Assembly (NCBI GenBank): GCA_964639295.1
Contig: CAZXDT010000003.1
Coordinates: 1,304 to 65,303, forward strand
Length of the DNA: 64,000 nucleotides
Origin: an uncultured Candidatus Saccharibacteria bacterium
GTDB taxonomy: Bacteria > Patescibacteriota > Saccharimonadia > Saccharimonadales > JALRHH01
Reading direction: 5' to 3'
The position numbers and the translations under genes were made by a program. A model generated the notes under the pieces. The model searched no databases, was not told the DNA's origin, and saw only the letters and a program-made list of their open reading frames with translations. The number at the start of each line of letters is the position of its first letter. Positions within the stretch are counted from its first letter, which is position 1. Below are positions 1-64,000 of this stretch, piece after piece.

Positions 1-65
1 GATAGTCAAAACCCTAGCAAGTTTTATTTTGCTAGGGTCTGTGACTGAGTGTGTATGTGCGTTAT

Positions 66-1385
66 TTAGAAAGTCGTTGTTGCTATGAAGTCTGCTTGTA
101 CAGTATACGCACCTGTTGGGGTCGTAATACCTGACAGAGCTGCAAACTTCAGGATGAGTGCTTCGTCATCAACCACTTTTACTGCTGAACCTGTTGAGGT
201 CGCGATGGTTGTGGTGTTAGCAGGGTTCGCATCCCAGGCGTAACCACCGTTAGTGGTACCACCGACTTGATCACTATCTGTTACGAATGTACCGGTACCG
301 TTACCATCATAGACTCCATCACGGACCATGTTACAGCCCGAACCGCCAGAAGCACATGTGTAAGCACTGGTGCTACCACCGTTGATACCGGCAATAGTCA
401 TACCGAACTTTTCGCCACTAATACCGACCGTGAATGCACCTTGTGAAGCACTTGTATTGAAACACTGGTCAGTGGTACTAGTAGAGACTGGGGAAGCAGT
501 ACAGGTTGCACCGGGCACTTTGAGGGAGCCAGAGCTGGTCTCTGAAAGCGAGTGATATGCAATACTCGCACCGTTAAAGGCGTTTGTACGGATCATCGCT
601 ATCGCGTTGGTGTTACTACCACCGTTAGTTGTACTCACCGGAGACACGTTAGTAGCACTGCTATCGATGTTACCGATATCAACACTAGAGGTACCAGCAA
701 GGGTGACTGCTGCACAGTCTGCACCAGGTGTCGTAGTATCGGTGTTAACTGTTGTTGATGCCACACAGAAGTCTAGACGTTCCTGGACACGTGCGTTGAC
801 GGTCAAGGTCTGTGAAGTACTTTGTGCGAAGACACCTTCCCACTTGAGGGTTGTACCGGTATCTGAGTAGATACGCATACGAGTGTAGTAGCTCTTGTTT
901 GGAGTTGTGTTGTTAACAATATCTGATGCACCTAGAGTGATCTTAAGTGCTGTTTTGCTTGTTGCATCGTCGGCAGTTGTCTTATCAAACTGAATTTGGT
1001 TATTAGAACCACCGCCTAGACCGTTTTCACGAGTAGTTGTCCCACCTGTTGAGGTCCATGGACCAGACAATGTGGCAGTTGGTGAAAGAGCGATTGTTGG
1101 TGTATTAACTGTAGTACAGGTAGTTAGTGGCGTGTCACAGAACTGAATTTCAATATAGTCTGCGTTGGCTGTGTCTGCAGTGGTATTAAATGTCCACTCT
1201 AGCTGGGTTGTTTGGCTAGGACGTGCACTAGTTGATGTTAGGTTGCGAGATAACAGTGTTGGAGCAGCAGACGCTGAACCGGTTATTAAAACCGGGGCTA
1301 CAGCAGCAAACGTCAAGACTAAGGCTGATAGCCCTGCTTGCGCCCTGCGGGAGAGATCCCGGAAACGATCTATATACACACTCAT
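66..1385 (-). CDS. Secreted Thr/Ser-rich surface protein, tandem paralog 1 (439 aa)
   Basis: Long ORF. N-terminal hydrophobic signal-like segment (..ITGSASA/AP). Paralogous to the 1779..3104 product, with an identical central block. AAGGAAA RBS-like sequence upstream. Confidence 0.8.
   Translation of the reverse strand: MSVYIDRFRDLSRRAQAGLSALVLTFAAVAPVLITGSASAAPTLLSRNLTSTSARPSQTTQLEWTFNTTADTANADYIEIQFCDTPLTTCTTVNTPTIALSPTATLSGPWTSTGGTTTRENGLGGGSNNQIQFDKTTADDATSKTALKITLGASDIVNNTTPNKSYYTRMRIYSDTGTTLKWEGVFAQSTSQTLTVNARVQERLDFCVASTTVNTDTTTPGADCAAVTLAGTSSVDIGNIDSSATNVSPVSTTNGGSNTNAIAMIRTNAFNGASIAYHSLSETSSGSLKVPGATCTASPVSTSTTDQCFNTSASQGAFTVGISGEKFGMTIAGINGGSTSAYTCASGGSGCNMVRDGVYDGNGTGTFVTDSDQVGGTTNGGYAWDANPANTTTIATSTGSAVKVVDDEALILKFAALSGITTPTGAYTVQADFIATTTF
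508..845. repeat. 338-bp tract 100% identical to 2221-2558 (inside paralog 1)
   Basis: Manual line-by-line comparison. Identity starts at gcaccgggc and ends at cccactt. Flanking sequence is only about 80% identical. Confidence 0.9.
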
Positions 1386-1515
1386 TTTGTTTTTCCTTTT
1401 ATATACTTTGTTTATTTTTTAGTATTAATGACCTATTTTTACCATAATACTCTGGGTAAACGCAAGCACTTTCACAGCATAGTTTTCCACAGGTAAGCAC
1501 TGAGGTGCACGCACT

Positions 1516-1666
1516 CCACACTTGAGATCATTTGGATTTGTTTGAGCGAAACGTAAAGGAGCCGTACTTAGGTACGGTGACTGTGTATCGTAAGCAAACA
1601 AATTCGAAGGAGCCAAGAGGCTGGCGGGTTACAAGCTCAGCTTGTAAGCAGGCCAGCCGGTGTGGG
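1516..1666 (+). ncRNA. Family-1 structured intergenic element, copy A (candidate ncRNA or REP-like repeat)
   Basis: Closing stem CCACAC/GTGTGG; hairpin GCCGTAC-ttag-GTACGGT; terminal hairpin GGCTGGC..TTACAAGCT-ca-AGCTTGTAA..GCCAGCC. Homologous to copies at 27247, 37809 and 61161. Confidence 0.6.
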
Positions 1667-1680
1667 GTGTGTTTGCAGTA

Positions 1681-1720
1681 AATAAATAAACGCCCTCTGC
1701 AATTATATGCAGGGGCGTTT
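1681..1720 (-). terminator. Rho-independent terminator after paralog 2
   Basis: - strand stem cgcccctgca/tgcagagggcg followed by tttatttatt. Confidence 0.75.
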
Positions 1721-1778
1721 ATTACCCGTTAGCTGAACTATGTCAGGATGGGATTTGATTAACCTAAAACATTCGTAC

Positions 1779-3104
1779 TTAGAAAGTAGCAGTTGCTATA
1801 AAGTCTGCTTGCACAGTGTACGAACCAGTTGGTGTCGTAATACCTGACAGAGCTGCAAACTTTAGAATCAATGCTTCGTCGTCGATAACCTTTACTGCTG
1901 AACCAGTTGAGGTCGCGATGGTTGTCGTGTTAGCAGGATCTGCGTCCCAGGCATAACCACCATTTGTGGTGCCAGCTACTTGGTCGATATCAGTTACGAA
2001 TGTACCTGTACCGTTGCCGTCGTATGCTCCATCACGGACTACATTACAACCTACGCCACCAGCGGCACATGTGTATGCACTGGTGCTACCACCGTTGATG
2101 CCGGCAATGGTCATACCGAATTTCTCACCGGTTGTACCAACTATAAATGCGCCTTGTGATGCACTTGTGTTGAAACATTGGTCAGTTGTACTTGTAGATA
2201 TTGGAGAAGCAGTACAAGTCGCACCGGGCACTTTGAGGGAGCCAGAGCTGGTCTCTGAAAGCGAGTGATATGCAATACTCGCACCGTTAAAGGCGTTTGT
2301 ACGGATCATCGCTATCGCGTTGGTGTTACTACCACCGTTAGTTGTACTCACCGGAGACACGTTAGTAGCACTGCTATCGATGTTACCGATATCAACACTA
2401 GAGGTACCAGCAAGGGTGACTGCTGCACAGTCTGCACCAGGTGTCGTAGTATCGGTGTTAACTGTTGTTGATGCCACACAGAAGTCTAGACGTTCCTGGA
2501 CACGTGCGTTGACGGTCAAGGTCTGTGAAGTACTTTGTGCGAAGACACCTTCCCACTTCAAACTCGTAGCAGGGTTGTCGTCGTAGATACGTACACGTGT
2601 GTAGTACGACTTGTTGACTGCTGCATTGTTAGTAATGTCAGCTGCACCAAGCGTAATTTTTAGTGCCGTTTTACTTGTTGCATCGTCGGCATTGGTCTTA
2701 ACGATATCAATCTGGTTATTTAAACCGTTAGATGATGCCGTACGACCATCCACTCGCGTGGTCGAGGTAACCGCAGTACTCGTCCACGGACCCGACAGTG
2801 TGGCAGTTGGTGCTATAGCAACACTTGGCGTGTTTACGGTTGTACACGTACCAAGCGGGCTGTCACAGAACTGGATTTCGATTGTCTTTGCATTCGCAGT
2901 ATCAGCCGTAGTATTGAACGTCCACTCTAATTGAGTGTTCGTCGAGGGTTGGGCACTCGTAGATGTAAGCATACGAGATGTAATGGTCGGAGCAGCTCCT
3001 GCTGTCGCTGGCAAAAGTGCTGGCAACACTCCAACTGCCCCAAGAATTACAACCTTAGTCCACAACGATACCCTACGCATTTGTAGAGTTATGTTTTGAG
3101 ACAT
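1779..3104 (-). CDS. Secreted Thr/Ser-rich surface protein, tandem paralog 2 (441 aa from the AAGGAG-preceded ATG)
   Basis: Long ORF. The ATG at 3104 is preceded by AAGGAG; the ORF track starts 21 nt upstream at 3125. Has a signal peptide and is a paralog of the 66..1385 product. Confidence 0.8.
   Translation of the reverse strand: MSQNITLQMRRVSLWTKVVILGAVGVLPALLPATAGAAPTITSRMLTSTSAQPSTNTQLEWTFNTTADTANAKTIEIQFCDSPLGTCTTVNTPSVAIAPTATLSGPWTSTAVTSTTRVDGRTASSNGLNNQIDIVKTNADDATSKTALKITLGAADITNNAAVNKSYYTRVRIYDDNPATSLKWEGVFAQSTSQTLTVNARVQERLDFCVASTTVNTDTTTPGADCAAVTLAGTSSVDIGNIDSSATNVSPVSTTNGGSNTNAIAMIRTNAFNGASIAYHSLSETSSGSLKVPGATCTASPISTSTTDQCFNTSASQGAFIVGTTGEKFGMTIAGINGGSTSAYTCAAGGVGCNVVRDGAYDGNGTGTFVTDIDQVAGTTNGGYAWDADPANTTTIATSTGSAVKVIDDEALILKFAALSGITTPTGSYTVQADFIATATF
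2221..2558. repeat. 338-bp tract 100% identical to 508-845 (inside paralog 2)
   Basis: Same manual comparison. The identical spurious + strand ORFs 552..758 and 2265..2471 in the ORF track confirm it. Confidence 0.9.
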
Positions 3105-3379
3105 ATAGTTCTCCTTAATTAACATACGTGGTGCGCACAGAGAGCCTGCATATCTTAGGATCTGGATTTAATAACAAGCAAGAGAAGCCTTCAAGCACAC
3201 GAACTAGACCAATTATATGGATTCGTTTTACTAACGGCGTCGCAAGCTGTCACTTTAGCGTCGCATATGTTTGATTTATATTGATTGTTTTTGTTTTAGG
3301 TTAATATGCACACTATTCATACCATATTATTGTGCATTAGCACAAGCAGTTATCCACAGATACACGTATCCCCTACTAC

Positions 3380-4126
3380 CTAATATGTTCCGCTCACCAC
3401 AACATCATGAACCATAACATACGTCCCGGCTGGCGTAATAGCACTCACATTTGCAATGTAGGAAATAGTGTAGTCAGTTCGTCCAACCGCTTGATTGCCT
3501 GCTGTCGCTGCAGAATGCGCAATAATATCACCCACACCATATTTAAACTGATTCACGGTGTTATAGCCGGCATTTACGGTGCCATCTGCAAAGCTATTAT
3601 CAGGAACATTTAATGAGTTTGCCCCGATATCTGGGCTTGAGTTATCTACTAGATTAATACCAAACTCTTCTGTTCCGGGTATAGGAGCACCCAGACTTGA
3701 TTTAGCAGCAAGCACCCTACCGCCTTCGCTTGTTGGGGGCTGGCTCATAGTCTGTACGACATATGCACTTGAGAGGTACGTTCGTACCCAAAAGGTTCCC
3801 GATCCCGTACCAGTTGTGCTGGTATCCAGATTGCCCAAATCAACTGTTGCGCTATTAATAAATAATTCAAGGAACGGTTCTGATGGAGTAATAAATCCAG
3901 CTTCAGCATCATAATTTGTACTTGATGATCTACCTACACCAAGTGAGCCAACATTACTCTGTGCCTGAAAGTTACTTGATGAAGAGTTACCCCCACCTGT
4001 ACCAAACTGATATTCATTGACCTTGTAGCTATTGGACGAAGACTCTTGTGCAAAGACAGGTACTTGAACAGCGAGTATCAATATCGCTAGTAAAAGTGTG
4101 TGTTTAAGTATCTGTTTCCGCCACAT
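3380..4126 (-). CDS. Secreted protein, unknown function (248 aa)
   Basis: Signal peptide MWRKQILKHTLLLAILILAVQVPVFAQ. The C-terminal strand motif ITPAGTYVMVHDVVVSGTY resembles the C-termini of the two paralogs. Confidence 0.75.
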   Translation of the reverse strand: MWRKQILKHTLLLAILILAVQVPVFAQESSSNSYKVNEYQFGTGGGNSSSSNFQAQSNVGSLGVGRSSSTNYDAEAGFITPSEPFLELFINSATVDLGNLDTSTTGTGSGTFWVRTYLSSAYVVQTMSQPPTSEGGRVLAAKSSLGAPIPGTEEFGINLVDNSSPDIGANSLNVPDNSFADGTVNAGYNTVNQFKYGVGDIIAHSAATAGNQAVGRTDYTISYIANVSAITPAGTYVMVHDVVVSGTY

Positions 4127-4159
4127 AATTTATCACTATTCTAGCATAACCAGTGTTGT

Positions 4160-4858
4160 TTAGCGGGTTTCGAATGTCTCGACGATATTGTCAAAGTCAC
4201 CGGCCGTAGGCTGTGCGGTAAGGTTTCTGTAAGTAATGCGGTATGTTGCAGTACCTCCACCTGGCCTACTAAGTACCATTGCATCAGTCCCGCCTACCAA
4301 TCCCGCAACCGCAACATAGTTTGATGTGTCAGGATTACAAATAAACGTAACTTCTTTGAATGTAAGTACGAGTGTGTGTCGGCTACTGTTTGGCTTAAGC
4401 CCAGTTCTACAGTGATCTGATACGGTGCCTTTGGGTGTCAGTTTACCGCTCTTAGAGGCAGTTACTGGGAGAACGCGGCTCGTCTGAGCAGCATCGAGCG
4501 TAACCGGGGACTCTTGGTTAATATCAATAGTTAGATCCTGTTCAATAAGTGGACCGTTGTATTGCCTGTATACAAAGTGGTTCGAACGACTTTCATTGGC
4601 AATTGCCCGCCATTTCTTTGAAGTTTGAAACTGGAAATAAGGGCTGGACTGTAACTGGGTATCAGCGACGATGAGTGAAGTTACGGCTTTGCTTTCATTA
4701 GAAGCTTCTTCGGATTTATTGTTATTGGCGATAATGTCATACGCAAAGAAACCCCCGCCAACTAACAAGCCAAAAATAATCAATGCCCAGACATAGCGTA
4801 GTTTGCGCAAGAACCGCTTGCGGCTATGGAAGCCTTGTTCTCGGTAGTAGCTCGACAT
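4160..4858 (-). CDS. N-terminally membrane-anchored protein, unknown function
   Basis: Start chosen at ATG 4858, preceded by GAGAGGGAAG; the ORF track extends to 4930. One TM segment (VWALIIFGLLVGGGFFAY). Confidence 0.7.
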   Translation of the reverse strand: MSSYYREQGFHSRKRFLRKLRYVWALIIFGLLVGGGFFAYDIIANNNKSEEASNESKAVTSLIVADTQLQSSPYFQFQTSKKWRAIANESRSNHFVYRQYNGPLIEQDLTIDINQESPVTLDAAQTSRVLPVTASKSGKLTPKGTVSDHCRTGLKPNSSRHTLVLTFKEVTFICNPDTSNYVAVAGLVGGTDAMVLSRPGGGTATYRITYRNLTAQPTAGDFDNIVETFETR

Positions 4859-5155
4859 CTGTTCTTCCCTCTCGGGACCCCCATATGGATTTACTGCCAT
4901 TATTGCACACAACACTAAAAACACAACCACTTACGAGGAGGGGTTGTTAAAGTGTGTACGCAACGCTGAACTGCAAAACAAGCTGAGAACGGTCAGTCAG
5001 AAGTTCAAAAATGTGCTTTACAGTGTCCAGTAATGTTTGTGTTGTTTGTACCAAATGTACCGTAGCATATTTTTACTACAAGCACAAGCGTGACTGATTG
5101 CGGTTATGTTTTTGACTGCAAACATAGTATTATTGATGCAAGAAGACCAGAGGCC

Positions 5156-6154
5156 ATGGATAATAAATCAGAAGATACAAATCAGCCAGAAAAACCTGAG
5201 AACACTGAGCCAGTGTCCGGTTCAAGCAACGCTGAAGGCGAAAGCCTTGAAGGCAGTACTGATGCAACTGCGTCTTCTGATGTAAAAGTAAGCGCGCCAA
5301 AACAAAGCATTGGTAAGCGTATTCAGGGACTCATAACAGGCTTGAACATCTACCTTATACTGTTTATTTTCATCGTGGTACTTGCCGCAGGTATCGTTAT
5401 GATTGGCATTCAGAAAAACAAAAAAGCTGCCACGCCAACTACTGTTAACACCCAGACGCTATCCGCTGACGAACTCAAGAAAATCGCCGAAAGCGAACAA
5501 AAAGTTGGCGATCCTAAGTCAACGCTATCTATCGAATCTAATGCTATCTTCAGCGGTAAAGTACTGATCCGTGACAGTTTAGACGTTGCGGGAACTATCA
5601 AGGTGGGTGGGGCATTGAGTCTACCAGGCATTAGCGTGTCCGGGGAGAGTAGCTTCGACCAGATCAAAGCTAACAACCTAACTATTACCGGTAACACGGC
5701 TATCCAAGGTCAATTAAGTATCCAAAAGGGTATAACCAGCAGTGGCGGTGCAAGCTTTGGTGGACCTATCTCTGCCCCTATCTTGACGGTTCAGAGCCTA
5801 CAAATCAGTGGTGATTTACAGATCACTCGACATATTGACGCAGGTGGTGGCACACCAGGAAAGGTAGATGGCAGTTCGTTAGGATCTGGCGGAACCGTAT
5901 CTATTAGTGGTAGCGACACAGCTGGGACAATAACCATCAATACCGGTGGTGGCCCGGGTGCAGGTTGTTTCGTGACCGTTAACTTCACGCAGAAATTCAG
6001 TGGCAATCCACACGTTGTTGTATCCCCTGTTGGTTCAGGTGCGGCGTCACTCCAGTACTACATAAACCGAAACAGCAGTAACTTTAGCCTCTGCACCGCC
6101 AATGCCCCAGGTGGTGGCCAAAGCTTCTCATTCGACTACATAGCCATCGACTAA
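5156..6154 (+). CDS. Membrane-anchored protein with Gly-rich beta-helix-like repeats
   Basis: ORF. ATG 5156 is preceded by AGAGG; the ORF track starts at GTG 5090. One TM segment, then repeated G-x-L/I-x-V/I-x-G motifs. Confidence 0.7.
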   Translation: MDNKSEDTNQPEKPENTEPVSGSSNAEGESLEGSTDATASSDVKVSAPKQSIGKRIQGLITGLNIYLILFIFIVVLAAGIVMIGIQKNKKAATPTTVNTQTLSADELKKIAESEQKVGDPKSTLSIESNAIFSGKVLIRDSLDVAGTIKVGGALSLPGISVSGESSFDQIKANNLTITGNTAIQGQLSIQKGITSSGGASFGGPISAPILTVQSLQISGDLQITRHIDAGGGTPGKVDGSSLGSGGTVSISGSDTAGTITINTGGGPGAGCFVTVNFTQKFSGNPHVVVSPVGSGAASLQYYINRNSSNFSLCTANAPGGGQSFSFDYIAID

Positions 6155-6177
6155 TCTAACACCTCACAAAGGGTTCT

Positions 6178-6293
6178 GAGCTTGAGTGTAGCTTGGGATG
6201 CTCATCGAGGCTTGACCTTGAGGCGTACTAAAAGTACGGCGAAAGGTCAGACGTAAGATAAGCGCCCAAGATGCGCCAAGGTCTGAAGCCGCC
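6178..6293 (+). ncRNA. Family-1 element, divergent/truncated copy E
   Basis: CTTGAG..TTGGGAT head. Stem GACCTT/AAGGTC encloses hairpin CGTAC-taaaa-GTACG. Then ACGTAAG and GCGC-ccaagat-GCGC. The long 3' hairpin is missing. Confidence 0.4.
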
Positions 6294-6294
6294 T

Positions 6295-6618
6295 TTAGAT
6301 ATCGAGAAAAACCACGACTTCGTCAGCTTTTACATGCATAATCCCACGCGCAATCTTAATATGCTCCTCATTATCATCCGTACGCACAATAATATCGCCT
6401 GAGTTTAGCAATGTCATGAAGTTGTGGTGCTTGGGCAATATGTCGAAAGTACCGGTATCGTTCACACCGGAAATACTGTTTGCCTCACCGTCAAAATACA
6501 CTTTAAATGGTGCATAGACCTTGACGTGCATCGTCTTGCCGTCAACTCGCGATTCAGGAATTGCGGCATTGGTAGCGGTATCTTTATGCTCGACAGGTTT
6601 GTTGTCATCTTCTGGCAT
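6295..6618 (-). CDS. atpC: F1 ATP synthase epsilon subunit
   Basis: Last gene of the atp operon. Epsilon-like beta-sandwich sequence (ILPKHHNFMTLL...). The true start may be the internal MHVKVY. Confidence 0.8.
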   Translation of the reverse strand: MPEDDNKPVEHKDTATNAAIPESRVDGKTMHVKVYAPFKVYFDGEANSISGVNDTGTFDILPKHHNFMTLLNSGDIIVRTDDNEEHIKIARGIMHVKADEVVVFLDI

Positions 6619-6788
6619 GATGGACCCTTCTCAGATCCTAGCTCTGTTAAGTGAAAACACTGCTGGCGAGTACCATTTTTCAGTTTTTGTGAGGAGACAT
6701 ATCCGTAGATACGTTGACGAGCAAAACTGGTAAATGGTGCCGCCAGGAGGGTTTGAGGCTGGAGGGAGGGTTTGAGAAGAGTCCATAC

Positions 6789-8982
<2,194 letters not shown>

Positions 8983-8986
<4 letters not shown>

Positions 8987-10641
8987 TTTGCTACCTCTGA
9001 GGGTTCTTTAGACTCTTCTTGAGAGGGCTCAGGTTGCTGTTCGGCGGTTTTTTCTGCTTCCTTCTTTGCAGCTTCAGCCGCTTTTTCAGCCTCTTCCTTT
9101 TCCTTCTTCTTTTCTTTCTTTGACTTTTTATCGTCTTCCTTCGGCTCTTCTGGTGGAGCAGGTGCTGCAGGGGCAGGCTCTGGCACACCCTTTAGTTCTG
9201 GTTGACACTTCTTCAGAAGCTCATCTCTCACCTGATCATACAGCTCATCAGCTGTAACTTTGACTGCGTATTCTGCAACATTGAGCTTCAAGGAGCTGAT
9301 GTCTAGTGGCACATTGCTGTCAGCGTGCAGTGCAATATCCAACATCAGTTGCTGGGCCATTAACGAATATGTGTCAGTTGGGGATTGTGTCATTACCTGG
9401 AAGAGGCGCTTACCTACCTCAAGAGCTCGTTTAGCCTCGACCGCAAGTTCGGAACCAAAGTGAGAGAACTCTTCTGCCTGACGGTAGTCTGCTAGCAACT
9501 TAAGTGTCTCGGCTGCAAGTGCCTTTTGGCGCTTGTTATGGCCAATACCACCAGCACGGGTCACAGACAAACCAATGTTCAATGCTGGGCGAACACCATT
9601 ACGGAAAATACCCATGTCCAGAATCCACTGACCATCGGTAATTGACATAACGTTGGTAGGCAAGTAGGCGGTGATGTCACCACCTGCAGCGTTAATAACC
9701 GGAATACTCGTCAAATGCGCGCCGTTACGATCAAGACGCCCTGCCCGTTCAAGCAAGCTCGAGTGCGCGTAGAACATGTCACCTGGATAGGAGTCGCGAC
9801 CTGGAGATACACCAGACATCAAGGCAACTTCACGGTATGCATGCGCGTGAGAGGTAAGGTCATCGTAAATAATAATTGTATCTTGGTTAAGCTGTTGCCA
9901 GAGGTATTCTGCCATAGCACAGGCTACGTATGGTGCGATATAGCTCATAATCAGTGACTCGAACATCGTACTTACCACCACTATCGCTTTTTCCATACTG
10001 CCCGTCTCTTGTAGCCGAGAAAGGAGTGTATCGACATCACTACGACGCTTTGCAATAAGGGCATAGACCACCACTTGGTCGGTATTCTTCTGGTTAATTG
10101 CCAGTTGTGTCACGACGGTACTCTTACCTGATTTGTTGTCACCAAGGAGTGCCATACGCTGACCACGTACGATAGGGAACAGAGAATCGATGCCCATTAC
10201 GCCACTTTCAAGCTGATCGCTGAGCAGTTTACGCTCATACAACGGTGGTGCAGTATTAAACACCGGCCATACTGCGTCAGCCGCAATTGGACCCTTGCCA
10301 TCAAGCGGTTCACCGGTAACGGTAACTACACGACCGATGAAGTCCTTGCCTACTTTACAAACCAATTCCTGGTGCTGGATAACTCCAATCATCCCGATAC
10401 GCAACACGTCACTACCAAGGTGCAAAATCGTAACATCAGTAGTAGATACCTGGTGTACAAATCCCTTACTGCCGTCTTCAAACATGACTAAGGCATGCAC
10501 TGCAGATGGCTGTAGGCCAGACATCTTGACCAGGAATTTATCCACAGCAATAACTTCACCAACAGGATTACCTGCCGCAACTAAACGGTCAAAGTGTTGG
10601 TTGCCGCTATCAGCCACCGGTGACCTCCACTGGGACAGCAA
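8983..10641 (-). CDS. atpA: F1 ATP synthase alpha subunit with a Lys/Glu/Pro-rich C-terminal tail
   Basis: P-loop GDNKSGKST; alpha-type core; roughly 65-aa low-complexity tail ([31 protein letters not shown]...). Confidence 0.95.
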
Positions 10642-11161
10642 CTGGAGCCGGTTGTGCCGCTGGTTGCCTGCCTGCCTTCAAAAGATCAGCCAAAATTTGG
10701 CCCTTTTCCTTGAACCTATTACGCAGGCTGAAATCAAAATATTTGTTGGTGGTACGCACTACACACCCTGCACCGATATTTGGCTGTAAGCCAACTTGAA
10801 GCAGAACTACCGGGTGGAGTTCTGAGCGTAACCAAGTAATGAGCTTTTGGGTGAACATTGGTGACGGATCCGCGCTAAAGCTCATATGCAACGTAGGCGC
10901 GCTGGACCTCACCTCTGTCAAAAACGACTTTAACCGTTGCCGATCTTCTTCGTGCAAGACATTCAGCTGGTTAGCGTTAATTGTCTCGTCGAATAAACGG
11001 CTCGTGCGAGGTAACTTTACTGGGGTGCCTGGTTCACGAATAGCCGACTGCTTAAGAAAGTCGTCAAGTGTCTCAACCTCACGGAGCAAACGACCTACGT
11101 CAACCCGGCTCACAACGGAGATGGGTAACTGGAGGTATGCTTCGCCCTTGTTAAGCTCCAT
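10610..11161 (-). CDS. atpH: ATP synthase delta (OSCP) subunit
   Basis: Position between atpF and atpA; size; OSCP-like C-terminal region. Confidence 0.75.
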
Positions 11162-11771
11162 TGCTCAAATCCTTTATAATCGCCTCTTTATTCGCGCTCA
11201 TATCGCTGAGAATAAATTCAAGCTGGTCATTCAAGTCAATCTGATCACCAATAGCCATCAAGACATAGTGGTTTACGATATCTGCCATGTTTTCTTCGAA
11301 TCGCTGTACCAAACGCTGCTTCTCTGCCTCAATCTCTTTGAGTAGCTGGCTGCCCATAAGCTGACGTTGTTCTTCGATGGCCTCTTGTGTTTTGGTAATT
11401 GATTCGAGAGCGAGCGTCTTGGCATCCGTAATAGACTGCTCATATTTAGTAAACTCTTCCTGAAGTTTCTGAGTAATCTCACTCTTCATGTACTCGTTAA
11501 GTTCAGAAGTTGTCAGACGAAGATCCTGCTGCAAGAACATAGCGTTCTCACCAATAATCTTTTCAAAGTGCAAACGACCCCTGTTACGGAGTTCTTCACG
11601 GAATTCTTCGTTGAAGATGCGTTCTACGTCTTTTTCAGCGCCCTCTGTCAGGGCATCGACTGCATTCTTACCCTTTTTATTCGGTGAAGACATGCTCAAG
11701 GCAAGCCAAATAAATGAAGCTGTTGCTGCACCGATAGTACTCAAGATCAGAACTAATCCCCAGATACTCAC
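11151..11771 (-). CDS. atpF: ATP synthase Fo subunit b
   Basis: Single N-terminal TM followed by a long charged coiled coil; operon position. Confidence 0.75.
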   Translation of the reverse strand: MSIWGLVLILSTIGAATASFIWLALSMSSPNKKGKNAVDALTEGAEKDVERIFNEEFREELRNRGRLHFEKIIGENAMFLQQDLRLTTSELNEYMKSEITQKLQEEFTKYEQSITDAKTLALESITKTQEAIEEQRQLMGSQLLKEIEAEKQRLVQRFEENMADIVNHYVLMAIGDQIDLNDQLEFILSDMSANKEAIIKDLSNGA

Positions 11772-11810
11772 GTATTTCCCACCCTATACATAGTTACTTT
11801 CAGGTTTCCC

Positions 11811-12659
11811 TTATATCTTTAGTAATAAATATACCCCAAATATACCGCTTATGAAAACAGTCATTCCAGTTAATACGACCTGGAACATGCCACGGACAAT
11901 AGATTTCTTGCTCAATGGGTTACGTCCTATAGAGATAATCGCGCTTCTAACACCGCCATACATCAAGCTAGCTGACACTATTGTACTAATCAAAAATACA
12001 ACGATTGCCACATAGACCCGGGCGGGATTAACGGGTTTATTAGCAACAGATTCACTCACCTTACGCAATATTTCTGGCAGATTAGGCTCTTGTGCTTTGA
12101 AAAGTGGGTTCTTGGACACAGCAATATCTGCCTGAACACGACCAATAGAGACGGACCTTTCGGCCCCTTCGCTATCTTTAATCTTGGCCGTACTCACAGT
12201 CAACCCCTTACCATCGAACCCAGCGAGTGCCCGGCCAATAATAATTGATTCTTTTTCGCCAGCCTTCATACCTATGCCGTCGATTGCAGACAGAGCCACG
12301 TAGTCACCAGGCTTTATCTCACCATTCTGGGTACTCACCAATACATCGTAGTGTCCAGCAGTGGCTACAAAGACTTTTTTACCATCAGAAGACAGCGTAA
12401 CGGGTGCATCATTGGCATCAACTACAACGCCATACATTTTCTCAGCAGAGTCTTGTTTCACAATTTCTACCTTGCTAGAATCACCTTTTTTAAGCTCAAC
12501 TAACATGCCACGCTGCATGGTTTGATCTGAGCCGTAGCCTTGGGTCACTGCCTGGGCTAACAGGGGATATCGGGTGCTAACAACACACAGAAGCGACAAT
12601 ATTGCGACTGCCGTAAGACGCTGAAAAGTACAGAGTTTCCGTATTTTTGTTTTTAGCAT
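11811..12659 (-). CDS. Membrane protein, unknown function (signal/anchor plus C-terminal TMs)
   Basis: ORF with an N-terminal hydrophobic segment and two C-terminal TM segments. Occupies the position where atpB/atpE would be expected. Confidence 0.7.
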   Translation of the reverse strand: MLKTKIRKLCTFQRLTAVAILSLLCVVSTRYPLLAQAVTQGYGSDQTMQRGMLVELKKGDSSKVEIVKQDSAEKMYGVVVDANDAPVTLSSDGKKVFVATAGHYDVLVSTQNGEIKPGDYVALSAIDGIGMKAGEKESIIIGRALAGFDGKGLTVSTAKIKDSEGAERSVSIGRVQADIAVSKNPLFKAQEPNLPEILRKVSESVANKPVNPARVYVAIVVFLISTIVSASLMYGGVRSAIISIGRNPLSKKSIVRGMFQVVLTGMTVFISGIFGVYLLLKI

Positions 12660-12700
12660 AAGTGATTACAGTATACTCACCACTGTCAATGGATGCAATA

Positions 12701-13843
12701 TTAACCAATAAGTTTAGCTAGAGCGTCAACCGTTGTTTGAACATCTTGTTCAGTTGTCTGTGCGCCCATACTGAATCGCAGGCTCGATTGCGCCTCTGCA
12801 TCAGATAAACCCATTGCCTTAAGCACATGTGATGGCTCTTCGTTACTAGCGCTGCAAGCAGAACCAACCGCACACAGAATACCCACCTCGTCTAATTGCA
12901 TCATGAGCCGCTCATTGTCGTAGCCGGGAAGTGTAAGATGGACATTATTTGGTAAACGGTATTTACGTGAACCATTGATCGTAGCCGTTGGTATAGCCTT
13001 CTCTACAAGCTCAAAAAACAAATCTTGAAGCTTCTGCATATGAACTATTTCGGTAGCTCGACGGGTTTGAACCAAATCAAGTGCCACAGCAAGTCCAATA
13101 ACGTTTGCCACGTTCTCCGTCCCGCTTCGGAGTCCTCGTTCCTGGCCCCCGCCAAGTAGTTGGCTTTTTAGGGAAATACCGGCCTTGCAGTACAACGCAG
13201 CAGTCTGTTTAGGACCATAGATTTTACTGGCGTTAATTACTACAAAATCAGCCCCTAGATGTGATGTGTGAATATCTAAATATGCCGGCGCCTGGCAGGC
13301 ATCAACATGAACGAGCAAGGGAAGGGTGCTACCCTGCTTTTGCCTGCTCTTTCGAACCTCTGCGACCAGCTGTGTAATCTTGCGGATTGGCTGAATGGTA
13401 CCAACTTCGTTGTTGGCGTACTGAATGCTAATAAGGACCGTGTTTTCATTGATTATTTTGGCTAAGTCATCCACTGCCACTCGCCCGTCCGGACGCACTG
13501 GTAATAAGGTGTGGTTATATTGCTTTGCAGGATTGAGGACGGAGTCGTGCTCTACCTGGCTGGCAATCATATTTGCCTCTGAATATTGCTGCATAACACC
13601 GTGGATCACCAAGTTGTTAGCTTCTGTGCCGCCAGCTGCAAAGGTGATTTCACTGGGACGTGAGCCAAACCAATGCGCCACATGTGCCCTGGCCTCCTCC
13701 ACTGCCTTTTTAACAGCCACAGCTGCGGAGTATTGAGCGGATGGGTTGAAGTATTGCTCAGTCAGATACGGCTGCATAGCAAGAAACACCGACTCATCGA
13801 GTGGTGTTGCTGCTGCGTTATCGAGATAAATAGTCTGGGACAT
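12701..13843 (-). CDS. Cysteine desulfurase (NifS/IscS-type class V aminotransferase)
   Basis: PLP-lysine context INASKIYGPK; active-site loop GSACSASNEEPSHVL. Confidence 0.9.
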   Translation of the reverse strand: MSQTIYLDNAAATPLDESVFLAMQPYLTEQYFNPSAQYSAAVAVKKAVEEARAHVAHWFGSRPSEITFAAGGTEANNLVIHGVMQQYSEANMIASQVEHDSVLNPAKQYNHTLLPVRPDGRVAVDDLAKIINENTVLISIQYANNEVGTIQPIRKITQLVAEVRKSRQKQGSTLPLLVHVDACQAPAYLDIHTSHLGADFVVINASKIYGPKQTAALYCKAGISLKSQLLGGGQERGLRSGTENVANVIGLAVALDLVQTRRATEIVHMQKLQDLFFELVEKAIPTATINGSRKYRLPNNVHLTLPGYDNERLMMQLDEVGILCAVGSACSASNEEPSHVLKAMGLSDAEAQSSLRFSMGAQTTEQDVQTTVDALAKLIG

Positions 13844-13869
13844 GATACTTGCTATGGTATCAGCTGGGG

Positions 13870-14235
13870 TTAACCAGCAAAAGTGTAGATCTCGCGCTTA
13901 ACACGTTCACGGTAGTGTCTGACGGCATCGCGGAAACGTAGTGCTTCACGACCTGTTACTTGTTGGTAGTGGCCGGCTTGAGACTTAAGAATGCCGTCAG
14001 GACGGACATCATAACGAGTTGTCTGTACATGCTTGTGGCCATTGTTATCAGTCCATTCTTCGTGCCAAACCCAAGTACGGGCATCAAGACAAAAGAATTC
14101 GCGACGGCGACCCTGAGGAATTGGGCCAAACAATTGTCCGCCAATACGTGCTTCATGACGAATCAAGTTACGGTACAGTTCAGCCTTACGTTGCTGTTCT
14201 CTTTGTCCGGCTATGTCTTTAAAGATTTTTAACAT
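13870..14235 (-). CDS. Hypothetical protein (121 aa, basic)
   Basis: ORF in an operon-like arrangement. No motif recognised. Confidence 0.6.
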   Translation of the reverse strand: MLKIFKDIAGQREQQRKAELYRNLIRHEARIGGQLFGPIPQGRRREFFCLDARTWVWHEEWTDNNGHKHVQTTRYDVRPDGILKSQAGHYQQVTGREALRFRDAVRHYRERVKREIYTFAG

Positions 14236-14239
14236 ACGT

Positions 14240-14494
14240 TTATGCGCCCTTAGGAAGGTTCTCTATCTGTTCGCGGGCTTGGCTTGCCATGTCGTCTTTT
14301 TCCGCCAGTTCAGCAAACTTACCGTAATATACGTTATTTTCAGGAGCAGGAGTAATTAGTGCGTCAACTTGTCGTTCAGCATCATAAATGGCAGGATTTT
14401 GCTCAACCAAATAAGAACCGTAGACGATATCATTCCATCGACTTTCCGGGATTTGTTCCGCATTTAATTGAGGTTCTTCCTCAAATTTACTCAT
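14240..14494 (-). CDS. Hypothetical acidic protein (84 aa)
   Basis: ORF tightly packed between neighbouring genes. Confidence 0.55.
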   Translation of the reverse strand: MSKFEEEPQLNAEQIPESRWNDIVYGSYLVEQNPAIYDAERQVDALITPAPENNVYYGKFAELAEKDDMASQAREQIENLPKGA

Positions 14495-14503
14495 TCTTAA
14501 CTC

Positions 14504-15316
14504 CTACAAGTTGAACAGTTTAGTAGCATTTTGTGTTGTGGCCTGCGAGATTTCTAGCACGGTTTCACCGCGTAAATTAGCCAGGTACTCGGCCGTCAAC
14601 ACAATATGTTTAGGCTCGCAGATTCTACCACGGAAAGGAACCGGTGTCAAGAACGGCGCATCGGTCTCTAGTAATAAACTTTCGCGGGGAATGGCCTTGT
14701 ACACCTGTAATTGGGACTCATTCTTAGAAAATGTCGCAATGCCGTTTACGCCAATATAGAGGCCATTTGCTAGGGCTTTCTCCATATTGGCCAGATTGTC
14801 AGTAAAACTATGTAAAACGCCCCTAATACCCTGGAAATTGCTCAGAATAGGCCAAAAGTCGTCAAATGCCTCTCTTACATGAAAGATTACTGGTAAGTCA
14901 CGTTTTTGGGCCAAATCCAGCTGATATTCCAAGATGGCAACCTGAGCTTCTTTAGGTGAGTGTGTATAGAAGAAATCCAAACCACACTCCCCCACTGCAA
15001 CAACCTTCTCTTCTGTGGCTAAAGCAGAAAATCGATCTAACTGCTCAGTGTTACTAACAAAATGTCGTGCTTCGTGTGGGTGGATCCCGATGCTTGCATA
15101 GAGATTTTCACGACTTTTCACAGTATCGACCGCAAGAATGCTGTCTTCAACATCACAGCCAACACAAATCATTTTAGCTACACCGGCCTCTTGTGCCCTA
15201 CTTACTATCTCGTCAACAGAGGTATCACCTGCCTTGGCCCACAATTCCCGCGTAGTGCGCTCTCCTACCGTCTGACCAGCAGACTGAATATGACAATGTG
15301 TATCAACAAATTCCAT
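14504..15316 (-). CDS. tatD: TatD-family metal-dependent hydrolase
   Basis: N-terminal FVDTHCHI motif and TIM-barrel His/Asp pattern. Confidence 0.9.
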   Translation of the reverse strand: MEFVDTHCHIQSAGQTVGERTTRELWAKAGDTSVDEIVSRAQEAGVAKMICVGCDVEDSILAVDTVKSRENLYASIGIHPHEARHFVSNTEQLDRFSALATEEKVVAVGECGLDFFYTHSPKEAQVAILEYQLDLAQKRDLPVIFHVREAFDDFWPILSNFQGIRGVLHSFTDNLANMEKALANGLYIGVNGIATFSKNESQLQVYKAIPRESLLLETDAPFLTPVPFRGRICEPKHIVLTAEYLANLRGETVLEISQATTQNATKLFNL

Positions 15317-15318
15317 AT

Positions 15319-16788
15319 CTATTTCCTGATGAAAGCATCAGTTGATTGCGAGACAGTTTCCCTACGGGGAAATAATGTCCCCTCAATCGGGCGGACGACG
15401 CCGTCTTCGAACACGTGGCGGATCTTTTGTGCGGTTTCGGGCATAAATGGCGCTAACATTTCAGCAATTTCGAGCAAACAGCTTACTTGGTACGCCAAGA
15501 CTTCACGAAGGTGATCTGCGTCACCAGTTTTGTTAATCTGCCATGGTTTTTCTTCGTCAATGTATTGGTTTAGCCCACGGACCTGTTCCCAGACCTCATC
15601 TAAGGCGCGGTCAAATCGGCAGTCTTCAAGTGCCTGGCGATACTGCGCCGTGTCGTGTTCGGCCTCTGGTATTCCGCCAATAATACCGTTTTGATACTGC
15701 TTAATCATGGCTGCGGTACGTTGTACACCGTTGCCGAGCTCATTCGCCAGCTCGTTATTGTAGGCGTCAGCTAATCTCTTCTTGCTGAATTCACCATCTT
15801 CGTATGACGGGATATGACGTAGTAAGTAGTACCGCAAAACATCAGCGCCATATTCATCAATAATCTCACGGGGGTCGATGACGTTGCCGAGCGTCTTGCT
15901 CATTTTGACGCCACCCTCACCATTGATAAATCCATGCACATACAGTGTCTTAGGTAACGGCAGACCAAGTGCTAACAGCATGCCTGGCCAAATAGCGGCG
16001 TGGAATCGCAAAATATCCTTACCAATAACCTGTACATTTGCTGGCCAGTATTCTTTAAAATCTTCGTGTTCTGGGTAGCCTAGCACAGTGATGTAGTTCA
16101 TTAACGCCTCAAACCAGACATACATAACCTGGTCTCTGTCACCGGGCACCGGTACACCCCAAGTAATCTTGTCTTTAGGACGAGAAATACTAATGTCGTC
16201 CAGGCCATCCTTAATAACATTGAGAATCTCATTACGGCGTGAGGCTGGCAGGATCTGGAACTCATTTGTCTCGATTGAATCGAGGATTTGTGGGGCGTAT
16301 TTGCTGAGTTTGAAGAAATAATTCTCTTCTTCAATTTTCTCATATGGACGATTGTGAGCAGGGCAGACGCCCTTATTTTCTTTAACAGTTTTCTCAGGGA
16401 AGAACGCTTCGTCACCAGTACAGTACCACCCTGTATAACTTCCCTTGTAGATGTCATCTTTTAGTGCTTTCCAGATAATACCGGCACGTTGTTCATGGCC
16501 AGCATCGGTTGTACGGATAAATCGATCGTTACTAACATTCAGCGCCTTAGCCAAGTCACGGAACAAGCCGCTTACTTCATCAGCGAAGGCCTTTGGTTCA
16601 ACACCTTTTTCTGCTGCCTTTTCCTCAATCTTGCCACCGTGTTCGTCAGACCCGGTACTAAAGATAACTGGCTTGCCTTCTGCACGTGCAGCACGAGCTA
16701 AGGTGTCTGCCATGACAAGCTCTAGGGCAAAACCAATGTGGGGCGGAGCGTTAACATAAGGAATAGAGGTGGTGATGTAGTACTTCAT
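15319..16788 (-). CDS. metG: Methionyl-tRNA synthetase
   Basis: HIGH-type motif PHIGFALE and KMSKT motif. Confidence 0.95.
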   Translation of the reverse strand: MKYYITTSIPYVNAPPHIGFALELVMADTLARAARAEGKPVIFSTGSDEHGGKIEEKAAEKGVEPKAFADEVSGLFRDLAKALNVSNDRFIRTTDAGHEQRAGIIWKALKDDIYKGSYTGWYCTGDEAFFPEKTVKENKGVCPAHNRPYEKIEEENYFFKLSKYAPQILDSIETNEFQILPASRRNEILNVIKDGLDDISISRPKDKITWGVPVPGDRDQVMYVWFEALMNYITVLGYPEHEDFKEYWPANVQVIGKDILRFHAAIWPGMLLALGLPLPKTLYVHGFINGEGGVKMSKTLGNVIDPREIIDEYGADVLRYYLLRHIPSYEDGEFSKKRLADAYNNELANELGNGVQRTAAMIKQYQNGIIGGIPEAEHDTAQYRQALEDCRFDRALDEVWEQVRGLNQYIDEEKPWQINKTGDADHLREVLAYQVSCLLEIAEMLAPFMPETAQKIRHVFEDGVVRPIEGTLFPRRETVSQSTDAFIRK

Positions 16789-16821
16789 TGTTATTAGTTT
16801 ATCCTGTTAGCTCGTTTCAGG

Positions 16822-16998
16822 CTAGTCGTCTGTAGGTGTTTGAGTCGTCAAATGCCAAAGACTACAATGTCGACACCGATACGCTTTTAATGTTGAGCCG
16901 TACTGCCAATCAGCTGCTGCAGCAGCACCTGTAGCTTGTTTTTTGGTGTCAAAAGCCAACTTATCAGCACATGGCAATTCGCTATTTTCCCCGGTCAT
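16822..16998 (-). CDS. Small Cys-containing protein (possible zinc ribbon)
   Basis: ORF with C-x-D...CRHCSLWH. Overlaps the 3' end of the trehalase gene. Start uncertain. Confidence 0.4.
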   Translation of the reverse strand: MTGENSELPCADKLAFDTKKQATGAAAAADWQYGSTLKAYRCRHCSLWHLTTQTPTDD

Positions 16999-18250
16999 AT
17001 AGCTCCTGGCAGAATCTTTCAAACACTGCGTTCGTCCAGCCAAACCCAGTCAGCGATGGGTAGACACCCTTCATTGGTGGCTTGTGCGGTTGGACCACAT
17101 TATATTTCTCTAGAAATAAGCCGTTTTGGTTAAACCAGTCTAAGTTAGTTTTGACCCATTTGCGCTGGAGTCGTTCAGCATCTTGTCTGTAGCCATACCG
17201 CTGCAAGCCTTTAATAACTATGAACTGCAAGGGCGCCCAGCCATTGGGGTGTGCCCATTGAGTTGGCAGCTTGCCCGGTACGAGTGGCAATAGCTGTTGC
17301 GCGTCAGTGGTAGCTAGGCCACCCTTTTCTTCAAATCGACGGAGCGCCTTAACCATTTGCTTGGCTTGTTTGTCGTCAACCATACCGGCCCACAACGGAT
17401 AGAATCCAGCCAGTGACGACACCGTACCACGGCGTTCTTTGTCATAGTTGTAGTCGTAGTACATGCCACGAATATTGCTCCACATGAGCTCGTTCATGGT
17501 GCTCTTGCGATGCCTGGCAGCTGTTTTCCACTCACCTGCCTCACGTTTATCGCCGGCAATTTCTGCGGCACGAGCAAAGTCCATTTCGTATTTGTATAGC
17601 AACGCATTCAGATCTACGGGCAAGTAGTTGAGTGCACGGCGATTGAAACGCGGTGTCATATCCCAGCCACTTTCCGCCTCTGCCAGGTCATGTAGGTAGT
17701 TCACGTCGTAGTAACGTGAAAGGCCTTTGTGGACTAATCGCACGTTAGGCTTAACTGTGCCGAGCCAAACACTGTTGTACTCGTCTTTGGCCACCGTAAT
17801 GGCTTCTTGCAGCCACTTATCACCCATATCGTAGGCATCATAGACATCAAATATAAAACTCGTTAGAAATGGTGGCTGTGAACGGCCCATCAGATACATT
17901 CGGGAGGCATTAGGTACAATGCCAAAACGTTTTTGCAAACTAATAAGATTTTCCAGTATGCCCACGACGAGCTTTTTATGCTCATCGTCCAACATGCCTT
18001 GGACCATAAAGTAACTATCCCAGTAATACATCTCGTTAAAGTCAAAATCATGACCCTCTTCGTAAGCCGGCACCAGATACGGATTTGGTAGTCCCAGGAG
18101 ACTTTCGTCGTCCTTTGGGTGGAATCGCTCTAGTTTCTCCCAGTATTTGGTTATGTATTCACGGGCTGGACGCACGTCATCAGCGCTCACTTGATCACTA
18201 CGAATAAAAAACGACTTGGCAAACTGTGTTGCCTTTTCTATCGCCGCCAT
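16982..18250 (-). CDS. Trehalase (GH37-like), cytoplasmic
   Basis: Motifs YYWDSYF, GRSQPPFLT, and WAHPNGWAPLQ (the QWDxPxGWAP-like signature). No signal peptide. Confidence 0.85.
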   Translation of the reverse strand: MAAIEKATQFAKSFFIRSDQVSADDVRPAREYITKYWEKLERFHPKDDESLLGLPNPYLVPAYEEGHDFDFNEMYYWDSYFMVQGMLDDEHKKLVVGILENLISLQKRFGIVPNASRMYLMGRSQPPFLTSFIFDVYDAYDMGDKWLQEAITVAKDEYNSVWLGTVKPNVRLVHKGLSRYYDVNYLHDLAEAESGWDMTPRFNRRALNYLPVDLNALLYKYEMDFARAAEIAGDKREAGEWKTAARHRKSTMNELMWSNIRGMYYDYNYDKERRGTVSSLAGFYPLWAGMVDDKQAKQMVKALRRFEEKGGLATTDAQQLLPLVPGKLPTQWAHPNGWAPLQFIVIKGLQRYGYRQDAERLQRKWVKTNLDWFNQNGLFLEKYNVVQPHKPPMKGVYPSLTGFGWTNAVFERFCQELYDRGK

Positions 18251-19026
18251 TACGTGCGTATATCTCTGTGATTAAATGCAACTGTGCCGACCGTTACCAA
18301 TACTACACAGACCGCACCTAGGAGCAGAGCATGTGCAAAGGAGATAAGGCCATTGCCATAGTAATAAAACGGTGTGAACTTGTTCAGAGGCTCCAGCCAC
18401 GACACCGATGCGGCCATAGAGGAAATCAGGTAGGTCAAGAAGGCTAGAGCGCTTGGCATGCCAATACTTGGCGCCTTGTGGCCACTTGCTGCGCCAACTG
18501 CATACGACAATATGCCAAAACACAGTCCCACCAACCATGCACCGACAGTACTCTGGAATATCTTGGCAAAACTGTAACTATCACCAATGAAGAACAGCGC
18601 CAGCTCTATGCCCAGGACAATTCCCATTGAAGCAAGGAAAGTAATAATCATTCCAGCAATCAATTTACTAAGAAGTAGTTTAGTGCGACTTATCGGCAGA
18701 CTAAGGTGTGTTTCTGTTACCCCTTTGTTTTCCTCACCCGCTACTTGGCCACCAAACACTACAATTGACAAAATAATGATCAATATGGGGGCGCGTAGCG
18801 CAAATACTTGTTGCTGCACATAACCACTAACTGTGGTGAAACTCAGATTATCACCCACTATTTTTTGCACGCCAGCTGGCAAGTTAGCAAACGAATCACC
18901 CAGAGCCCCGCCTCTAAATGCAGGGAAGAACGACATTGTCAGGCCAATAACAGCTGCCAGGGCTATAAACCACCACAGTAGTAACATGCGCTTTTGGTAG
19001 AGGATTTTGGCGATTATGAGTCTCAT
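18250..19026 (-). CDS. ABC-2 type transporter permease
   Basis: Six-TM-like profile. Translationally coupled to the upstream ABC ATPase. Confidence 0.75.
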   Translation of the reverse strand: MRLIIAKILYQKRMLLLWWFIALAAVIGLTMSFFPAFRGGALGDSFANLPAGVQKIVGDNLSFTTVSGYVQQQVFALRAPILIIILSIVVFGGQVAGEENKGVTETHLSLPISRTKLLLSKLIAGMIITFLASMGIVLGIELALFFIGDSYSFAKIFQSTVGAWLVGLCFGILSYAVGAASGHKAPSIGMPSALAFLTYLISSMAASVSWLEPLNKFTPFYYYGNGLISFAHALLLGAVCVVLVTVGTVAFNHRDIRT

Positions 19027-19928
19027 TTTTTGTCCTCGTAATAGGTAATAAACAACTCTTCAAGGTCTGGCTCCTGAATAGTAATGTCCCTGACTGGTAG
19101 TTTGGCAAATGTGGCCAGAAGCTTGGTCATGTCACCCTCGTACGCGTATACGGCGCTTGTATGATCATGTCTGACTTCTTTGAGCCCAGCAAGAGCTACG
19201 GTCGGTGCTTTCTTTGCTTCTTTACTCCAGATAACATGTACGCGTTTGGCTGTTTCTGTCTCCATCTCACTCAAAGATTGTACGGAAATAATTTCCCCAT
19301 CCTTGATAAATGCGACTCTGTCGCAAAGTTGCTGGACTTCGCCGAGTATGTGGGATGACATGAACACCGTACCGCCACGTTCGCGGTATTCACGGACCAA
19401 TTTCATAAATGTTTCTTGGACCAGCGGATCAAAACCACTTGTCGGTTCGTCTAGGATCAATAATTCTGGCTCGTGGAGTAGGGCAGAGATCAGGCCAATT
19501 TTTTGCCTGTTTCCACGTGAATAACTGCCTATTTTCTTGCTTAGGTCTGCCTGTAACACCGTAGCAAGCTCGGTTATACGCTTGCCGTGTGTGCCGCCAT
19601 ATACCCCGTTAATAAAGTTTAGATATTGCCTACCCGTCAGATCACTATCTGTGACCATATCGCCAGATAAATAGCCTATTCGTTTGTGCGCCTGGTGCGA
19701 AGTTAACGTTGGGTCACCAAACAGCACTACCTTACCCCCTGTTGGCTTCAGAATGTCCAAAATCACGCGTATAGTCGTGGACTTCCCCGCACCATTTGGC
19801 CCTAAGAATCCAAAGATCTCACCCTTTTTAACCGTAAAATTGGCCTCGCGCACTGCATGAAACTCACCAAAAGCCTTGGTCAGCTTCTGAACATCTAAAA
19901 TAGCAGTAGCGTCTTTCATTACATCCAC
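19023..19928 (-). CDS. ABC transporter ATP-binding protein
   Basis: Walker A GPNGAGKST; signature YSRGNRQK; Walker B LLILDEP. Confidence 0.9.
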   Translation of the reverse strand: MDVMKDATAILDVQKLTKAFGEFHAVREANFTVKKGEIFGFLGPNGAGKSTTIRVILDILKPTGGKVVLFGDPTLTSHQAHKRIGYLSGDMVTDSDLTGRQYLNFINGVYGGTHGKRITELATVLQADLSKKIGSYSRGNRQKIGLISALLHEPELLILDEPTSGFDPLVQETFMKLVREYRERGGTVFMSSHILGEVQQLCDRVAFIKDGEIISVQSLSEMETETAKRVHVIWSKEAKKAPTVALAGLKEVRHDHTSAVYAYEGDMTKLLATFAKLPVRDITIQEPDLEELFITYYEDKK

Positions 19929-19965
19929 AATAACACGAAGCGCATCGGAAAACTGTCTCGGCTAT

Positions 19966-21096
19966 TTAGAAAACAAGCCACTCTTCTTGCTGATGTGCGC
20001 CTCGATTTTTTATAGTAACCCCTGGTTTATCTTTCACGAAACCAATATCTCGAGCGTCAAGACCATGTTTAGCTGCTTCAGTTATGACTGTTTCAGGATC
20101 TGAGGTTGCAATTATCATCCCAGGTCCCATGTGCCACTTACCGTAGGCTTGTTCATCAGAGAATCCACGTAGTTTCTGTGCTTCTAGCATGATTGCCGGG
20201 GGATCAATTGGATTATCAATAACGACACCAAGTCCAGACGGTTCAAGCATGCGACCAAGCTTGCTTGGTTGACCTCCGCCCGTAATGTGCGAGACGGCCG
20301 TAATAGAAGCTTTTGGCTCTACATCTATGTCATAACCTCCAGTAAGTGAGGAAACAAATTTTGAATAGATAGTTGATGGTCTTTGGACTAATTTGCCAAG
20401 ACTCACCTCTCCAAGTGAGGGCACTACTACGTGCTGCCATTCTGGGCCATAATGCTCAAGCATCGCCTTACGTACATCTGTTATACCATTGGAACGAAAA
20501 CCATGTTCTTGAAGCCCGACCAATACATCACCTTGCCGTACTTGGTGACCGGTTAGTATTCGGTCTTTATGCGCGAGCCATATAATAGCTGCGCCCCAGT
20601 TATAGTTAAACTCACCGTAGCCACCTACTCTATCACCAAGTTCTGCAACTTCACCGTTCACGACTACAACACCTGCCTTTTCGGCAGCCTCAACGTATCC
20701 TTTTGCCAGTTGCTTAACGGCATTACGAGTATGCTCTGTGTTATCGAGTTGGCGTACATCTAAAATTGAGCCAATGGCGACGGGTTCTGCACCACGTACA
20801 ACTGCATCATCGCAGACCATGGCGAATAGATCATGTGCAACCACTGAGTGATCATCCATTCTTTCAGCAATTTCTACTTTCGTGCCAACTCCATCAAAGC
20901 CCATATTGATATACAGGTTTTCAGGATCCTTTAACCCTGATAGGGGTATAGCCCTCATTCCAGAGAATGACTCGTGAAATTCTGTTAGCAGTCCAGGTCG
21001 GTTTTCGTGTGTTAGTTTTGAGGCTTCATACAACATCTTAGAGATGTCGTCGCCTAGTTCAATGTTTACGTCTTGGATTGGTGCTCGTTCAGTCAT
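19966..21096 (-). CDS. purM: AIR synthase (PurM)-like protein
   Basis: DGVGTK motif, DLFAMVCDD..GAEP, and NGEVAE. Confidence 0.75.
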   Translation of the reverse strand: MTERAPIQDVNIELGDDISKMLYEASKLTHENRPGLLTEFHESFSGMRAIPLSGLKDPENLYINMGFDGVGTKVEIAERMDDHSVVAHDLFAMVCDDAVVRGAEPVAIGSILDVRQLDNTEHTRNAVKQLAKGYVEAAEKAGVVVVNGEVAELGDRVGGYGEFNYNWGAAIIWLAHKDRILTGHQVRQGDVLVGLQEHGFRSNGITDVRKAMLEHYGPEWQHVVVPSLGEVSLGKLVQRPSTIYSKFVSSLTGGYDIDVEPKASITAVSHITGGGQPSKLGRMLEPSGLGVVIDNPIDPPAIMLEAQKLRGFSDEQAYGKWHMGPGMIIATSDPETVITEAAKHGLDARDIGFVKDKPGVTIKNRGAHQQEEWLVF

Positions 21097-21140
21097 GCAC
21101 CTATTCTATTGTTAGTCTTGTGAATTACCAAGCATAAGCA

Positions 21141-21164
21141 AAAAGGCTCCCGGAGGAGCCTTTT
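21141..21164 (-). terminator. Hairpin terminator (bidirectional form) after the helicase gene
   Basis: aaaaGGCTCCcggaGGAGCCtttt. Confidence 0.75.
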
Positions 21165-21182
21165 ATCGCTAAACTGTGCTAT

Positions 21183-22412
21183 TTACGCTTCGACGAATGT
21201 CAGGGCGTGGCCAATTTTGCCAGCACGACCAGCACGACCAATACGGTGTACGTAGTCTTCGTATGACTGTGGCTGCGAGTAGTTGATCACGTGAGTGATG
21301 TCTTTTACGTCAATACCACGAGCCGCAACGTCAGTTGCAACCAGAATAGTTACTTCGCTTTTCTTGAAACGAGCAAGTGCGCGTTGACGCTGACCTTGGT
21401 TTTTACCACCATGGATAGCATCAGCCTTGAAGCCACGAGCAATCAGCTCTTCGCTTAGGCGTTCAACACTACGCTGCGTGTCATCAAATACGATAACTTT
21501 TTCTGTACCTTCTTGGTTTAGAATGTCGTGTAAACGTGACATTTTCTCTTCACGGCGTTCGTAAGGAACGATGTCCTGGTGAACGTTTTCACTTGTTTCG
21601 CCCTGTTTAACAGAGACAGAAACTGGATCCTTAGAGAAAGTGTCAATCAACTTACGGACTTTTGGTTCCATAGTTGCAGAGAAGAACATAGACTGGCGTT
21701 CAGGTGCCAAGTTGCTGAGGATTTCAGTAACGTCGTTAATGAATCCCATGTCCAACATACGGTCAACCTCATCGAGAACCACAGTGTCAAAGCCGTCAAG
21801 CTTCAATGTACCGCGTTCTATGTGGTCTTTAATACGGCCAGGCGTACCAATAACAACTTGTGGGTTGTTACGGAGGTCACGCAGCTGTGGACCCATAGAT
21901 GAACCACCGATAAGCAAAGCGCCAGTAAGGCGGCTTCCCTTGCCGATTTCTTTACATTCTTGCTCGATTTGCTGAGCCAATTCACGAGTAGGCGCGATCA
22001 TAAGAGCACGACTGCCAGGAGTTAGCATCAACTTGTGGATGATAGGGATTGCAAAGGCAGCTGTTTTACCAGTACCAGTGTTAGCAATACCTATAATGTC
22101 ACAACCAGTCAGTGCCAATGGAATGGTCTGGTCCTGGATAGGTGATGGTGTTACGAAGCCTTTGTCGCCCAAGTTCTTCTTGATCAGGTCAGAAACCTGA
22201 AAGTCGACAAACTGGTTAGCAGCTACATACTCTTCGCGCTCTACAGGCCGTGCGGCTTGTACGAAACGTGAAGGGTGGATGTAGTCTTTCTTTGGTCCAC
22301 GCTTAGAACCACCAGTATTTCGGCGTTGACCACCGAATGATTGTCCTGAGCGGCCAGAGTAACCACCTTGGCTAGGGCGTCCAAATGAACGTCGTTGTGT
22401 TTGATAAGGCAT
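21183..22412 (-). CDS. DEAD-box ATP-dependent RNA helicase with an RGG-rich N-terminus
   Basis: Motifs ANTGTGKTAAF, PTRELA, DEVD (the DEAD variant), SAT, HRIGRAGRAG. Confidence 0.95.
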   Translation of the reverse strand: MPYQTQRRSFGRPSQGGYSGRSGQSFGGQRRNTGGSKRGPKKDYIHPSRFVQAARPVEREEYVAANQFVDFQVSDLIKKNLGDKGFVTPSPIQDQTIPLALTGCDIIGIANTGTGKTAAFAIPIIHKLMLTPGSRALMIAPTRELAQQIEQECKEIGKGSRLTGALLIGGSSMGPQLRDLRNNPQVVIGTPGRIKDHIERGTLKLDGFDTVVLDEVDRMLDMGFINDVTEILSNLAPERQSMFFSATMEPKVRKLIDTFSKDPVSVSVKQGETSENVHQDIVPYERREEKMSRLHDILNQEGTEKVIVFDDTQRSVERLSEELIARGFKADAIHGGKNQGQRQRALARFKKSEVTILVATDVAARGIDVKDITHVINYSQPQSYEDYVHRIGRAGRAGKIGHALTFVEA

Positions 22413-22822
22413 ATAAATAGATCCTTTTGTTTGTAGGAAGATTCACGAATATCTGATTTCTAGGCAAAACTGTCTGACTACGTTTCTCGTTCTACGTCAG
22501 GTAGATTGTCTTGATCAAGAGAAGTTGATGATCGGTATGTTCCTGATTAATACATCGATTGTCGGAATGAATATCGAGTAATTAATCTACGAACAGACCC
22601 GGATTCATCAATAACAATACCGTAATATTAGCATAAATACTTCCGTAAGTCAACAATCTTCACTACAACAGTACATCTGTACAACAATAATGACTCACAC
22701 AGTGGCAACACAGTATTAACACCTTGAAATTGTATCTTTAGTATTGACTCAACCATTAGCACCGGGTAACATTGAATAGCAAGCATGCGCTTGTCGGCAT
22801 ACTTTCCGGAGTGTGCTTGCAC

Positions 22823-23021
22823 ATTTTCCCTTGAGCAACAAGACAAACTAGTCGGCCAATGTGCCGGCTTTTTTGGTTTGCAAATTATACAACAATTTAA
22901 GGGGCTGTGTGTATTGACGTCGTAAAATATCAAGGTGTATCATACATACAAGCTTGAGCTTAAGATCAAGTGAGGTTTCGACAAGGATATCTGACACACC
23001 CTAGGTTGCTCAAGGGAAAAT
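22823..23021. repeat. 17-bp perfect inverted repeat (22823-22839 and 23005-23021)
   Basis: attttcccttgagcaac and gttgctcaagggaaaat are exact reverse complements, 165 nt apart. Confidence 0.85.
22914..22943 (+). promoter_or_regulatory. Sigma70-like promoter
   Basis: TTGACG, 17-18 nt spacer, then (G)TATCAT. Confidence 0.45.
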
Positions 23022-23060
23022 GTTACCAAATAACTTTGTGTCGTTTGAACCGGGAAACTG

Positions 23061-23088
23061 GCCACCAGAGTAAGGTGGCTTTTTCTTT
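23061..23088 (+). terminator. Intrinsic-terminator-like hairpin 15 nt upstream of the 23103 start (possible attenuator)
   Basis: GCCACCagagtaaGGTGGC followed by tttttcttt. Confidence 0.55.
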
Positions 23089-23102
23089 GGTCTTGACTAA
23101 GA

Positions 23103-23717
23103 ATGTACCTTATACTGGGACCAATGCTCAGTATTATTAAGCCTAAGACAGAAAAGCTTCTGCAGCCTGTCGCCCAACTGCTCCGTCACGTTGACCCAAA
23201 CCTCATTACCCTACTCGGGATGATCTTCCCTGTTTTGTTCTTTATTTTTGTCATGAAGGGCTGGTACTTGCTTGCCCTAATCGCCTTTGTATTCAACGCG
23301 CTTGATCTGTTGGATGGACTTGTGGCACGCGCCCACAACAAGGTAACCGCATTTGGCGGATTTCTTGATTCAACAGTGGACCGCTTTGCTGACTTTGTAG
23401 TTATTGTGGCCTTCGGCTTTGCCGGACTCGTAAACTGGTACATCGTCCTGACACTGGTCCTATTCACCTACCTAATCAGCTATATCCGTTCGCGTACAGA
23501 ACTAGCAGCCAAAGATAGCAATCTCGTAGCCAACGTCGGCATAGTAGAGCGACCAGAACGCCTAATAACCATATTTATCGGCCTAGCAATCTACGCACTC
23601 TGGCCACATACAGAATTTATCGAACTGAACCTCGCTAGCATCACCTTTTTGGCCCTCATAGCCGGCTCCGCCTTCACCGTAGCCCAACGCATAGCCTTCG
23701 CCTACAAAAACCTTTAG
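23103..23717 (+). CDS. CDP-alcohol phosphatidyltransferase family protein
   Basis: Motif D-x2-DG-x2-AR-x8-G-x3-D-x3-D is present (DLLDGLVARAHNKVTAFGGFLDSTVDRFAD). Polytopic membrane profile. Confidence 0.85.
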   Translation: MYLILGPMLSIIKPKTEKLLQPVAQLLRHVDPNLITLLGMIFPVLFFIFVMKGWYLLALIAFVFNALDLLDGLVARAHNKVTAFGGFLDSTVDRFADFVVIVAFGFAGLVNWYIVLTLVLFTYLISYIRSRTELAAKDSNLVANVGIVERPERLITIFIGLAIYALWPHTEFIELNLASITFLALIAGSAFTVAQRIAFAYKNL

Positions 23718-23854
23718 TTTGAGCCGCTTACTAGAGCCGTGCCACCGATAATAATATTGCGACCGTTTATCTCAGCTCTACGCTCGGCATCCTGAATTGC
23801 TTTAAAGTCTCGCTCGGCGTGTAGCCACCCTCAACACCAAAGAGCTCCGCAAGA

Positions 23855-24838
23855 CTATTCCTTCCTATACTTCTCTTCATCGAAGATAGACCCTACACGG
23901 AATAGAACTAGCTGGACTTCGTTGGCTACATAAAACTTCGTAAGAGTAGACATTATATCTGCCTTGTGCAAATCCTCACCTAAACAAGATGACAATTTTT
24001 CACCCCATGACCTATCGGTAAAATCAAACAAAGGGGTAGGTTGATTTGCGTCTGGACAGTTATAATCACCCCCCACTTGACTGCAATGGAGACAGAAGGT
24101 GCCTCTTGTCACTTTATTTCTAATATCTTCGTTAGGACAATTCCCAGTATATGAATCAATCGAAATGCGATTAGGTAGCTTTCCGACCTCCATAAGCCCG
24201 TACACTGCTTCACTTAGCTCCATGCGGAAGGTCGACATTATTTTTAGAAGGGCTTCCTCATCGATCTGATCGTACTCTTCTAAGTACCTGGGTGGAAGTG
24301 CCATTCGACGTCCAAAATATTCACAAAAGTTTTCTTCAGTTCTTAATCCATCATTAAAGCCCATTATCTCTTTCCAGAAAAAATGACCAACTTCATGCCC
24401 AAAGGTGACTTGATGAAAATTCTGTTCTGGATTTAAGTGGATTCTAATTTCTTCCTTATTTGCATCCCCATTTAGACCAACTATTTGACCATGAGCAAAG
24501 AGTGTCTCGTCATGCATTCCCATTGTGTATGGTATACCGATCCTTTCACTCGTGAGATCCAAGTTTAGCCTTCCGTCATCATCGTACACAGCAAAAGTAT
24601 CAATATAAGACTGTGCCTCATACGCATCAAACAGACTCTCGACATAAAAATCATACTCTATCGGTGTTTTTCTTTCTCTGTCCGCTGCCATTCTTTCGAA
24701 CATGGCTCGAAGATTATCAGGAATCTCTACGTTCTCTTCTAATGCACGCTCAAAAATATCCTTTTTGAATCCCGGGCTTTTCCATTCAAAATCTGGATCT
24801 GGTATTGCAGGAACATCAGAGGTTGATCGCTCAGTCAT
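23855..24838 (-). CDS. ImmA/IrrE-like zinc metallopeptidase with a C-terminal Cys cluster
   Basis: HEVGH followed by EENFCEYFGRRMALP (the HExxH...E-x-N-x-F-x(6)-L-P pattern). Also CLHCS...NCP. Lower G+C than its neighbours, judged by eye. Confidence 0.6.
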   Translation of the reverse strand: MTERSTSDVPAIPDPDFEWKSPGFKKDIFERALEENVEIPDNLRAMFERMAADRERKTPIEYDFYVESLFDAYEAQSYIDTFAVYDDDGRLNLDLTSERIGIPYTMGMHDETLFAHGQIVGLNGDANKEEIRIHLNPEQNFHQVTFGHEVGHFFWKEIMGFNDGLRTEENFCEYFGRRMALPPRYLEEYDQIDEEALLKIMSTFRMELSEAVYGLMEVGKLPNRISIDSYTGNCPNEDIRNKVTRGTFCLHCSQVGGDYNCPDANQPTPLFDFTDRSWGEKLSSCLGEDLHKADIMSTLTKFYVANEVQLVLFRVGSIFDEEKYRKE

Positions 24839-24891
24839 TTCGGATTATTTTACAATGATATTTATATTTTTACAATTAATCATTCATATCT

Positions 24892-24927
24892 ATCAACAAA
24901 AAAGACCTTCGTATTGAACGAAAGTCT
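24892..24927 (-). terminator. ssrA terminator
   Basis: - strand agactttcg/cgaaggtct stem followed by a T7 run. Confidence 0.75.
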
Positions 24928-24931
24928 CTTA

Positions 24932-25312
24932 TGGTGGAGCTGGCGGGGTACCGCCCCCCGCGTCCGCTAGTTTATCTAATTAGTCTATCCTACAGGTATA
25001 GTTTGCTTGAATACAACATGGAGTGAAAGCAAACAAAAGTCCACGAGGTTTGATCCTTGTCTTAGTCCGACTACGGATCAATTGCCGGAAGCATCCAGAA
25101 ATATATGTTACGACTAGTGCTATCTGGCGTCACTCTAGGCGCAGCTGTAGGCAATTAAGCTACAGCGAAAGCAGGCTCAGGGAACAAACGTGCCTTGAGG
25201 TCTGCAATCAAAGAAGTGCGATCTGCAATTACTTTGAGTTTGTCTATAACGCTGACAAGCGACCTGCTGATCTAACTGATAAAGTCCAACGTCGAGCTTA
25301 AAATTCAGCCCC
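24932..25312 (-). ncRNA. ssrA: tmRNA (SsrA)
   Basis: 5' GGGGCTGAATTTTAAGCTCGACG. 3' ...CCCCGCCAGCTCCACCA. Acceptor stem with a G3-U pair. Internal tag ORF ...ADRTSLIADLKARLFPEPAFAVA-TAA. Confidence 0.9.
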
Positions 25313-25338
25313 GTATTTGCCTCTTTCAAGGTTACGAT

Positions 25339-25367
25339 ATTGTACCATTTTATAATGCTTGTGTCTA
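25339..25367 (-). promoter_or_regulatory. ssrA promoter
   Basis: TAGACA-17-TACAAT, 26 nt upstream of the mature 5' end. Confidence 0.55.
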
Positions 25368-25802
25368 GTGGTCTTGGCCGTGGCAGGTTGCTTGGTGCAT
25401 GGCGGTCAGTAGCTCTCGCAGTTGTGCCTGCTGACGCTCGGATAGCTTGTTGAATATTGGTTGGTGATAGTTGTTAAGTATCTCCATGGCCTTTTCGGTA
25501 ACCTTTACACCTTTGGGAGTCAGGGCAGTGATGTGCTCACGGCGATTTGTCGGGCTAACTTGGCTGCTTAACATTCCGTTTTCCTGGAGCAATTTGATCT
25601 GACGACTAATGCTAGCTTCTGTTTGGCCCAACTTCACCGCAATCTGCTTCTGGGGAAGGCCATTTGCCTGCTCTAGGATGAGTAGGATTTTAAACTGTGA
25701 AAAGCCGATCCCAAGCTGTTCCTGAAGAACTTGGTCAGACTGGCGGGCAAGTACGAAAGAGATGTGGTGGAAGAGGTAACCGAGATTATCGTGTAATTCC
25801 AT
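25365..25802 (-). CDS. MarR-family transcriptional regulator
   Basis: Winged-HTH pattern (LPQKQIAVKLGQTEASISRQIKLLQENGML); about 145 aa. Confidence 0.85.
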   Translation of the reverse strand: MELHDNLGYLFHHISFVLARQSDQVLQEQLGIGFSQFKILLILEQANGLPQKQIAVKLGQTEASISRQIKLLQENGMLSSQVSPTNRREHITALTPKGVKVTEKAMEILNNYHQPIFNKLSERQQAQLRELLTAMHQATCHGQDH

Positions 25803-25856
25803 AATAATTAAAGCTTAACATGTTAAGTATTATTATGTCAAAAGAGCAGGGGAGTA

Positions 25857-26663
25857 CTAAATAAGTTTGAACAGGGCATACCATTGTTCCAATGATAATT
25901 CCTGTGGCCGGGCTGACGGCTTGATCTGGGCAGATTCAAGAAGCTGATTTGTAGCTGGCTTATCCAATTGCAAGCCAGCACTCAGGGAGTTGAGAAGTGT
26001 CTTGCGACGGTTACTAAACCCTGCTTTGACTAAGCGGAAGAATGCCTTGGCATCGATATCAAATAGTGGCTCTTCCCTACGCTTCAGTACTAAGATCTGG
26101 GAGTCTACTTTGGGCGGAGGTGTAAACAGCTTGGCCGGAACCAGCATATCTTTTGATGTCTCCCAGTAGAACTGTGCCGTAACAGATAATAGGGACATGT
26201 CCCCTGGCCCAGCTGTCACCCGTTGTGCGACCTCTTTCTGAACTAACAGCACTGCGTGTGTCGGACGGTTACGACTCTCCGACAAGGTCCGTATAAGATT
26301 GCTCGTTAGGTAGTAGGGGATGTTGGCCACCAACTTGTAATCTGCCGGAAGACTGGTTAGATCAAAGCTCAAAATATCTTGCCTAACAACGGTCAGATTA
26401 CTCTCTGGAACGCGCTTTGGCAGATCCCGGGCTAAGGCTTCATCAAACTCCACTGCTACAACTTTGTCTGCCCGTTCTACAAGTAGTTCGGTCAAAGTAC
26501 CCAACCCTGGGCCAATCTCTAGTACCGTGTCGCCATCTTTAACATCTGCTGCGTCACACATCGCAGACAAACTCATAAAATCAGTCAGCCAATGCTGCCC
26601 AAGTGATTTCTTAGCGTAAGGTAACTCTTTCATCCCCAGTATTGTATCAGTAATCTCTCCCAA
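25857..26663 (-). CDS. rsmA: 16S rRNA dimethyladenosine transferase
   Basis: KKSLGQHWL and SAM-binding motif LEIGPGLGTLT. Confidence 0.9.
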   Translation of the reverse strand: MGEITDTILGMKELPYAKKSLGQHWLTDFMSLSAMCDAADVKDGDTVLEIGPGLGTLTELLVERADKVVAVEFDEALARDLPKRVPESNLTVVRQDILSFDLTSLPADYKLVANIPYYLTSNLIRTLSESRNRPTHAVLLVQKEVAQRVTAGPGDMSLLSVTAQFYWETSKDMLVPAKLFTPPPKVDSQILVLKRREEPLFDIDAKAFFRLVKAGFSNRRKTLLNSLSAGLQLDKPATNQLLESAQIKPSARPQELSLEQWYALFKLI

Positions 26664-26672
26664 GTAGCCTAG

Positions 26673-26687
26673 TGGTAGAATAAGTTA
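26673..26687 (+). promoter_or_regulatory. Extended -10 promoter, leaderless layout
   Basis: TGgTAGAAT, then 6 nt, then ATG 26688. Confidence 0.5.
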
Positions 26688-27224
26688 ATGAGCAAAACAC
26701 ATATTAGAAAGTTCAAGTGGGCGTACATACTGCTGTTTTTTGTACTAGCTATTGGTTATGTCATTTTCCGTTTCTTTAACCCCAGTGTTGGTTTTACCTA
26801 CTATGAACCCTCCTACGTACCAGCAAACATATCTGTTAAAACCAAAAGAATAAGCATCACTCGGGGGAATGTTCAGGTAGAGCAAGACTTCAGAACAGAA
26901 GATTGGGTCTACAGCATTAGTGAGTACAAATCCGACGAGTCAATTGGTGACGCAAAGCAAAACTACGACCCTAAAAGCATTACACCAACATGCGAGATCC
27001 GAATTTCACCAGTCAAGACACAGTATCGCTTATGTCACTGGATTGACTATGGAAAAATCGACGTTCACGAAATTAAGTTTATAAAGAATGGTACTTTTAT
27101 AGATGCACAAATTCCTACTGAACTAAAGGATCAGATCACCGTAGATCAGCTAGACACCTTTGTTGATTCGTTCAAGAAAAAGAGTACGATTGGCCTGCCT
27201 GTACTCCGTTCTAACGGAGCCTAA
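26688..27224 (+). CDS. Membrane-anchored hypothetical protein (178 aa)
   Basis: ORF with an N-terminal TM segment. Confidence 0.7.
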   Translation: MSKTHIRKFKWAYILLFFVLAIGYVIFRFFNPSVGFTYYEPSYVPANISVKTKRISITRGNVQVEQDFRTEDWVYSISEYKSDESIGDAKQNYDPKSITPTCEIRISPVKTQYRLCHWIDYGKIDVHEIKFIKNGTFIDAQIPTELKDQITVDQLDTFVDSFKKKSTIGLPVLRSNGA

Positions 27225-27246
27225 TAACTTGTGCGGACAACAGGTT

Positions 27247-27397
27247 CCACACTTGAGCCAATTTGGATTTTCTTCTGCGAAACGTAAAGGAAACGTATCT
27301 AAATACGTTGACTGCGTATCGTAAAGAAGAAAATTCGAAGTGGCCAAGAGGCCAGCGGGTCATGGGCTCCGCTCATGAGCAGGCTGGCCGGTGTGGG
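27247..27397 (+). ncRNA. Family-1 structured intergenic element, copy B
   Basis: CCACAC...GTGTGG closing stem; hairpin AACGTAT-ctaa-ATACGTT; terminal hairpin GGCCAGC..TCATGGGC-tcc-GCTCATGA..GCTGGCC. Confidence 0.6.
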
Positions 27398-27405
27398 ATC
27401 TGTGA

Positions 27406-28632
27406 CTACCAGTAGTGGTGAGCGATCCAGAAATTGTATGCTCCCGACCAGCTGCCATATCGCCCGGATGCATAGCCACTACACCACTTCAGCTGTGTTA
27501 CTGGGTTTGTTCCCCAGTCAGCACCAGCTGTAGCCATCTTGCTGCCTGGGAGTGCCTGACAGAGACCAAACGCACCACTTGGGTTACGTGCAGCCGCGTT
27601 CCAGCCTGATTCACGGCTGACAATGTAGTTCACATACGGGAAGTCAGATCGGCTGATACCTGCAGCAAGCATTGTTGCTTCCTTATCTGCTGGGATAAAT
27701 ACAGCGCGGCCACGGGCAACAATCTGTTTAACTGGTTCTACTGCGACAATCGACTGTATTTCCTTACGACCAACTTCTTTGCCGTTTTGTGTATCTACCT
27801 GATAAGTAACCAATTTTTTACCTGGAGTTCCCTTTTGCCTGACGGCAACAGATCCAAATGACAGACTCGGGTCCTCAATAGTCTGTACTTCGTTTGCAAT
27901 TACTTGTTCCTCAGTAACTACCTTACTACCGTTACGGACAACAAAAATCTGTGACTGAGGTGTAATTGGCGTCTCTGTTGCAGGCTGCACAGTATCGTCC
28001 TTAGCTAGTTCTACTTTCTTTTCCTTGAGCAACTCACCGACGGTCTTTGCGTGCGTACGTACTGGTACCTGCGTGCCGTATAAGTTCAAGTTAGTTGGCG
28101 TAGCGCGATCAATAACAACCTTCTCACCAATCGCTCCATCACGGAGGAAGTCAGTCTCCATTTGGCTTTCAATCTTGTCCTCCGGGAAGACATCTACTCC
28201 AGCCTGGCTCGCCACACTACGCGGTGTTGTAGCAGCGCTAAAGGCAAATGTCTTACGACCGTTATCAATGACGGTTACTGGACGTGATCGATAAATATTA
28301 ATACGGAACTTCTCATCCAAGATTGGCGTGTCAGCGCTCGGCTCAACAATATCACCTTCGTTAAGCGGAATGTTTACACGCTGCAGGAACTCACCAACTG
28401 TCTTGGCACGAGTTGGCAGTGTCTCTTGTTTCTTGTCATGGCTAAAAACAACCAAGTGGGAATCAGACGGAACAACCTTTTCTGCACTCGTAGAAACAAA
28501 AATAGCTAGAGATGCAAAAAACAGCACCAATATCATTACCACTGGGATAACTAATGGGTGTTTGTGCCAATTGTGGCGGGTCAACCATGCAATTGGCTTA
28601 CGCCAATGTATTGTAGGTTTAGGTATAGTCAT
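27406..28632 (-). CDS. RpfB/YabE-like cell-wall protein (DUF348 repeats, G5 domain, C-terminal transglycosylase-like domain)
   Basis: N-terminal TM; repeated KTVGE(F/L)L..(V/I).L motifs; G5-like VRQKGTPGKKLVTYQV; C-terminal SRESGWNAAARNPSGAFGLCQALPGSKM. Confidence 0.8.
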   Translation of the reverse strand: MTIPKPTIHWRKPIAWLTRHNWHKHPLVIPVVMILVLFFASLAIFVSTSAEKVVPSDSHLVVFSHDKKQETLPTRAKTVGEFLQRVNIPLNEGDIVEPSADTPILDEKFRINIYRSRPVTVIDNGRKTFAFSAATTPRSVASQAGVDVFPEDKIESQMETDFLRDGAIGEKVVIDRATPTNLNLYGTQVPVRTHAKTVGELLKEKKVELAKDDTVQPATETPITPQSQIFVVRNGSKVVTEEQVIANEVQTIEDPSLSFGSVAVRQKGTPGKKLVTYQVDTQNGKEVGRKEIQSIVAVEPVKQIVARGRAVFIPADKEATMLAAGISRSDFPYVNYIVSRESGWNAAARNPSGAFGLCQALPGSKMATAGADWGTNPVTQLKWCSGYASGRYGSWSGAYNFWIAHHYW

Positions 28633-28699
28633 AGTGTCGGCTGATTGATAACTCCACCTCTGTTTATGCAGTTATTTTGTCTCAAAAAGCCAGGTTACA

Positions 28700-29182
28700 T
28701 CATACCAAATTTTGAAATTCCCTCCAAGTAGCTAGAGTACTCCTTGTTGCCTTAAGCACGCCCTTTTCATCTGCCAGTAGCTCTTGTGGCGTCCGCCAAT
28801 CACTATCACAAATTTCAAAGTTATCTATTGTAACTAATTCCTTATTTGTAAGCTGCAATGTGAATAGGTGATATTTGTATCTAAGGCCGTAGCTATCTCT
28901 CACTGGATTACTCGTAACATATTGCAGGGCCTCTGGCTCAACGACAATCCCAGTCTCTTCTCTTAGCTCACGTGCTGCCGCAACTGCGCGGTCTTCACCC
29001 TTGTACATACCGCCGCCAGGGAGCATCCATTTGTTTGGCCCGTACCAGCCCTTAAGGACCAATATCTTGTCGTCAACCATCACTACCACTCGAGTTCGTT
29101 CGTCTTTTTGTAAATAGAAAAAGAGAGCGGGAATGGTCGCAAAAAATGCCAGTGTGCCAACAAGCTTAAAGCGTCGTAGCAT
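28700..29182 (-). CDS. NUDIX hydrolase
   Basis: Nudix box GGGMYKGEDRAVAAARELREETGI. Confidence 0.85.
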   Translation of the reverse strand: MLRRFKLVGTLAFFATIPALFFYLQKDERTRVVVMVDDKILVLKGWYGPNKWMLPGGGMYKGEDRAVAAARELREETGIVVEPEALQYVTSNPVRDSYGLRYKYHLFTLQLTNKELVTIDNFEICDSDWRTPQELLADEKGVLKATRSTLATWREFQNLV

Positions 29183-31335
29183 TAGACCTTCTTCAAGGGA
29201 GCGAAGGCCGTATTCAAGCGCTTGGTCCCCTTACCTTTAAAGTAAATAATTGCTGTTTCACCCTGCATTTCTACCACGGTGCCAGTGCCAAAGACATCGT
29301 GCTTGACGGTGTCACCTTCGTACAATTCAGGAATATACTGTGGTTCGTCATAACTTGGCATCTGCCCGTAGCCATCTTCAACTGTCTGATCATAGGTATT
29401 CTGCCAAGCAGAGCCACCCAGGGAAATACTGTCAATTTGGAAAGAGCCATCAATCTCGCTCAGGAATCTGGATGGGGGATTATGTTGCACACCACCATAG
29501 AGCATGCGACTTGTGGCGTAACTCAGATACAATTCTTCTTTTGCGCGGGTCATACCGACGTAACAAAGGCGACGTTCCTCTTCCATCTCTGACTGGTCGT
29601 AAAGCGCACGTGAATGCGGAAACATCGTTTCCTCAAGCCCCGTCATGAAAACCACTGGGAACTCCAAGCCCTTAGCCGCATGGAGTGTCATGAGCGTCAC
29701 CACATTACTGCCGTTCTCCATACTATCTACATCACTGACCAGAGCTACTTCCTCCAGGAAGCCGTCAAGACCTAATTCCTGGTAGCTCTTGGCTACACTG
29801 ATAAGTTCACGGACGTTTTCTTTGCGTGATTCACCTTGCGGTGTTTTGTCATCTAGGTAGGAATAATAATCGATCCTCCTAAGTAAACTCTCAATGAGGG
29901 CAGGCAAGGGGGTTTCGTCTAGCACTTCCCTGGCGCTGGTGAAGATATCACCCAGCTCTAGTAACCCCTTCTTAGCTTTACCACTTATACCCGAAGCATC
30001 GCTAGCTGTACTAAGAGCCTGTTGGAGCGTCATATCGCCAGTTTGCTGCCAAGCGTAGAAACTCTCTAGTGACTTTGTACCAATACCACGTGTTGGCACG
30101 TTTACGATACGTTCAAAGCTAACTCGATCTTCTGGCTGGTAGAGCAGGCGTAAGTAAGCAATAAGATCTTTAATTTCCTTGCGATCATAGAAGCGCTGTC
30201 CGCCAACAATACGATAAGGCACACCAAATCGTACAAAGGCTTCTTCTACGGAACGACTCTGGGCGTTAGTCCTGTACAGAACCGCAAACTCCGCATAGGT
30301 CCTAAATCGTGCGTCCACAGCGTTCTTAACCCGACGCACAATTCCCTCTGCCTCTGCCCGCTCATTAGCCACCTGCAATATACCGACAGGCTGGCCCGCG
30401 CCAGCATCTGTCCAGAGTTCTTTCTCCGAACGCTGTTCATTCTTAGTAATAACAGCGTGTGCAGCGTCAAGAATTGCCTTGGTGCTGCGATAATTTTGCT
30501 CTAGCTTTACGATAGTAACGTCTGGATAATCTTTCTCAAAATTCAAGATATTACGGAAGTCCGCACCGCGCCAGCTATAAATACTTTGCCAGTCATCACC
30601 CACTACAGCGATGTTTTTCTGATCATTTGTTAGGAGTTTGACCAGCTTATACTGAGCTGCATTGGTGTCCTGATACTCATCAATCATAATGTAACGGAAT
30701 TGCTGCTGCCATTTCTTACGGAGCTCTGGTTGCGTTTGCAACAGATTGACAGTACGCGCTATCAAATCATCAAAATCAAGCGCCCCTGCACCTTTAAGAA
30801 TCTTCTGATACAGCGGATAGACCTGTGCAGCGGCTCGCTCAACCGGGCTATTGCCGCTCGGAGTTATAAGTTCATTCTTGGCGTTACTGATCATAGATGA
30901 CAGCGTGCGAGCCGGAAAAGTCTTCTCATCCAACATCAGTTGCTTACTTGCCTGTTTAACGGCACTTTGCCTATCTGACTCGTCAAAGATTACAAAGTTA
31001 CGCGGTACACCAACAGACTCGCCATCCTGACGTAGTAATCGCACACAAATACCGTGGAAAGTGCCCATGTAGGGCATAAATGATCGATTATCTGCGTTCT
31101 CACCCAGTAGCGTCGCCACACGCTCACGCATTTCCTTAGCTGCCTTATTAGTAAACGTCACGGCGAGAATGTTATACGGAGTAGCCTTATGTGATGCAAT
31201 TAAGTGAGCAATACGGTGGGTTAGTGTCTTAGTCTTACCAGAACCTGCTCCCGCCAATATCAAAAGCGGCCCATCTGTAGTCTCTACAGCCCTGGCCTGC
31301 TCTGGATTTAACCCTTGAGTAAGTTCGTCTAGCAC
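29182..31335 (-). CDS. pcrA: ATP-dependent DNA helicase PcrA/UvrD
   Basis: AGAGSGKT, DEYQDTN, and UvrD-type motifs throughout; 717 aa. Confidence 0.95.
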   Translation of the reverse strand: MLDELTQGLNPEQARAVETTDGPLLILAGAGSGKTKTLTHRIAHLIASHKATPYNILAVTFTNKAAKEMRERVATLLGENADNRSFMPYMGTFHGICVRLLRQDGESVGVPRNFVIFDESDRQSAVKQASKQLMLDEKTFPARTLSSMISNAKNELITPSGNSPVERAAAQVYPLYQKILKGAGALDFDDLIARTVNLLQTQPELRKKWQQQFRYIMIDEYQDTNAAQYKLVKLLTNDQKNIAVVGDDWQSIYSWRGADFRNILNFEKDYPDVTIVKLEQNYRSTKAILDAAHAVITKNEQRSEKELWTDAGAGQPVGILQVANERAEAEGIVRRVKNAVDARFRTYAEFAVLYRTNAQSRSVEEAFVRFGVPYRIVGGQRFYDRKEIKDLIAYLRLLYQPEDRVSFERIVNVPTRGIGTKSLESFYAWQQTGDMTLQQALSTASDASGISGKAKKGLLELGDIFTSAREVLDETPLPALIESLLRRIDYYSYLDDKTPQGESRKENVRELISVAKSYQELGLDGFLEEVALVSDVDSMENGSNVVTLMTLHAAKGLEFPVVFMTGLEETMFPHSRALYDQSEMEEERRLCYVGMTRAKEELYLSYATSRMLYGGVQHNPPSRFLSEIDGSFQIDSISLGGSAWQNTYDQTVEDGYGQMPSYDEPQYIPELYEGDTVKHDVFGTGTVVEMQGETAIIYFKGKGTKRLNTAFAPLKKV

Positions 31336-31357
31336 CTGTATATTCTAGCAGACGTAT

Positions 31358-32542
31358 TTATGATTTTGAGTAGGTGAAGGTTACTGTTTTGAGTGCTTCT
31401 AGCAACCGGTTGTAGCTTGATTGCTTGAAGACATCTAGCACTTCTGCCTTTGTGTTGCTGGCTTCAATGCTCATATCACCCTCACCGCACTTATCATAGG
31501 GACCCATTACTGGCTTATTCAGATTGGCTTGCGTCATAACAATTGTTTCACCCGTTTTGCTTGTTTTAGCACGGAAGCAGAGATTACTAGTTGTTTTACC
31601 CAAGACAGTATATTTAGTGGTCAGTATGTATCCGTATTGTGTCTCCGTAAGTGCCGTCTCTTCATAAGTTGGGCATAGGTTCTTTGCAGCATGTGGTGTG
31701 TCCGTCTTTGCTGGTGTACACCTGCCCATATTGCCTACTGGGGCTATTAGTGTGTAGCCGACCGCATTATCTGAAGTAGAATCGGAAAAACTTACACGTA
31801 GTGCCCCTGTCTGCGCATCGGAAGTATCACTGCCTGGCCAATTACTTGGGATTACTATTGAAAAGTTATATAGTTTTCCAGTTATTTTCCTTGTTGCAGG
31901 TTGTTCTACTACGGGCTGAGGAGTCGATGATTGCTGAACTGCAGCTGGTTTGTCTTTTATAAAGTCAAAGGGAACTTTGAACCCAAGATTGATTGCGCCG
32001 GCATCTGCTGCCAGGCCAAGGCCTACCACTACTGGCAATAATGCACCGAGCAGCAAGAGGAATAGTCTGTTATTGCGGCGGGAGCGCTCCTGGCCAATGG
32101 GCACAAAGTATTTCTTATCTTCTACGAGCTTTTCTACGAGCTCCTGACGTTTTTGCTCTTCAACATCAACTGCTTCTTGTTTCTTCTTATCGGTAACCTG
32201 ATCGAGTACGGCGTCAACAACAGCGCCGTCACTAACTTCAGAATCAGATTCCTCTGATTTTTGCTCAGTTTCTGATGCTGGCTCTTCTTGCTCAGCAGTA
32301 TCGGAGGCCTCGGCTTCTAAGGGCTTTATGATCTTGTGTGCTGCTGATGGTGCTACCGCCTCTTTAGGAGCTTCTTCATTCTGTGCTAATGCGTCTGTAG
32401 TAACCTCTGTTTCAGATTCAGTGGCGTTGACCATAGGGTCTTTAAGAACTGCATGCCCGCTAATAATTGGACGAGAAGTAGCATCTGCGGGCGTTTCGCC
32501 CGGCTTGGATACATCCATGACGGGTTTCTTAGCCGCTGCCAT
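31358..32542 (-). CDS. Membrane-anchored protein with an acidic N-terminal region, unknown function
   Basis: ORF; central TM (LFLLLLGALLPVVVGLGLAA); no motif recognised. Confidence 0.7.
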   Translation of the reverse strand: MAAAKKPVMDVSKPGETPADATSRPIISGHAVLKDPMVNATESETEVTTDALAQNEEAPKEAVAPSAAHKIIKPLEAEASDTAEQEEPASETEQKSEESDSEVSDGAVVDAVLDQVTDKKKQEAVDVEEQKRQELVEKLVEDKKYFVPIGQERSRRNNRLFLLLLGALLPVVVGLGLAADAGAINLGFKVPFDFIKDKPAAVQQSSTPQPVVEQPATRKITGKLYNFSIVIPSNWPGSDTSDAQTGALRVSFSDSTSDNAVGYTLIAPVGNMGRCTPAKTDTPHAAKNLCPTYEETALTETQYGYILTTKYTVLGKTTSNLCFRAKTSKTGETIVMTQANLNKPVMGPYDKCGEGDMSIEASNTKAEVLDVFKQSSYNRLLEALKTVTFTYSKS

Positions 32543-33330
32543 TACACGCTTTCCTTTTCAATGGTTTGTAAGCGATATGCTGCATCAACAATACCAGAGA
32601 ATTTATGGTAGTTAAGGCTGGCACTACCGACAAGTACGCCGTCACATCCATCAATTTCCATATATCCACGAGCTAATTGATCATCAACGCTGCCGCCATA
32701 TAGAACTCTGACTTTTTCGGCTGTCTTAGCACCGTACAGCTCACGGATCTGGTGACGTATAAAGTCAAATTGTTTCTGAATGTCACTTGGCTTAGCGAGC
32801 TCACCGCCAAAGGTGCTGATAGCCCAAACGGGTTCATACGCAATCACAATATTCTCTATGTCTGCAGCAACAAGGTCGCTGAGCGCGGAGGTAATTTGGT
32901 CGTGTAAAACTTGCTTGGTTTCGCCGTTGTGGCGTTCGTCGTGTGTTTCACCGACACACAAAATCGGCATAATGTCATTACGGACGGCGGCCGTTACTTT
33001 ATCACGTACTGTTTCAAGTGACTCATTAAAGTAGATTCGCCTTTCGGAGTGACCAATAATCACGTAGTGCGCCAAATCCTGAAGCATTGTAAAGCTGACT
33101 TCGCCGGTATAAGCACCTTGATCCTTATGAAAAGCGTTCTGCGCAGCAAGCCGGAACTTGCGACGATCAATCTGCATACTGAGTGGCTGTAATACCAGCA
33201 TACTAGGTGCCAAAACTACTTCAATATCCCTGTGAATCTTGATACGTTCGTGCAAACGATGCAAAAGAAGACTCGCCTGAGAAGTATTCAGGTGCATTTT
33301 CCAGTTTCCGACGATTAGTTTCTTTCGCAT
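32542..33330 (-). CDS. tpiA: Triosephosphate isomerase
   Basis: GNWKMH, IIGHSERR, AYEPVWAI. Confidence 0.95.
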   Translation of the reverse strand: MRKKLIVGNWKMHLNTSQASLLLHRLHERIKIHRDIEVVLAPSMLVLQPLSMQIDRRKFRLAAQNAFHKDQGAYTGEVSFTMLQDLAHYVIIGHSERRIYFNESLETVRDKVTAAVRNDIMPILCVGETHDERHNGETKQVLHDQITSALSDLVAADIENIVIAYEPVWAISTFGGELAKPSDIQKQFDFIRHQIRELYGAKTAEKVRVLYGGSVDDQLARGYMEIDGCDGVLVGSASLNYHKFSGIVDAAYRLQTIEKESV

Positions 33331-33346
33331 AATACTTACGCTAATC

Positions 33347-34639
33347 CTACTCCTTATTTAACAGAGCATCAACTCCCGGTAGGGATTTTCCACTCATAAG
33401 TTCCATGCTCGCACCGCCGCCAGTAGAAACATGGTTGAAGCTATCTGTTAGTTTGCGGTCTTCTATATACCCAACCGTGTCGCCACCGCCAAGTACTGTG
33501 AACGGTTTGTGCCCAAACTGACCAAGCATAGCTTCGACCAATGTTTCAGTGCCATGTGCGAATGGCCCTATGGGACCCTGCACGCCATTAGTTTCCGTTA
33601 CGCCGAGTGCACCATTCCAAATAACCGTGTTAGCTAATTGCATACCACCAGCGATGAAAGCGCCAGAGAATGGGCCCACATCGAGAATCATCTCGTCTTC
33701 GGCGACTTCACTAGCAAAACGTTCAGGGCGCTTTGGGTAGTTTTCAATATTTGCAATCACGTGTGCATCCCAATCAACAATACGTGTCTGAGTTGTGCCA
33801 TCCACATTTTTGGCAACCACGCCATCTTGTGGCAAGTAAAAGACAAAATGTTGCTCAGCCGCCTTTTTCTTGGCCTTTTCAATTATTTCTTTGGCGAGCG
33901 GTACTTCATCCGGGTCAGCCTTACTTTTACCGACATGTATTCCCTCTGCAAGCAAGAATGTATTAGCCATGGCGCCCCCAACTGCTACAAAATCAGCAAT
34001 ATCTACCAAGCGATTCAGAATATCTATTTTGTCTTCTATTTTTGAGCCCCCAATAACTGCCATTAACGGACGATTTGGGTTTTCCATGACATTTGTGATG
34101 GTATCGACTTCTTTTTCTAACAATAATCCGGCGACACCCGGGATATATTTAGGAATTTCTGATACTGATACTGCACCATGGTGCACCACGCCAAAGGCAT
34201 CTTGTACGAATACATCAGCATATGAGGCTAGCTCCTTGGCAAAAGCTTCGTCGTTCGACTCTTCGCCAGGATTGAAACGAACATTTTCAAGCATTAGAAT
34301 CTCGCCAGATGGAAGGTCAGTAACAGCTTGTTTTGCTATATCTCCGACGCAGTCATCAACAAACCGAACGGTAGTACCAAGTAGTTGCCCCAACCTACCC
34401 GCACAGGGCTTGAGGCTGTATTTAGTGTCACGGTTGCCTTCTGGGCGGCCAAGGTGCGAGCATAAGATAATTTTGCAATTTTGTTCGAGTAGATATTGGA
34501 TGGTTGGTAGTGATTTTTTGATACGGTAATCATCAGTAATAACGCCTTTTTCATCCAAAGGTACGTTGTAATCAACTCGCACAAGAACACGCTTGTCGCG
34601 TAAGTCTATTTCTCGAATCGTCTTCTTATAAAAGCTCAA
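33347..34639 (-). CDS. pgk: Phosphoglycerate kinase
   Basis: RVDYNVP, SHLGRP, GGGDT. Confidence 0.95.
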   Translation of the reverse strand: MSFYKKTIREIDLRDKRVLVRVDYNVPLDEKGVITDDYRIKKSLPTIQYLLEQNCKIILCSHLGRPEGNRDTKYSLKPCAGRLGQLLGTTVRFVDDCVGDIAKQAVTDLPSGEILMLENVRFNPGEESNDEAFAKELASYADVFVQDAFGVVHHGAVSVSEIPKYIPGVAGLLLEKEVDTITNVMENPNRPLMAVIGGSKIEDKIDILNRLVDIADFVAVGGAMANTFLLAEGIHVGKSKADPDEVPLAKEIIEKAKKKAAEQHFVFYLPQDGVVAKNVDGTTQTRIVDWDAHVIANIENYPKRPERFASEVAEDEMILDVGPFSGAFIAGGMQLANTVIWNGALGVTETNGVQGPIGPFAHGTETLVEAMLGQFGHKPFTVLGGGDTVGYIEDRKLTDSFNHVSTGGGASMELMSGKSLPGVDALLNKE

Positions 34640-34660
34640 AGTACCCCACCCTTTTTGTCA

Positions 34661-36100
34661 TTATTCTAATACACGGACCTTGATTGTGTCAGTAGTTCCT
34701 ACAACTCCTGGGTATTTACCAGATGCCGTAACTACCATATCCCCCTTACCCAAAAGTCGTGTCTGGCGGAGCCAATCACTGAGCTTACTAGCCGCGTATT
34801 TATCCACCGGACGAACATAACTCTTCGTTCCATATACAAGCGCTAGCTGTTGAGCAGTTGTACTAGTAGAAGTTACCGCAATAATTGGTATTCCTGAACG
34901 GTGGGAAGAAATCTGTAATGCGGTCGCTCCAGACAACGTCTCTGCAACGATTGCCTTTGCCTGGAGGTTCTCTGCCAGAGTAATAATTGCTGAGCTAATG
35001 GCACCTTGTCTACTTGAATCATCTGGGCCTGCGAGATTGACCTTTTCGACTGGATCATTTTCCTGGGTATACAGGATAACTCGCTTCATGACATCAACAG
35101 ATTCGATTGGGTAGTTGCCGTTGGCAGTCTCGTCACTGAGCATGACACAGTCCGCACCCAAGATGACGGCTGTCGCAACATCAGAAACTTCTGCACGAGT
35201 TGGTTCTGGGATTTCTGTCATACTTGCGAGCATCTGTGTGGCGACAATCGTTGGCTTGGCGTATTTGGTACCGAGGGCGATAATTTTACGCTGTACAAGG
35301 GGTACTGATTCTGGCAAAGTCTCGATAGCCAAGTCACCACGAGCTACCATGACAGCATCTGTTTCAAGCATGATTCGTTCTATGTTTTCTACAGCAGCTT
35401 TGGTCTCAATTTTGGCAATAATTTTAGATGTACTCCCAAGGTTTTTGAGCATAGTCCGTAGTTTGCGAATATCCAGCTCTGTTTGAACAAAACTGAGTGC
35501 TACGTAGTCAATATCATGTGTTGAACCAAAGGTAATGTCTTTGCGGTCTTTGGCCGTAATGATATCACCACCAAAATCTGTGTCGGGTAGGTTGATACCT
35601 TTACGCTTAATGAGAATACCGTCGTTCTCTGCCTTAACGTGTACCACGCCGTCTTTCACGCTCGCAACTGTAGTACGAACCTTGCCGTCAAACAGATAGA
35701 GACGTTCACCACGCTTCATTTTCTTGCTTAGGTCGTACTGCGTTGGGATATGTCCAGAACGTTCCATATCAGCATCAAATTTAAAGCTGAGGCTCTGGCC
35801 TTTACGGACATTGATAATACCTTCGAAGTCACCTAGACGTATCTTGGGGCCTTGTAGATCTTGAATAATAGCAATTGGCTTGCCATACTCGCCACTCGCC
35901 CGACGAATCCACTGGATTTGTTGTTCTCGTTCCTCGTAGCTACCGTGACTAAAGTTAAGTCGGATGCCATTTGCACCGGCCTTAATCAGCTCTAAGATCT
36001 TTGGATAACTGTTTGTTGACGGACCGACCGTTGCAATGATCTTTGTCCGCTTAAAATGTTCAATAGGCACATTGGGTGCCTTGGATGTTGCTTCTGTCAT
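34661..36100 (-). CDS. pyk: Pyruvate kinase
   Basis: TKIIATVGP, MVARGDL, and the typical length. Confidence 0.95.
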   Translation of the reverse strand: MTEATSKAPNVPIEHFKRTKIIATVGPSTNSYPKILELIKAGANGIRLNFSHGSYEEREQQIQWIRRASGEYGKPIAIIQDLQGPKIRLGDFEGIINVRKGQSLSFKFDADMERSGHIPTQYDLSKKMKRGERLYLFDGKVRTTVASVKDGVVHVKAENDGILIKRKGINLPDTDFGGDIITAKDRKDITFGSTHDIDYVALSFVQTELDIRKLRTMLKNLGSTSKIIAKIETKAAVENIERIMLETDAVMVARGDLAIETLPESVPLVQRKIIALGTKYAKPTIVATQMLASMTEIPEPTRAEVSDVATAVILGADCVMLSDETANGNYPIESVDVMKRVILYTQENDPVEKVNLAGPDDSSRQGAISSAIITLAENLQAKAIVAETLSGATALQISSHRSGIPIIAVTSTSTTAQQLALVYGTKSYVRPVDKYAASKLSDWLRQTRLLGKGDMVVTASGKYPGVVGTTDTIKVRVLE

Positions 36101-36182
36101 TACCCTCTAGTGTAACTGGTTATGGTTATATTGAAAACGGTAATCGAGGTTAGTTTCGATTATAAGACTATATTGCGGCGGA

Positions 36183-36803
36183 TTATTTTATACTGACTGT
36201 TTCTTTATCACCCTGCACAACACTAGCACTCTTGAGGCTACCTGATTCATAACTAATTGAAGCAATGATGCTACTGTCGCTTATTGAAGCGCCGTCTTTA
36301 TAGACACAAACCTCATTGGCACCAATAGGAGTACACGTGGCCTCTATGCCGCCAAGTGCCTTTTCTGCATCAGCCTTTGACATGCCCTTTTTCAATGAAA
36401 TGGTTTTTGAGTCTGCGTTTTCCTTGAGAACTGATCCTGAACCCGTATTACCTGTACTGTTATCTGATTTACTCGACTTCATAAGTACAACAGCAAGAAT
36501 CACAACGACTATCACAATCACAACGGCAACAATAATCAATATGAGCTTAGTAGGTATCTTACTTTGGCTTGGCATCGATGCAGGTTGCATGGCGGGCATC
36601 GCATACTGCTGTGGGGGCTGTTGCATTGGCTGTGGAGCAGCTTGCTGTGGGGGCCCATACACCGCAGGCTGTTGTACGCCTGGCTGTGCGTACACTGCAG
36701 GCTGCTGCGGCTGAGTCGTTTGATCAACGTACTGCTGAGGCTGAACCTGTGGCTCCTGTGGTGGGTTTATATTTGGCTGCTGAGGGTTCTCGTTTGGGTT
36801 CAT
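36183..36803 (-). CDS. Pro/Gln-rich membrane-anchored protein
   Basis: ORF; AAGGAG RBS; low-complexity PQ N-terminus; one TM; small C-terminal domain. Confidence 0.65.
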   Translation of the reverse strand: MNPNENPQQPNINPPQEPQVQPQQYVDQTTQPQQPAVYAQPGVQQPAVYGPPQQAAPQPMQQPPQQYAMPAMQPASMPSQSKIPTKLILIIVAVVIVIVVVILAVVLMKSSKSDNSTGNTGSGSVLKENADSKTISLKKGMSKADAEKALGGIEATCTPIGANEVCVYKDGASISDSSIIASISYESGSLKSASVVQGDKETVSIK

Positions 36804-36869
36804 TTAGTATAATCTCCTTGATTCAAGCATATCAGACCATAAGCATATTAAGAAAATGAACCTAACCAC

Positions 36870-36885
36870 ATCTCGAGGGGAGTCG
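36870..36885 (-). repeat. 16-nt copy of the tRNA-Glu 3' end (third copy)
   Basis: atctcgaggggagtcg is identical to 37402-37417 and 37585-37600. It lies 2 nt beyond the stop codon of 36888..37358. Confidence 0.85.
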
Positions 36886-36887
36886 TA

Positions 36888-37358
36888 TTATCTTTGGCCG
36901 CGAATGCGTTCAATAATGCTTGTTGTCGAGACGTCACCTTCCGTACGTTCAACAACTTGCAGATGTGATGGATCCATAATGTTCCAGAAACGTGGGTCCT
37001 CACCATCAGTCGCATATAGATCTGGCTGTAGCTGAGCCACGATTTCTGCATGCACTGGGTCGATTTCGTCTGGGGGGCTTGTAGCCGGGTCAACGAATAC
37101 ATAATCCACAATTTTAAGCGCATCAAGCATCTCTGCCCTTTCGCCTTCAGGAATAATTGGCCTATCATCACCCTTACGAGCCTTAACCCTATCATCACCG
37201 CTCATCATGACAACCATAATGTCACCAAGAGCCTTCACTGTATCCAAGTAGTGCTTGTGGCCAACATGAAGCAAATCAAAGGTACCACTTGTGAGGACTA
37301 TTTTCTCGTCTTTGTGTTGGTTACGAACTTCTGCTAGGTTTTCAAGTCGTATAATCAT
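36888..37358 (-). CDS. Cytidylyltransferase-family nucleotidyltransferase (HxGH type)
   Basis: SGTFDLLHVGHKHYL motif. Start set at ATG 37358 (6 nt after the -10 hexamer); the ORF track starts at 37364. Confidence 0.8.
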   Translation of the reverse strand: MIIRLENLAEVRNQHKDEKIVLTSGTFDLLHVGHKHYLDTVKALGDIMVVMMSGDDRVKARKGDDRPIIPEGERAEMLDALKIVDYVFVDPATSPPDEIDPVHAEIVAQLQPDLYATDGEDPRFWNIMDPSHLQVVERTEGDVSTTSIIERIRGQR

Positions 37359-37364
37359 TGACAT

Positions 37365-37393
37365 ACATTAGCATAAGTATGATGAGTTGTCAA
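37365..37393 (-). promoter_or_regulatory. Sigma70-like promoter, leaderless layout
   Basis: TTGACA-17-TAATGT, then atgtca, then ATG 37358. Confidence 0.6.
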
Positions 37394-37400
37394 TGTAGAG

Positions 37401-37534
37401 GATCTCGAGGGGAGTCGAGTCACCTTCGGCGACCCCGCGACTTCTACCATGAAAGCACAGCTTTCAGGTGAAGATCACCTTGCGAATTGCCACTGGCAAT
37501 TCTCACCCTGTTACCGGTAACAGGAGTTCGAGTC
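37401..37534 (-). other. E1: tRNA-Glu 3'-half-derived composite module with an 87-nt structured insert
   Basis: Four parts: an inverted partial tRNA copy; a direct copy (palindrome CCTGTTACCGGTAACAGG, 37507-37524); the insert at 37419-37505; and an exact 18-nt tRNA 3' end at 37401-37418. Confidence 0.7.
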
Positions 37535-37540
37535 ACAAAT

Positions 37541-37570
37541 ACCAAAACAAAAACCCCAGACTAGCTGGGG
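37541..37570 (-). terminator. tRNA-Glu terminator
   Basis: CCCCAG-ctagt-CTGGGG followed by TTTTTGTTTT on the - strand. Confidence 0.8.
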
Positions 37571-37579
37571 CTCTTGTTT

Positions 37580-37654
37580 TGGTGATCTCGAGGGGAGTCG
37601 AACCCCTGTTACCAGGATGAAAACCTGGTGTCCTAACCGTTAGACGACGAGACC
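37580..37654 (-). tRNA. tRNA-Glu(UUC), CCA encoded
   Basis: Manual cloverleaf: GGTCTCG acceptor stem, anticodon loop TTTTCAT, T-arm GGGGTTCGACTCCCC. Confidence 0.95.
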
Positions 37655-37720
37655 GTACTGTGGCAAACATAATTCTGCCAATTGCAACCAAAAAATCATA
37701 ACATAACAGAGGCCAATTGA

Positions 37721-37752
37721 AAACCCCTCCCTAGTGAAAGAGAGGGGTTTTC
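37721..37752. terminator. Bidirectional hairpin terminator
   Basis: AAACCCCTC...GAGGGGTTT flanked by A and T runs. Confidence 0.6.
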
Positions 37753-37808
37753 TGGCCTATAGGCCGGAGCGGTCAGTCAAACTACTCGTTTGGCTGGGAC
37801 CGACATAT

Positions 37809-37959
37809 CCATACTTGAGACAATTTGGATGCGACTCTGCGGAGTACAAGGAGCCGTACTAAAGTACGGTGACTGCACCCCGCAAAAAGAGGCAAGTTCA
37901 AATGGTCCAAGAAGCCAGCGGGTCGCGAGCTCCGCTCGTGAGCAGGCTGGCTGGTATGG
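37809..37959 (+). ncRNA. Family-1 structured intergenic element, copy C (most divergent full copy)
   Basis: Closing stem CCATAC/GTATGG; stem GCGGAGTAC/GCACCCCGC; hairpin GCCGTAC-taaa-GTACGGT; terminal hairpin AGCCAGC..TCGCGAGC-tcc-GCTCGTGA..GCTGGCT. Confidence 0.6.
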
Positions 37960-37968
37960 AATGTCGGG

Positions 37969-39378
37969 TTAGCTACGACGAGCTAACACAAGGCGGTGAG
38001 CCATAGCACCAGCTACTGTAATAGCAGCAAAGATACCAAGGATATCGCCAGCACCAGTATCTACCAACTTAGTTGGAGTCTCTGGAGTGTTGTAGTTTAC
38101 TTTACCTTCACATACGCTTGTCTGATCAACGTCATTAACATTGAATCGAACAGTTGCGGTAAGTGAATATTCACCATCTTCGGCGTATGTGTGCTCTACA
38201 TTTGCTACCTTGTCAGTAACAAGTGGCGTAGAACCATCACCAAAGTCGTATGTTACGTTCTTGAACGTAACACCGTTCTTGGCAGTGTACTTAACACCGA
38301 GGTTGACCTTACGGCCATCAAGCTTAGCAACCTGCAAGAGATCACACTTGTACTCGGGAGCTGTAGTTACACAATCCTTTTGTACGTTAACCGTCGCAGA
38401 GTCGTTGTATTGACCAGTTTGGTCAGTATCAACAACTGCGATGTTCTTGATGTTGTTCATGCCACAAGCAAGACTTGTGCCTGGGTCTACTGTTGCCACA
38501 AATGTGATCAACGCAGAAGCACCTGGCAAGAGTGTGCCGACATTTTTACGGCCACTGAAGAAAGCGTTTGCTTCATCAGCAGTCATAACCGTACCATTGT
38601 ATGAACCGTAAAACTTCTTGGCTGTGCCAGGGACGAATGTTACGCCCTTTGGAAGTGGGTCACGGAGGTATACGTTAGTAAGGTTTGTGTTACTCAAGTT
38701 CTTAGCTTGAACAATGTATTCAACACGAGCACCAGGCTGTGCAACTAAGTTGTCAGTAGCCTGAGTTGTGCCACCTTCATTGTGCACGTACTTGTAGATA
38801 CCAACTGATGGGATCTTAACACGAGCCATGAAAGTAACGGTTGCTTCGAACTCGTGACAAGGCTTAACATCTTCAATAACTGCACCACTAAGGATAATGC
38901 TATCGTTGATTTGCTGTGTCACAAGGTTCTGGTCGGTACGAGTACCAACGTTGTGCTTCCAGTAGACGCTACCAGGAATAAATTCTAGGTTAGCGTCTGC
39001 ACGGTTTAAGTTAACCGTAGCGGTGTCGGTAATGGTGTTGGTGTTATCACCCTTCATCGTTACCTTTACAACTTGGTTCGTACCAGCAGCAGTTGGCATA
39101 TCAATCTTGATTTTAAAGTTTTCCGCAACACGGTTAGATTCCGGTAGTTCGCGGTTGTGGTAGTAGACAGAGAATTTTACAACTTCGTCATACTTCGCAT
39201 TTGTGCTTGTCTTGTATGTAGTTTCACCAGTAGTCTGGTTGGCTACGCCAATAGATCCTTCCATGAGGACATCAACTGCCATCACAGAGTGGATTGGAAG
39301 TGCAATCAAAGCAAGTAATGTAACCATAAATAGGCTCACTCGCTTTGGAGCACGCTTTAGGTATGAAAATAGTTTCAT
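37969..39378 (-). CDS. Cell-surface repeat protein (DUF11-like beta-sandwich) with a C-terminal sorting-signal-like tail
   Basis: Signal peptide. C-terminus LVDTGAG, then a hydrophobic stretch, then RLVLARRS. AAGGAG RBS. Confidence 0.8.
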   Translation of the reverse strand: MKLFSYLKRAPKRVSLFMVTLLALIALPIHSVMAVDVLMEGSIGVANQTTGETTYKTSTNAKYDEVVKFSVYYHNRELPESNRVAENFKIKIDMPTAAGTNQVVKVTMKGDNTNTITDTATVNLNRADANLEFIPGSVYWKHNVGTRTDQNLVTQQINDSIILSGAVIEDVKPCHEFEATVTFMARVKIPSVGIYKYVHNEGGTTQATDNLVAQPGARVEYIVQAKNLSNTNLTNVYLRDPLPKGVTFVPGTAKKFYGSYNGTVMTADEANAFFSGRKNVGTLLPGASALITFVATVDPGTSLACGMNNIKNIAVVDTDQTGQYNDSATVNVQKDCVTTAPEYKCDLLQVAKLDGRKVNLGVKYTAKNGVTFKNVTYDFGDGSTPLVTDKVANVEHTYAEDGEYSLTATVRFNVNDVDQTSVCEGKVNYNTPETPTKLVDTGAGDILGIFAAITVAGAMAHRLVLARRS

Positions 39379-39495
39379 AACAACTCCTTAAATTAAAATT
39401 ACAGTATCGGTTAATTCCGAAAGGTTCCCACATTGAACATTCTTTTTGCTGCTGAGAACACGAGTTGTTAAAGGTCGCCACCTGGCGCACTAATG

Positions 39496-39521
39496 CAAGT
39501 CAAATCATTACAAGTTATATA
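39496..39521 (+). repeat. Left 26-bp inverted repeat
   Basis: caagtcaaatcattacaagttatata versus the reverse complement of 41641-41666: 23 of 26 match, with a 17-nt perfect core. Confidence 0.85.
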
Positions 39522-39648
39522 GGGTGTAACAGGGTCAGGATGGTCGCTTTCGCGTAAGAATAATGCCTAAGCATCACTCACCAACCTGGCCCCTGTTTGC
39601 TACACCTGTAACCTATCTGTTGCAAAGCAACGTTGTTTCGAATGGGAT

Positions 39649-39730
39649 TGGTGGTCCCGGTGCTGCAGTAGCTGACTCGTCGGTGAGGACGAATCAAGAA
39701 CTGTGCGATTAAACGCAGCAACACCGGGAC
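39649..39730 (-). other. tRNA-like hairpin: 9-bp acceptor-like stem ending in ..CACCA
   Basis: GTCCCGGTG...CACCGGGAC followed by CACCA. No T-loop or anticodon arm could be drawn. Confidence 0.35.
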
Positions 39731-39788
39731 AACCAGAGATCACGCAGGCGAATGCCTCAAAGACCCAGAAGGGCGCGTGAACATGTGC

Positions 39789-40904
39789 TCAACAGGTGGG
39801 AATGACTCCACAGGGACTCGGCGTAGCCGATGGCGACGGTGAAGTCGTCTGTCCACTGTCAGAGTCGTCATCCGGAACGGTGGGAGTTGGAGCTCCTCCG
39901 TCACCAGAACCACCGTCGGGGTCACCCGTGGGACGACTCGTCGGACGAGGCGTGCCGCTGGGATTCGAAGGACCCTGAGGGTTCTCACCGACCGGCTGCT
40001 TCGCAGGACTTCCGTTTCCACCAGCACCACCAGGGTCGTTCGTACCCTTGGGCTTGACGCATCGGTCCTCATACGGAACGTACGGGATGCACTTCGGCTT
40101 CGGACACGTCCCCTGCTTCTCGCAGTTGGTGGTCGGGTGAGGCAGATCGAACTGCGGGTTGGTGCAGGCTCCGCGCAAGGCGAAGACCGAAGTCACCTTC
40201 CCACACTCGATCTGACCCGGAGGCACGAAGATCATGGTGATCGTTCCCGCCTTGTCCACCTTGGTGCTGCCAGCCATCTTGATGCCGTTGTGGTAGTAAG
40301 TGTTGCCACCCCAAGACGTCATCTCGTTGAGCTGTGCCGCAACCCAGTTGCTCGGATCGAGCAGCTGAGCCTTGGTGACCGGAGCACACCCATCCTTGGT
40401 TGCGTACTTCGCAGCCTTGATCGCGTCCTTAGCCTGGGGGGTACCCGAGCCGATGAAAGCAACCGCTTCTGCGGGAGTCGAAACCATCTCGCCGAAGACA
40501 CCGTGACCGGGGTCAGCAGTGTTCTCGGTGATGAGAGCAGGGTCGGTGACGATCTTGTCATCCTTGAAACCCTGCTGACGCAGAGCCTTGCGGACGACGT
40601 CGACAACGACCTCGTGCTTCTTGTCGTCAGCCTTCGGAGTAGGGCAGGCGTTCAGGGCGTCGATGGTGGCCTGGGCCGCCTCGATGTCCTTCTTGGCCTG
40701 CTTCTCGTCGGGCGTGCCCTTGACGTCCTTCAGCTTGCTGTCAGCCTTCTCCTTGGCGGAGGTGGCGTCCTTCAGCTGGACAGCCTGCTTGGAGCAGTCC
40801 ACCTTGGACGAAACGGGCTTGGTGCCACTACCGCAAGCGGTGAGCGTGACACCCATCAGAACAGCCACCAGAAGGAGGCCGACGTTCTTGATGTTGAACT
40901 TCAC
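39789..40904 (-). CDS. Lipoprotein with a Pro/Gly/Ser-rich C-terminus, foreign (high G+C) composition
   Basis: GTG start preceded by GGAAGGGG. Signal plus lipobox MKFNIKNVGLLLVAVLMGVTLTAC. G/C-rich third codon positions. Confidence 0.8.
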   Translation of the reverse strand: MKFNIKNVGLLLVAVLMGVTLTACGSGTKPVSSKVDCSKQAVQLKDATSAKEKADSKLKDVKGTPDEKQAKKDIEAAQATIDALNACPTPKADDKKHEVVVDVVRKALRQQGFKDDKIVTDPALITENTADPGHGVFGEMVSTPAEAVAFIGSGTPQAKDAIKAAKYATKDGCAPVTKAQLLDPSNWVAAQLNEMTSWGGNTYYHNGIKMAGSTKVDKAGTITMIFVPPGQIECGKVTSVFALRGACTNPQFDLPHPTTNCEKQGTCPKPKCIPYVPYEDRCVKPKGTNDPGGAGGNGSPAKQPVGENPQGPSNPSGTPRPTSRPTGDPDGGSGDGGAPTPTVPDDDSDSGQTTSPSPSATPSPCGVIPTC

Positions 40905-40926
40905 TTGAATCACCCCTTCCGGTGAT

Positions 40927-41313
40927 TTAGCTCCGCGACGGCTTGTCGAGGAACGGGATGTTGTCGAACAGGATCAGCGCGAGGTACACGAGGATCGCAG
41001 CGGCGACACCGACCAGAACCCAGAGGTCCTGCATTTCGATGCCATCGAGAACCTTGTTGCCCCAGACGACCACGACTGCAGTCAGAACTGCAGAAGCGAT
41101 GATCTTGAACTTGGAGGCGTCTCCCTTCAGCAGCCAGATGATGGCGCCGGCGGCGACTACGACACATACGGCCCACAGCAGACTCCCGAAGGAATCGCCG
41201 AAGCTGAACTTGTCCTTGTGCCACTCGTAGTAGTGAACGGCGTAGGCGGTGCCCACGATGCCCAGTACGGCGGTGATGAATCGACGGATGTCGACACGGT
41301 CGAGCTTGAACAT
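40927..41313 (-). CDS. Small 4-TM membrane protein, foreign (high G+C) composition
   Basis: ORF with an AAAGGGGA RBS and four hydrophobic segments. The overlapping ORFs in other frames are typical high-GC artefacts. Confidence 0.75.
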   Translation of the reverse strand: MFKLDRVDIRRFITAVLGIVGTAYAVHYYEWHKDKFSFGDSFGSLLWAVCVVVAAGAIIWLLKGDASKFKIIASAVLTAVVVVWGNKVLDGIEMQDLWVLVGVAAAILVYLALILFDNIPFLDKPSRS

Positions 41314-41390
41314 GAGATTTCCCCTTTCCTAGGGAGGTAGAACCAGTTCGAGAGCTCCATGCGGAACTCTTATAGCTGTAGTCTCCCTAG

Positions 41391-41443
41391 TAGGGACAGC
41401 ATGATTGCAGTCAAACTCGTTAACTGCGAACATGCTGTCCCTA
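41391..41443. repeat. 13-bp perfect inverted repeat hairpin
   Basis: tagggacagcatg / catgctgtcccta, with a 27-nt loop that itself pairs (TTGCAGT/ACTGCGA). Confidence 0.85.
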
Positions 41444-41530
41444 AGGAAATATCGAAACAATAGATTGGTTACAGTGTGTATTTGTTCTGCATGGGAGCTT
41501 CTAGAGGTAAACCTCAATAGACGCTGCAAC

Positions 41531-41598
41531 CAGTGCAGACCGTCTAATACTAGCGTGACAAGAAGAACTAACCACCTAATACTACTCGGTCTGCACTG
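41531..41598. repeat. 12-bp perfect inverted repeat
   Basis: cagtgcagaccg / cggtctgcactg, with a 44-nt spacer. Confidence 0.85.
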
Positions 41599-41619
41599 TT
41601 TACTTTCCTTAGCAGAACT

Positions 41620-41639
41620 CCGGTATCTGTTGATACCGG
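41620..41639. repeat. 8-bp stem hairpin abutting the right inverted repeat
   Basis: CCGGTATC-tgtt-GATACCGG. Confidence 0.8.
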
Positions 41640-41640
41640 T

Positions 41641-41666
41641 TATATACTCTGTAATGATTTGACTTG
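41641..41666 (-). repeat. Right 26-bp inverted repeat
   Basis: Its reverse complement caagtcaaatcattacagagtatata matches 39496-39521. Confidence 0.85.
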
Positions 41667-41806
41667 TTAACGTGCCCGCTGTCTATGAATTCCTGGCCTC
41701 TTAGAAGCAGCAAAAGCAGAGCCATTGCTGGTCTGCTATACTATTCCACCTCTGTAAAAGTCCAGTTACGGGTTAAAACCTCACACCCATAAACAAGGAT
41801 GCTCTA

Positions 41807-41835
41807 AATATACCACAAAATACCTTTTATGTCAA
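41807..41835 (-). promoter_or_regulatory. Strong sigma70-like promoter facing the high-G+C unit
   Basis: TTGACA-17-TATATT on the - strand. Confidence 0.55.
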
Positions 41836-41884
41836 TTACTTTCAACACCTTTACGGTAAAACACAAGCGTTTTGCAACCCCTGT

Positions 41885-43318
41885 TTAGGCCTTCTTGTCT
41901 GCCAAATGATCAGGTACTTTGAGTTTCTGCTTACTAAATGTGAATCCAAAGGTGCTTCCCTTGTTCTCTACGCTCTTAAACACGATTGCGCCACCCTGGG
42001 CGATAATCACTTTCTTAGCCATAAACAGTCCCAGCCCAGTACCATCCGGACGAGCCTTCTGAGCATTCTTAGCCCTATAGAACTTATTAAACAGATGGTG
42101 TTGTTCTGCAGGTGGTATACCGATACCATTATCGTTAACTGTAAACTCTACACTATCCTTTGTCTGCTTGAGCTTAATCTCTATCGCCCCGCCGGCTGGG
42201 GTGTAGTAAATAGCATTGTCAGCAAAGTTCATAATAACTTGCCGTATCTTAGTCTCATCGATCATGAGATTTGGGAAATCTTCTGGCTTTTTGTACTGAA
42301 GAGTTAAATTACGCCCAGCCGCAGCAACCTTGAGTTGATCTACTTCACTCTCAATAACGTCCGCTAGGTTAGTAGGCTTAGCCTCAATAACAAACTTACC
42401 GGTCCTAAGCCTAGACAGGTTCAACAGGTCGGCAATGAGATAAACCATACGCTGGCTACTCGCAAAAGACTGTTCCAATAACTTACGCTGCATTGGTTGA
42501 AGTTCTCCTGCATCTCCCTCTAGGACCATACTGACATAACCCTTAACAGAAGTCAGTGGTGTGCGTAACTGGTGTGATGCCATGCTAATAAACTCATCCT
42601 TGGTTTCATCCAAGGCCTTTAACTTCTCGTTGGTTTTCTGTAGCTGACGAAGGACTTGCTGGTTTTCTTCAAACAGTAGTTTGTTGTCAAGTGCGATCCC
42701 CACTGCTTCACTCAGACGCTCAAGTAACATTTTATCTTTCTCGGAAATTGCTTCTTGATCCTGCGTAAATCCTATTACCATAAGGCCTACTAGCCGATCT
42801 CTAGACAAAAGCTTAACGACGACGACTGACTTGATTGGTAATGCCGCCCTAAGTAATGCAACTTTTTGTTTCTTGTCGCCAAGAATAGCTGCAAGATGCT
42901 CATTTGTTATGTCCCGAACACTCCGTATTATGCTGCGCTCAGGTGTTGCTATCCACTCACTGTGATCATCAAGCCCAATTTTGTAGTGACTGATGTCCGG
43001 TACGTTTTGAAATGAGCTGGCAACGCCATATAAGGCTAAATAGTCTTTATGCGGCGGATTGGGCAAGATTGCCACCAATGGATACGAAGAATGGGTAACG
43101 ATGGCTTCAGCAACTTTTTGGCACAGTATCTCCAGCTCTTCGTGAGACTCAAGCACGAGGCTATCAATAGTACGGAGAAGAGAAAGAGCCTGATTCGAAT
43201 CAGCCAACTCAAGGTTTCTCTTATACATCTGCTGTGATATTTCAGCAAGATCCAACTCCAGCTGCTTTTTCTTGCTGGCGGTGAATACTTTCTTAAGACG
43301 TGTTTTTTGCTCTTCCAC
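41885..43318 (-). CDS. Cytoplasmic sensor histidine kinase
   Basis: H-box SHQLRTPLTSV; HATPase N, G1 and G2 boxes (DNGIGI, GTGLGL); no TM segment. Confidence 0.9.
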   Translation of the reverse strand: MEEQKTRLKKVFTASKKKQLELDLAEISQQMYKRNLELADSNQALSLLRTIDSLVLESHEELEILCQKVAEAIVTHSSYPLVAILPNPPHKDYLALYGVASSFQNVPDISHYKIGLDDHSEWIATPERSIIRSVRDITNEHLAAILGDKKQKVALLRAALPIKSVVVVKLLSRDRLVGLMVIGFTQDQEAISEKDKMLLERLSEAVGIALDNKLLFEENQQVLRQLQKTNEKLKALDETKDEFISMASHQLRTPLTSVKGYVSMVLEGDAGELQPMQRKLLEQSFASSQRMVYLIADLLNLSRLRTGKFVIEAKPTNLADVIESEVDQLKVAAAGRNLTLQYKKPEDFPNLMIDETKIRQVIMNFADNAIYYTPAGGAIEIKLKQTKDSVEFTVNDNGIGIPPAEQHHLFNKFYRAKNAQKARPDGTGLGLFMAKKVIIAQGGAIVFKSVENKGSTFGFTFSKQKLKVPDHLADKKA

Positions 43319-43352
43319 CCTTACCTTTCAAACAGCTAGAGTTTACTGGTAG

Positions 43353-43631
43353 TTATTTTAGCAGGTTAGGGAGTTCTTCGGGTTTTAGCCCACTAGAAAG
43401 GTATGCCACGGCATCCTTACTGACTTCCACCGCAATTTGACCAAATAATACCCTATAGGCTTCAATGAGGCTTTCTATTGCTACCTTTTCATCACCTGTG
43501 ATTGACACTGTGTGGTTTGGCCAGTCAATCGTAAGACCTTTAACTTGCTGGGCTTGTTGTACGGCAACAGGGCCAATAATAGTTTCTTGGTGCTCAATGA
43601 TTTTCTCAGCTATCTGAGCGTAGACATCCAT
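43353..43631 (-). CDS. Hypothetical protein (92 aa)
   Basis: ORF separated by 1 nt from the upstream membrane protein gene. Confidence 0.6.
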   Translation of the reverse strand: MDVYAQIAEKIIEHQETIIGPVAVQQAQQVKGLTIDWPNHTVSITGDEKVAIESLIEAYRVLFGQIAVEVSKDAVAYLSSGLKPEELPNLLK

Positions 43632-43632
43632 G

Positions 43633-44526
43633 TCAAACCTCCCCGCCTTCTGGGCTTGGATTTGCTGGAACTTCCGGAGGTGTTTCTTGTGGCGATTGTT
43701 CTACATCCGCTAATGGAGCCGTGGGATTAGTAGCAAATGCCAATACACCAAAAGTAATGAGGAATAAACCGGTAGTTAGCAATAAGTCACCCCAGTTAGC
43801 ATTGTAGTAAGTTCCCTCTGTTGTGGTATAAGAAAATACGGAGTCAGCAAAATACATAACCGCAAGGCCTGCAAGGATAGATACTACTGCCCGCCTGTAG
43901 AGCCCACCAAAGTACTTGTATGACAGTAGGAACACTACACTCGCAAAGACAACTGCCAAGAAGTCACCGAACGGATATACAATATCAAGCACGACTTTGA
44001 GGACTGTCTCACCTTCTGGGACAAGCGTTCCTCCCCTGGCAAGCACAACTTGGATATAGTACGACGGAATAAGGAGTAAGAGTGGTACCCCTATTGCAAG
44101 TATCTTTGCTTTTCGCTTTTTGCGTAAGGCATACATTGCACCGGTTGCCTTGGACAGTGAAGCTACCCCTAATATCCAGAAGAAAATACTCGGAGCAAAT
44201 CCAACATCAGCGAGCGATGGGTATGGGGCTGGAACATCTTTGACGAAGTTGTAGTATGACCATATGTTTTCTCCCATTCCCCAAAGGAATAGACCCAGAG
44301 ATATGAAGAATACTGCTCTACCCAGAGCGCTCTTGAGCCCACCCCATAGCCTTGCGGTGAACATGCCAATCAGACCCCCAAAAAATGGTATAAGCCCAAA
44401 CAGTAAAGAATACAGATAATTTAGATTACCCTCTGTTGTCTTGGTAACGAAGAGGCCAATCCAAAAGATCACGAGAACACCGTAAAATCCGGCAATCAGT
44501 TTCTGGTATATGTTGGTATTTTTCAT
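43633..44526 (-). CDS. Polytopic membrane protein, unknown function
   Basis: About 8 hydrophobic segments. Confidence 0.75.
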   Translation of the reverse strand: MKNTNIYQKLIAGFYGVLVIFWIGLFVTKTTEGNLNYLYSLLFGLIPFFGGLIGMFTARLWGGLKSALGRAVFFISLGLFLWGMGENIWSYYNFVKDVPAPYPSLADVGFAPSIFFWILGVASLSKATGAMYALRKKRKAKILAIGVPLLLLIPSYYIQVVLARGGTLVPEGETVLKVVLDIVYPFGDFLAVVFASVVFLLSYKYFGGLYRRAVVSILAGLAVMYFADSVFSYTTTEGTYYNANWGDLLLTTGLFLITFGVLAFATNPTAPLADVEQSPQETPPEVPANPSPEGGEV

Positions 44527-44575
44527 GAGCTACCCTGTTTAGTTACACTAAACGTAACCGCTTTCATCTAGATTG

Positions 44576-45712
44576 TCAATGAATGTATAGATCGGGCGTA
44601 GGGAAACCGTTGAATGGTGACGCCAAACTCAAGGTATAAGCGCCAGCATTTTCAAATATCAGCTTATCACCAATCTTGATATCCGCCGGCAATACGGCAT
44701 CACGAGCAATAATATCTAAACTATCGCCTGTAGGACCCGCTAAAGTACACAACATAGATTCATATTTACCCTTAGGCTGTACGAATGGCTGTACCTTATA
44801 CATAGTAGAGCCTTGGTGTATCATCGCTTCATATAGTGCATTGTAGATACCCGCGTCTAAGCACAACCACGTACGACCGTTCCTCACTGACCTTGATACT
44901 ACTGATGCAACAAGGACCGTTGAAGAAGCAACTATCCCACGACCAGGTTCCATGAGAATACTTGGCATATAAGGCAGCTCGTGCATGACATTGTGTAGTT
45001 TTTGGACAATTTCAGCTAAGTGAGGCGCATTCTGGTGATTCTCATACACCACAGGGAAACCGCCACCAACATTGATAACTTCTAGTTTGATCTTCTTGGC
45101 ATATAAATTATCAATCACGGGCTTGATTGTTCTCATGGCATTCGCCCATCGTTCTGCAACTGTTGCCTGCGACCCCACATAAAAACTCAAACCATACGGT
45201 TTGAGGCCATGTTTATGAGCATATAACATAAGGTCAGTGACCGTATCTACCGGAGCACCGAATCGTTCCGACATTGTAAAGACACTTCCTTCATCATCAA
45301 CAACAGTACGCACAAAGACTCTTGATCCTGGTGCATGTGCTATAAGCTTATCTAGCTCCTCAACTGAGTCAGCAGCAAAACGGTCAACACCGTTATTGAA
45401 TGCTTTTTGTATATGATCAATTGGCTTTACAGAAGTTCCGTAAATGATGTTCGTAGGTTCTACACCTAATTGCAGTAACTGATCTATTTCATAGGCGGAT
45501 GCCGCTTCAAATCCACAGCCGATCTCATTTAGGTAGGTCAGCACTTTCGGATCGGAATTAGCTTTCAGCGCATAACAAACTTCGGGCTTATCAAAAAGAT
45601 GCCTAAACATACCGTAGTTGTGCCTGAGTATTTCCCTGCTCGTGAAGAAATAGGGGGTCTGATAATCGTGCTCACGAACTTCTTTGAGTATTTCAACTTC
45701 GTTTGGGATCAT
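44576..45712 (-). CDS. PLP-dependent Orn/DAP/Arg decarboxylase-family protein
   Basis: PLP-lysine motif CYALKANS; GGGF motif; alanine-racemase-fold family pattern. Confidence 0.85.
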   Translation of the reverse strand: MIPNEVEILKEVREHDYQTPYFFTSREILRHNYGMFRHLFDKPEVCYALKANSDPKVLTYLNEIGCGFEAASAYEIDQLLQLGVEPTNIIYGTSVKPIDHIQKAFNNGVDRFAADSVEELDKLIAHAPGSRVFVRTVVDDEGSVFTMSERFGAPVDTVTDLMLYAHKHGLKPYGLSFYVGSQATVAERWANAMRTIKPVIDNLYAKKIKLEVINVGGGFPVVYENHQNAPHLAEIVQKLHNVMHELPYMPSILMEPGRGIVASSTVLVASVVSRSVRNGRTWLCLDAGIYNALYEAMIHQGSTMYKVQPFVQPKGKYESMLCTLAGPTGDSLDIIARDAVLPADIKIGDKLIFENAGAYTLSLASPFNGFPTPDLYIH

Positions 45713-45767
45713 TTTTGTTTTCTACTTTCCAGCCAAGAGTAACAGATAACGCTTTACTTTGCAAAAA

Positions 45768-46661
45768 CTATTTGAGAGCTATAGCCACAACTCCAAGGAT
45801 AATCAGGAAAGTCCCGGCCGTCTGAAACTTCGTAACCCCTTCTTTAAGGAACTTGTGTGCGAGAATCACGGTCGGGATTGAGAATGCAGCGCTTAGTACC
45901 GCAATAATGCTCGTCTTACTAGTCAGACTATACCCCAGACTTACCCCAACGTAGGCAGCTACTTCACTAGCACCAATTGCCAAAAACCATAGCCAATTGA
46001 TCTTATGTAGGACAGTCAGACTTACCCGTTGTGCACGAATGATAATAAGCGTTGTTAGCGTCATGAAGCCGTACATTAAGGCTGCGTATACCAACCAATC
46101 CCTATCAACCACGAAGTTACCCCAACATACTGTCCAGCCAGCTGCCAATACAGTTGCGACAAGAATATCCTTCAGTCCGTCAATCTTCGTAAGTTTTACG
46201 CGCTTGAGTGCAAATGACTCTTTATCAAGGCTAGCCAGGAACACACCACTGAATATGACAATCAAGCAGACCAGGCTCCAAGCCCCAAGTACTTCAGAGA
46301 ACAAGAGGACTGACATCAATACAACAAAACCTGAATAAGAAGAGAATATCGGGTTGAGAAGCGCCAGCTTACCCTTACCGAATGCACGGTATGCAAAGAA
46401 GTATACAAGAGCCTGAACGACCCCAAACGCTACTAAACCCAACCATTGTCCAAAGCTATCTGGCAATACCATTGTTCTCTCACCAGCAAAGAACCACGCA
46501 CCAACCAAACCCGTCAGGACACTCAGTCCAAAAACGTGTGCTAACGCAAGAGTTGCCATGTCACCTACAATATCTATAGTCTTCTTGGCAAAGAAATCCG
46601 CAAATCCCCAACCCAACATACCCGCAAGACCAGCCAAAATTGCAATCAGAGCATCGTTCAT
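45768..46661 (-). CDS. EamA/DMT-family transporter
   Basis: 10-TM-like profile with internal duplication. Confidence 0.8.
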   Translation of the reverse strand: MNDALIAILAGLAGMLGWGFADFFAKKTIDIVGDMATLALAHVFGLSVLTGLVGAWFFAGERTMVLPDSFGQWLGLVAFGVVQALVYFFAYRAFGKGKLALLNPIFSSYSGFVVLMSVLLFSEVLGAWSLVCLIVIFSGVFLASLDKESFALKRVKLTKIDGLKDILVATVLAAGWTVCWGNFVVDRDWLVYAALMYGFMTLTTLIIIRAQRVSLTVLHKINWLWFLAIGASEVAAYVGVSLGYSLTSKTSIIAVLSAAFSIPTVILAHKFLKEGVTKFQTAGTFLIILGVVAIALK

Positions 46662-46741
46662 ATTACGTATGAGTCTATACGTAATATGGTGCCTAGGAAA
46701 GGACTTTCTCGCACACCCGGCAATTCTATGGTGTGCAGAGG

Positions 46742-46861
46742 CTACTTATTCCTACGGTGTAATTGGCCAACTAACATTGGTTTATTAGTTGTTTTGTTTT
46801 GAGATTTAGCCCGCATCTGCAACATTTGCTGCTTTTGAGAAAAAGAAATTAAGTCTTTCAT
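46742..46861 (-). CDS. Possible small basic protein (39 aa)
   Basis: ATG preceded by AAGGAGGG. Sequence MKDLISFSQKQQMLQMRAKSQNKTTNKPMLVGQLHRRNK. Not in the ORF track because it is under 60 aa. Confidence 0.3.
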   Translation of the reverse strand: MKDLISFSQKQQMLQMRAKSQNKTTNKPMLVGQLHRRNK

Positions 46862-46966
46862 AACCTACCCTCCTTGTACTTACCATTATACGCTCGCTTA
46901 CAAGAAGGTGCTTGTGTCTGTATACCTCTGGTTACGGCGCAGTTACTCGGAAATACAAAGCAAGCT

Positions 46967-46995
46967 TTGAATTTCCTCCGTACTGCTTGTATAGT
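46967..46995 (+). promoter_or_regulatory. Sigma70-like promoter, leaderless layout
   Basis: TTGAAT-17-TATAGT, then 6 nt, then ATG 47002. Confidence 0.6.
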
Positions 46996-47001
46996 TAAGT
47001 C

Positions 47002-47373
47002 ATGTCGACCAAGATTGCGATTATCGAAGACGATCAGGCTATCAGCCAGATGTATCGTATTAAGTTTGAGGCAGAGGGCTACGAAGTCGAAACTGCCGAG
47101 AACGGTAAGCTTGGTCTTGAGCTGGCCGATAAAATGCGACCAGACATTATTCTCTTGGATCTCATGATGCCAGAAATGAACGGAGATGAAGCCCTACAAA
47201 AGCTCCGTGCCACGGAGTGGGGCAAAGACATCAAAGTAATCATCCTAACCAACATGGGTGAGCAAGAAGCGCCGGCAGTTCTAAAGACATTGAACGTACG
47301 GCGCTTTATTGTAAAGGCAGAAATGACCCCACGCCAAGTAGCCGAAATGGTGAAGCAAGAACTGAGTTCTTGA
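47002..47373 (+). CDS. Stand-alone response regulator receiver domain (CheY-like)
   Basis: DD..D..T..K receiver pattern (IIEDD, ILLDLMMP, LTN, K); 123 aa. Confidence 0.9.
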   Translation: MSTKIAIIEDDQAISQMYRIKFEAEGYEVETAENGKLGLELADKMRPDIILLDLMMPEMNGDEALQKLRATEWGKDIKVIILTNMGEQEAPAVLKTLNVRRFIVKAEMTPRQVAEMVKQELSS

Positions 47374-47407
47374 TAGTTTATAGATAATCCTTGATACAAT
47401 ATCTGTA

Positions 47408-48709
47408 ATGAAAGTAGCGATTGTCGGATATGACATTGAAGGCAAGGTGTCATATGAACACTTCCTGTCTCGTAACGACGAGATAACTATTTGTGATCAG
47501 AATCCTGATCTTGTAGTACCGGATGGGGTAGACTCACAACTTGGCGAAACATATCTAGATAATCTTGACCGATTCGATGTCATAGTACGTACCGCTGGGC
47601 TATATCCTGGCAAGATTCTGGCAAAGAACCCTACCGTGGCAGACAAAATAACCTCGCAGACCAACATATTCTTTAAGCACTCACCCACCAAGAACATCAT
47701 TGGCGTAACAGGAACCAAGGGAAAGGGAACCACCAGTTCCCTGATAACCGCAATGCTCGAAAAGTCCGGTAAGCACGTACTTCTTGGTGGAAATATTGGT
47801 GTACCACCCCTTACTTTCCTTGACGAGCTAACTTCAGATTCTTGGGTAGTTTTAGAATTATCTAGCTTCCAGCTTATTGACCTACGCCACTCCCCGCATA
47901 TTGCTGTTTGCTTGATGGTAGAGTCAGAACATATGGACTGGCACGAGGACATGGAAGAATACATCGCCGCCAAGCAACAACTGTTCATCAACCAAAATAG
48001 CGACGATGTCGCAATTTACTATGCCAAGAACGAGATATCGGAAAGCATTGCTGATGCATCCGAAGGTGTGCAAATACCATATTACGAGATCCCCGGAGCA
48101 ATTATCAAAGGTGACTCTGTCATTATGCACAATCAAGAGCTCTGTAAAACCAGCGAGCTCAAGCTACTAGGTAAGCATAACTGGCAGAATGTCTGTGCAG
48201 CAATTACTGCGGTTTGGCAGATTACCCAGGATGTTGAAGCAATTAAACAGACTCTAGTTAACTTCTCTGGCCTGCCTTTCCGTATTGAGTTCCGTCGTGA
48301 AGTTAATGGAGTGCGCTATTATAACGACTCATTCGCAAGCCAACCAAGCGCAACGATTGCTGCCGTGAGTGCTATACCAGGGAAAAAGGTAATCATCATT
48401 GGTGGTCATGAACGAGGCCTTGACCTGAGCGAATTTTGTAAATCGTTACAGTCACAGAAGTCTGAAATCAGAAAACTTGTTGTTATCGGCGCATCCGGTG
48501 ATCGTGTTGTTCAGAACCTCAAACGGTTCAATGTTAGTAACTTTGTACGCTCCAGCGCCAGTAACATGGAAGAGATCGTTCAGGCAGCAACCTCAGAAGC
48601 ACAAACGGGTGATGCAGTAATACTCTCACCTGGTTTTGCGAGCTATGATATGTTTAAAAACTTCGAAGATCGTGGAAATCAGTTTAACCAAATAGTAGAC
48701 GCATTATGA
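47408..48709 (+). CDS. murD: Mur ligase, MurD family (UDP-MurNAc-L-Ala:Glu ligase)
   Basis: GVTGTKGKGTT P-loop; Mur ligase middle and C-terminal domain patterns. Confidence 0.9.
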   Translation: MKVAIVGYDIEGKVSYEHFLSRNDEITICDQNPDLVVPDGVDSQLGETYLDNLDRFDVIVRTAGLYPGKILAKNPTVADKITSQTNIFFKHSPTKNIIGVTGTKGKGTTSSLITAMLEKSGKHVLLGGNIGVPPLTFLDELTSDSWVVLELSSFQLIDLRHSPHIAVCLMVESEHMDWHEDMEEYIAAKQQLFINQNSDDVAIYYAKNEISESIADASEGVQIPYYEIPGAIIKGDSVIMHNQELCKTSELKLLGKHNWQNVCAAITAVWQITQDVEAIKQTLVNFSGLPFRIEFRREVNGVRYYNDSFASQPSATIAAVSAIPGKKVIIIGGHERGLDLSEFCKSLQSQKSEIRKLVVIGASGDRVVQNLKRFNVSNFVRSSASNMEEIVQAATSEAQTGDAVILSPGFASYDMFKNFEDRGNQFNQIVDAL

Positions 48710-49998
48710 GCAAATACCAATCATTCGTATTTAAGTCATACGCTTTTGACCCCAATTCTAAAGTGCTGAGCCTCCAGTATGGATATGATGACTCGTTACT
48801 ATTTACAGAAACATTCAAATTTGACTTTGATTTTGTAGACTATGACCCAGCTGTGCTTGATAGAGCGTGCCAACTCCTCTTCTTTATAGCAGGTGTCTCC
48901 TACTACAAAGCTTATGTAGCGCCAAAAATCCGTATAGAAGCGGGCGAGCTTGACGAACAAACGGCAACTTTCTTACGTAAGACATACCAGAAGGGGCTTG
49001 GTGAGTTCTTCTACGTCAATCAGTTAGATCCTAGTACTTCGATTCCCTTCCAAGCCACCACGAGTAAAACACTTAACATGTTAAGTGTTAATGGAGCAGG
49101 GCAGTTGGTGGGATTGGGTGGCGGTAAAGATTCACTTGTGAGCATTGAACTACTTCGTGGACAGACGAACCTTGCGACCTGGAGCGTTGGCCATAAGTCA
49201 CAACTGACCCCCTTGGTTAAACGGATTGGTTTACCCCACTTTTGGGTTGAACGAACCTGGGGCAGGCAATTACTAGCACTCAGTGAACAAGATGCTCTTA
49301 ACGGGCACGTCCCCATCTCCGCCATATTTGCCTGTGTCGGTTCAGTTGTAGCAATACTCTCTGGCAAGCGAGATGTCGTGGTATCTAACGAACAGTCAGC
49401 AAATGAGCCCACGCTTGAATACAATGGAGTACCTATCAACCATCAATATTCCAAATCACAGGAATTTGAAATAGATTTTCAAGCGATACTGCAACATTAT
49501 TTCGGGGATACTTTACGTTACTATTCCCTGCTTCGTTCATATAGTGAACTGTACATTAGCGAATTATTCTCGAAAGTAGGATTCGAAAAGTACAAAGATG
49601 TCTTCAGCTCCTGTAACCGTGCATTCATACACACCAGCGATCATATGTCCTGGTGTGGTGAATGTCCTAAGTGTGCCTTCGTATTTCTTGCTTTAACACC
49701 ATTTATTGAACGATCCGAGCTAGAAAACCTCTGGGGTAAAAATCTTTTACTCGACCCTTCACTTGAGCCCACTTACCGACAACTGCTTGGTATCGAAGGT
49801 GACAAGCCGCTAGACTGTGTCGGCGAAGTCAAAGAGTCTCGTTCTGCCATGCAACTAGCTTTCGGAACCTACCCAGAGCTTAAGAACAAGTTTACTTTTG
49901 AGATTCCAAGTGACTATAACTGGCAAACTCCTGGGCCAAACGAGCTACCTGCAGAGATCTATGATATTTTGCAAACATCACTGCAAAATCAGCAGTAA
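48706..49998 (+). CDS. MurL-like protein (candidate UDP-MurNAc-L-Ala-L-Glu epimerase)
   Basis: 4-nt overlap with murD. PP-loop-like GLGGGKDS. C-terminal WCGECPKC. The assignment comes from my recollection of the MurD2/MurL gene pair and is not verified. Confidence 0.5.
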   Translation: MSKYQSFVFKSYAFDPNSKVLSLQYGYDDSLLFTETFKFDFDFVDYDPAVLDRACQLLFFIAGVSYYKAYVAPKIRIEAGELDEQTATFLRKTYQKGLGEFFYVNQLDPSTSIPFQATTSKTLNMLSVNGAGQLVGLGGGKDSLVSIELLRGQTNLATWSVGHKSQLTPLVKRIGLPHFWVERTWGRQLLALSEQDALNGHVPISAIFACVGSVVAILSGKRDVVVSNEQSANEPTLEYNGVPINHQYSKSQEFEIDFQAILQHYFGDTLRYYSLLRSYSELYISELFSKVGFEKYKDVFSSCNRAFIHTSDHMSWCGECPKCAFVFLALTPFIERSELENLWGKNLLLDPSLEPTYRQLLGIEGDKPLDCVGEVKESRSAMQLAFGTYPELKNKFTFEIPSDYNWQTPGPNELPAEIYDILQTSLQNQQ

Positions 49999-50506
49999 GT
50001 ACGTATACGGGGTACAAAAGAAGCTCAAAATTTAGCTTGCCGACTGATAACATTGCCAGAACTGCACTTACCGCGTACAAGAGCCAAGGTAAGGCCGTTT
50101 CTGAACGAGGGTGAGAGTATGTCTTAATGACCGTAGCGGTTACTCCAATTGCACGAACAATTACAACCATGACGAGCGAAAATAGTGCGTTATCTGTCAC
50201 GAGCCATGTAATGATTCCCGTCAACGCTAACAGGATAAGGAGAGAGTCGTTACGACTAAAACCGCCCTCGCCATACTTGAGTGAGAGCAGAGCAACTATT
50301 GCCACTCCCACGGTCTGAAGTCCCACAAACCATAATGAATCATGCGCCCCAATTGCTGCTTGGCTCAAAAATGCTACCGAACCCATAAGAAGCCAGATAA
50401 ACCAGGTTGCTCTTTCTGGTGATGATCTTTTCTGAAGAACGGCTGCAATATATACACCAGTTCCAGCTAAGTTTACGAGCCCACTGATAATACCTAGGCT
50501 AAGCAT
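49892..50506 (-). CDS. Polytopic membrane protein, unknown function
   Basis: Six hydrophobic segments. Its 3' end overlaps the convergent gene by 107 nt. Confidence 0.65.
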   Translation of the reverse strand: MLSLGIISGLVNLAGTGVYIAAVLQKRSSPERATWFIWLLMGSVAFLSQAAIGAHDSLWFVGLQTVGVAIVALLSLKYGEGGFSRNDSLLILLALTGIITWLVTDNALFSLVMVVIVRAIGVTATVIKTYSHPRSETALPWLLYAVSAVLAMLSVGKLNFELLLYPVYVLTADFAVMFAKYHRSLQVARLAQEFASYSHLESQK

Positions 50507-51323
50507 CGCTTTTTATTGTATTATTTGCCGCACGGATGACGTTGTCGAACAGGGCACAGACGGTGAGGGGACCTACCCCGCCCTTCTCTGGCGTAATAGT
50601 TATATCAGGTAATTCACGCACGTCTTGGGCAACATCGCCAATAAGCCCGTTGCTGTCTGTAGCGACACCAGCGTCGACAATTACCGCATTAGACTTGATC
50701 ATATCTGCTTTTACAAGGCCTGGCACTCCTGTTGCGCAGACTAAAACATCTGCATCTTTGGTTACTTCCGCAAGGTTTGGAACCGACTTATCAATAACTG
50801 TTACCTCGAGGTTTGATTCGCCCCATAATTTGGTAAGTGGCTTCCCTACTAACCGACCATTTCCAACAATCGTCAGTACTTTACCTCGTAGATCCACATT
50901 AAAACCGGCCAATAACCAAGTAATAGCTAGTGGAGTTGGGGCATCAAACGTAGTGTTTTCCCCTAGCCCGTCGACATCTTTTTCTGCTGCGACAGCATTT
51001 AGTATCTCTGTTGTTTGAGTGGGGTCAGGAACTGGAATCTGCACAATAATACCGTGAACTGACGGGTCTTTGTTAAGTTCCGCAATACGACCCAGTGCCT
51101 CTGACTGCTCAATTGTGTGTACATCAACATCAACATCGACTTCTTTGCCGTAGCTCTGCTTGATCTTCATGTAGCTATCAACTACTGGGTCTGGGTTGGT
51201 ACGAATAATTGCTAGTTTGGGTGCGATGCCGCGTCCTTGACGCAATGCGCGCACCTGCCCAACCTGCCGTTGCTGTATGTAGCCGGCTAATTCTTTACCA
51301 TTGAGTAACTTCATTGGCACCAT
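50499..51323 (-). CDS. folD: Methylenetetrahydrofolate dehydrogenase/cyclohydrolase
   Basis: FolD pattern (YMKIKQ, VQIPVP, GVGPLT). Confidence 0.9.
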   Translation of the reverse strand: MVPMKLLNGKELAGYIQQRQVGQVRALRQGRGIAPKLAIIRTNPDPVVDSYMKIKQSYGKEVDVDVDVHTIEQSEALGRIAELNKDPSVHGIIVQIPVPDPTQTTEILNAVAAEKDVDGLGENTTFDAPTPLAITWLLAGFNVDLRGKVLTIVGNGRLVGKPLTKLWGESNLEVTVIDKSVPNLAEVTKDADVLVCATGVPGLVKADMIKSNAVIVDAGVATDSNGLIGDVAQDVRELPDITITPEKGGVGPLTVCALFDNVIRAANNTIKSDA

Positions 51324-51419
51324 TGTACGCCATAAGGTGTTGCAAGAACAGAGGTAAACTGATACAATCGTCTGGTCTTTTGGGTGTATTACTCAAAAAT
51401 GCACCACATAGTTCAATAA

Positions 51420-51496
51420 GGGCCAGTAGCTCAGCTGGTTAGAGCACCTGCCTCTTAAGCAGGGTGTCGAGGGTTCGAGTCCCTCCTGGCCCTCCA
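51420..51496 (+). tRNA. tRNA-Lys(CUU), CCA encoded
   Basis: Manual cloverleaf: GGGCCAG acceptor stem, anticodon loop CTCTTAA, T-arm GAGGGTTCGAGTCCCTC. Confidence 0.95.
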
Positions 51497-51500
51497 TAAT

Positions 51501-51529
51501 AAAACACCCTCCTCGCCGAGGGTGTTTTA
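51501..51529 (+). terminator. tRNA-Lys terminator (T1)
   Basis: ACACCCT-cctcgccg-AGGGTGT followed by TTTT. Confidence 0.8.
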
Positions 51530-51544
51530 TTATGCTGAGCTATG

Positions 51545-51688
51545 TGGACTCGAATTCTCGACACGCCAAAGGGTGTCGAGGTGAGAACTGCCTGTGGCAG
51601 TTCGCAAGGGAGCCAACTCTTGCAAACTGGTTTGCAAAGATGTTGCGACGGGTCGGCTGAAAGTCGGTCGAGTCCCTCCTGGCCCTCC
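51545..51688 (+). other. E2: tRNA-Lys 3'-half-derived composite module with an 86-nt structured insert
   Basis: Four parts: an inverted partial copy at 51545-51563; a direct 12-nt copy at 51569-51580; the insert at 51581-51666; and an exact 22-nt tRNA 3' end including CCA at 51667-51688. Confidence 0.7.
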
Positions 51689-51852
51689 AGATGGCTTGCG
51701 CAAACTCAATGTTCCTCCCGGCTCTCCAAGCATAAGCATCATAAAAGGCTTCTCGCTAGTAGGGGTAGCCGAGGGCTACAGAGTAATTTTACCGGGTTGT
51801 TCTAATACAACGCCCTTCATTAGAGAAGTCGAATCCTTGGTGTTTTTAACTA

Positions 51853-51881
51853 TTGACAATTTAACTTGCTTATGTTAATAT
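51853..51881 (+). promoter_or_regulatory. Sigma70-like promoter, leaderless layout
   Basis: TTGACA-17-TAATAT, then 6 nt, then ATG 51888. Confidence 0.65.
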
Positions 51882-51887
51882 GTTCTT

Positions 51888-52415
51888 ATGAATCAAGCAA
51901 ACTTTCCAGGCCCCAACCCTAGTGAACATCCAGAAGTTGCCGATAATCCAGAAGCTATGCAGCCCGCCACGGAAGCGAGCAAGCAAGCGTTGCTCGACCT
52001 GATAGCAACTAACCCAGCTGACGACCGAACGCTTGCCTTTGCGGAAGAAGCAAAAGGCAGAATACAAACTACAAACTTTCCAGAAGATGTTTTTCCCCGT
52101 CTAGCCAGTATTCGTCGTGTTGAATGGCCAGATAATACATATGGGAAACAGCTCGTAACTAACTATTCTATTGTTGCATCTCCGGATGGTCCGCAAATAG
52201 AAAAACACGTGCACACATTTGACCCAAGCACAGAACTGGCAAATATTGATACAAACGCTAATGATGGTTCCTCACTCCTTACTAGTGCTCTGATAAGGAT
52301 GAGAGCACAGCGAGCATCAAGTACCGATGAAGATGAATTAGGTTTAAGTTTTGTTTCTGAAGCAGAGACAAAAGCCCTGATAGCCTTACTTGAAGAAGCA
52401 CACCCTCTTAGCTAA
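51888..52415 (+). CDS. Hypothetical acidic protein (175 aa)
   Basis: ORF directly downstream of the leaderless-type promoter. No motif recognised. Confidence 0.7.
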   Translation: MNQANFPGPNPSEHPEVADNPEAMQPATEASKQALLDLIATNPADDRTLAFAEEAKGRIQTTNFPEDVFPRLASIRRVEWPDNTYGKQLVTNYSIVASPDGPQIEKHVHTFDPSTELANIDTNANDGSSLLTSALIRMRAQRASSTDEDELGLSFVSEAETKALIALLEEAHPLS

Positions 52416-52536
52416 ATTGTACGAACCGGTTTTATATACTCTATTTTAAATCAGTAGTGGGGGAAATTTAACGTATTAGCTAGTATATGTAATCTCGTAT
52501 AGGTGCGCATATTTGCTGCTTACTGTTTAGAAGTGA

Positions 52537-52565
52537 GTCGAAGTCTCCGGGCTTCGACTTTTTTA
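52537..52565 (+). terminator. Rho-independent terminator
   Basis: GTCGAAG-tctccggg-CTTCGAC followed by T7. Confidence 0.7.
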
Positions 52566-52754
52566 ATTTTCTTAGAACATTCGGAATTTCTATATGTTCA
52601 GGATACGCATCTATCATATAACTCGCTGTATCACCACGGTCTATTACTGCGGACCCGAAGTTGTTTATGGATGGTTGACAAGAAATTTAAATAGGAATAC
52701 CATCAAAAAAAAGAAAAGTACATATATTAATCAATTACTATAAGGAGATTACAA

Positions 52755-52895
52755 ATGTCAGTAATCACTATGGATCGCAGAATAGCAACAATTGTAGTGG
52801 TCAGTGGACTAGTAGTTGTCGCTACTATCGTCTTCGGGCTCAGTAATAGTATGAGCCAGCTCACTCAGGCAGCCACATTTATGACAGGGCACTAG
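52755..52895 (+). CDS. Possible small membrane protein (46 aa)
   Basis: AAGGAG RBS 7 nt upstream. Sequence MSVITMDRRIATIVVVSGLVVVATIVFGLSNSMSQLTQAATFMTGH. Below the ORF-track cutoff. Confidence 0.45.
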   Translation: MSVITMDRRIATIVVVSGLVVVATIVFGLSNSMSQLTQAATFMTGH

Positions 52896-52927
52896 AATTG
52901 TTCATAGGAGTTAGCAGCTAGGCCAGC

Positions 52928-52963
52928 GTGTCGACTGGATACGTGTGCTAGCTGAGCGCTCCA
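52928..52963 (+). repeat. Degenerate copy of the tRNA-Lys 3' part (GTGTCGA....CTGAGCGCTCCA)
   Basis: Shares GTGTCGA and the ..C.CTCCA tail with tRNA-Lys. It is directly followed by a copy of the tRNA terminator. Confidence 0.5.
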
Positions 52964-52965
52964 AA

Positions 52966-53000
52966 CAAAAACACCTACCTCGCCGTAGGTGTTTTTGTTT
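52966..53000 (+). terminator. Terminator T2, a paralog of the tRNA-Lys terminator T1
   Basis: AAAACACC-TA-CCTCGCCG-TA-GGTGTTTT versus T1 AAAACACC-CT-CCTCGCCG-AG-GGTGTTTT. All four differences are compensatory. Confidence 0.8.
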
Positions 53001-53014
53001 GCTATAGTCAGCCC
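53000..53014 (+). promoter_or_regulatory. Extended -10 promoter, leaderless layout
   Basis: TGcTATAGT, then 6 nt, then ATG 53015. Confidence 0.5.
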
Positions 53015-53575
53015 ATGCACATGCCTATTGTAGATTCAGCACTCTCTAGAGACGAAGCAACGAAGCAGAACCCAGAATCCCCCTGCCCCGAAGAGATACT
53101 CAATCAGATCGTCCTCATTACTGTCAATTACTACTCCTTCGACCGCAAAGTCCATACCGGGCAGGTAGTCATCCACAAAGATCTGGCAGATGATGTAAAA
53201 GGCGCTTTTAAACTACTTCTTGAAGATAAGTTCCCCATCCAATCAGTAATTCCCATCTCAGAAGATAGATTCATGTGGCAGGACGATATTTCAACAGTCG
53301 AAAACAACACTTCGGCATTCAATTACAGGCTTGTTAGGGATACGGACATAATGTCGAACCATGCCACCGGAAGAGCAATTGATATCAACCCAAAGCACAA
53401 TCCCTACTTCCCGGGAGAAAAAGTATATCCACCCCACGCCACATACGACCCACATGTGTCTGGCACAATCTTACCGGACAGTAAACTTGTTAAGTATTTC
53501 CAAGATCTGGGCTGGCGCTGGGGCGGTAACTGGGATGAAGACTCAGACTATCAACATTTTGAAAAGGTAGCATAA
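53015..53575 (+). CDS. M15-family (VanY / D-Ala-D-Ala carboxypeptidase-like) zinc peptidase
   Basis: SNHATGRAIDI (H-x6-D) and DYQHFE. Confidence 0.8.
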   Translation: MHMPIVDSALSRDEATKQNPESPCPEEILNQIVLITVNYYSFDRKVHTGQVVIHKDLADDVKGAFKLLLEDKFPIQSVIPISEDRFMWQDDISTVENNTSAFNYRLVRDTDIMSNHATGRAIDINPKHNPYFPGEKVYPPHATYDPHVSGTILPDSKLVKYFQDLGWRWGGNWDEDSDYQHFEKVA

Positions 53576-53578
53576 GCC

Positions 53579-54388
53579 ATGAACAAGTCTGAATTTCTTT
53601 CGCGTATTGAGCGTTGGCCACTAGGGCACCTATGGACCTTTGCGATTAAACAAGCCTGGGCTGCATTGTTCGGGGGGCTTATGCTGCTTGCAATTATTGT
53701 GACTAAATACATTGACCTGCCGCTTCTCGCTAGATACGACTGGCTGTTTGTCATGGCAATAGCTATTCAGGGACTTATGCTGCTGACCAAGCTTGAGAAA
53801 CCACATGAAGTGATAACTATTATTCTATTTCACTTGGTTGGGCTCGGTATGGAACTATTCAAAACATCTTCTCAAATCAACTCCTGGTCGTATCCGGGTG
53901 AGGCATTTTTCCATCTAGGAAATGTACCTCTGTTCTCTGGCTTTATGTACGCAGCAGTCGGTAGCTATATGGCTCGCGCATGGCGAGTACTTAATCTTGA
54001 ATTTAGCCACTACCCAAAGCGGGTATTAACTTGCCTACTTGGTACAGCAATTTATATCAACTTCTTTACTCACCACTATATCTTCGATGCCCGTTACATT
54101 TTATTCGTAGCTATGGTGCTGATATATGGACGAGTAACCGTCAGCTACAGAATAAACACAAAAACAAGGCATATGCCCCTGTTAGTTGGCTTTGCGCTGA
54201 TAGCACTGGTTATCTGGATTGCGGAGAATTTGGCAACTTACACACATGTATGGCTGTACCCAAATCAGCTCATTGCATGGCAGCCTGTCGGTCTTCATAA
54301 AGTCGGCTCATGGCTCCTGCTTATGGTGATCAGCTTTATTATGGTAGATATACTGTACTACATACGTAGCCGGACAGCAGCCAGGTAA
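53579..54388 (+). CDS. Polytopic membrane protein (possibly DUF817-like)
   Basis: About 8 hydrophobic segments. The family guess is from memory only. Confidence 0.7.
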   Translation: MNKSEFLSRIERWPLGHLWTFAIKQAWAALFGGLMLLAIIVTKYIDLPLLARYDWLFVMAIAIQGLMLLTKLEKPHEVITIILFHLVGLGMELFKTSSQINSWSYPGEAFFHLGNVPLFSGFMYAAVGSYMARAWRVLNLEFSHYPKRVLTCLLGTAIYINFFTHHYIFDARYILFVAMVLIYGRVTVSYRINTKTRHMPLLVGFALIALVIWIAENLATYTHVWLYPNQLIAWQPVGLHKVGSWLLLMVISFIMVDILYYIRSRTAAR

Positions 54389-54712
54389 TTACCTTTTCTT
54401 GTCAGCCTTGTCTAGTTTAAGGCCTACGACGACATAGTAAATCACCGCAGATACTGCTAGCAGAACGATAAGTGCTGATACTACCGCTCCCCACATGAAG
54501 TCAGCCGTGCGATCACCAACAGTTAGTGAAAAGTGTGCAGCCTGTAAGCCATCTTGATTCCCCACCAGAAGTCCAACTAGAGGGTTAATAAACCCATCAA
54601 CAACCGCCTTTACCGCGGCACCCACTTGTGTACCGATAGCCAAACCGACAGCTAGGCCTACAACACCATGCTCACGCACAAATCCCATAAAGTTCTTTAG
54701 TTGCTTCTTCAT
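54389..54712 (-). CDS. mscL: Large-conductance mechanosensitive channel
   Basis: FREFxxRGNVVDLAVGVIIG-like N-terminus (FMGFVREHGVVGLAVGLAIG). Start at ATG 54712 after AAGGAG. Confidence 0.9.
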   Translation of the reverse strand: MKKQLKNFMGFVREHGVVGLAVGLAIGTQVGAAVKAVVDGFINPLVGLLVGNQDGLQAAHFSLTVGDRTADFMWGAVVSALIVLLAVSAVIYYVVVGLKLDKADKKR

Positions 54713-54800
54713 GCCTACTCCTTTACTAATGAATATTCTCAATGTACGCTAGCTGTCCGCAAAACTCCAGAGGTAACACAAATACTATTACACAATACAC

Positions 54801-54829
54801 TTGACAAATATAAACATAAGTAGTATAGT
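54801..54829 (+). promoter_or_regulatory. Sigma70-like promoter, leaderless layout
   Basis: TTGACA-17-TATAGT, then 6 nt, then ATG 54836. Confidence 0.65.
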
Positions 54830-54835
54830 GTAACC

Positions 54836-55387
54836 ATGAACGAATCAAACCAAAACACCCCACAAACAGCTGAAACAGATCAAACAACTGTAGAAGCATC
54901 AAAAAACAATAAATTTAGGAAAGCCCTTACCGCTGCAGCATCAGTAGTTGCATTGACCGGCTTAGTAGGTGGCGCAGCACTTGTCGAACAGTCAAACGAC
55001 ACTGCCTCACATGCAGTTAGCGAAAAGCCAGCTCCAGCAAACCCAGAAGTTACAGCGCCTGAGAAGCAAGTAGTTGTTCCTGGTGAGACACTCACTGAAT
55101 TGCCTCAGCCGGTACAAGTAGAGTCAACACAGGATTCTAATGAACAGGTTCAAACACCTGCTGAAACCTCTGATGACAACAATGTTAAAGAGTCTAGAAT
55201 GCCAAGTGAACCAATGGTTACTGAACCTTCTGAACCGAAGATGCCAAGTGAACCAATGGTTACTGAGCCTACTACTCCTGAAGTCACACCAACGGATACC
55301 CCAACTGAATTTGTTTCAGATGGTGGTCCTACCGAAGGACCTACTGAGTTCGTATCTGATGGTGGTCCCGTAGAACCCAAGCAGTAA
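54836..55387 (+). CDS. Membrane-anchored Pro/Thr/Glu-rich protein with tandem peptide repeats
   Basis: TM segment (ALTAAASVVALTGLVGGAAL). Repeats MPSEPMVTEP x2 and PTEFVSDGGP x2. Confidence 0.7.
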   Translation: MNESNQNTPQTAETDQTTVEASKNNKFRKALTAAASVVALTGLVGGAALVEQSNDTASHAVSEKPAPANPEVTAPEKQVVVPGETLTELPQPVQVESTQDSNEQVQTPAETSDDNNVKESRMPSEPMVTEPSEPKMPSEPMVTEPTTPEVTPTDTPTEFVSDGGPTEGPTEFVSDGGPVEPKQ

Positions 55388-55404
55388 ATTAGTTTTACAC
55401 TTCT

Positions 55405-55432
55405 AAACGACCAGCTTACGCTGGTCGTTTTT
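55405..55432 (+). terminator. Hairpin terminator (bidirectional form)
   Basis: AAACGACCAGC-ttac-GCTGGTCGTTT followed by TT. Confidence 0.75.
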
Positions 55433-55523
55433 GGTACACCGGGCTGGGTAGTGCACATCTTTAGCCATGCTCGGTGCGAGCACCTGCGCGTGGCTTTGAT
55501 GACCGAACCATGGATCGAGTCCA
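55432..55523 (-). other. E3: degenerate second copy of the tRNA-Arg 3' part
   Basis: Contains GGACTCGA. CAGGTGCTCGCA resembles tRNA CAGGTGTCGCA. It ends CCGGTGTACCA, versus CCGGGTGTACCA in the tRNA. Confidence 0.45.
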
Positions 55524-55545
55524 GGCTCGATAAATCGAGTTGAAA

Positions 55546-55573
55546 TTAAAACCGCCCCCTTAGGAAGCGGCTT
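55546..55573 (-). terminator. tRNA-Arg terminator
   Basis: GCCGC...GCGGT stem followed by TTTTAATTT on the - strand. Confidence 0.6.
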
Positions 55574-55583
55574 AAATTTCACC

Positions 55584-55660
55584 TGGTACACCCGGCAAGA
55601 TTCGAACTTGCGACACCTGGTTCCGAAGACCAGTGCTCTAATCCACTGAGCTACGGGTGC
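55584..55660 (-). tRNA. tRNA-Arg(UCG), CCA encoded
   Basis: Manual cloverleaf: GCACCCG acceptor stem, anticodon loop CTTCGGA, T-arm GCAAGTTCGAATCTTGC. Confidence 0.95.
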
Positions 55661-55714
55661 TTGAAAGCCTTTACAGATTACCATATCTGTTAATAACAGA
55701 ATAGGCTGGTTGTT

Positions 55715-56317
55715 CTACGTCTGGTCGGATTTTTTGGTGTCTTTTTTGATTTGTTCTGGGGCTGGGAGTGATTTTGGAGTTGATCCGGCTTCTTGCTGGG
55801 CCATGGTCTTCTCTAAAATTTCTAATACGCTTTTGGCGTGATCGTGGCTCATGCCGAGGCGTGATACGACAAGTGGCTGATTGTTAGGGCCACCTGTTTG
55901 CATAAAGTTCATGACCACACCGTGTTCGTTAACAATCACGTGTGCCATATCGGTGTAAACAATACGAGCATCAACCGGCATAACCATAACAGCGTTTTTA
56001 ACTGCACCCATTGCATCGGCACTCATGCTGATAGTACCGGTGTCAGATTGGTCGTAACCGGCTAGCTCCCAGAGTTTGGTTGCGTCGTCTTCTTTAATGG
56101 CAAAGTGGCTAATGAGGAGCAGTAGGATATCTTCGGCTGGACGGGTCATCCCCTGCTCGATTGCAGACAGATCAGTAGTATCAATCTCTACACTTCCAGC
56201 AACCTCGGCGAGGCTCTCGCGCAAAGATTCACGCATGCCACGTATTCGTGCACCGAGTGTTTTATATGGAAATTCCTGGTTTGTGTCTGCCATCTCTGTA
56301 ACCATGGTACGCTCCAA
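55715..56317 (-). CDS. XRE-type HTH protein with a DUF3467-like C-terminal domain
   Basis: N-terminal HTH-like LGARIRGMRESLRESLAEVAG. C-terminal DARIVYTDMAHVIVNEHGVVMNF. The family guess is from memory. Confidence 0.65.
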   Translation of the reverse strand: MERTMVTEMADTNQEFPYKTLGARIRGMRESLRESLAEVAGSVEIDTTDLSAIEQGMTRPAEDILLLLISHFAIKEDDATKLWELAGYDQSDTGTISMSADAMGAVKNAVMVMPVDARIVYTDMAHVIVNEHGVVMNFMQTGGPNNQPLVVSRLGMSHDHAKSVLEILEKTMAQQEAGSTPKSLPAPEQIKKDTKKSDQT

Positions 56318-56358
56318 ACCCTAGCTAATCAACCCCCGAAAAGGATATACTTGAATCA

Positions 56359-57387
56359 ATGTTTATTTTAGAAAACGTACCACTCACCGGCTACTCCACT
56401 ATGCGACTTGGTGGCGTGGCTGCTTATGTGACGGATGTGAGTAATCGACACGATGTCGTTGAGGCTATTGCATGGGCGGAACAACGACAGCTACCAGTAA
56501 TGATGATTGGTGAAGGCAGTAACATTGTCTGGAAGGACGAGGGTTACCCGGGGCTCTTACTGATTAATAAGATAGAAGGTTTTGAGGTCACAGGAGAATA
56601 CGATACGGGGACCTACATCACTGCTGGGGCTGGTATGAACTGGGATAGCTTTGTCGCACAAACTGTCACCAAGGGTTTATCTGGCTTGGAATTTCTATCA
56701 CTTGTTCCCGGTACTGTTGGTGCAACACCCGTGCAGAACGTCGGAGCGTATGGCGCGGAGGTATCCAGTACAATCACTACGATTGAGGCTTATGATACCC
56801 AGACCAAAGGTTTCGTAACACTACGGGGTAGCGACTGTGAGTTTGGATACCGTACAAGTCGCTTTAAGACTACCGACAAGAATCGGTTCTTTATAACTGG
56901 GGTGACATTCTTCCTCCAGAAAACCACTCCGCAACCACCGTTCTACGGAGCACTACAGACGTACTTCGACCAAAACAATATTACAGAAATTAGTATCCAA
57001 ACGATTCGTGATGCGGTAATTGCTATTCGCTCTGCAAAACTACCTGACCCTGCGCAAGTTGCTAATAACGGATCCTTCTTCGCTAACCCGATTATTGATC
57101 AGGGCGCCTTTGCACAACTATCTGCCGACTTCCCTGATGTGCCTCACTGGGCAATCGAGAACGACATGGTCAAGATTTCTGCGGCTTGGCTTATCGAACA
57201 AGCTGGTTTTAAAGACTTCCACGACCAAGAAACTGGCATGGGAACCTGGCCAAAACAGCCCTTAGTGCTCGTAAACGAACATGCTGAATCAACCGCTCAG
57301 CTACTCGCCTTCAAGCAAAAGATTCTCGATGCTGTCAGTAGCAAATTCAACATAACCCTTGTACAAGAACCAGAACTGCTGCCATGA
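56359..57387 (+). CDS. murB: UDP-N-acetylenolpyruvoylglucosamine reductase
   Basis: FAD-binding GEGSN motif and a MurB C-terminal pattern (GSFFANP, SAAWLIE). Confidence 0.9.
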   Translation: MFILENVPLTGYSTMRLGGVAAYVTDVSNRHDVVEAIAWAEQRQLPVMMIGEGSNIVWKDEGYPGLLLINKIEGFEVTGEYDTGTYITAGAGMNWDSFVAQTVTKGLSGLEFLSLVPGTVGATPVQNVGAYGAEVSSTITTIEAYDTQTKGFVTLRGSDCEFGYRTSRFKTTDKNRFFITGVTFFLQKTTPQPPFYGALQTYFDQNNITEISIQTIRDAVIAIRSAKLPDPAQVANNGSFFANPIIDQGAFAQLSADFPDVPHWAIENDMVKISAAWLIEQAGFKDFHDQETGMGTWPKQPLVLVNEHAESTAQLLAFKQKILDAVSSKFNITLVQEPELLP

Positions 57388-57773
57388 GTGCCGGGTATTC
57401 CGAAACACCGCTCTTGAAGAAATTGGGGTTCGAGATAGGTGACACAGTATACGTCGAAGATACTCCAGTGTGGTATTCGAAACTGCTCAGTGAAAATGAC
57501 ATTGAGCTTGAAGCAGGGTTACCTGCAACGCATGTACACTTATTTTGCGATACTAAGTCGACCCTTATAAACTTCCTCGATAACTATAATGTAGAAGAAC
57601 TTGAAAAGTCACTGTGGGTCAGTTGGCCAAAGAAAGCTTCGGGAATTAAAACCGACGTAACAGAGCAAGATTTGCGTGACTACATACTGCCGCTTGGTTG
57701 GGTAGACACAAAAGTGGCTGCAATCGATGAAACTTGGTCCGGCCTCAAATTCCTCCGCCGTAAGGTCGGCTAA
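57384..57773 (+). CDS. Hypothetical protein (129 aa)
   Basis: ORF translationally coupled to murB by a 4-nt overlap. Confidence 0.65.
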   Translation: MSAGYSETPLLKKLGFEIGDTVYVEDTPVWYSKLLSENDIELEAGLPATHVHLFCDTKSTLINFLDNYNVEELEKSLWVSWPKKASGIKTDVTEQDLRDYILPLGWVDTKVAAIDETWSGLKFLRRKVG

Positions 57774-58219
57774 TAGTTGGCTTCTGAATAGACATTGCCG
57801 GCTAGGATTTGCACAAGTGCATGTTTCACTTCAGGCACTACATTGTCAGGCAATGAATCTTTGGGTAGCCAACTGAGCTCATCGCATTTATCAAGCTCCA
57901 TGTTTTTTGGAATACCGGAGTATTTATCAACGATAAAGAAAAGTGAAACACGTTCATGATCCCCTTCGATTGACCGATATACCATGCAATGAGCCAAGCG
58001 CAGATCTTTAGGGTCTATATCAAGGTCAATTTCTTCCTTAGCTTCTCTTACAGCTGTAAAGGTAGGTGCCTCATTGCCATCAAGGTGACCAGCTGGAAAA
58101 CTGTAATTGCCGTCCTGGTAGCCAGTGTTGGCACGCCGCATGAGTAAATACTTGTCATCACGTTCAACTATAAGATACACGGCCGGTACTATTTTGTGCC
58201 TATCTTGCCAACGTGTCAT
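57770..58219 (-). CDS. NUDIX hydrolase
   Basis: Nudix box GHLDGNEAPTFTAVREAKEEIDL. Confidence 0.85.
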   Translation of the reverse strand: MTRWQDRHKIVPAVYLIVERDDKYLLMRRANTGYQDGNYSFPAGHLDGNEAPTFTAVREAKEEIDLDIDPKDLRLAHCMVYRSIEGDHERVSLFFIVDKYSGIPKNMELDKCDELSWLPKDSLPDNVVPEVKHALVQILAGNVYSEANY

Positions 58220-59496
58220 TTTGTATCGCTTGGGAGGGGGAATTTTTGGCAGAAGGCGGTTACTTCTGCGTGAAGTTTCTCGAGTGTTTCTGGATTATCA
58301 CGGTTGTCTATGGCTTGTTTCATCCATTCGGCAATCTGTTCCATGTGCTCTTCCTTGAGTCCTCGAGTGGTAATGGCTGGTGTGCCGAGGCGAATACCAC
58401 TGGGACGGAACGGTGGCAACGGGTCATCGGCTACGGCGTTCTTGTTGAGTGTGAGCCCAACGTCATCGAGTGCTGATTCTGCGACATTGCCATCAATACC
58501 AAAGCTCTTATAAACGTCAGCCAGAATCAGGTGGTTACTTGTACCACCGGTGACGAGTTGGAAACCGCGTGTTTGGAGTGCATCTGCTAGAGCCGCTGAG
58601 TTTTTGACTATCTGCTGCGCGTACTCCTTGAATGAAGGCTCAAGCGCCTCGCCAAAAGCTACGGCTTTAGCAGCGATCGCATGCATGTGCGGACCGCCCT
58701 GCATACCTGGAAAGATAGAACGATCAATAAGCGTTGGGATGTTTTCCAGTGTTTTCTCTGGAGCTTTGAGTGGGTTGCCAACGATTCCCTTGCTCAATAT
58801 CAAACCACCACGGGGGCCACGCAACGTCTTATGTGTCGTCGTTGTGATAACATGGAATCCGTAATCGAAGGGATTCTTGGCCACGCCGCCAGCAATCAGA
58901 CCAGCGATGTGGGCCATATCGGCCATAAGCAGTGCGCCTACTTCGTTGCCGATCTCTGCAAACTTGGCGTAGTCCAGTTCACGTGGGTAAGCACTGAAAC
59001 CTGCGAGGATGATCTTGGGCTTGTGCTCGATCGCCAGTTCACGAAGTTCGTCGTAATCAATCTCCCCTGTTTCTGGGTCTTTCATTTTGTAGCGTATAAA
59101 GTTGTACAACTTAGCACTGCGAGTAACTGGCGCACCGTGCGTAAGGTGGCCACCATGACTCAAATCCATTGCAAGTACAGTGTCACCGGGCTCTAGCCAG
59201 GCGCTATACACTGCCTCGTTAGCTGGTGCGCCAGAGTGTGGCTGCACGTTTGCGTGATCTGCTTTGAACAGTTGTTTAGCACGGTCAATTGCCAACTGCT
59301 CTACTTGGTCGGTGTATTCCTGGCCACCGTAGTAGCGCTTGCCTGGATAACCTTCTGAATATTTGTTAGTAAATACACTGCCAAGTGCATCTAATACGTC
59401 ACGGCTGACGTAATTTTCTGATGGAATAAGTTCCAGCCCATCGCGCTGGCGCTGCTCTTCACCCTTAATATATTTCTCTACAATTGTGTCTTTCAT
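58216..59496 (-). CDS. glyA: Serine hydroxymethyltransferase
   Basis: TTTTHKTLRGPRGG PLP-lysine motif. Confidence 0.95.
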   Translation of the reverse strand: MKDTIVEKYIKGEEQRQRDGLELIPSENYVSRDVLDALGSVFTNKYSEGYPGKRYYGGQEYTDQVEQLAIDRAKQLFKADHANVQPHSGAPANEAVYSAWLEPGDTVLAMDLSHGGHLTHGAPVTRSAKLYNFIRYKMKDPETGEIDYDELRELAIEHKPKIILAGFSAYPRELDYAKFAEIGNEVGALLMADMAHIAGLIAGGVAKNPFDYGFHVITTTTHKTLRGPRGGLILSKGIVGNPLKAPEKTLENIPTLIDRSIFPGMQGGPHMHAIAAKAVAFGEALEPSFKEYAQQIVKNSAALADALQTRGFQLVTGGTSNHLILADVYKSFGIDGNVAESALDDVGLTLNKNAVADDPLPPFRPSGIRLGTPAITTRGLKEEHMEQIAEWMKQAIDNRDNPETLEKLHAEVTAFCQKFPLPSDTK

Positions 59497-59623
59497 ATCA
59501 AAACTCCCTCATTAGCTACGTATTTTGTGTGGTTGAGAGATAAGTAGCTAGATCATGTTCCTATATTACAGTGGATAACTAAATTGACAAAGTCATTGAT
59601 TCCTATATCACAGGGAGTATAAT

Positions 59624-61153
59624 ATGGGCATTATGTCAGATACAAACGAGAAAATTGGTCACCTTATTTATCAAGTACGACAAGAACGCGGTATGACGCA
59701 AGCAGAGTTTGCACGCAAGCTCGGTACCAGTCAATCAGCCGTTAACCGTATAGAACACGGCAAACAGAATCTCAGCCTTGAGACACTCGGCCGCATCAGT
59801 GATGTACTGAAGAAGCCCTTGATTACCCTTGGCACCAACGCGATGAACTTCAAAATTGAAGGTGGCCATGAACTCAGTGGGACTATCCAAACAAATGTAT
59901 CCAAGAACGCTGCGGTTTGTCTCTTATTTGCTGCCCTACTCAATAAAGGAACAACGCGGTTCAAACGTATGCCTCGCATTGAAGAGGTCTACCGAATTAT
60001 CGAAGTGCTGACGAGTATTGGTGTCGGTGTTAAATGGCTACCTGGTAATGATTTAGAGATTAAACCCCCTGCTGAAATCAACATGAGCAAGATGGACAAT
60101 GTCGCTGCACGTAAAACCCGCAGTGTCATTATGATGCTTGGCCCACTCATGCACCTGTTTGACGATTTCCGGATCCCATACGCTGGTGGCTGTAAGCTTG
60201 GTACTCGTACCGTTCAGCCGCACCTGTTTGCTCTTGAGGAATTTGGCGTTGATATCATCGCCAAGACCGGCTTCTACCAGGTTAATGTAACCAAGAAGCA
60301 GCCAGAAGAGATTGTGCTGTACGAATCTGGTGACACCACTACAGAAAACGTCATTATGGCTGCTGCCAAATTTGACGGCGAAGTAACTATCAAGATGGCT
60401 AGTGCTAACTACATGGTCCAAGACCTGTGTATCTTCCTTAAGAAACTTGGTGTCAAAATTGACGGTATTGGTACCAGCACACTCAAGATCCGTGGCGTAA
60501 AAGACATTAAGAAGAACGTTACGTATTCACCAAGCGAAGACCCTATTGAATCTATGACCTTCATTGCTGCTGCAGTTGCTACCAACTCAAAGCTCACTAT
60601 TTCTCGCTCACCGATTGAATTCCTGGAGCTAGAACTCCTTAAGCTCAAGAAAATGGGACTCAAAGTTGATGTATCGGAAAAGTACAAAGCCGATAACGGA
60701 CACACTGATCTTGCGGACATTACCGTCCATAAACACAACGGCGAACTACGTGCGCTAGAAGAAAAGATCTATGCTCGTCCCTTCCCTGGGCTTAATATCG
60801 ATAACCTGCCACTATTTGTACCAATTGCCGCAGTCGCTAAAGGCCGCACATTGATCCATGACTGGGTCTATGAAGAACGCGCGCTGTACTACACAGAAAT
60901 GCGTAAACTAAACGTCAACGTCACCTTAGCCGATCCACACCGTGCATACATTGACGGGCCAACCAAGTGGAGTGCAGCTGATGTCGTCTGCCCACCTGCA
61001 CTGCGCCCAGCAATGCTGCTTCTTATTGGTATGTTGGCTGCAAATGGTGACTCTGTGCTACGTAACGTCTACTCCATTAACCGTGGATATGAAGATTTTG
61101 CAGAACGACTCAGTAGTGTCGGGGCGCATATCTCCCTAATGCACGAGATTTAG
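59624..61153 (+). CDS. murA: XRE-HTH domain fused to UDP-GlcNAc 1-carboxyvinyltransferase
   Basis: Residues ~10-65 form an HTH (RGMTQAEFARKLGTSQSAVNRIEHGKQN). The rest is MurA-like (SKNAAVCLLFAALL; active-site loop GGCKLGTRTV). The start may be ATG 59633. Confidence 0.9.
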   Translation: MGIMSDTNEKIGHLIYQVRQERGMTQAEFARKLGTSQSAVNRIEHGKQNLSLETLGRISDVLKKPLITLGTNAMNFKIEGGHELSGTIQTNVSKNAAVCLLFAALLNKGTTRFKRMPRIEEVYRIIEVLTSIGVGVKWLPGNDLEIKPPAEINMSKMDNVAARKTRSVIMMLGPLMHLFDDFRIPYAGGCKLGTRTVQPHLFALEEFGVDIIAKTGFYQVNVTKKQPEEIVLYESGDTTTENVIMAAAKFDGEVTIKMASANYMVQDLCIFLKKLGVKIDGIGTSTLKIRGVKDIKKNVTYSPSEDPIESMTFIAAAVATNSKLTISRSPIEFLELELLKLKKMGLKVDVSEKYKADNGHTDLADITVHKHNGELRALEEKIYARPFPGLNIDNLPLFVPIAAVAKGRTLIHDWVYEERALYYTEMRKLNVNVTLADPHRAYIDGPTKWSAADVVCPPALRPAMLLLIGMLAANGDSVLRNVYSINRGYEDFAERLSSVGAHISLMHEI

Positions 61154-61160
61154 CCAGCTT

Positions 61161-61309
61161 TCACACTTGAGCCAATTTGGATTTTGTTCTGCGAAACGTA
61201 AAGGAGCCGTACTAAGGTACGGTGACTGCGTCACGTAAAGAGGAAAATTCGAAGGGGCCAAGAGGCCAGCGGATGGCGAGCTCCGCTCGACAGCAGGCTG
61301 GCTGGTATG
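61161..61309 (+). ncRNA. Family-1 structured intergenic element, copy D
   Basis: TCACAC...GTATGA closing stem; GCGAAACGT/GCGTCACGT stem; GCCGTAC-taag-GTACGGT hairpin; GGCCAGC..CGAGC-tcc-GCTCG..GCTGGCT. Confidence 0.6.
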
Positions 61310-61436
61310 AATGCTGGCTAACGTAGAAGATCTTCTAGGTGAGACTTGTAGCCTGTCTTTAGATACATAATGTAGCTCAACGCTATAACAATGAGTGTCA
61401 CTAATATGACTGTTCGTTGCCATTCTTTGAGGTTTT

Positions 61437-62030
61437 TCATGGGCGAACCTCTGCAAGTTTAGCTGTAATTACTAACCTATCTTTTGCGGACCATAATGGA
61501 GTACATGTGTAGATCGTTAGTGTTGGATCTGCTGTTTGAGCTATGAGTGATGTATCTGTTGGGGGTACTTGGTTAACACCAGTTACCAAATAATCGTATC
61601 GTTTGCCCTGCCAATATAATGTCATTTCATCACCGGTATGTACTTTATCGAGGTAATAAAAAACTGCTTTGCCACTATAAGTGAATCGGTGCCCTGCCAT
61701 AATTGTGTTACCACCAATAATTGGCGTGCTGTTATCTGGTAGGTGCCATATACCTTTGTTAAGAGTGTGTTGATCTGGTCCATCAAACACCTCCTCTCGC
61801 ATATTGAGTACTGGAATGACCAATGTGTTTTGTTGAGGGATCGGGGCATTTACAGCAACACTGGTTGGAGCTTTATGTGAAATCACGGGCGCCTCATATC
61901 GCGTCCACCAGGTTAATGCAGGTAAAAATGGCCATGCAAGAATATACAACGCCAAAACAATAACTACTACTGCTAAACCATTATTAAGGCGACGATGGGT
62001 AATAATGCCATGCATGTACCTATTGTACAT
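61437..62030 (-). CDS. Sortase-family transpeptidase
   Basis: N-terminal TM; catalytic His context (MAGHRF); TLxTC-type motif LTIYTCTP; downstream Arg. Confidence 0.85.
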   Translation of the reverse strand: MYNRYMHGIITHRRLNNGLAVVVIVLALYILAWPFLPALTWWTRYEAPVISHKAPTSVAVNAPIPQQNTLVIPVLNMREEVFDGPDQHTLNKGIWHLPDNSTPIIGGNTIMAGHRFTYSGKAVFYYLDKVHTGDEMTLYWQGKRYDYLVTGVNQVPPTDTSLIAQTADPTLTIYTCTPLWSAKDRLVITAKLAEVRP

Positions 62031-62235
62031 AACTTATTTCCAAGATTTGTATGTAATCTGGATTACATAAAACTCTTGCATATTGTTAAGTAACGTTGGA
62101 TAATGTATTAAGAACAAAGAGCATCAAATGAGCGGTTGGGGTTTTATGGCATCCATTTAAGCAACGCTTAGAATGCCTTACTACTCAAGAGGACAACTCG
62201 CTTACCTCACAAATCTAATCCAAGGGGAGGTCCAT

Positions 62236-64000
62236 ATGAGACACCTTAGTTTCTCCAACATAAAACAAAGACTACGTAATGTCATAGTTGCATCGGTATT
62301 TATTGGTGCCCAAGCAGGGTTTGCTTTGGTTCCATTTTTACCAGCAGCTACGGTAAGTGCAGCACCCATTTGTGTAAACGACACGGCTGGTGCAAATGAT
62401 GAACCGGGGCAAAAGGACCTTACTAAACTATGTGTTGATTATGCAGGACTGCCTAGTACTGTTAACACAACATGGGGTTGGGATGAACTTGGGACAAGTG
62501 GCGCAAACACCCTTGACGCTTGTAACCTCTTCGATACAGACGGTGACGGCAACATTAACTATGCAGTCTGTGTAACCACAACTGGTAAGCCAGCTGTACT
62601 CCAAAGTACAACCACCTATTCATGTGGCGACGACAAGGTTGACCGCTGTACCTCACCTGCAACACCAATTGCAAACGGCGCTACTGTCTGTGCTGTAAGT
62701 CAGCAGAATTCTGATCCATTCCCTACCGGTGATGATTATCCAAAAGACACACAAGGCACCTGTACTGTCAGCACTGCTGCAGTCGGTGGTGCAACTGCAA
62801 AGTTGATTGATGTATGTTCATACCCATCATCACAGCCAAACTCAGACCCTTCTGACTGTGTAATTGCTCGTGAAAACGCCGGTAAACTTGAAGTCATAAA
62901 GAATCTCGTGCCTGATGCCGACTCTGGACTCTTTAACCTTCAGATAGATGCCGTGACCAAGGTTACAAACGTTGGCGACAACGGAACAACTGGTGAAGTT
63001 GTTGTCTCTGCTGGCAACCACAGTGTTGGTGAGCTTGCTGGTACAAACACTTCTCTTGCCTCATACACCTCTAGTATTGAATGTAAAAACTTGAACGGTA
63101 CAGGCGCTGTAGTTGCTAGTGGAGCAACAACAAGTCTTGCGAGCGTTCCAGTAGCAGATGGTTCCGATATCGTCTGTATCATTACAAACACTAAGCAACA
63201 AGGTAGCATTACTCTCATAAAGAACGTTGTAAACAACAACGGTGGTAGCGCAACTCCTGATCAATTTGGACTAAGCATTGCTGGTAATGGCGTAACTTCA
63301 GGACAAAAGGTGACCCTTAGTCCTGGCTCATACGCTATTAACGAAGCTGGTCTAGCTGGTTACAGCTTTGTAAGCATTACGGGTACTGGTTGTCCTGCGC
63401 AACTTAATGGACTCGTAAACCTCACAAACGGACAAGATATCACTTGTACTATTACGAATGATGACATTAGCCCAACACTCACAATTGTAAAGAATGTTAC
63501 GAACAACAACGGTGGAACAGCTACAGCAAGTAATTTCCAAGGCAAGATCGATGGCAACAATGTTGCCTGGAGCACAGTAGTTCCATTGAACGCTGGTTCA
63601 CACAGCGCAAGTGAATCTGCGATACTTCCTGGTGGCGCTGGCTACACCGCCTCAACATGGAGCGGCGACTGTACAAGTAATGGTAATGTAACGCTCACCC
63701 TTGCACAGAATGCAGTCTGTACGATTACAAACGACGATCAGGCCCCAAGCCTGACGCTCAACAAACTCGTTTCCAACCTACACGGCGGTACCGCAACAGA
63801 AAGCGCATGGACGCTAACTGCTAACGGACCAACGAGTATTTCAGGACAAGGTGCTGCTGGTAACAGTGATGTTATAAGCGGACCTACATTCTCTGCTGGT
63901 ACATACACATTGAGCGAAAGCGGTGGCCCAAGTGGCTACGCTGCGAGCGCATGGACTTGTACTAATAATGTGACAGTTACTAACAACCAGATTACTTTGG
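62236..64000 (+). CDS. Large cell-surface repeat protein, 5' part (runs off the window)
   Basis: ATG after GGGGAGG. Signal peptide. The frame is open for 588 codons to the window end. Contains about 95-aa repeats ...C(T/I)ITN(D/T)...P(S/T)LT(I/L)..K.V.N.(N/H)GG(T/S)AT... Confidence 0.8.
   Translation, partial: MRHLSFSNIKQRLRNVIVASVFIGAQAGFALVPFLPAATVSAAPICVNDTAGANDEPGQKDLTKLCVDYAGLPSTVNTTWGWDELGTSGANTLDACNLFDTDGDGNINYAVCVTTTGKPAVLQSTTTYSCGDDKVDRCTSPATPIANGATVCAVSQQNSDPFPTGDDYPKDTQGTCTVSTAAVGGATAKLIDVCSYPSSQPNSDPSDCVIARENAGKLEVIKNLVPDADSGLFNLQIDAVTKVTNVGDNGTTGEVVVSAGNHSVGELAGTNTSLASYTSSIECKNLNGTGAVVASGATTSLASVPVADGSDIVCIITNTKQQGSITLIKNVVNNNGGSATPDQFGLSIAGNGVTSGQKVTLSPGSYAINEAGLAGYSFVSITGTGCPAQLNGLVNLTNGQDITCTITNDDISPTLTIVKNVTNNNGGTATASNFQGKIDGNNVAWSTVVPLNAGSHSASESAILPGGAGYTASTWSGDCTSNGNVTLTLAQNAVCTITNDDQAPSLTLNKLVSNLHGGTATESAWTLTANGPTSISGQGAAGNSDVISGPTFSAGTYTLSESGGPSGYAASAWTCTNNVTVTNNQITL

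Follow-up and report, generated by a model that had tools for sequence, protein, structure and literature searches.

Two tandem genes at one end of the window (the whole stretch of 64,000 nucleotides of Saccharibacteria DNA analysed here) are very probably separately terminated variants of a Pam major pilin, which arose by an old duplication and between which a recent gene conversion has copied 338 bp. Gene conversion is a textbook process, observed here in a newly described pilus. Saccharibacteria are tiny bacteria that live on other bacteria, and Pam pili are thought to make the first contact of parasitic CPR bacteria with their hosts. In the compact pam operon of Saccharibacteria, the slot for the major pilin holds a dynamic tandem array of one to four copies, which exchange sequence. 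The features of the locus are:

4–46, minus strand: likely intrinsic terminator, a strong hairpin plus UUUU immediately past the stop codon of gene 1 (-23.8 kcal/mol, z -7.6)
66–1385, minus strand: gene 1, a type A Pam-family two-domain pilin of 439 aa (P0001; open reading frame with an exact database entry)
508–845, minus strand: identical tract, gene 1 copy (codons 181–293)
1685–1723, minus strand: likely terminator, a strong hairpin and U-rich tail ~55 nt past the stop codon of gene 2 (-32.6 kcal/mol for a 107-nt piece, z -4.7)
1779–3104, minus strand: gene 2, a type B Pam-family pilin of 441 aa (P0002; open reading frame, database entry at 441 aa)
2221–2558, minus strand: identical tract, gene 2 copy (codons 190–302, numbered on the 448-aa open reading frame)
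3380–4126, minus strand: PamT, a single-domain tip pilin immediately upstream of gene 2 (NCBIfam NF058579 CPR_pilus_PamT)
4160–4930, minus strand: conserved membrane protein of 256 aa with an N-terminal TM segment (open reading frame)
6295–10641, minus strand: F-type ATP synthase epsilon, beta, gamma and alpha (Pfam ATP-synt_DE_N, ATP-synt_ab, ATP-synt)

Positions 508–845 and 2221–2558 agree base for base, and the 338 bases form a maximal exact match with a mismatch at the next base on either end, confirming the identity reported in the initial annotation. Amino-acid identity around the tract spans L180 to P298. The tract encodes the last strand of the N-domain, the putative donor-strand linker (TLTVNARVQERLDFCV), and roughly the first third of the C-domain (~85 residues); the gene 1 copy includes the pair C207/C224. 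The flanks are asymmetric. On the 3' (C-terminal) side the two genes share 83% of nucleotides and 90% of amino acids, compared with 68% and 74% in the N-domain flank and 42% and 32% in the signal-peptide region. Because of this asymmetry, the initial estimate that the flanks differ at one position in five fits the 3' side only and is too low for the 5' side. Similarly, of the N- and C-terminal parts first described as variable, the signal peptide and N-domain are indeed so, while the C-terminal part is highly conserved in protein.

An identical run of this length is not expected from the overall divergence of the two genes. When the differences were permuted among sites 20,000 times, the longest run averaged 30 nt and never exceeded 81 nt, against the 338 nt observed (P<5e-5). 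Restricting this Sawyer-type test to third codon positions gives an observed run of 112 against a permuted mean of 12 and maximum of 37, and permutation within the better conserved C-terminal half reaches a maximum run of 50. At the divergence rate of the 3' flank, 113 third positions would all be identical with an analytic probability of 4e-26. Synonymous divergence between gene 1 and gene 2, as estimated by the Nei–Gojobori method, collapses in the same place. The 113-codon block has a single difference, which falls in a boundary codon beyond the end of the identity, so all ~85 synonymous sites within the tract agree. For the 3' flank dS is 0.89 and dN 0.054 (dN/dS about 0.06), and for the 5' flank a saturated dS of about 2.4 goes with a dN of 0.22–0.33. 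The initial idea that exposed regions are being diversified finds no support from selection: dN is much the smaller of the two rates in every region that allows an estimate, and in the N-domain dS is too saturated for positive selection to be gauged.

Different regions of the two genes also have different closest relatives. At the 5' end gene 1 falls with the type A orthologs of other genomes. Gene 2 falls with those of type B, whose signal peptide recurs in P0004, P0009, P0017, P0018, and others. Within the tract, each of the two genes is closest to the other, at 100%. This incongruence extends to the relatives, which hold one to four tandem copies in the pilin slot: across genomes, signal peptides sort by ortholog type, and mature parts tend to sort by genome. 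The nearest neighbour is the paralog from the same genome for 10 of 37 copies by signal peptide, the other 27 being closest to orthologs in other genomes, but for 20–23 of 37 by mature regions. Vanishing synonymous differences, sharp edges, and conflicting phylogenetic signals between regions together bear out recent gene conversion between the tandem copies, as the initial annotation had suggested. The tract itself is about equally distant from relatives of type B (0.81 for locus L042) and type A (0.77 for L043 and 0.82 for L044).

Independent tracts are found in other genomes and vary widely in length. Locus L004 contains an exact tract of 1141 bp even though its 5' ends are of type A and type B, L035 one of 1163 bp, and L054 one of 1369 bp. 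In L044, 980 bp are shared at 98.6%, and shorter tracts occur in L009 (104 bp), L006 (86 bp, from aa 177), and L045 (76 bp). No recent tract is present in 12 of the 17 multi-copy genome loci, so conversion is sporadic and not a constant feature of the family. A metagenome scan added 20 loci, mostly short, with no contig of the same species among them.

In the most likely course of events the duplication is old, as signal-peptide types A and B are each common to many genomes. More recently, homologous recombination between the copies, in the form of non-reciprocal gene conversion with the same outcome as a double crossover, would have replaced 338 bp of one with the sequence of the other. The replaced part would start in the last N-domain strand, span the donated linker strand, and reach into the first third of the C-domain. 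The two pilins would thereby have come to share an identical donor strand and acceptor-domain start, with N-domains and signal peptides that still differ, and they may be able to co-polymerise. The lower divergence of the 3' flank (dS 0.89) relative to the saturated 5' flank is probably due to older, weaker exchanges.

The identity could in principle reflect selective constraint, with a protein domain or an overlapping nucleotide element (an RNA structure, antisense ORF, or regulatory site) that is unable to change. No protein block of the family is more conserved than the one at the start of the tract (WEGVFAQSTSQTLTVNARVQERLDFC), and in the Pam paper conservation is reported to be highest in the linker and at the C-domain binding site (bioRxiv 10.64898/2026.03.03.709456). 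However, the synonymous sites of the tract are saturated between genomes, with family-wide median third-position identities of 0.39 for the linker and 0.35 for the remaining tract, and even the closest relatives (L042, L043, and L044) match the tract at only 0.53–0.63 of third positions. Other genomes thus share no nucleotide constraint that would explain the identity. The 3' flank is strongly constrained as a protein (90% amino-acid identity, dN/dS about 0.06), yet its dS is 0.89. An embedded RNA or other nucleotide-level element was rejected, given the saturated synonymous sites and the absence of any Rfam match in the tract. The very strong constraint on one domain that was offered initially as an alternative is contradicted by the relatives and the 3' flank, leaving constraint extremely improbable. 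Slightly more credible, but still very improbable, is a recent partial duplication or unequal crossover that made one gene a young chimera of the tandem array. Copy number does range from one to four, and the whole-gene identical copies in L054 indicate that unequal exchange does occur in the array. A single unequal crossover, though, leaves one junction with identity reaching one gene end, whereas here diverged sequence flanks the tract on both sides in both genes, and each 5' end has orthologs of its own type in other genomes.

There is a small probability, the largest among these alternatives, that the identity was made or inflated by the assembler. A collapsed repeat node of a de Bruijn graph may have been walked twice with its bubbles popped, in which case the true copies might differ at a few sites, or a chimera may have been assembled from strains that each carry the tract in one gene only. 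The exact protein sequence is known from a single NCBI contig of 129,844 bp. Related short-read assemblies do often break within the pilin gene: loci L023, L028, and L063 begin at aa 183 and L058 at 178, L024, L037, and L056 stop at aa 210–214, and MYJ.17 is divided into L024, L030, and the 531-bp contig L039. Nonetheless, a graph collapses only if the copies are truly near-identical for one k-mer length or more at both tract ends, whereas the flanks are 17–32% diverged, so the low divergence would be real even if the 100% is not. A strain chimera would still imply exchange between paralogs somewhere in the population, and in other species independent assemblies contain tracts that differ in length and position. 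Gene conversion between the paralogs is the preferred explanation.

Both genes have the signals of complete genes for probably secreted pilins. The longest open reading frame of gene 2 extends to 3125 (448 aa), and its likely start is the ATG at 3104, which is preceded by the ribosome-binding site AAGGAG at 7–8 nt; gene 1 has AAGGA 9 nt before its ATG (both by eye). The two genes are presumably expressed, and the hairpin at 1685–1723 suggests that separate transcription is possible. Gene 1 encodes a putative signal peptide (MSVYIDRFRDLSRRAQAG...SASA, cleaved before AP at a site placed by eye), with an N-terminal helix at aa 2–34 in the AF2 model ahead of this site, and gene 2 a putative signal peptide of different sequence (MSQNITLQMRRVSLWTK...). 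The AF2 model of the gene 1 product (117 sequences, pLDDT 90.6) has the two-domain architecture of a pilin, with a nine-strand N-domain at about aa 45–189, an unstructured linker of lower confidence at about 190–203, and a beta-rich C-domain at 204–439. With 20 sequences the C-domain was unusable and the larger set was needed for a usable model.

Pfam and NCBIfam searches of both proteins gave noise only, and hmmscan with NF058581 (Pam_pilin_C) gave nothing at E<=1. A profile search of PDB sequences produced one chance match (E 0.04), and Foldseek found only generic tandem Ig-like adhesins at a TM of about 0.2, including CFA/I (6k73) and RbmA (4be6). Homology to recognised Pam pilins is evident from hhalign, which aligned the P0001/P0002 family at full length with the neighbouring 356-aa pilin family that bears Pam_pilin_C (99.9%, E 2e-34), and also with the C-domain of PamT (96.2%, E 2.7e-9). 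Since this homology is strong yet the NF058581 search is empty, the two genes define a divergent Pam pilin subfamily. It escapes the NCBIfam and Pfam models searched, and its annotation needs a model of its own. The initial description of the products as surface proteins holds, as these are pilins, probably secreted, encoded within a Pam pilus operon.

The Pam pilus of Candidatus Mycosynbacter amalyticus consists of the pilins PamA, PamB, and PamE and the tip PamT, with PamC and PamD as chaperones and PamR as anchor, and an ATP synthase neighbourhood is typical of pam operons (Troman et al., bioRxiv 10.64898/2026.03.03.709456). The pili polymerise by donor-strand exchange in which the interdomain linker is the donated strand, and PamA/PamB structures exist as PDB 25PZ (PamA, WP_260763287.1 / QHN43273.1) and PDB 25QA (bioRxiv 10.64898/2026.03.03.709456). 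By sequence homology and gene neighbourhood, genes 1 and 2 encode two-domain pilins of this system. As in M. amalyticus, the host belongs to the CPR/Saccharibacteria, the cluster lies beside ATP synthase genes, and PamT and, in relatives, PamR exceed the NCBIfam cut-offs within one cluster. The pilins are likewise two-domain proteins, probably secreted, in which a linker strand joins an N-domain of nine strands to a C-domain with a profile match to Pam_pilin_C pilins. The PamR side of the cluster falls beyond the left edge of the window; in the related locus L006, PamR (NF058578, 1.1e-119) is found downstream together with a Pam_pilin_C pilin. The order that recurs among 41 genome loci, many of them truncated by contig ends, is membrane protein, PamT, one to four copies of the present pilin, Pam_pilin_C pilin, a 339-aa protein, and PamR. 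From PamT onwards this mirrors PamT–PamA–PamE–PamD–PamR in M. amalyticus, as inferred from the order of accessions in the paper, and on this synteny the two genes may be orthologs of PamA.

Several features differ from M. amalyticus. Genes 1 and 2 are matched by no NCBIfam Pam model and by no Pfam model, and their products of 439–441 aa (a precursor of roughly 45 kDa, from length) lie between PamB (38.7 kDa) and PamA (55.3 kDa). The operon is more compact, and the PamB/PamC part is not seen in the related loci. The slot holds one to four tandem paralogs, whereas the Pam paper makes no mention of paralogs, duplication, or gene conversion (bioRxiv 10.64898/2026.03.03.709456). Chaperone-usher pili (Pap/Fim) offer a possible analogy, with several pilin paralogs per operon and, as the Pam paper notes, donor-strand exchange of Ig-like domains. 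Unlike the Gram-negative chaperone-usher pili, the Pam system has no usher and no outer membrane, and its pilins have two domains and donate the linker between them, while a chaperone-usher pilin donates an N-terminal extension.

In the pilE/pilS system of Neisseria, many silent, promoterless, 5'-truncated cassettes feed variable segments into one expressed gene, resulting in diversification. The present case resembles it in that internal segments of a pilin gene are exchanged by non-reciprocal recombination. It differs in that the two copies are both complete and have their own start codon, ribosome-binding site, putative signal peptide, and terminator hairpin, and in that the outcome is a homogenised conserved module. 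Antigenic variation from silent cassettes was rejected as an explanation, as both copies are full-length and tblastn and repeat searches found no further pilin copies or fragments in the 64-kb window. Gene conversion between bacterial paralogs is also known from tufA/tufB. Further cases are the outer-membrane adhesin paralogs babA/babB of Helicobacter pylori (review PMC3960876) and antigen families of M. tuberculosis (PMC13061034), and concerted evolution and gene conversion among bacterial paralogs have been surveyed in general (PMC6053082). Shared with known converting paralogs are a patch of identity amid diverged copies, surface-exposed products, and the retention of locus-specific 5' ends. 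Here, however, the protein family is another one, the phylum has very small genomes, and the patch lies over an assembly module (the donor strand and acceptor-domain start) instead of a ligand-binding region. The pilin pair has no known phenotype switch.

A more tentative and rather doubtful reading is that conversion is selectively kept, with pilin paralogs evolving in modules and the shared linker and C-domain preserving co-polymerisation in one filament. The 5' ends and exposed N-domains would diverge, and the donor-strand linker and acceptor C-domain would be repeatedly homogenised. If true, mixed or switchable donor-strand-exchange pili could serve host contact. In favour of this reading, the conversion in L006 is confined to the linker, linker identity is raised in L010, L015, and L041, and several assemblies break at aa 178–183 and 210–214, positions that are biased because the search patterns themselves lie in the linker. 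Some genomes hint at a hot spot of conversion in the linker, but as a general claim this was rejected, since the linker excess is not significant (Wilcoxon p=0.17 in 13 other genomes; also p=0.28).

Sequence exchange at this locus has practical consequences. Whole-gene trees mix orthology with conversion, so studies of pilin diversity and host range need trees built region by region, and assemblies break, and may collapse, at the pilin locus.

PamT, upstream of the pilin pair, matches NF058579 above its cut-off (2.9e-81, 272 bits against 240) and also matches NF058581 Pam_pilin_C (3.2e-40). The membrane protein at 4160–4930 has no family match in Pfam or NCBIfam; its homologs adjoin PamT in 30 related ORFs, and nearly every related locus has it as the opening gene of the cluster. 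On the opposite strand, the plus-strand ORFs overlying the tract are mechanical ORFs, and the hairpin at 1685–1723 was also picked up on the plus strand by a consensus scan.

Gene 1 and gene 2, two tandem pilin genes at the left end of the window, are old paralogs of a Pam-type major pilin. They and the neighbouring genes are as follows.

66-1385, minus strand, gene 1, 439 aa
1779-3125, minus strand, gene 2 as the longest ORF, with the likely start at ATG 3104
3380-4126, PamT, the next gene upstream of gene 2, scoring above the curated cut-off of NCBIfam NF058579
6295-10641, ATP synthase epsilon, beta, gamma and alpha

The ATG at 3104 has AAGGAG just 5' of it, and the resulting length agrees with the 441-aa database entry P0002. 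A Shine-Dalgarno sequence can be read in front of both genes alike. Each pilin gene is followed by a strong hairpin and U-rich tail (z -7.6 and -4.7), while folding found no such structure after PamT.

A 2026 study described the Pam pilus in Ca. Mycosynbacter amalyticus, a saccharibacterium. Its two-domain pilins have an N-domain of nine strands, then a linker strand and an Ig-like C-domain that is incomplete, and in the polymer each subunit gives its linker strand to its neighbour (bioRxiv 10.64898/2026.03.03.709456). The system also has chaperones anchored in the membrane, PamT as its tip and PamR as its anchor; its genes adjoin those of ATP synthase, with a 'tail fibre-like protein' encoded as a constant neighbour (bioRxiv 10.64898/2026.03.03.709456). 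The ATP synthase neighbourhood reported for M. amalyticus is present in the window too. Between the pam and ATP synthase genes lies a divergently oriented gene (5090-6154, plus strand) for a 354-aa protein, whose sole match is a weak one to Bactofilin, below the cut-off (E 0.015); it is a candidate for the tail fibre-like neighbour.

The Pam system is newly described. None of the NCBIfam and Pfam models searched matches this pilin subfamily: neither the gene 1 nor the gene 2 protein gave a hit. With each species represented by a single genome, a scan for relatives gave 41 loci, almost all of them bearing the label Saccharibacteria or Saccharimonadales. Loci uncut by a contig end share the order membrane protein, PamT, one to four family copies, a ~355-aa pilin, a ~330-aa protein, and PamR (NF058578, 1.1e-119 in the related locus L006). 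The ~355-aa pilin carries NF058581 (Pam_pilin_C), and hhalign aligns the family profile to that of this pilin over its full length (99.9%, E 2e-34) and the family C-domain to the PamT C-domain (96%, E 2.7e-9). An AlphaFold2 model of the pilin from 117 homologs is confident (pLDDT 90.6), predicting nine strands at aa 45-189, an unstructured segment of lower confidence at 190-203, and then a beta-rich C-domain. Foldseek matches were generic tandem Ig-like adhesins only, the PDB copies searched being without Pam structures. By gene order the family occupies the PamA slot of M. amalyticus, a synteny that makes its members putative PamA orthologs. Tandem copy number among Saccharibacteria ranges from 1 to 4 (L010 6477-12412; L018, L020, L025).

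The base-for-base identity of 508-845 and 2221-2558 claimed in the initial annotation is real, and these 338 bases are the maximal exact match. In gene 1 the tract comprises codons 181-293, starting in the last N-domain strand (LKWEGVFAQS) and ending ~85 residues into the C-domain. The linker (TLTVNARVQERLDFCV), where the pilin family is most conserved, lies entirely within it. Both pilins therefore have an identical putative donor strand and first part of the acceptor domain. Outside the tract divergence is uneven: nucleotide and amino-acid identity are 83% and 90% in the remaining C-domain, 68% and 74% in the N-domain, and 42% and 32% in the signal-peptide region.

Gene conversion between paralogs is a well-known mechanism (PMC6053082, PMC3960876, PMC13061034), and the tract is, judged from sequence, a recent patch of this kind between two old tandem pilin genes. 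The conversion proposed initially is upheld by a dS of zero in the tract, high dS in the flanks, and a run length far beyond permutation. By Nei-Gojobori, the tract has no synonymous differences over ~85 synonymous sites, and the one difference in the 113-codon block falls in a codon at the boundary, beyond the identical bases. The 3' flank has dN 0.054 and dS 0.89, and the 5' flank is saturated (dS ~2.4). When differences were permuted in 20,000 trials, the longest identical run had a mean of 30 and a maximum of 81 nt, against 338 observed; for third positions only, the maximum was 37 against 112. At the 3'-flank rate the analytic probability of the tract is 4e-26.

Very strong constraint on one domain, offered initially as the alternative, is rejected as an explanation because the 3' flank, an internal control under strong protein constraint (dN/dS ~0.06), keeps many synonymous changes, other genomes do not conserve the nucleotide sequence of the tract, and an Rfam search of it found no match. 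At third positions the tract shares an identity of 0.53-0.63 with the closest three relatives, and the family-wide between-genome median is 0.39 in the linker part and 0.35 in the remaining tract. An assembler walking a collapsed repeat twice could have imposed the perfect identity and hidden a few real differences, but it is unable to create the sharp drop in divergence.

Exchange between copies also shows in the history of the family. The type A signal peptide of gene 1 (MSVYIDRFRDLSRR...) and type B of gene 2 (MS.QIALQLRR.SLWTK...) are each present in many genomes and evidently mark two old lineages. Among 37 copies in multi-copy genomes, the nearest neighbour is the same-genome paralog for 10 signal peptides and for 20-23 mature regions, a pattern which indicates concerted evolution. 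The synonymous profile of gene 1 against gene 2 is stepped (saturated 5' end, intermediate 3' flank, zero in the tract), suggesting earlier exchanges too. Related loci carry tracts of their own.

L004, 1141 bp, exact; 5' ends nonetheless type A and type B
L035, 1163 bp
L054, 1393-4348, 1369 bp, the whole gene; two copies fully identical
L044, 980 bp at 98.6%, an unrelated gene between the copies
L009, 104 bp
L006, 86 bp from aa 177, linker only
L045, 76 bp

Of the 17 genome loci with more than one copy, 12 lack a recent tract, so exchange recurs but only sporadically. Against a between-genome 95th percentile of 0.63, within-genome synonymous-site identity of the linker is raised in L006 (0.96), L015 (0.69), L041 (0.68), and three of six L010 copy pairs (0.67-0.77). 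Several assemblies break at aa 178-183 or 210-214. Tested genome by genome, however, the linker does not significantly exceed the other regions (Wilcoxon p=0.17, n=13), and the break positions are biased by search patterns that lie in the linker. Most simply, recombination would start or end in the conserved block because the longest stretches of identity are found there. A possible selective benefit of exchange would be that variants are kept co-polymerisable.

The gene inserted in L044 (1098-2447, opposite strand) encodes a repeat-rich 449-aa protein, beta-propeller-like by eye. In L065, a 2699-bp Logan contig (SRR30681648), the type A 5' UTR and first ~25 codons are 95-97% identical to gene 1 (window 1300-1491) and the rest of the pilin gene only 50-80%. 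Here the locus-specific 5' end appears to have been kept and the mature pilin part replaced between lineages.

Other features of the window include a repeated intergenic element and a GC-rich island.

1515-1675, 27246-27406, 37813-37969, 61160-61320, four copies of a ~150-nt intergenic element, 70-86% identity
24932-25312, minus strand, tmRNA gene
37969-39378, minus strand, DUF11/PKD surface protein adjoining an element copy
39700-41300, GC-rich island, 58-62% GC vs ~46% for the genome
39789-40913, minus strand, 374-aa ORF in the island, lipoprotein-like signal (LTACGS) and Pro/Gly/Ser/Thr-rich tail
40927-41313, minus strand, 128-aa membrane ORF in the island
61437-62030, minus strand, sortase adjoining an element copy

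The island ORF regions have no match in Pfam or Rfam, and the island may have been acquired horizontally from a donor of high GC content. For the intergenic element Rfam gives no match, either at gathering score or at E<=1, and its conserved 18-mer is absent from 44 related loci. Its first copy lies in the spacer between gene 1 and gene 2. Read on the minus strand, each of the four copies comes after the stop codon of an ORF on that strand. The element forms two hairpins whose pairing is kept by compensatory changes (both sides changed in 8 of 24 pairs), and could be either a structured RNA specific to this genome or a small repeat element.

Follow-up and report, generated by a model that had tools for sequence, protein, structure and literature searches.

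The window analysed here is a stretch of 64,000 nucleotides from an uncultured Candidatus Saccharibacteria bacterium. It carries, in tandem on the − strand, two paralogous genes that were labelled as coding for surface proteins. Both products have a hydrophobic N-terminal segment, which is the one feature behind this label and makes it plausible; neither matched a Pfam family. A block of 338 bp (508-845 and 2221-2558) is 100% identical between the two paralogs, against ~75-83% elsewhere, and this suggests recent gene conversion. In the region separating them, a sequence-only reading had noticed, at 1516-1666, a member of a repeat family, hereafter copy A, placed after the paralog-2 terminator (1681-1720), upstream of paralog 1, which starts at 1385, and antisense to the two genes. 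The layout of the open reading frames bore out this placement. The element itself was confirmed with a covariance model that set slightly wider limits (1510-1672): 1516-1666 covers the conserved core of copy A, and the paired ends extend to 1510 and 1671. Just upstream of paralog 1 lies another feature, ACCTGTGG...TGCTTGCGTTTA...TGGTAAAAA, which alignment showed to be kept in two relatives (L105 and L106) and which we infer to be the promoter of paralog 1. On the − strand, this promoter-like block falls downstream of copy A. Coordinates of all features are collected in Table 1.

Table 1. Positions of copy A, its structural parts, its neighbouring signals and other members of the family (window positions unless a contig is named).
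Feature	Position	Strand	Evidence or remark
Paralog-1 promoter-like block (putative)	1435-1500, approximate	−	ACCTGTGG...TGCTTGCGTTTA...TGGTAAAAA; alignment with L105 and L106
Copy A	1510-1672	+	R1 172.7 bits; MFE structure; covariation; absent in L105 and L106
Copy A, P1 terminal stem	1510-1522 with 1659-1671	+	MFE structure
Copy A, long P2 arm with internal loops	1523-1615	+	MFE structure
Copy A, P2 apical hairpin	1559-1580	+	GAGCCGUAC-UUAG-GUACGGUGA; family signature motif, tandem G-A flanks
Copy A, junction AGA	1616-1618	+	MFE structure
Copy A, P3 hairpin	1619-1658	+	MFE structure
Paralog-2 terminator hairpin	1681-1720		Outside the element; conserved in relatives without the element
Short relative without P3	6170-6292	+	R2 25.3 bits, E ~0.003 over 290 kb (E-values rough, model calibration having been shortened)
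Copy B	27241-27403	+	R1 180.1 bits
Copy C	37802-37966	+	R1 158.2 bits
Copy D	61155-61317	+	R1 170.7 bits
Short relative without P3 in L003	L003 5463-5583	+	R2; single long hairpin, same apical motif
L017b	L017 4321-4484	+	In frame, no stops, inside the pcrA/uvrD helicase gene

The covariance model (R1) was built from four copies of the window and scored at every window position. It returned exactly four copies, A to D, all on the + strand, ~163 nt long and scoring 158-180 bits. Copy B fills the gap from the stop of an ORF at 26688-27224 (+) to the stop of a G5/SLT-domain gene at 27406-28632 (−). Copy C is bounded on one side by a terminator-like hairpin (37719-37751), beside the tRNA-Glu gene, and on the other by a − strand gene with DUF11/PKD domains, whose stop codon is at 37969. 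Copy D sits exactly between the stop of murA (61151-61153) and that of a small convergent ORF (61318-61320), beside a sortase gene. A shorter relative, found with a second model (R2), forms just one long hairpin that carries the apical motif of the family (−61 kcal/mol, z = −5.5) and fills the gap between an ORF at 5090-6154 (+) and atpC at 6295-6618 (−). The window thus holds five copies in 64 kb; counting those of other genomes described below, there are 10 elements from 4 genomes, about 120-175 nt in size. Identity among the window copies was 68-82%. Copy A is nearer to the copies of two other genomes, L001 and L003 (81.6%), than to those of its own genome (68-76%), and therefore subfamilies are common to several genomes. 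No near-identical copies were seen in the 64 kb examined of this genome, so there is no sign of recent bursts. The GC content of the elements is 0.50-0.55, against 0.46 for the window.

Two RNA genes of the window deserve a note. The 3′ end of the tRNA-Glu gene (37580-37654, −) is repeated twice upstream (36870-36898 and 37402-37430, the gene's own being 37585-37613), with a cytidylyltransferase-like ORF (36888-37364) enclosed by the repeats, which resemble scars left by integration events at this tRNA gene. An ordinary tmRNA gene was recognised by Rfam at 24932-25312 (−), with 59.1 bits.

All full-length window copies share a common three-way junction fold. The inner part of the terminal stem P1 (YCCRCAC / GGUGYGGR) is conserved and inverted; its outer 5-9 bp are different in every copy, yet complementary. 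The long P2 arm is capped by an invariant hairpin, GAG-N-CGUAC...GUACG-N-Y-GA, and in the long form a side hairpin, P3, is attached at a conserved CCAAGA junction. When ~1 Mb of DNA was scanned for the motif GA-NN-YGTA...TACR-NN-GA with a paired stem, it was found only in the 10 elements. Pairing was then assessed by a covariation test on 8 copies from 4 genomes, over 65 pairs, with 500 shuffles and, as a control, partners slid by 1-3 columns. The proportion of paired cells was 93.8%, against 32-42% in the slid-partner controls, and double changes were present in 40 of the 65 pairs; not one of the 500 shuffles reached the observed values. What defines the family unit is a fold and not a block of sequence. 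Copy A had been singled out beforehand as informative on structure conservation because its outer stem appeared swapped and its inner stem replaced. Both observations held, and so did the value of copy A for testing how the structure is conserved. In P3, copy A has GGCUGGC/GCCAGCC where the other copies have GGCCAGC/GCUGGCC, and GUUACAAGC/GCUUGUAAG where the others have GUCRYGRGC/GCUCRYGAG; these are genuine compensatory changes.

The fold belongs to one strand. As RNA, the + strand of copy A reached −82.3 kcal/mol (z = −9.9), and the − strand −52.7 kcal/mol (z = −5.1); DNA energy parameters ranked the strands alike (−42 for + and −29.9 for −). Each window copy forms 61-65 of the 65 pairs and has 5-9 G·U pairs but only 0-2 A·C mismatches, and therefore the + strand is the folded strand under constraint, as the sequence-only reading had it for copy A.

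This family appears to be uncatalogued. With Rfam 15 at gathering thresholds, only tRNAs and tmRNA were found in the window, L001, L003 and L017, and a permissive search with copies A, B and D gave noise only, with E-values of at least 0.2 and different families each time. A protein-coding reading was rejected: a frame of 49-54 codons is open in A and B and is broken by stops in C and D, and no reading frame is conserved across the intergenic copies. We found no paper on interspersed repeats or non-coding RNAs of Saccharibacteria or Patescibacteria.

To delimit the distribution of the family, a strict pattern of the 5′ domain was scanned over one genome per species (185,579 species). Two true copies were obtained, in L001 (164 bits) and L003 (154 bits), both MAGs of uncultured Candidatus Saccharibacteria; matches in Sutcliffiella and in cyanobacteria were due to chance. 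The L003 contig also holds a short element, which occupies an entire intergenic gap. A pattern of the 3′ domain gave one true contig in JGI metagenomes, L017, and the 13 other matches out of 14 were chance hits in GC-rich DNA. L017 carries two copies that have diverged, scoring 59 and 33 bits with R1 and 101 and 93 bits with R2; they lie 4 kb apart in opposite orientations. L017 is likely a distant relative, judging by the gene order pgk-tpiA-hypothetical-pcrA that both have (window 31358-34639, −; L017 1180-4050, +). A viral origin was discarded, since two pattern scans of IMG/VR, with a subsequent model search of 79 loci, yielded nothing; likewise, blastn against phage and plasmid collections gave no match. 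Among closer genomes, 75 kb from three relatives with 82-88% MurA identity were free of copies. The family is patchily distributed among relatives. A Logan contig (L107, from SRR8931241) identical to the window ends at window position 61192, that is, 39 nt into copy D, as expected for a short-read assembly that breaks at a repeat.

Relatives that lack the element reveal what its sites look like without it. In relatives with 92-95% MurA identity, gene maps show 1-12 nt at the site of copy D, between murA and the small convergent ORF, and in the DNA of one of them (L104) this site is empty, with the two stops 12 nt apart. The sequence-only reading had proposed comparing the intergenic region of the tandem paralogs in related genomes. 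This comparison was run, and the region measures 264 nt in L105 and 242 nt in L106, against 393 nt in the window, and no model match was obtained in either even with filters off. Since the same tandem paralogs occur there with no element, copy A is a lineage-specific insertion. For the short window copy, the gene map of a relative has atpC overlap its convergent neighbour, with no gap, so the element is probably absent there too. Orthologous sites without copy A, without copy D and probably without the short copy thus identify these three as insertions. We also considered that the element might insert into the hairpin loop of pre-existing terminators; this was rejected, the empty sites of copy D and of the short copy being 0-12 nt long and free of any hairpin. 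No consistent direct repeats of the target-site duplication kind flank the 10 elements, although old duplications could have decayed, and no common target motif or conserved flanking sequence was found around the copies.

One copy lies within a gene. L017b is part of the reading frame of a pcrA/uvrD helicase and lengthens the protein by about 50-55 residues, placed between its TFTNKAA and GTFHG motifs. In BLASTP against the window's orthologue (53% identity), a gap of ~50 residues falls exactly at L017b. Its fold is the most degraded of all (50 of 65 pairs). When peptides from all six frames were searched against a protein database, no further copies inside annotated proteins came up.

Orientation relative to neighbouring genes varies from copy to copy. 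B, D and the short window copy each sit in a gap between convergent stops that is exactly their size, copy A and both L003 elements lie between tandem genes and antisense to them, and the L001 copy lies between the divergently oriented comF and hsp20. On a larger scale, all five window elements are on the + strand, opposite most genes from 1 to 47 kb, and this strand, on which they fold, has a negative GC skew; the elements of L001 and L003 are likewise opposite most neighbouring genes. This may be a bias of orientation. It was also seen that 3 of the 10 elements (copy C, L001 and L017a) are ~150-750 nt from tRNA genes, which may be chance. Signals of their own were not found on the elements. 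No sigma-70-like promoter was found around copy A, stop codons flank copies B and D directly and leave no space for a promoter or terminator belonging to the element, and no T-run follows B, C or D on either strand. As for partner genes, neither a transposase nor a reverse transcriptase nor any other candidate was noticed in the neighbourhood of the 10 elements, neighbours being judged mostly from ORF translations; those identified through Pfam or source gene maps are housekeeping or cell-envelope genes.

Copy A had been taken to be, possibly, an antisense or small RNA: if transcribed from the + strand, it would run convergently into the 3′ end of paralog 2. The parts of this proposal that concern family membership and the folded strand stand. 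The discrete convergent RNA does not find support, nor does the regulation of the paralogs that it implied. Indeed, a + strand terminator pattern matches at 1694-1715, inside the paralog-2 terminator, which therefore separates copy A from paralog 2 in that direction as well. The opposite option, copy A as part of a paralog-1 leader transcribed from the − strand, does not fit either: copy A is framed by a terminator and a promoter-like block, both conserved in relatives, and is therefore outside the leader. Because it is outside the leader, separated by a terminator and absent in relatives, copy A is unlikely to serve the two paralogs as a dedicated antisense RNA or regulator, and most likely it has no role devoted to them. 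At most, copy A would bring a strong hairpin and ~170 bp of spacing between the terminator of paralog 2 and the promoter of paralog 1. Thus, it should not be taken as an antisense regulator of the paralogs unless transcript data come to say so.

What, then, is the element? We regard it as a previously uncatalogued repeat, with a unit of about 165-175 nt, found in some Saccharibacteria, and most likely a selfish mobile element instead of a dedicated regulator of the paralogs. In its full form, our preferred reading is on balance probable: copy A would be an insertion of a non-coding, non-autonomous, MITE/RPE-like mobile structured repeat that moves through a single-stranded, probably RNA, intermediate. 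Several observations argue for a mobile repeat, namely the insertion polymorphism, the patchy distribution, the varied orientation, the lack of signals of its own, the harmless gaps in which copies sit, the genic copy, and the contig that breaks within copy D. The strand asymmetry of the G·U pairs points to a single-stranded intermediate, and RNA is the more likely kind. The active lineages of the element would spread through a single-stranded copy of the + strand, RNA more likely than ssDNA, which a protein encoded elsewhere in the genome would probably recognise. Selection for competence in spreading would keep the fold through compensatory changes, and insertions would persist where the harm is small: in a gap between convergent stops, in the space from a terminator to the next promoter, or, with the frame kept, in a protein loop that tolerates them. 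Some features speak against a mobile repeat. No candidate partner gene was noticed near the copies, as judged mostly from ORF translations, and the 64 kb examined hold no near-identical copies. The outermost terminal repeat is not conserved and there is no target-site duplication, and a three-way junction with conserved nucleotides is more elaborate than the simple hairpins of MITEs and RPEs. Besides, the near-perfect pairing of the intergenic copies, outer stems included, could mean that selection acts in place, hence a host function. The copy-specific outer stems would have been either made at insertion or kept paired by such selection.

A host function is what the strongest of the alternatives assumes. 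The elements could be domesticated cis-acting elements, serving as two-way transcription stops, protectors of RNA 3′ ends or insulators between crowded transcription units, comparable to REP/BIME, ERIC or SPRITE, a reading that we find unlikely. In its favour, B, D and the short copy occupy convergent-stop gaps in which relatives have 0-12 nt and no terminator, copy C is placed between the stop codon of a gene and a terminator-like hairpin, and copy A directly adjoins a terminator; moreover, both strands fold better than shuffles, and pairing is nearly perfect in each intergenic copy. However, B, C and D are followed by no T-run on either strand, the L001 copy is placed between divergent genes and L017b inside a gene, and close relatives do without the element at the same sites. 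Furthermore, a two-way terminator would not be expected to show the asymmetry between strands seen in G·U pairs and A·C mismatches.

Quite unlikely, in our view, is that the copies are genes of a multi-copy small RNA, acting in trans or sequestering a protein, cut from longer transcripts at P1 and spread by duplication. The very strong covariation and the conserved unpaired nucleotides of the junction and of the apical hairpin would suit an RNA of this kind, as would the pairing of the 5′ and 3′ ends in a stem of ~18-22 bp, a trait of many stable RNAs; B and D, directly 3′ of + strand genes, could be cut from 3′ UTRs. Against this reading, A and C have no + strand gene upstream. An independent small-RNA gene would have its own promoter and terminator and a conserved position, whereas the copies have no such signals and the element is missing both in close relatives and at orthologous sites. 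In addition, one copy is inside the helicase ORF, and no Rfam family matches.

Distinctly unlikely, too, is a unit that moves at the RNA level, with the three-way-junction fold itself serving as the substrate that is propagated. In one version, it would be retro-mobile and copied by a reverse transcriptase encoded elsewhere; in the other, it would be a very small, self-excising, intron-like RNA. A complementary, copy-specific outer stem would then be created at each insertion and not inherited. A unit of this kind would explain the strand-specific G·U pairs, the unrelated outer stems though the empty sites hold no hairpin, and the survival of a copy inside an essential helicase gene. Two further readings were rejected: a retron-like one, whose hairpin order fits the weaker − strand only and for which no reverse transcriptase gene is nearby, and a likeness of the apical hairpin to domain V of a group II intron, for which it is too short and has no Rfam support.

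Finally, it is very improbable that the elements are orphan guide or scaffold RNAs (the ω-RNA of TnpB/IscB, the bridge RNA of IS110) or hairpin ends recognised by HUH enzymes (PATE of IS200/IS605, REP/RAYT). Multiple copies, a structured and strand-specific unit, no target-site duplication, and the location of all five window copies on one strand are features shared with single-strand transposition systems. Yet no transposase-like ORF was noticed by the 10 elements, as judged mostly from ORF translations, and most neighbours being judged in this way, the adjoining enzyme gene that marks an ω-RNA or a bridge RNA was not seen; the Rfam models of ω-RNA (HEARO and IS605-orfB) gave no match, and no conserved target sequence lies beside the copies. 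The strand expected for IS608-type elements is not the one with negative GC skew, on which the present elements fold, and the two L017 copies are oppositely oriented 4 kb apart.

Saccharibacteria and other Patescibacteria have tiny, streamlined genomes, and the repeat described here, which gave one of the clearest covariation signals obtainable from ten sequences, has no Rfam family. Should the mobile repeat be selfish, as we think most likely, then reduced genomes of epibionts would carry active structured repeats that land even in frame in essential genes, as in Rickettsia, and such repeats would also break short-read assemblies. Should it turn out to act as an RNA of the host or to move at the RNA level, a new class of RNA would be added to a phylum in which hardly any regulatory RNAs are known.

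The mobile structured repeat resembles several known systems. REP and REPIN sequences, which RAYT transposases mobilise, are long hairpin units that evolve as wholes with compensatory changes; recognition takes place on the single strand, and the target is not duplicated. A REPIN consists of two REP sequences of ~25 nt and occurs in hundreds of copies in genomes that have a RAYT gene. The Saccharibacteria repeat is likewise a long hairpin unit with compensatory changes and without target duplication, but it has no doublet organisation, and no RAYT gene was seen in the 64-kb window. Prokaryotic MITEs (Correia, ERIC, BOX/RUP/SPRITE, QMITE) are small, multi-copy, non-coding and variable between strains, and their transcripts are stable stem-loops; they are often at gene ends, where RNase III cleaves the paired ends of some and others behave like terminators (PMC10969869). 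Like them, the repeat is non-coding, shorter than 500 bp and dispersed in several copies, and it shows presence/absence polymorphism, at copies D and A and, from gene maps, at the short copy. In contrast to MITEs, it has no target-site duplication, the sequence of its outermost paired ends varies between copies, and it is not AT-rich; no transposase-like ORF that might belong to a parent insertion sequence was noticed beside it, in 64 kb here and in loci spanning 5-8 kb in the other carriers. The structure strongly favours one strand and conserves many G·U pairs. The repeat also fits an operational class of the Breaker laboratory, the "mobile/repeat sequence candidates," which are covarying structured motifs with several copies per genome in inconsistent orientation (PMC11109978). 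Members of that class are often linked to transposase or integrase genes, a link not seen here, and the paper makes no mention of Saccharibacteria or TM7.

Of the published kinds, those nearest to the repeat are prokaryotic MITEs and, most of all, Rickettsia palindromic elements (RPEs) (PMC10969869). RPEs are non-coding repeats of ~100-150 bp in the reduced genome of an obligate symbiont; they have a stable predicted fold and occur between genes as well as, in frame, within protein genes that are unrelated to each other, and no transposase is known for them (PMC10969869). RPEs are plain palindromes, whereas the Saccharibacteria repeat has a three-way junction and a conserved apical motif; here, a single genic copy was seen, and an open frame is not kept across the intergenic copies. 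As the host belongs to Saccharibacteria and not to Rickettsiales, the two are likened by features, sequence homology not being expected across phyla. The features they have in common are size, dispersed copies, insertion polymorphism and, in one case, L017b, the in-frame insertion into a protein gene, pcrA/uvrD.

Follow-up and report, generated by a model that had tools for sequence, protein, structure and literature searches.

Saccharibacteria and other bacteria of the candidate phyla radiation have tiny and densely packed genomes, and to our knowledge little is known about their mobile DNA and non-coding RNA. In a 64,000-nt stretch of one such genome (Candidatus Saccharibacteria, contig CAZXDT010000003.1; the whole stretch is here referred to as the window), a structured element designated copy B lies between a 178-aa membrane ORF and an RpfB-like gene, which raises the question of what this element is and whether it serves its two neighbours. 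A preliminary description had placed it at 27247-27397 in a convergent gap, i.e., 22 nt after the stop codon of the + strand gene and 8 nt before that of the RpfB-like gene, had taken it for a member of a repeat family, and had proposed that it may form the 3' ends of both transcripts or insulate them from each other. The rechecked coordinates bear out the arrangement and both distances (RpfB-like stop codon at 27406-27408), and the description stands as a whole. The proposed role does not share this standing, as there is no positive evidence for it and several comparative results speak against it as the element's reason for being there.

The explanation favoured here, with moderate confidence, is that copy B belongs to a non-autonomous, non-coding mobile structured repeat family confined to a Candidatus Saccharibacteria lineage. 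The observations underlying it are a dispersed repeat, a covarying and strand-specific fold, presence or absence at orthologous sites, and precise insertions without target duplication. The family is a bacterial interspersed structured repeat of undescribed form and is specific to the Saccharibacteria lineage.

Copies in the window and in related contigs

The first 40 nt of copy B recur at 61159 with two mismatches (0 such recurrences expected by chance), and a repeat search of the window returned three to four copies of the element. A covariance model (R1) built from nine sequences identified four full copies (A to D), all on the + strand, with scores of 144-170 bits and E-values of 1e-28 to 1e-34 (Table 1), confirming that copy B is a repeat-family member. 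A rod-type relative, composed of the closing stem and the long arm of the fold, was recognised more clearly by an arm-only model (R2), which scores the long arm of copy B at 100.1 bits. Units of the full, three-way-junction form measure approximately 165-175 nt and those of the rod-type form approximately 120 nt. The window copies are 68-82% identical to one another, and none is a recent donor of another. Elsewhere in the window, a 33-nt unit is repeated at 42-nt spacing with 94% identity (55199-55273), inside ORF 54836-55387.

The limits of copy B depend on what is counted. The model core scores 169.9 bits with R1, and the whole inserted unit was delimited by homology with copy C, whose exact indel boundaries exceed the model match by 11 nt at its start and by 7 nt at its end. 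Since the closing stem runs into copy-variable sequence, the closed and folded unit is 27240-27403; only 2 nt then separate it from the RpfB-like stop codon, and 15 nt from that of the + strand gene.

Table 1. Coordinates of the element copies, of the parts of copy B, and of neighbouring features (window positions unless a contig is named)
Feature	Location	Whole unit	Strand	Remarks
Copy A	1514-1667	1506-1677	+	Between two minus-strand paralogues
Copy B	27245-27398	27234-27405	+	R1 model match; unit limits by homology with copy C
Copy C	37807-37961	37796-37968	+	173-nt clean indel relative to L009
Copy D	61159-61312	61154-61317	+	Between MurA stop and convergent 40-aa ORF stop
Rod-type relative	6171-6290		+	P1 and P2, no P3; R1 20 bits, R2 62.4 bits
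P1 closing stem of copy B, 5' strand	27240-27253		+	Pairs with 27390-27403, 14 bp
P1 closing stem of copy B, 3' strand	27390-27403		+	Ends 2 nt before RpfB-like stop
P2 long arm of copy B	27254-27346		+	38 bp with small internal loops; base CUUGAG/CCAAG
P3 short arm of copy B	27350-27389		+	16 bp; GGCCAGC...GCUGGCC, inner CAUGGGC-UCC-GCUCAUG
178-aa membrane ORF	26688-27224		+	Upstream of copy B, same strand
RpfB-like gene	27406-28632		-	Pfam DUF348 and G5, RpfB/YabE-like; stop 27406-27408
Canonical bidirectional intrinsic terminators	1694-1715, 37724-37745			G+C-rich hairpin with A-run/T-run flanks; outside the elements
Diverged three-way-junction copies	L012 9290-9446, 3536-3696			R1/R2
Rod-type members	L012 11246-11342; L014 11239-11336; L001 5475-5570			R1/R2
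Second, inverted copy	L005 7936-8092			R1/R2

Twelve additional members, one of them a deleted remnant, were found in the related Candidatus Saccharibacteria contigs L001-L005, L012, and L014, of which L001 is from a Candidatus Saccharibacteria MAG and L002-L005 are from metagenomes. In blastn comparisons of these loci with the window, similarity is confined to the element (69-88% identity). Members occur in at least six unrelated metagenomes, and the element sequence is identical in three independent assemblies; duplicate contigs are identical as well, with no within-population polymorphism among them. With this recurrence and the E-values given above, a chance palindrome or an assembly artefact is exceedingly improbable. 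No copy was found in about 80 kb of the relatives L009-L011 and L016-L021, a patchy distribution as expected for a mobile element.

Phage, plasmid, and viral collections contained no match to the element. At the gathering threshold, Rfam 15 reported for the whole window just one tmRNA (24932-25312, -) and three tRNAs (37583-37654, -; 51420-51493, +; 55587-55660, -), and no family for the element, while permissive Rfam scans of copies B, C, and D returned only unrelated eukaryotic miRNA/lncRNA noise (E > 0.3). A full-text literature search yielded no account of repeats or structured RNAs in Saccharibacteria and no comparable element.

The genes next to the copies are housekeeping or surface-protein genes. 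The tandem paralogues on either side of copy A and its terminator (66-1385 and 1779-3125, -; 439 and 448 aa) share DNA stretches of 74-83% identity and have no Pfam or NCBIfam match. The rod-type relative occupies a convergent gap between ORF 5090-6154 (+) and atpC (6295-6618, -). ORF 5090-6154, the sole + strand gene of a minus-strand block, encodes 354 aa without a Pfam, NCBIfam, or PDB match; its acidic N-terminus, single membrane helix, and repetitive glycine/serine/threonine-rich C-terminal half give it the appearance of a surface protein. The 178-aa membrane ORF next to copy B has no family match either and is missing from the RpfB-KsgA gap of the relatives L009, L012, and L014. It starts only 24 nt from the divergent KsgA start, and thus the KsgA promoter must overlap it. 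Another relative carries different genes in this gap, which thus resembles a gene-insertion hot spot.

Fold, covariation and strand asymmetry

The fold was tested on nine sequences that were aligned without reference to structure. Their consensus is a three-way junction formed by a closing stem (P1), a long arm (P2), and a short arm (P3), in which 93.2% of 602 cells (nine sequences, 67 pairs) are standard pairs and 31 of the 67 pairs show compensatory, i.e., both-sided, changes. None of 500 shuffled controls reached the observed pairing and compensation, and when partners were slid by 1-3 columns the pairing fell to 31-40%. The preliminary description had caught a small part of this covariation, namely two pairs in the apical hairpin of P2 (27292-27309; AACGTAT at 27292-27298, ATACGTT at 27303-27309). 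These two pairs do covary, as C-G to A-U and C-G to U-A relative to GCCGTAC/GTACGGT, and the family tip is GYCGUAC.

P1 combines variable sequence with preserved pairing. It reaches 13-20 bp, extending into copy-variable sequence; its outermost 6-7 bp differ in every copy while complementarity is kept within each, its inner stem CCACAC/GUGUGG is semi-conserved, and both-sided changes are found at 10 of the 12 pairs of its consensus. In P2, the internal loop AAAGGA...GUGACUG is conserved and may contain tandem G.A pairs. P3 is missing from the rod-type relatives, and its hairpin shows no sequence kinship with the apical hairpin of P2. Across the element, loop and junction nucleotides are conserved above the stems. 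The alignment contains 1-2-nt indels between copies, which preclude a shared reading frame, and coding potential was accordingly rejected. Hammerhead and other small ribozymes were considered for the three-way junction and rejected, as the junction strands measure only 0-2 nt and CGAAAC is not conserved.

One strand folds better than the other, and it is the same strand in all 14 plus two members tested, with a difference of 3-30 kcal/mol. With RNA parameters, copy B reaches -90.5 kcal/mol (+; z = -10.3), against -61 kcal/mol for the opposite (gene) strand, and DNA parameters give -48.8 against -32.7; RNAalifold on the four window copies gave -80.8 kcal/mol for the + strand and -47.6 kcal/mol for the minus strand, and the rod-type relative showed -61 versus -45 kcal/mol. 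Both strands of copy B fold well beyond shuffled sequence (z = -6.6 for the gene strand). A manual count of pair types gave about 49 G.U cells versus about 7 A.C cells on the better-folding strand. Cytosine deamination was rejected as the source of this G.T asymmetry, since it would be expected to produce the asymmetry on the opposite strand, and the asymmetry is therefore read as selection. The + strand of the window has a negative GC skew and the minus strand holds most genes, from which the folded strand appears to be the leading-strand template and also the template strand of most genes.

This asymmetry bears directly on whether the gene-strand RNA is the functional molecule, e.g., as a 3'-UTR module that blocks exonucleases or stabilises the mRNA of the abutted gene. 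The element begins 0-5 nt past the stop codon, its gene strand still folds well, and at copy C and at the two L012 copies L012a and L012b no transcript other than that of the gene strand is sure to cross it. However, all members fold worse on the gene strand, where the approximately 49 G.U pairs become C.A mismatches, so that selection for structure acts on the opposite strand, and the same genes lack the element in close relatives. A gene-strand module is accordingly regarded as very unlikely.

Filled and empty sites at stop codons

Orthologous sites with and without the element were compared to define the insertions. At copy C, the flanks in the window and in the relative L009 are 88-93% identical on both sides, and the window carries 173 extra nt. 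On the gene strand, the empty site of L009 reads ...GGC TAA followed directly by GCCAAACGAG, and the filled site reads ...AGC TAA, then the insert (CCCGACAT...GTCGGTCCC), and then AGCCAAACGAG. The insert begins 0 nt past the TAA that ends the DUF11/PKD gene 37969-39378. It extends no more than 4 nt beyond P1 and left no target duplication relative to L009 (1-nt ambiguity only); further TAG and TGA triplets within 30 nt downstream are unused. Copy D had first been taken as lying 125 nt from a sortase gene and in fact abuts the stop codon of an unlisted 40-aa ORF (61318-61440). MurA and this ORF have homologous end codons in the window and in L016; six relatives have 0-12 nt between the two stop codons, against 164 nt in the window, all of it element, such that copy D exactly fills the space between the MurA stop (61151-61153) and the 40-aa ORF stop (61318-61320), again without target duplication. 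Possible 3-nt direct repeats were seen in three of 12 copies when boundaries were allowed to shift, and at neither of the two clean sites (C and D).

Insertions are also found inside operon-like gene pairs. L012a separates UvrD from NUDIX, a pair that overlaps by ATGA or TAATG in L009 and in the window; it sits 5 nt ahead of the NUDIX start codon, and the Shine-Dalgarno sequence GGGAG, 6 nt ahead of that start, comes from its P1. The second L012 copy fills the PK-PGK gap, which measures 19-21 nt in the window and L009, and L014 retains an internally deleted remnant of the PK-PGK copy with decayed stem pairing. Insertion into the loop of a pre-existing hairpin was considered as an explanation for the variable outer stems, and the stop codon of the copy C empty site does lie within a small hairpin loop. 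This was rejected, as a hairpin would not fit into the stop/start overlap at the L012a site and a weak consensus, ACACGU, is common to the outer stems; together these indicate that the outer stems belong to the element. The element occupies the RpfB-KsgA gap not only in the window but also in L012 and L014. That gap holds none in L009, the closest relative, and has instead, 2 nt past the RpfB stop codon (11230-11260), a plain 11-bp hairpin (ATGAGGGAACC-GGAATA-GGTTCCCTCAT) with no T-run. The site may be either a hot spot or the location of an old copy.

Of the 16 members, 13 have the 3' end of their folded strand, taken as the end of P1, within 0-5 nt of the in-frame stop codon of a gene on the other strand: 0 nt in C, D, L001a, L001b, L002, L004, L012a, and L012b; 2 nt in B (at the RpfB-like stop codon) and L005b; 4 nt in the rod-type member of the window (atpC stop codon, 6295-6297); and 5 nt in the rods after RpfB in L012 and L014. 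Copy A lies just beyond a canonical terminator and not at a stop codon, L005a is the one exception in orientation (sense, upstream of GluRS), and the L003 locus is too short to judge. Of the members between co-directional genes, eight are antisense (A, C, L001a, L004, L012a, L012b, and the rods after RpfB) and one is sense (L005a). Where the gap is convergent, in four cases, it is the majority-strand gene whose stop codon is tightly abutted. On the gene strand, most copies have TAA, TAG, or TGA as their 5' flank and two have TAC, with no fixed tetranucleotide.

This precision at in-frame stop codons, combined with an antisense, leading-strand-template polarity, fits no described mechanism for bacterial repeats. 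A rather doubtful possibility is that the family represents a novel type of mobile element, or of structured nucleic acid, targeted to the nucleotide directly past in-frame stop codons and always to the template strand of the gene, by an enzyme recognising the single-stranded three-way junction. If so, the preference for in-frame stops over nearby TAA, TAG, and TGA triplets would imply that gene ends are sensed in some way, e.g., through a link with translation termination or with R-loops, or else that the folded antisense strand has a host function at gene 3' ends.

Transcription at the copies and comparison with known systems

A host function of the kind first proposed would make the element a cis-acting structure that ends or processes convergent transcripts, or blocks antisense transcription into gene 3' ends. 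A terminator scan of both copy B neighbours found no G+C-rich hairpin with a U-tract, its one terminator-like match being a 5-bp stem inside the element, and the earlier statement that neither gene has a canonical T-run terminator is thus upheld. This lack near copy B would suit a terminator or insulator, as would the far better than shuffled folding of both strands and the plain hairpin that holds the position of copy B in L009; with 13 of 16 members abutting a stop codon and the folded strand aimed into the gene 3' end, the layout is also that of a one-way antisense barrier. However, no U-tract follows any stem on the folded strand or a hairpin on either strand, the gene strand offering after the short arm an invariant CUCUUGG and nothing more U-tract-like. 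Canonical terminators adjoin copies A and C, from which it follows that the organism uses ordinary T-run terminators. The L012 copies stand between co-transcribed genes, and at L012a there is no promoter room before the NUDIX start, so that gene-strand transcription must read through. In addition, the copy C and D sites are empty in close relatives, whose genes do fine without the element, the L009 RpfB-KsgA gap likewise lacks it, and a 170-nt three-way junction with conserved loops exceeds the needs of a simple terminator. A cis-acting role of this kind is hence unlikely as the main explanation, and any terminating or insulating effect, such as copy B may have on its neighbours, would be no more than secondary.

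Alternatively, the copies could encode trans-acting structured small RNAs or protein-binding RNAs, made from the + strand by divergent promoters or by 3' UTR processing with P1 as the processing site. Covariation with G.U pairs on one strand and the conservation of loops and junctions above stems are in line with this, as are the positions of six members in the 3' UTR of a co-directional gene, with the rest facing a promoter region, and of copy A, which lies 27 nt ahead of a terminator that is effective in the + direction as well. Against it, a search for sigma-70-like promoters upstream of copies A-D found none, and L012a has no promoter space. Copy C has 4 nt beyond P1 and a bidirectional terminator between any upstream + transcript and the element, which suggests that its folded strand is probably not transcribed. 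Gain and loss among close relatives, together with a decayed remnant, are unlike a conserved RNA gene, and no Rfam family matches. We therefore consider a trans-acting RNA quite unlikely. Elsewhere in the relatives, extended -10 motifs (TRTGGTAnAAT) were noted ahead of genes (L012 3697-3712, L014 2555-2575, L009 11395-11417); one in L009 lies 7 nt ahead of the KsgA ATG, which suggests that leaderless mRNAs are common in the lineage.

For the mobile repeat favoured here, a mobilising machinery would recognise the strand-specific fold with its many G.U or G.T pairs in a single-stranded intermediate. This intermediate could be an RNA copy or else ssDNA, the substrate that HUH/Y1 enzymes use at REP or IS200/IS605-type ends. 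The covariation would then reflect selection on propagating element lineages rather than host function at each locus, and copy B would be a tolerated insertion in a convergent gap, from which the neighbouring 3' UTRs gain, at most as a secondary effect, a stable hairpin. Several findings run counter to mobility, among them the lack of a recent donor among the window copies and a strand polarity opposite to that of IS200/IS605 elements. The conservation of loops and junctions above stems and the occupation of the RpfB-KsgA gap in three lineages would also fit a host-level function. No transposase, reverse transcriptase, HUH, or recombinase gene was found near any copy, and the mobilising enzyme is not encoded in the window.

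Among known systems, the REP/REPIN elements of RAYT (Y1 HUH) transposases are similarly short, non-coding, extragenic, and highly structured, lie mainly after gene ends and between convergent genes, lack target duplications, and keep their pairing by compensatory change. They are mobilised in trans and thought to move single-stranded, to which the Saccharibacteria element is likened. However, REP/REPINs are 20-40-nt palindromes or doublets with a conserved GTAG-like 5' tetranucleotide, whereas this element measures 165-175 nt in its three-way-junction form and approximately 120 nt as a rod, has no conserved terminal tetranucleotide, and inserts exactly at in-frame stop codons with fixed antisense polarity; the tested neighbours of the element (64 kb of genome) gave no Y1_Tnp match. 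A composite or RAYT-like arrangement was considered for L005 and rejected, as nothing but GluRS and a DUF3048 protein lies between the two inverted copies. The PATEs, miniature elements derived from IS200/IS605 and associated with ssDNA peel-and-paste transposition, resemble the element in lacking classical terminal inverted repeats and target duplication, in the seamless junctions of filled and empty sites, and in a strong orientation bias; the gene-strand TAA, TAG, or TGA of most copies may also correspond to the very short one-strand target on whose 3' side PATEs insert. They have similar subterminal hairpins at both ends, an active strand on the lagging-strand template, and a fixed tetranucleotide target, in contrast to the dissimilar ends, the C-rich folded strand on the putative leading-strand template, and the coincidence with in-frame stop codons found here. 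The TnpB/omega-RNA arrangement was likewise rejected: + strand ORF 5090-6154 precedes the rod-type member, but it resembles a membrane-anchored glycine-rich surface protein. A retron ncRNA was dismissed for the lack of a reverse transcriptase, the wrong order of arms, and the many copies.

MITEs and structured repeats such as Correia/NEMIS, ERIC, BOX, RUP, and SPRITE resemble the family in size (100-200 nt), in many dispersed copies with presence/absence polymorphism, and in a stable hairpin, if transcribed, with possible side effects on neighbour transcripts. The element is, like them, small, non-coding, and multi-copy with filled and empty orthologous sites, but has neither the sequence-conserved terminal inverted repeats nor the target duplications (e.g., TA) of MITEs. 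A classical, DDE-transposase-derived MITE was rejected for the outer stem that differs per copy and the absence of duplication at C and D. Integron attC sites also lie directly past the stop codon of the preceding ORF, with the folded functional strand antisense to that ORF and, in sedentary chromosomal arrays, on the leading-strand template, and conserve structure above sequence. An attC identity was rejected, as the ends have no R''/R' boxes (RYYYAAC/GTTRRRY) and there is no cassette array or integrase; unlike attC sites, the copies are 10-26 kb apart among housekeeping genes and form a three-way junction with conserved loops. Intrinsic (Rho-independent) terminators share the stable stem-loop right after genes and the convergent gap, but the element has no U-tract, is approximately five times larger, and occurs also within operon-like pairs and alongside canonical terminators at A and C.

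The family indicates that a structured non-coding element can spread in a dense genome via a position that is always free, namely the nucleotide past a stop codon, even inside operons and without leaving a duplication behind. Its strand-specific folding, antisense polarity, and stop-codon precision lie outside any described mechanism of bacterial repeats, and the mobilising activity, if found, could be a new way of recognising insertion sites. In practice, the element serves as a marker of recent genome change in the Saccharibacteria lineage. It is also an annotation trap, as spurious ORFs cross copy D, e.g., the listed 106-aa ORF 61136-61456. The unlisted 40-aa ORF on the minus strand next to copy D encodes a membrane peptide (MKNLKEWQRTVILVTLIVIALSYIMYLKTGYKSHLEDLLR), its start overlaps the sortase stop (ATGA), and it is conserved beside sortase in relatives as a 36-41-aa gene. 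On the other side of copy D, MurA (59624-61153, +; EPSP_synthase fold) carries an N-terminal XRE-type HTH_3 domain, and this HTH_3-MurA fusion is kept in more than 100 Saccharibacteria homologues.

Follow-up and report, generated by a model that had tools for sequence, protein, structure and literature searches.

How does a conserved gene come to lie between two displaced copies of the end of a neighbouring tRNA gene? The question is raised by a 64,000-nt stretch of an uncultured Candidatus Saccharibacteria bacterium (GCA_964639295.1, contig CAZXDT010000003.1, positions 1,304-65,303), referred to here as the window. A preliminary description of this DNA had reported a 16-nt string from tRNA-Glu in three direct copies, two of them enclosing one promoter-bearing nucleotidyltransferase gene, and had likened the arrangement to tandem insertions at a single att site or to an integron-like array. 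The genomes of Saccharibacteria, like those of other Patescibacteria, are tiny and streamlined, and gene gain and shuffling in these organisms are poorly understood. The reading that we prefer, with a probability of roughly 0.45, is that this locus is a tRNA hot spot, where the repeats are scars of recombination in the T loop and stand together with miniature elements devoid of genes.

Three copies of a tRNA tail

The 16-mer ATCTCGAGGGGAGTCG occurs exactly three times in the 64 kb of the window, at 36870-36885, 37402-37417 and 37585-37600, and no further site is found at up to two mismatches. All three copies lie on the minus strand, where they read CGACTCCCCTCGAGAT in the same direct orientation. 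None was expected by chance and none appeared in 100 shuffles, which rules out a chance origin; the repeats are thus as first described. They correspond to positions 55-70 of tRNA-Glu(UUC), from T-loop C56 to the 3′ strand of the acceptor stem.

The intact tRNA-Glu(UUC) gene (37580..37654, minus strand) is recognised by ARAGORN, by the Rfam tRNA model (63.4 bits) and in the fragment map, and encodes its CCA; the fragment map places the master copy of the repeat, positions 54-71, at 37584-37601. A long terminator hairpin, CCAAAACAAGAGCCCCAG...CTGGGGTTTTTGTTTTGG (37542..37582, minus strand; fold and terminator scan), begins within the CCA, and hairpins of this type also stand 3′ of tRNA-Lys, tRNA-Arg and the tRNA-Glu of relatives. 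Tail copy 2 (37401..37418, minus strand) matches positions 54-71 at 18/18 nt and is followed by CTCTACA and then by the -35 box of the gene. Tail copy 3 (36870..36885, minus strand) matches positions 55-70 at 16/16 nt, a score reached by 0/500 shuffles, and lies 2 nt past the stop codon (TAA at 36888-36890). Between these two copies there is a single unit, promoter and 156-aa open reading frame, in agreement with the preliminary description. Both copies lack the discriminator base and the CCA. Folding gave no RNA structure around copy 3 beyond that of shuffled sequence (z = -0.39), and the idea that copy 3 and the mRNA end together build a tRNA-like or terminator structure was discarded, the fold being no better than that of shuffles.

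A conserved gene in a variable locus

The enclosed gene (36888..37358, minus strand) encodes a protein of the adenylyl/cytidylyltransferase family (PF01467 at 1.5e-15) with the HxGH motif in the form HVGH; the nearest family model is NCBIfam rfaE_dom_II, yet the protein falls below its cut-off. The promoter (37365..37393, minus strand) consists of TTGACA at 37393-37388, a 17-nt spacer and a TG-extended TAATGT at 37370-37365, and the ATG at 37358 follows 7 nt behind the -10 box, so that a leaderless mRNA is predicted. The -10 box agrees with TATAAT at 3/6 positions and the strict consensus scan did not call a promoter. Despite this weak box, both the promoter and the leaderless start that had been proposed are supported by comparison, because the geometry TTGACA-17-TAATGT-6-ATG is kept in about 14 orthologous loci.

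The nucleotidyltransferase gene is a conserved Saccharibacteria gene and an old neighbour of tRNA-Glu. Its product has 546 homologues in Saccharibacteria, and the best 120 of the 546 share 60-78% identity with it, its own 100% entry aside. In relatives the gene usually adjoins tRNA-Glu and/or pyruvate kinase (PK), mostly without flanking repeats, and a gene-PK-PGK-TIM linkage is kept in at least five lineages of the subclade to which the window belongs, whether repeats are present or not. With this number of homologues, this kept linkage and a promoter of its own, the gene does not appear to be a recently captured or promoterless cassette. The comparison of the tRNA-Glu locus across related genomes that had been called for gave a divided answer: the flank of the tRNA varies as at a hot spot, but the gene is present in every relative compared. 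The distance from tRNA-Glu to the gene ranges from 0.2 to 1.7 kb, and the element between tRNA-Glu and tail, termed E1 in the window, is of type A in the window, type B in the related loci L005 and L043, type C in L046 and of another type in L011, or is missing; the relatives compared across the full locus are at most 80% identical.

The alternative closest to the preliminary description holds that promoter and nucleotidyltransferase form a present or past single-gene cassette, mobilisable in cis, with the tRNA-Glu tail as its site. A putative circle would be excised between the tail copies and re-enter at the T loop of tRNA-Glu, giving the array tRNA, E1, tail, gene, tail, orphan gene. The circle junction predicted from the sequence would read gene end GGCCAAAGATAATA / tail CGACTCCCCTCGAGATC / CTCTACATTGACA, and the empty site module CGCCGAAGGTGAC / tail TCGACTCCCCTCGAGAT / GTGGTTAGGTTC, or tail and then GTGGTTAGG. 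Several comparisons are in its favour. The L011 locus, whose protein is 62% identical, has the same bracket among unrelated downstream genes, with a tail at the gene end that derives from its own tRNA-Glu(CUC) (21/22 nt) and not from the window's version; the junction again falls no more than a few codons from the point where the gene naturally ends. The partner of the gene is tRNA-Glu(UUC) in some genomes and tRNA-Glu(CUC) elsewhere, and the outer flanks of the gene are highly variable. The L046 locus carries type C elements in three copies and, in the same slot, a single SKI-domain gene between 139-nt repeats that each contain tRNA end, terminator, element and tail; the 100% identity of these repeats points to a recent event. 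Copies 2 and 3 span the same block (54/55-70/71), as a defined core site would.

We nevertheless consider such a cassette unlikely. The gene is widespread and its linkage to PK, PGK and TIM is indifferent to the repeats, the window holds no integrase, and L002, the closest relative with DNA available (77% identity), has an identical promoter-gene unit with a tail on neither side. Of about 14 loci, two (the window and L011) have a clear tail at the gene end, and the signal is marginal in L040 (p = 0.03) and L044 (p = 0.08). A gene-end tail common to all relatives is ruled out by this distribution. An ancestral junction explained by a shared downstream neighbour is rejected: an orphan gene follows in the window and an unrelated, conserved DUF1045 gene in L011. 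Most relatives show no repeat at the gene end. On the promoter side, tail fragments stand directly upstream of the promoter in L005, L008, L040, L043, L044/L009 and L046, mostly with CCA, whether or not an intact tRNA is nearby. The 5′ boundary recurs: window copies 2 and 3, the Lys element described below, L008 and L011 all have a tail that starts at one of the T-loop positions 54-56. A 7-nt complement of copy 3 within the coding region is not kept in L011.

At copy 3 the conserved gene gives way to a lineage-specific segment. With L002 as reference, the insertion in the window starts at copy 3 and places an orphan gene (36183..36803, minus strand) between the nucleotidyltransferase gene and pyruvate kinase; the gene-PK spacer of L002 aligns solely to the window sequence directly upstream of PK. 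The orphan gene encodes a Pro/Gln-rich, membrane-anchored protein of 206 aa whose sole match among 5.8 billion proteins is itself, and it is this gene downstream of copy 3, not the nucleotidyltransferase, that is the lineage-specific part of the locus. Sequence inspection revealed a T-loop-like palindrome, TAATCGA-AACTAACC-TCGATTA(CC), at 36139..36162 (minus strand), the distal edge of the orphan segment and directly before the spacer conserved with L002; it may faintly hint at a pseudo-att remnant.

A structured element beside every tRNA of the window

The element E1 (37419-37579) is strongly structured, with a fold at z = -7 relative to shuffles. Its left arm (37516..37534, minus strand) is an inverted copy of tRNA-Glu positions 42-60 (17/19 nt), that is, the reverse complement of the variable region and T arm, and includes the motif GACTCGAA; aligned locally to the tRNA it scores 14, whereas the 95% value of the null is 11. 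It is paired in the fold with a direct copy of positions 42-51, GGTAACAGGG, comprising the variable region and the 5′ strand of the T stem (37506..37515, minus strand). Adjoining this direct copy is a three-hairpin, type-A module of about 87 nt (37419..37505, minus strand), which stands in place of T-loop G53-U54. Covariance model R1 recovers this module at 118.7 bits (E = 2.6e-29), and 94.9% of cells are paired, compared with 28-44% in slid controls. Base pairs have changed on both sides, in compensatory fashion, at 22/36, and invariant G.U pairs are possible on the tRNA-sense strand only. E1 matches no Rfam family at gathering or permissive thresholds, the weak matches over it being at chance level, and across the window and 13 related loci tRNA and tmRNA alone reach threshold.

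The pattern of tRNA, terminator, structured element and copy of the tRNA's own tail is a wider and undescribed one, and it follows all three tRNAs in the window (3/3). The tRNA-Lys(CUU) architecture (51420..51728, plus strand) comprises the tRNA (51420-51496), its terminator (51495-51534), an inverted copy of tRNA positions 45-63 (51546-51564), a direct copy of positions 42-53 (51570-51581), a type-A module (51582-51667; covariance model, 107 bits), a tail copy of positions 56-77 with CCA (51668-51689; 22/22 nt) and a second, decayed tail (51711-51728; 15/18 nt). The Lys element folds at z = -6.7, and its inverted-repeat-like pairing, GGACTCGA / TCGAGTCC, is composed of tRNA sequence, with no target duplication seen. 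The tRNA-Arg(UCG) architecture (55405..55660, minus strand) consists of the tRNA (55584-55660), a terminator (55541-55581), a structured element with a type-B module (55445-55540; fold z = -6.7), a tail copy GCCCGGTGTACCA (55432-55444; 12/13 nt) and a second terminator (55405-55432). The core GCCACGCRCAG...CGAGCATGG of the Arg element is common to the elements downstream of tRNA-Glu in L005 and L043.

Folds as stable as these (z = -6.7 to -7), strong compensatory covariation with invariant G.U pairs on the tRNA-sense strand alone, and an element at 3/3 tRNAs of a streamlined genome could point to host RNA: RNA genes or cis-acting parts of the tRNA transcription units, such as devices for processing, termination or insulation, or small RNAs that mimic tRNA. 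On this view the repeats would serve as functional RNA sequence and not as recombination sites, with tail and anti-T-arm kept for mutual pairing or tRNA mimicry, and the left arms of the Glu and Lys elements are indeed complementary to the variable and T-arm sequence of the local tRNA. We regard this explanation as quite unlikely, given that the elements lie behind strong terminators with no recognisable promoter, that module types at the orthologous site are non-homologous between lineages, and that the element stands upstream of the tRNA in L011 and L038 but downstream in the window. The tRNA-Glu of L007 has no element, copy 3 is unstructured, a consistent acceptor-stem partner is lacking, and a contig of the same species carries a 14-nt deletion within the module.

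The distribution of the type-A module raises the question of whether the module itself moves. It occupies the same T-loop position in tRNA-Glu-derived sequences of three genomes and in one tRNA-Lys-derived sequence, a diverged form is found at the D-loop position of two pseudo-tRNA-Glu copies (L011 and L037), and in L038 a nearly full pseudo-tRNA surrounds it. All eight copies found, in the window and two other organisms, are within or beside tRNA-derived sequence, and an intact gene stands beside every carrier, the carrier being a truncated pseudo-tRNA without the 5′ half (window Glu, Lys) or without the acceptor 3′ strand (L011, L038). A strict metagenome scan for the module motif returned 3 contigs only, one of them unrelated, a count that is not a measure of true distribution. 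An intron-like or MITE-like module might enter the T or D loops of tRNA gene copies, and the tail repeats would be the 3′ halves of copies killed by it; since insertion would kill the host copy, the module would survive only in redundant or fragmentary copies.

Precedents of two kinds are known. Archaea have non-canonical tRNA introns and transposition of introns between tRNA genes, an analogy that would favour a mobile module, and Rickettsia palindromic elements are MITE-like palindromes that insert into RNA genes. As in the former, related insertions occupy precise loop positions of different tRNAs in an intron-tolerant phylum, and as in the latter, the copies are short, structured, gene-less and diverged within RNA-gene sequence. 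The tRNAs of Patescibacteria carry group I introns, reported at anticodon-loop positions (PMC13011429). By contrast, the module is found in the T loop or D loop, measures about 87 nt and does not match the Rfam group I intron model at E <= 10, and no carrier is an otherwise complete tRNA with a removable insert. Unlike MITE-like elements, it shows neither a target-site duplication nor a shared flanking target, and the terminal inverted repeat derives from the local tRNA's own sequence. An intact tRNA bearing the module was not encountered among the carriers, and copy 3 is left unexplained, with no module adjacent to it; a remnant of the module's 3′ end before copy 3, as in a partial duplicate, was rejected on non-significant alignments in the window and L011 (p = 0.15-0.76). 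A module mobile in its own right is improbable.

The inverted and direct partial copies seen in L038 and in both the Glu and the Lys element could point to an origin in local replication errors, or chance, with no dedicated system. Such fold-back palindromes are typical of template switching, and the T arm is a natural hairpin at which slippage or switching might occur. Chance is excluded by the shuffles, however, and slippage explains neither a homologous 87-nt module at two different tRNAs, nor perfect 139-nt repeats around a gene, nor the same gene-end junction in two distant genomes. This origin appears very improbable.

Proposed recombination at the T loop

Elements that integrate into tRNA genes classically cross over in the T loop, and it is the direct orientation of the tail copies, together with their 5′ boundary in this loop, that leads us to read them as marks of site-specific recombination. 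On the preferred reading, the repeats would be the functional 3′ part of tRNA-Glu and two duplicates from recombination with its junction between positions 53-56. The nucleotidyltransferase gene with its leaderless promoter would have stood downstream of tRNA-Glu in the ancestral state in Saccharibacteria, and small elements would have entered repeatedly between the two. Each incoming element would bring a new tRNA 3′ end and terminator, and copy 2 would lie directly before the promoter because the old tail remains attached to the downstream DNA; if the native tRNA once abutted the promoter, tail fragments at this place in relatives are to be expected. E1 would represent a gene-less element of about 160 nt, made up of terminator, anti-T-arm, short direct T-stem piece and 87-nt three-hairpin module, and moved by a recombinase encoded elsewhere. 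Copy 3 would derive from the same kind of T-loop recombination, as a second tail copy at the boundary of the orphan segment. Directly shown are the repeats with their T-loop junctions, the conserved gene and promoter, the variable flanks, the structure and covariation of the module, and its setting's recurrence at tRNA-Lys and tRNA-Arg. That a site-specific recombinase made the junctions, that the events took this direction and order, and that E1 represents a whole mobile element in miniature and not a deletion remnant are what we infer from these comparisons.

Several observations sit uneasily with the preferred reading. A displaced native tRNA end should carry discriminator and CCA, which copies 2 and 3 lack, and their perfect identity over the same block is more readily expected of a core site under maintenance than of a passive scar. 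Simple integration does not explain why each element has an inverted T-arm copy as its left end, and a module structure under purifying selection across genomes whose nucleotidyltransferases are 62% identical is odd for dead scars. The gene-end tail is clear in only 2 of about 14 loci, the window is without a recombinase, and a full-length parent of E1 was not found.

The searches for a recombinase and for a source of E1 had the following scope. No integrase, resolvase, transposase or RT domain was detected in window ORFs 110 aa or more in length (Pfam, E <= 1e-4 to 1e-2), several of which have no Pfam match of any kind, and a Pfam search might miss a very divergent recombinase. An unrelated contig, L038, contains a large serine recombinase ORF (Resolvase and Recombinase domains) that ends inside the 3′ end of tRNA-Glu; it has no homologue in the window or in any fetched locus, and a protein scan of IMG/VR with it returned no match. 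Five motif and tail-sequence scans of IMG/VR and a blastn search of phage and plasmid collections likewise gave no match for E1, and a phage or plasmid origin of E1 was discarded on these empty results.

Comparison with known systems separates the two proposals of the preliminary description. The likeness to an integron is limited to topology, an anchor site followed by single-gene units parted by a repeated site, because the window has no integrase and no attC-like structure and its gene is conserved with a promoter. Integrons possess IntI and attI, both absent here, and a folded attC; the window repeat is a plain direct tRNA copy of 16-18 nt (16 nt at copy 3). Integron cassettes are usually promoterless and expressed from Pc, whereas the window gene has its own conserved promoter.

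Tandem insertion at one att site fared better, being upheld by the direct tail copies, the T-loop boundary and the hot spot, but not as regards recent capture of the gene. Genomic islands and prophages occupy tRNA and tmRNA genes, also as tandem arrays with several tail repeats, as described for the ssrA-linked islands of Dehalococcoides (PMC3146451), and the Islander database compiles islands integrated at tRNA and tmRNA genes (PMC4383910). As in such islands, the window has an intact tRNA followed by displaced direct 3′ repeats with a T-loop junction, the incoming DNA would restore the tRNA end and terminator, content varies between relatives, and a recombinase-bearing element occurs at tRNA-Glu, in L038. 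Islands measure kilobases, whereas the window units are of 160 and 516 nt and none encodes an integrase, the bracketed DNA holding E1 and the 156-aa transferase gene only; the bracketed gene here is chromosomal and conserved, and the tails end before discriminator and CCA. The classical island model would count all DNA from the tRNA to the last tail as island, so that the conserved gene would be cargo.

In streptococci, CIMEs (cis-mobilisable elements) are att-flanked remnants without an integrase, which become mobile when they accrete with an integrative element that arrives beside them. The window resembles them in its small, att-bracketed, recombinase-less units in tandem beside the 3′ end of the target gene, but it has no helper element, its unit is a single housekeeping-type gene and its mobility is putative. 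In L046, the perfect 139-nt repeats that flank one gene appear compatible with the CIME model.

More broadly, it is conceivable, though doubtful, that Saccharibacteria use an undescribed family of gene-less elements of ~90-160 nt at their tRNAs, together with a recombinase encoded elsewhere, as a gene-shuffling array. The elements would hold the T- or D-loop position of pseudo-tRNAs, the tail copy would serve as a portable recombination site, and single genes (the nucleotidyltransferase, the orphan gene, the SKI-domain gene of L046) would be moved between tails, in a tRNA-anchored, integron-like capture system of ultra-small genomes. If this is true, sites made of a tail and a miniature element would permit compact gene flux for which a single recombinase in each cell or visiting element suffices. 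Strong covariation and the absence of an Rfam family make the three-hairpin module a concrete new candidate, either mobile or functional, at the level of RNA or single-stranded DNA, and every complete CPR genome can be scanned for it. Tail copies and pseudo-tRNAs of the kind described here can also mislead the prediction of tRNAs, islands and attachment sites in these genomes.

Tail repeats around an old neighbour of tRNA-Glu

There are exactly three occurrences of the 16-mer ATCTCGAGGGGAGTCG in the 64-kb window (36870, 37402 and 37585), in direct orientation and with one of them inside tRNA-Glu, as the preliminary description had noted; no further copy was found in the window with up to two mismatches allowed, and none arose in 100 shuffles. 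All relevant features lie on the minus strand, where the repeat reads CGACTCCCCTCGAGAT and corresponds to positions 55–70 of tRNA-Glu(UUC) (37654..37580), that is, the 3′ half of the T-loop, the 3′ strand of the T-stem and the 3′ strand of the acceptor. Apart from the tRNA tail itself (copy 1), a local-alignment map gives 18 nt for copy 2 (37418..37401; tRNA positions 54–71) and 16 nt for copy 3 (36885..36870), both of which lack the discriminator and CCA. The 314 nt upstream of the tRNA (37655–37968, −) are non-coding and contain a terminator (37745–37724), a promoter-like site (37723–37695) partly conserved with the related locus L043, and a GC-rich hairpin region near 37900–37960.

The coordinates bear out that copies 2 and 3 enclose exactly one unit and nothing else: a promoter (TTGACA at 37393–37388, a 17-nt spacer and a TG-extended TAATGT at 37370–37365; −) and a 156-aa open reading frame (ORF) on the same strand, with its ATG at 37358 and its stop codon 2 nt before copy 3. 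The protein belongs to the adenylyl/cytidylyltransferase family (PF01467, 1.5e-15; HVGH motif); its nearest model is RfaE domain II, with a score under that model's cut-off. It has 546 homologues, the best 120 of which, its own entry aside, are 60–78% identical, and those that are named come from Saccharibacteria. A consensus scanner did not call the −10 box, which was too weak. The arrangement TTGACA, 17 nt, TAATGT-like box, 6 nt, ATG is kept in nearly all of the ~14 distinct orthologous loci compared, and the promoter and leaderless start proposed from the sequence alone are therefore supported by conservation. A 175-aa gene downstream of the tRNA-Lys element has the same leaderless arrangement (TTGACA-17-TAATAT-6-ATG; 51853–51890, +), and this genome may have many leaderless mRNAs.

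The order of the nucleotidyltransferase, pyruvate kinase (PK), PGK and TIM genes is kept in the window and in four relatives (L002, the contig of P0002, L043 and L048). Between the gene and PK the content varies: the interval is empty or holds a 206-aa gene, two ORFs or a DUF1801 gene (unrelated to DUF1045). In eight lineages a tRNA-Glu (UUC or CUC) lies at most 2 kb upstream of the gene. The closest relative with DNA, L002 (77% identity), has an identical promoter-gene unit with no tRNA or tail copy on either side. The kept gene order and the upstream tRNA-Glu argue that the gene has long been a conserved neighbour of tRNA-Glu and, within this subclade, also of PK. It is no recently captured cassette, and the integron-like array suggested earlier finds little support for this gene, which has also kept its promoter.

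Structured elements trailing tRNA genes

Between tRNA-Glu and copy 2 lies the structured element E1 (37419–37579, −). In tRNA orientation it consists of a terminator, an inverted copy of tRNA-Glu positions 42–60 (17/19 nt), a direct copy of positions 42–51, an 87-nt module termed type A and the direct tail (positions 54–71). The module, studied here in four organisms, is predicted to fold into three adjacent hairpins with 36 pairs. With six sequences, pairing holds in 94.9% of cells and drops to 28–44% when partners are slid; 22 of the 36 pairs have changed on both sides, and 500 shuffles yielded no values as high. Two G·U pairs show no or almost no variation and thereby assign the selected structure to the tRNA-sense strand, either as RNA or as single-stranded DNA. 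No Rfam family matches E1 or the other elements described here. A host RNA function for the elements is unlikely. In the same-species Logan contig L001 (1–40, against window 37434–37447), the module lacks 14 nt (GGTAGAAGTCGCGG). Since this gap, which has GGT microhomology on its flanks, lies right where the contig begins, it may be an assembly artefact.

The same pattern holds generally in this genome: it recurs at tRNA-Lys(CUU) (locus 51420–51728, +; tRNA 51420–51496) and tRNA-Arg(UCG) (locus 55405–55660, −; tRNA 55660..55584), after each of which come a long terminator hairpin, an element with strong structure (z = −6.7 in each case) and a copy of the tRNA's own tail. The Lys element follows the plan of E1, with inverted and direct partial copies of the tRNA-Lys T-arm region and a module homologous to that of E1; its tail copy matches at 22/22 nt, CCA included, and a second, decayed copy (15/18 nt, 51711–51728) lies 22 nt beyond the first. 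At tRNA-Arg the tail copy (12/13 nt, with CCA) is followed by a second terminator, and the module is of type B, unlike that of E1. It is common to the tRNA-Glu elements of the related loci L005 and L043, with which it shares the core of a second module family, GCCACGCRCAG-hairpin-CGAGCATGG, with compensatory changes. Thus, the tRNA-Glu case is one of a family of tRNA-trailing elements, with nothing specific to the nucleotidyltransferase gene. The main interest lies in this family of tail-bearing structured elements, which would be a new variant of tRNA-targeted integration. Viral, phage and plasmid collections gave no match to the elements. Of the literature found, only work on group I introns in Patescibacteria tRNAs (PMC13011429) is related; those introns lie in the anticodon loop and are a different thing.

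Modules also occur inside degenerate tRNA copies. The metagenome contig L038 has the module in an almost complete pseudo-tRNA-Glu, a short way upstream of the genuine tRNA-Glu. In the related locus L011 (3270–3730; also L037, 2010–2475) three module copies stand in tandem with two pseudo-tRNA-Glu copies, one at the T-loop position and two diverged ones at the D-loop position, in a pile-up of ~460 nt upstream of tRNA-Glu(CUC) that is unusual for a streamlined genome. G53-U54 is replaced by the module in every T-loop case. That the module is itself an intron- or MITE-like agent inserting into tRNA loops is distinctly improbable.

Variable slots, recombination joints and a possible mechanism

Lineages differ in the DNA between tRNA-Glu and the promoter-side tail. 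In the window it measures ~160 nt and has the type-A module; L005 and L043 carry ~150 nt that include a type-B module. L046 contains three elements of a further type, C, and a gene, L044 a 170-aa ORF and L006 1.7 kb. In L005, L008, L040, L043, L044/L009 and L046 the promoter of the gene is directly preceded by a tRNA-tail fragment, which usually runs through CCA; an intact tRNA may or may not be nearby. On the simplest reading, the native tRNA-Glu formerly ended a few bases ahead of the −35 box; incoming DNA would have split it in the T loop so that its former tail stayed joined to the promoter, and copy 2 would be that tail. L046 contains a 139-nt direct repeat (1308–1446 and 2175–2313, 100% identical) made up of the tRNA end, a terminator, a type-C element and a tail with CCA. 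One SKI-domain gene lies inside this pair, in the interval from tRNA-Glu to the nucleotidyltransferase gene, and a third element, 73–96% similar, follows. This indicates a recent insertion of a single gene between tail-bearing repeats, in the same slot as in the window. The earlier proposal of insertions at an att site holds in part: the tail repeats are a recombination signature, and the gene that they bracket is an old neighbour.

Compared with L002, the window carries an insertion between the gene's stop codon and the conserved pre-PK spacer. It begins with copy 3, contains a 206-aa ORF (36183–36803, −; Pro/Gln-rich, one membrane-spanning stretch) whose only homologue among 5.8 billion proteins is itself, and has at its distal edge a T-loop-like palindrome (36139–36162), which is weak evidence. 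There is no RNA structure around copy 3 and no significant module remnant beside it. Copy 3 is therefore the site of a recombination joint where the conserved gene ends. The orthologous gene of L011 (62% protein identity) passes at its end into a copy of the tRNA-Glu(CUC) tail of the same genome (TCGATTCtCCGTGAGATCACC, 21/22 nt), with the stop codon inside the copy; the next gene is a conserved DUF1045 gene, unrelated to the 206-aa orphan. Among the 11 loci with a reference tail, the gene-end tail is significant in the window and L011 only, and marginal in L040 and L044. That the right-hand orphan segment was the incoming part is favoured by the conserved linkage of the gene to PK and by the orphan status of the gene downstream; the recurrence in L011, with its own tail, favours the left-hand E1 and gene, as in the cassette model. 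That the gene is truly a cis-mobilisable cassette is on the whole doubtful. In L044 the nucleotidyltransferase gene is followed directly by a Y1 transposase gene of the IS200/IS605 type (3196–3633, −), which has hairpin-rich ends and adjoins a possible decayed tail copy; the after-gene site is an insertion point there too.

The reading that we prefer, tentatively and at a probability of about 45%, is that recombinases encoded elsewhere act on the T-loop of tRNA genes and, in this lineage, have time and again introduced short stretches of DNA at the 3′ ends of tRNAs. Every insertion would bring a new tRNA end and terminator and push a tail copy away. E1-type elements would be gene-less miniatures of such insertions, with structured modules that selection on the element itself retains; the nucleotidyltransferase gene would be a native downstream neighbour later bracketed by tail copies. 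No full-length parent element of E1 was found, which counts against T-loop insertion; the inverted T-arm copy, the perfect 54/55–70/71 block of copies 2 and 3 without discriminator or CCA, and the possible 14-nt deletion are unexplained by it. An origin through replication errors, independent of recombinases, is very improbable. In the window, a recombinase domain was detected in no ORF of at least 110 aa. L038 encodes a 591-aa large serine recombinase (4667–6476; Resolvase and Recombinase domains), convergent with tRNA-Glu(UUC) and ending inside the tRNA 3′ end. Mobile-element-like genes (Replic_Relax-like and AAA/DUF4143) come next, and the segment is thus probably an integrated mobile element whose far end lies beyond the contig.

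Elsewhere in the window, five consecutive ORFs of 248–448 aa (66–6154) have no Pfam match at E ≤ 1e-4. The region 40001–42000 stands out by a GC content of 0.54, against 0.43–0.48 elsewhere; it covers a 374-aa lipoprotein-like ORF (39789–40913) and a membrane ORF of 128 aa, neither of which has a Pfam hit.
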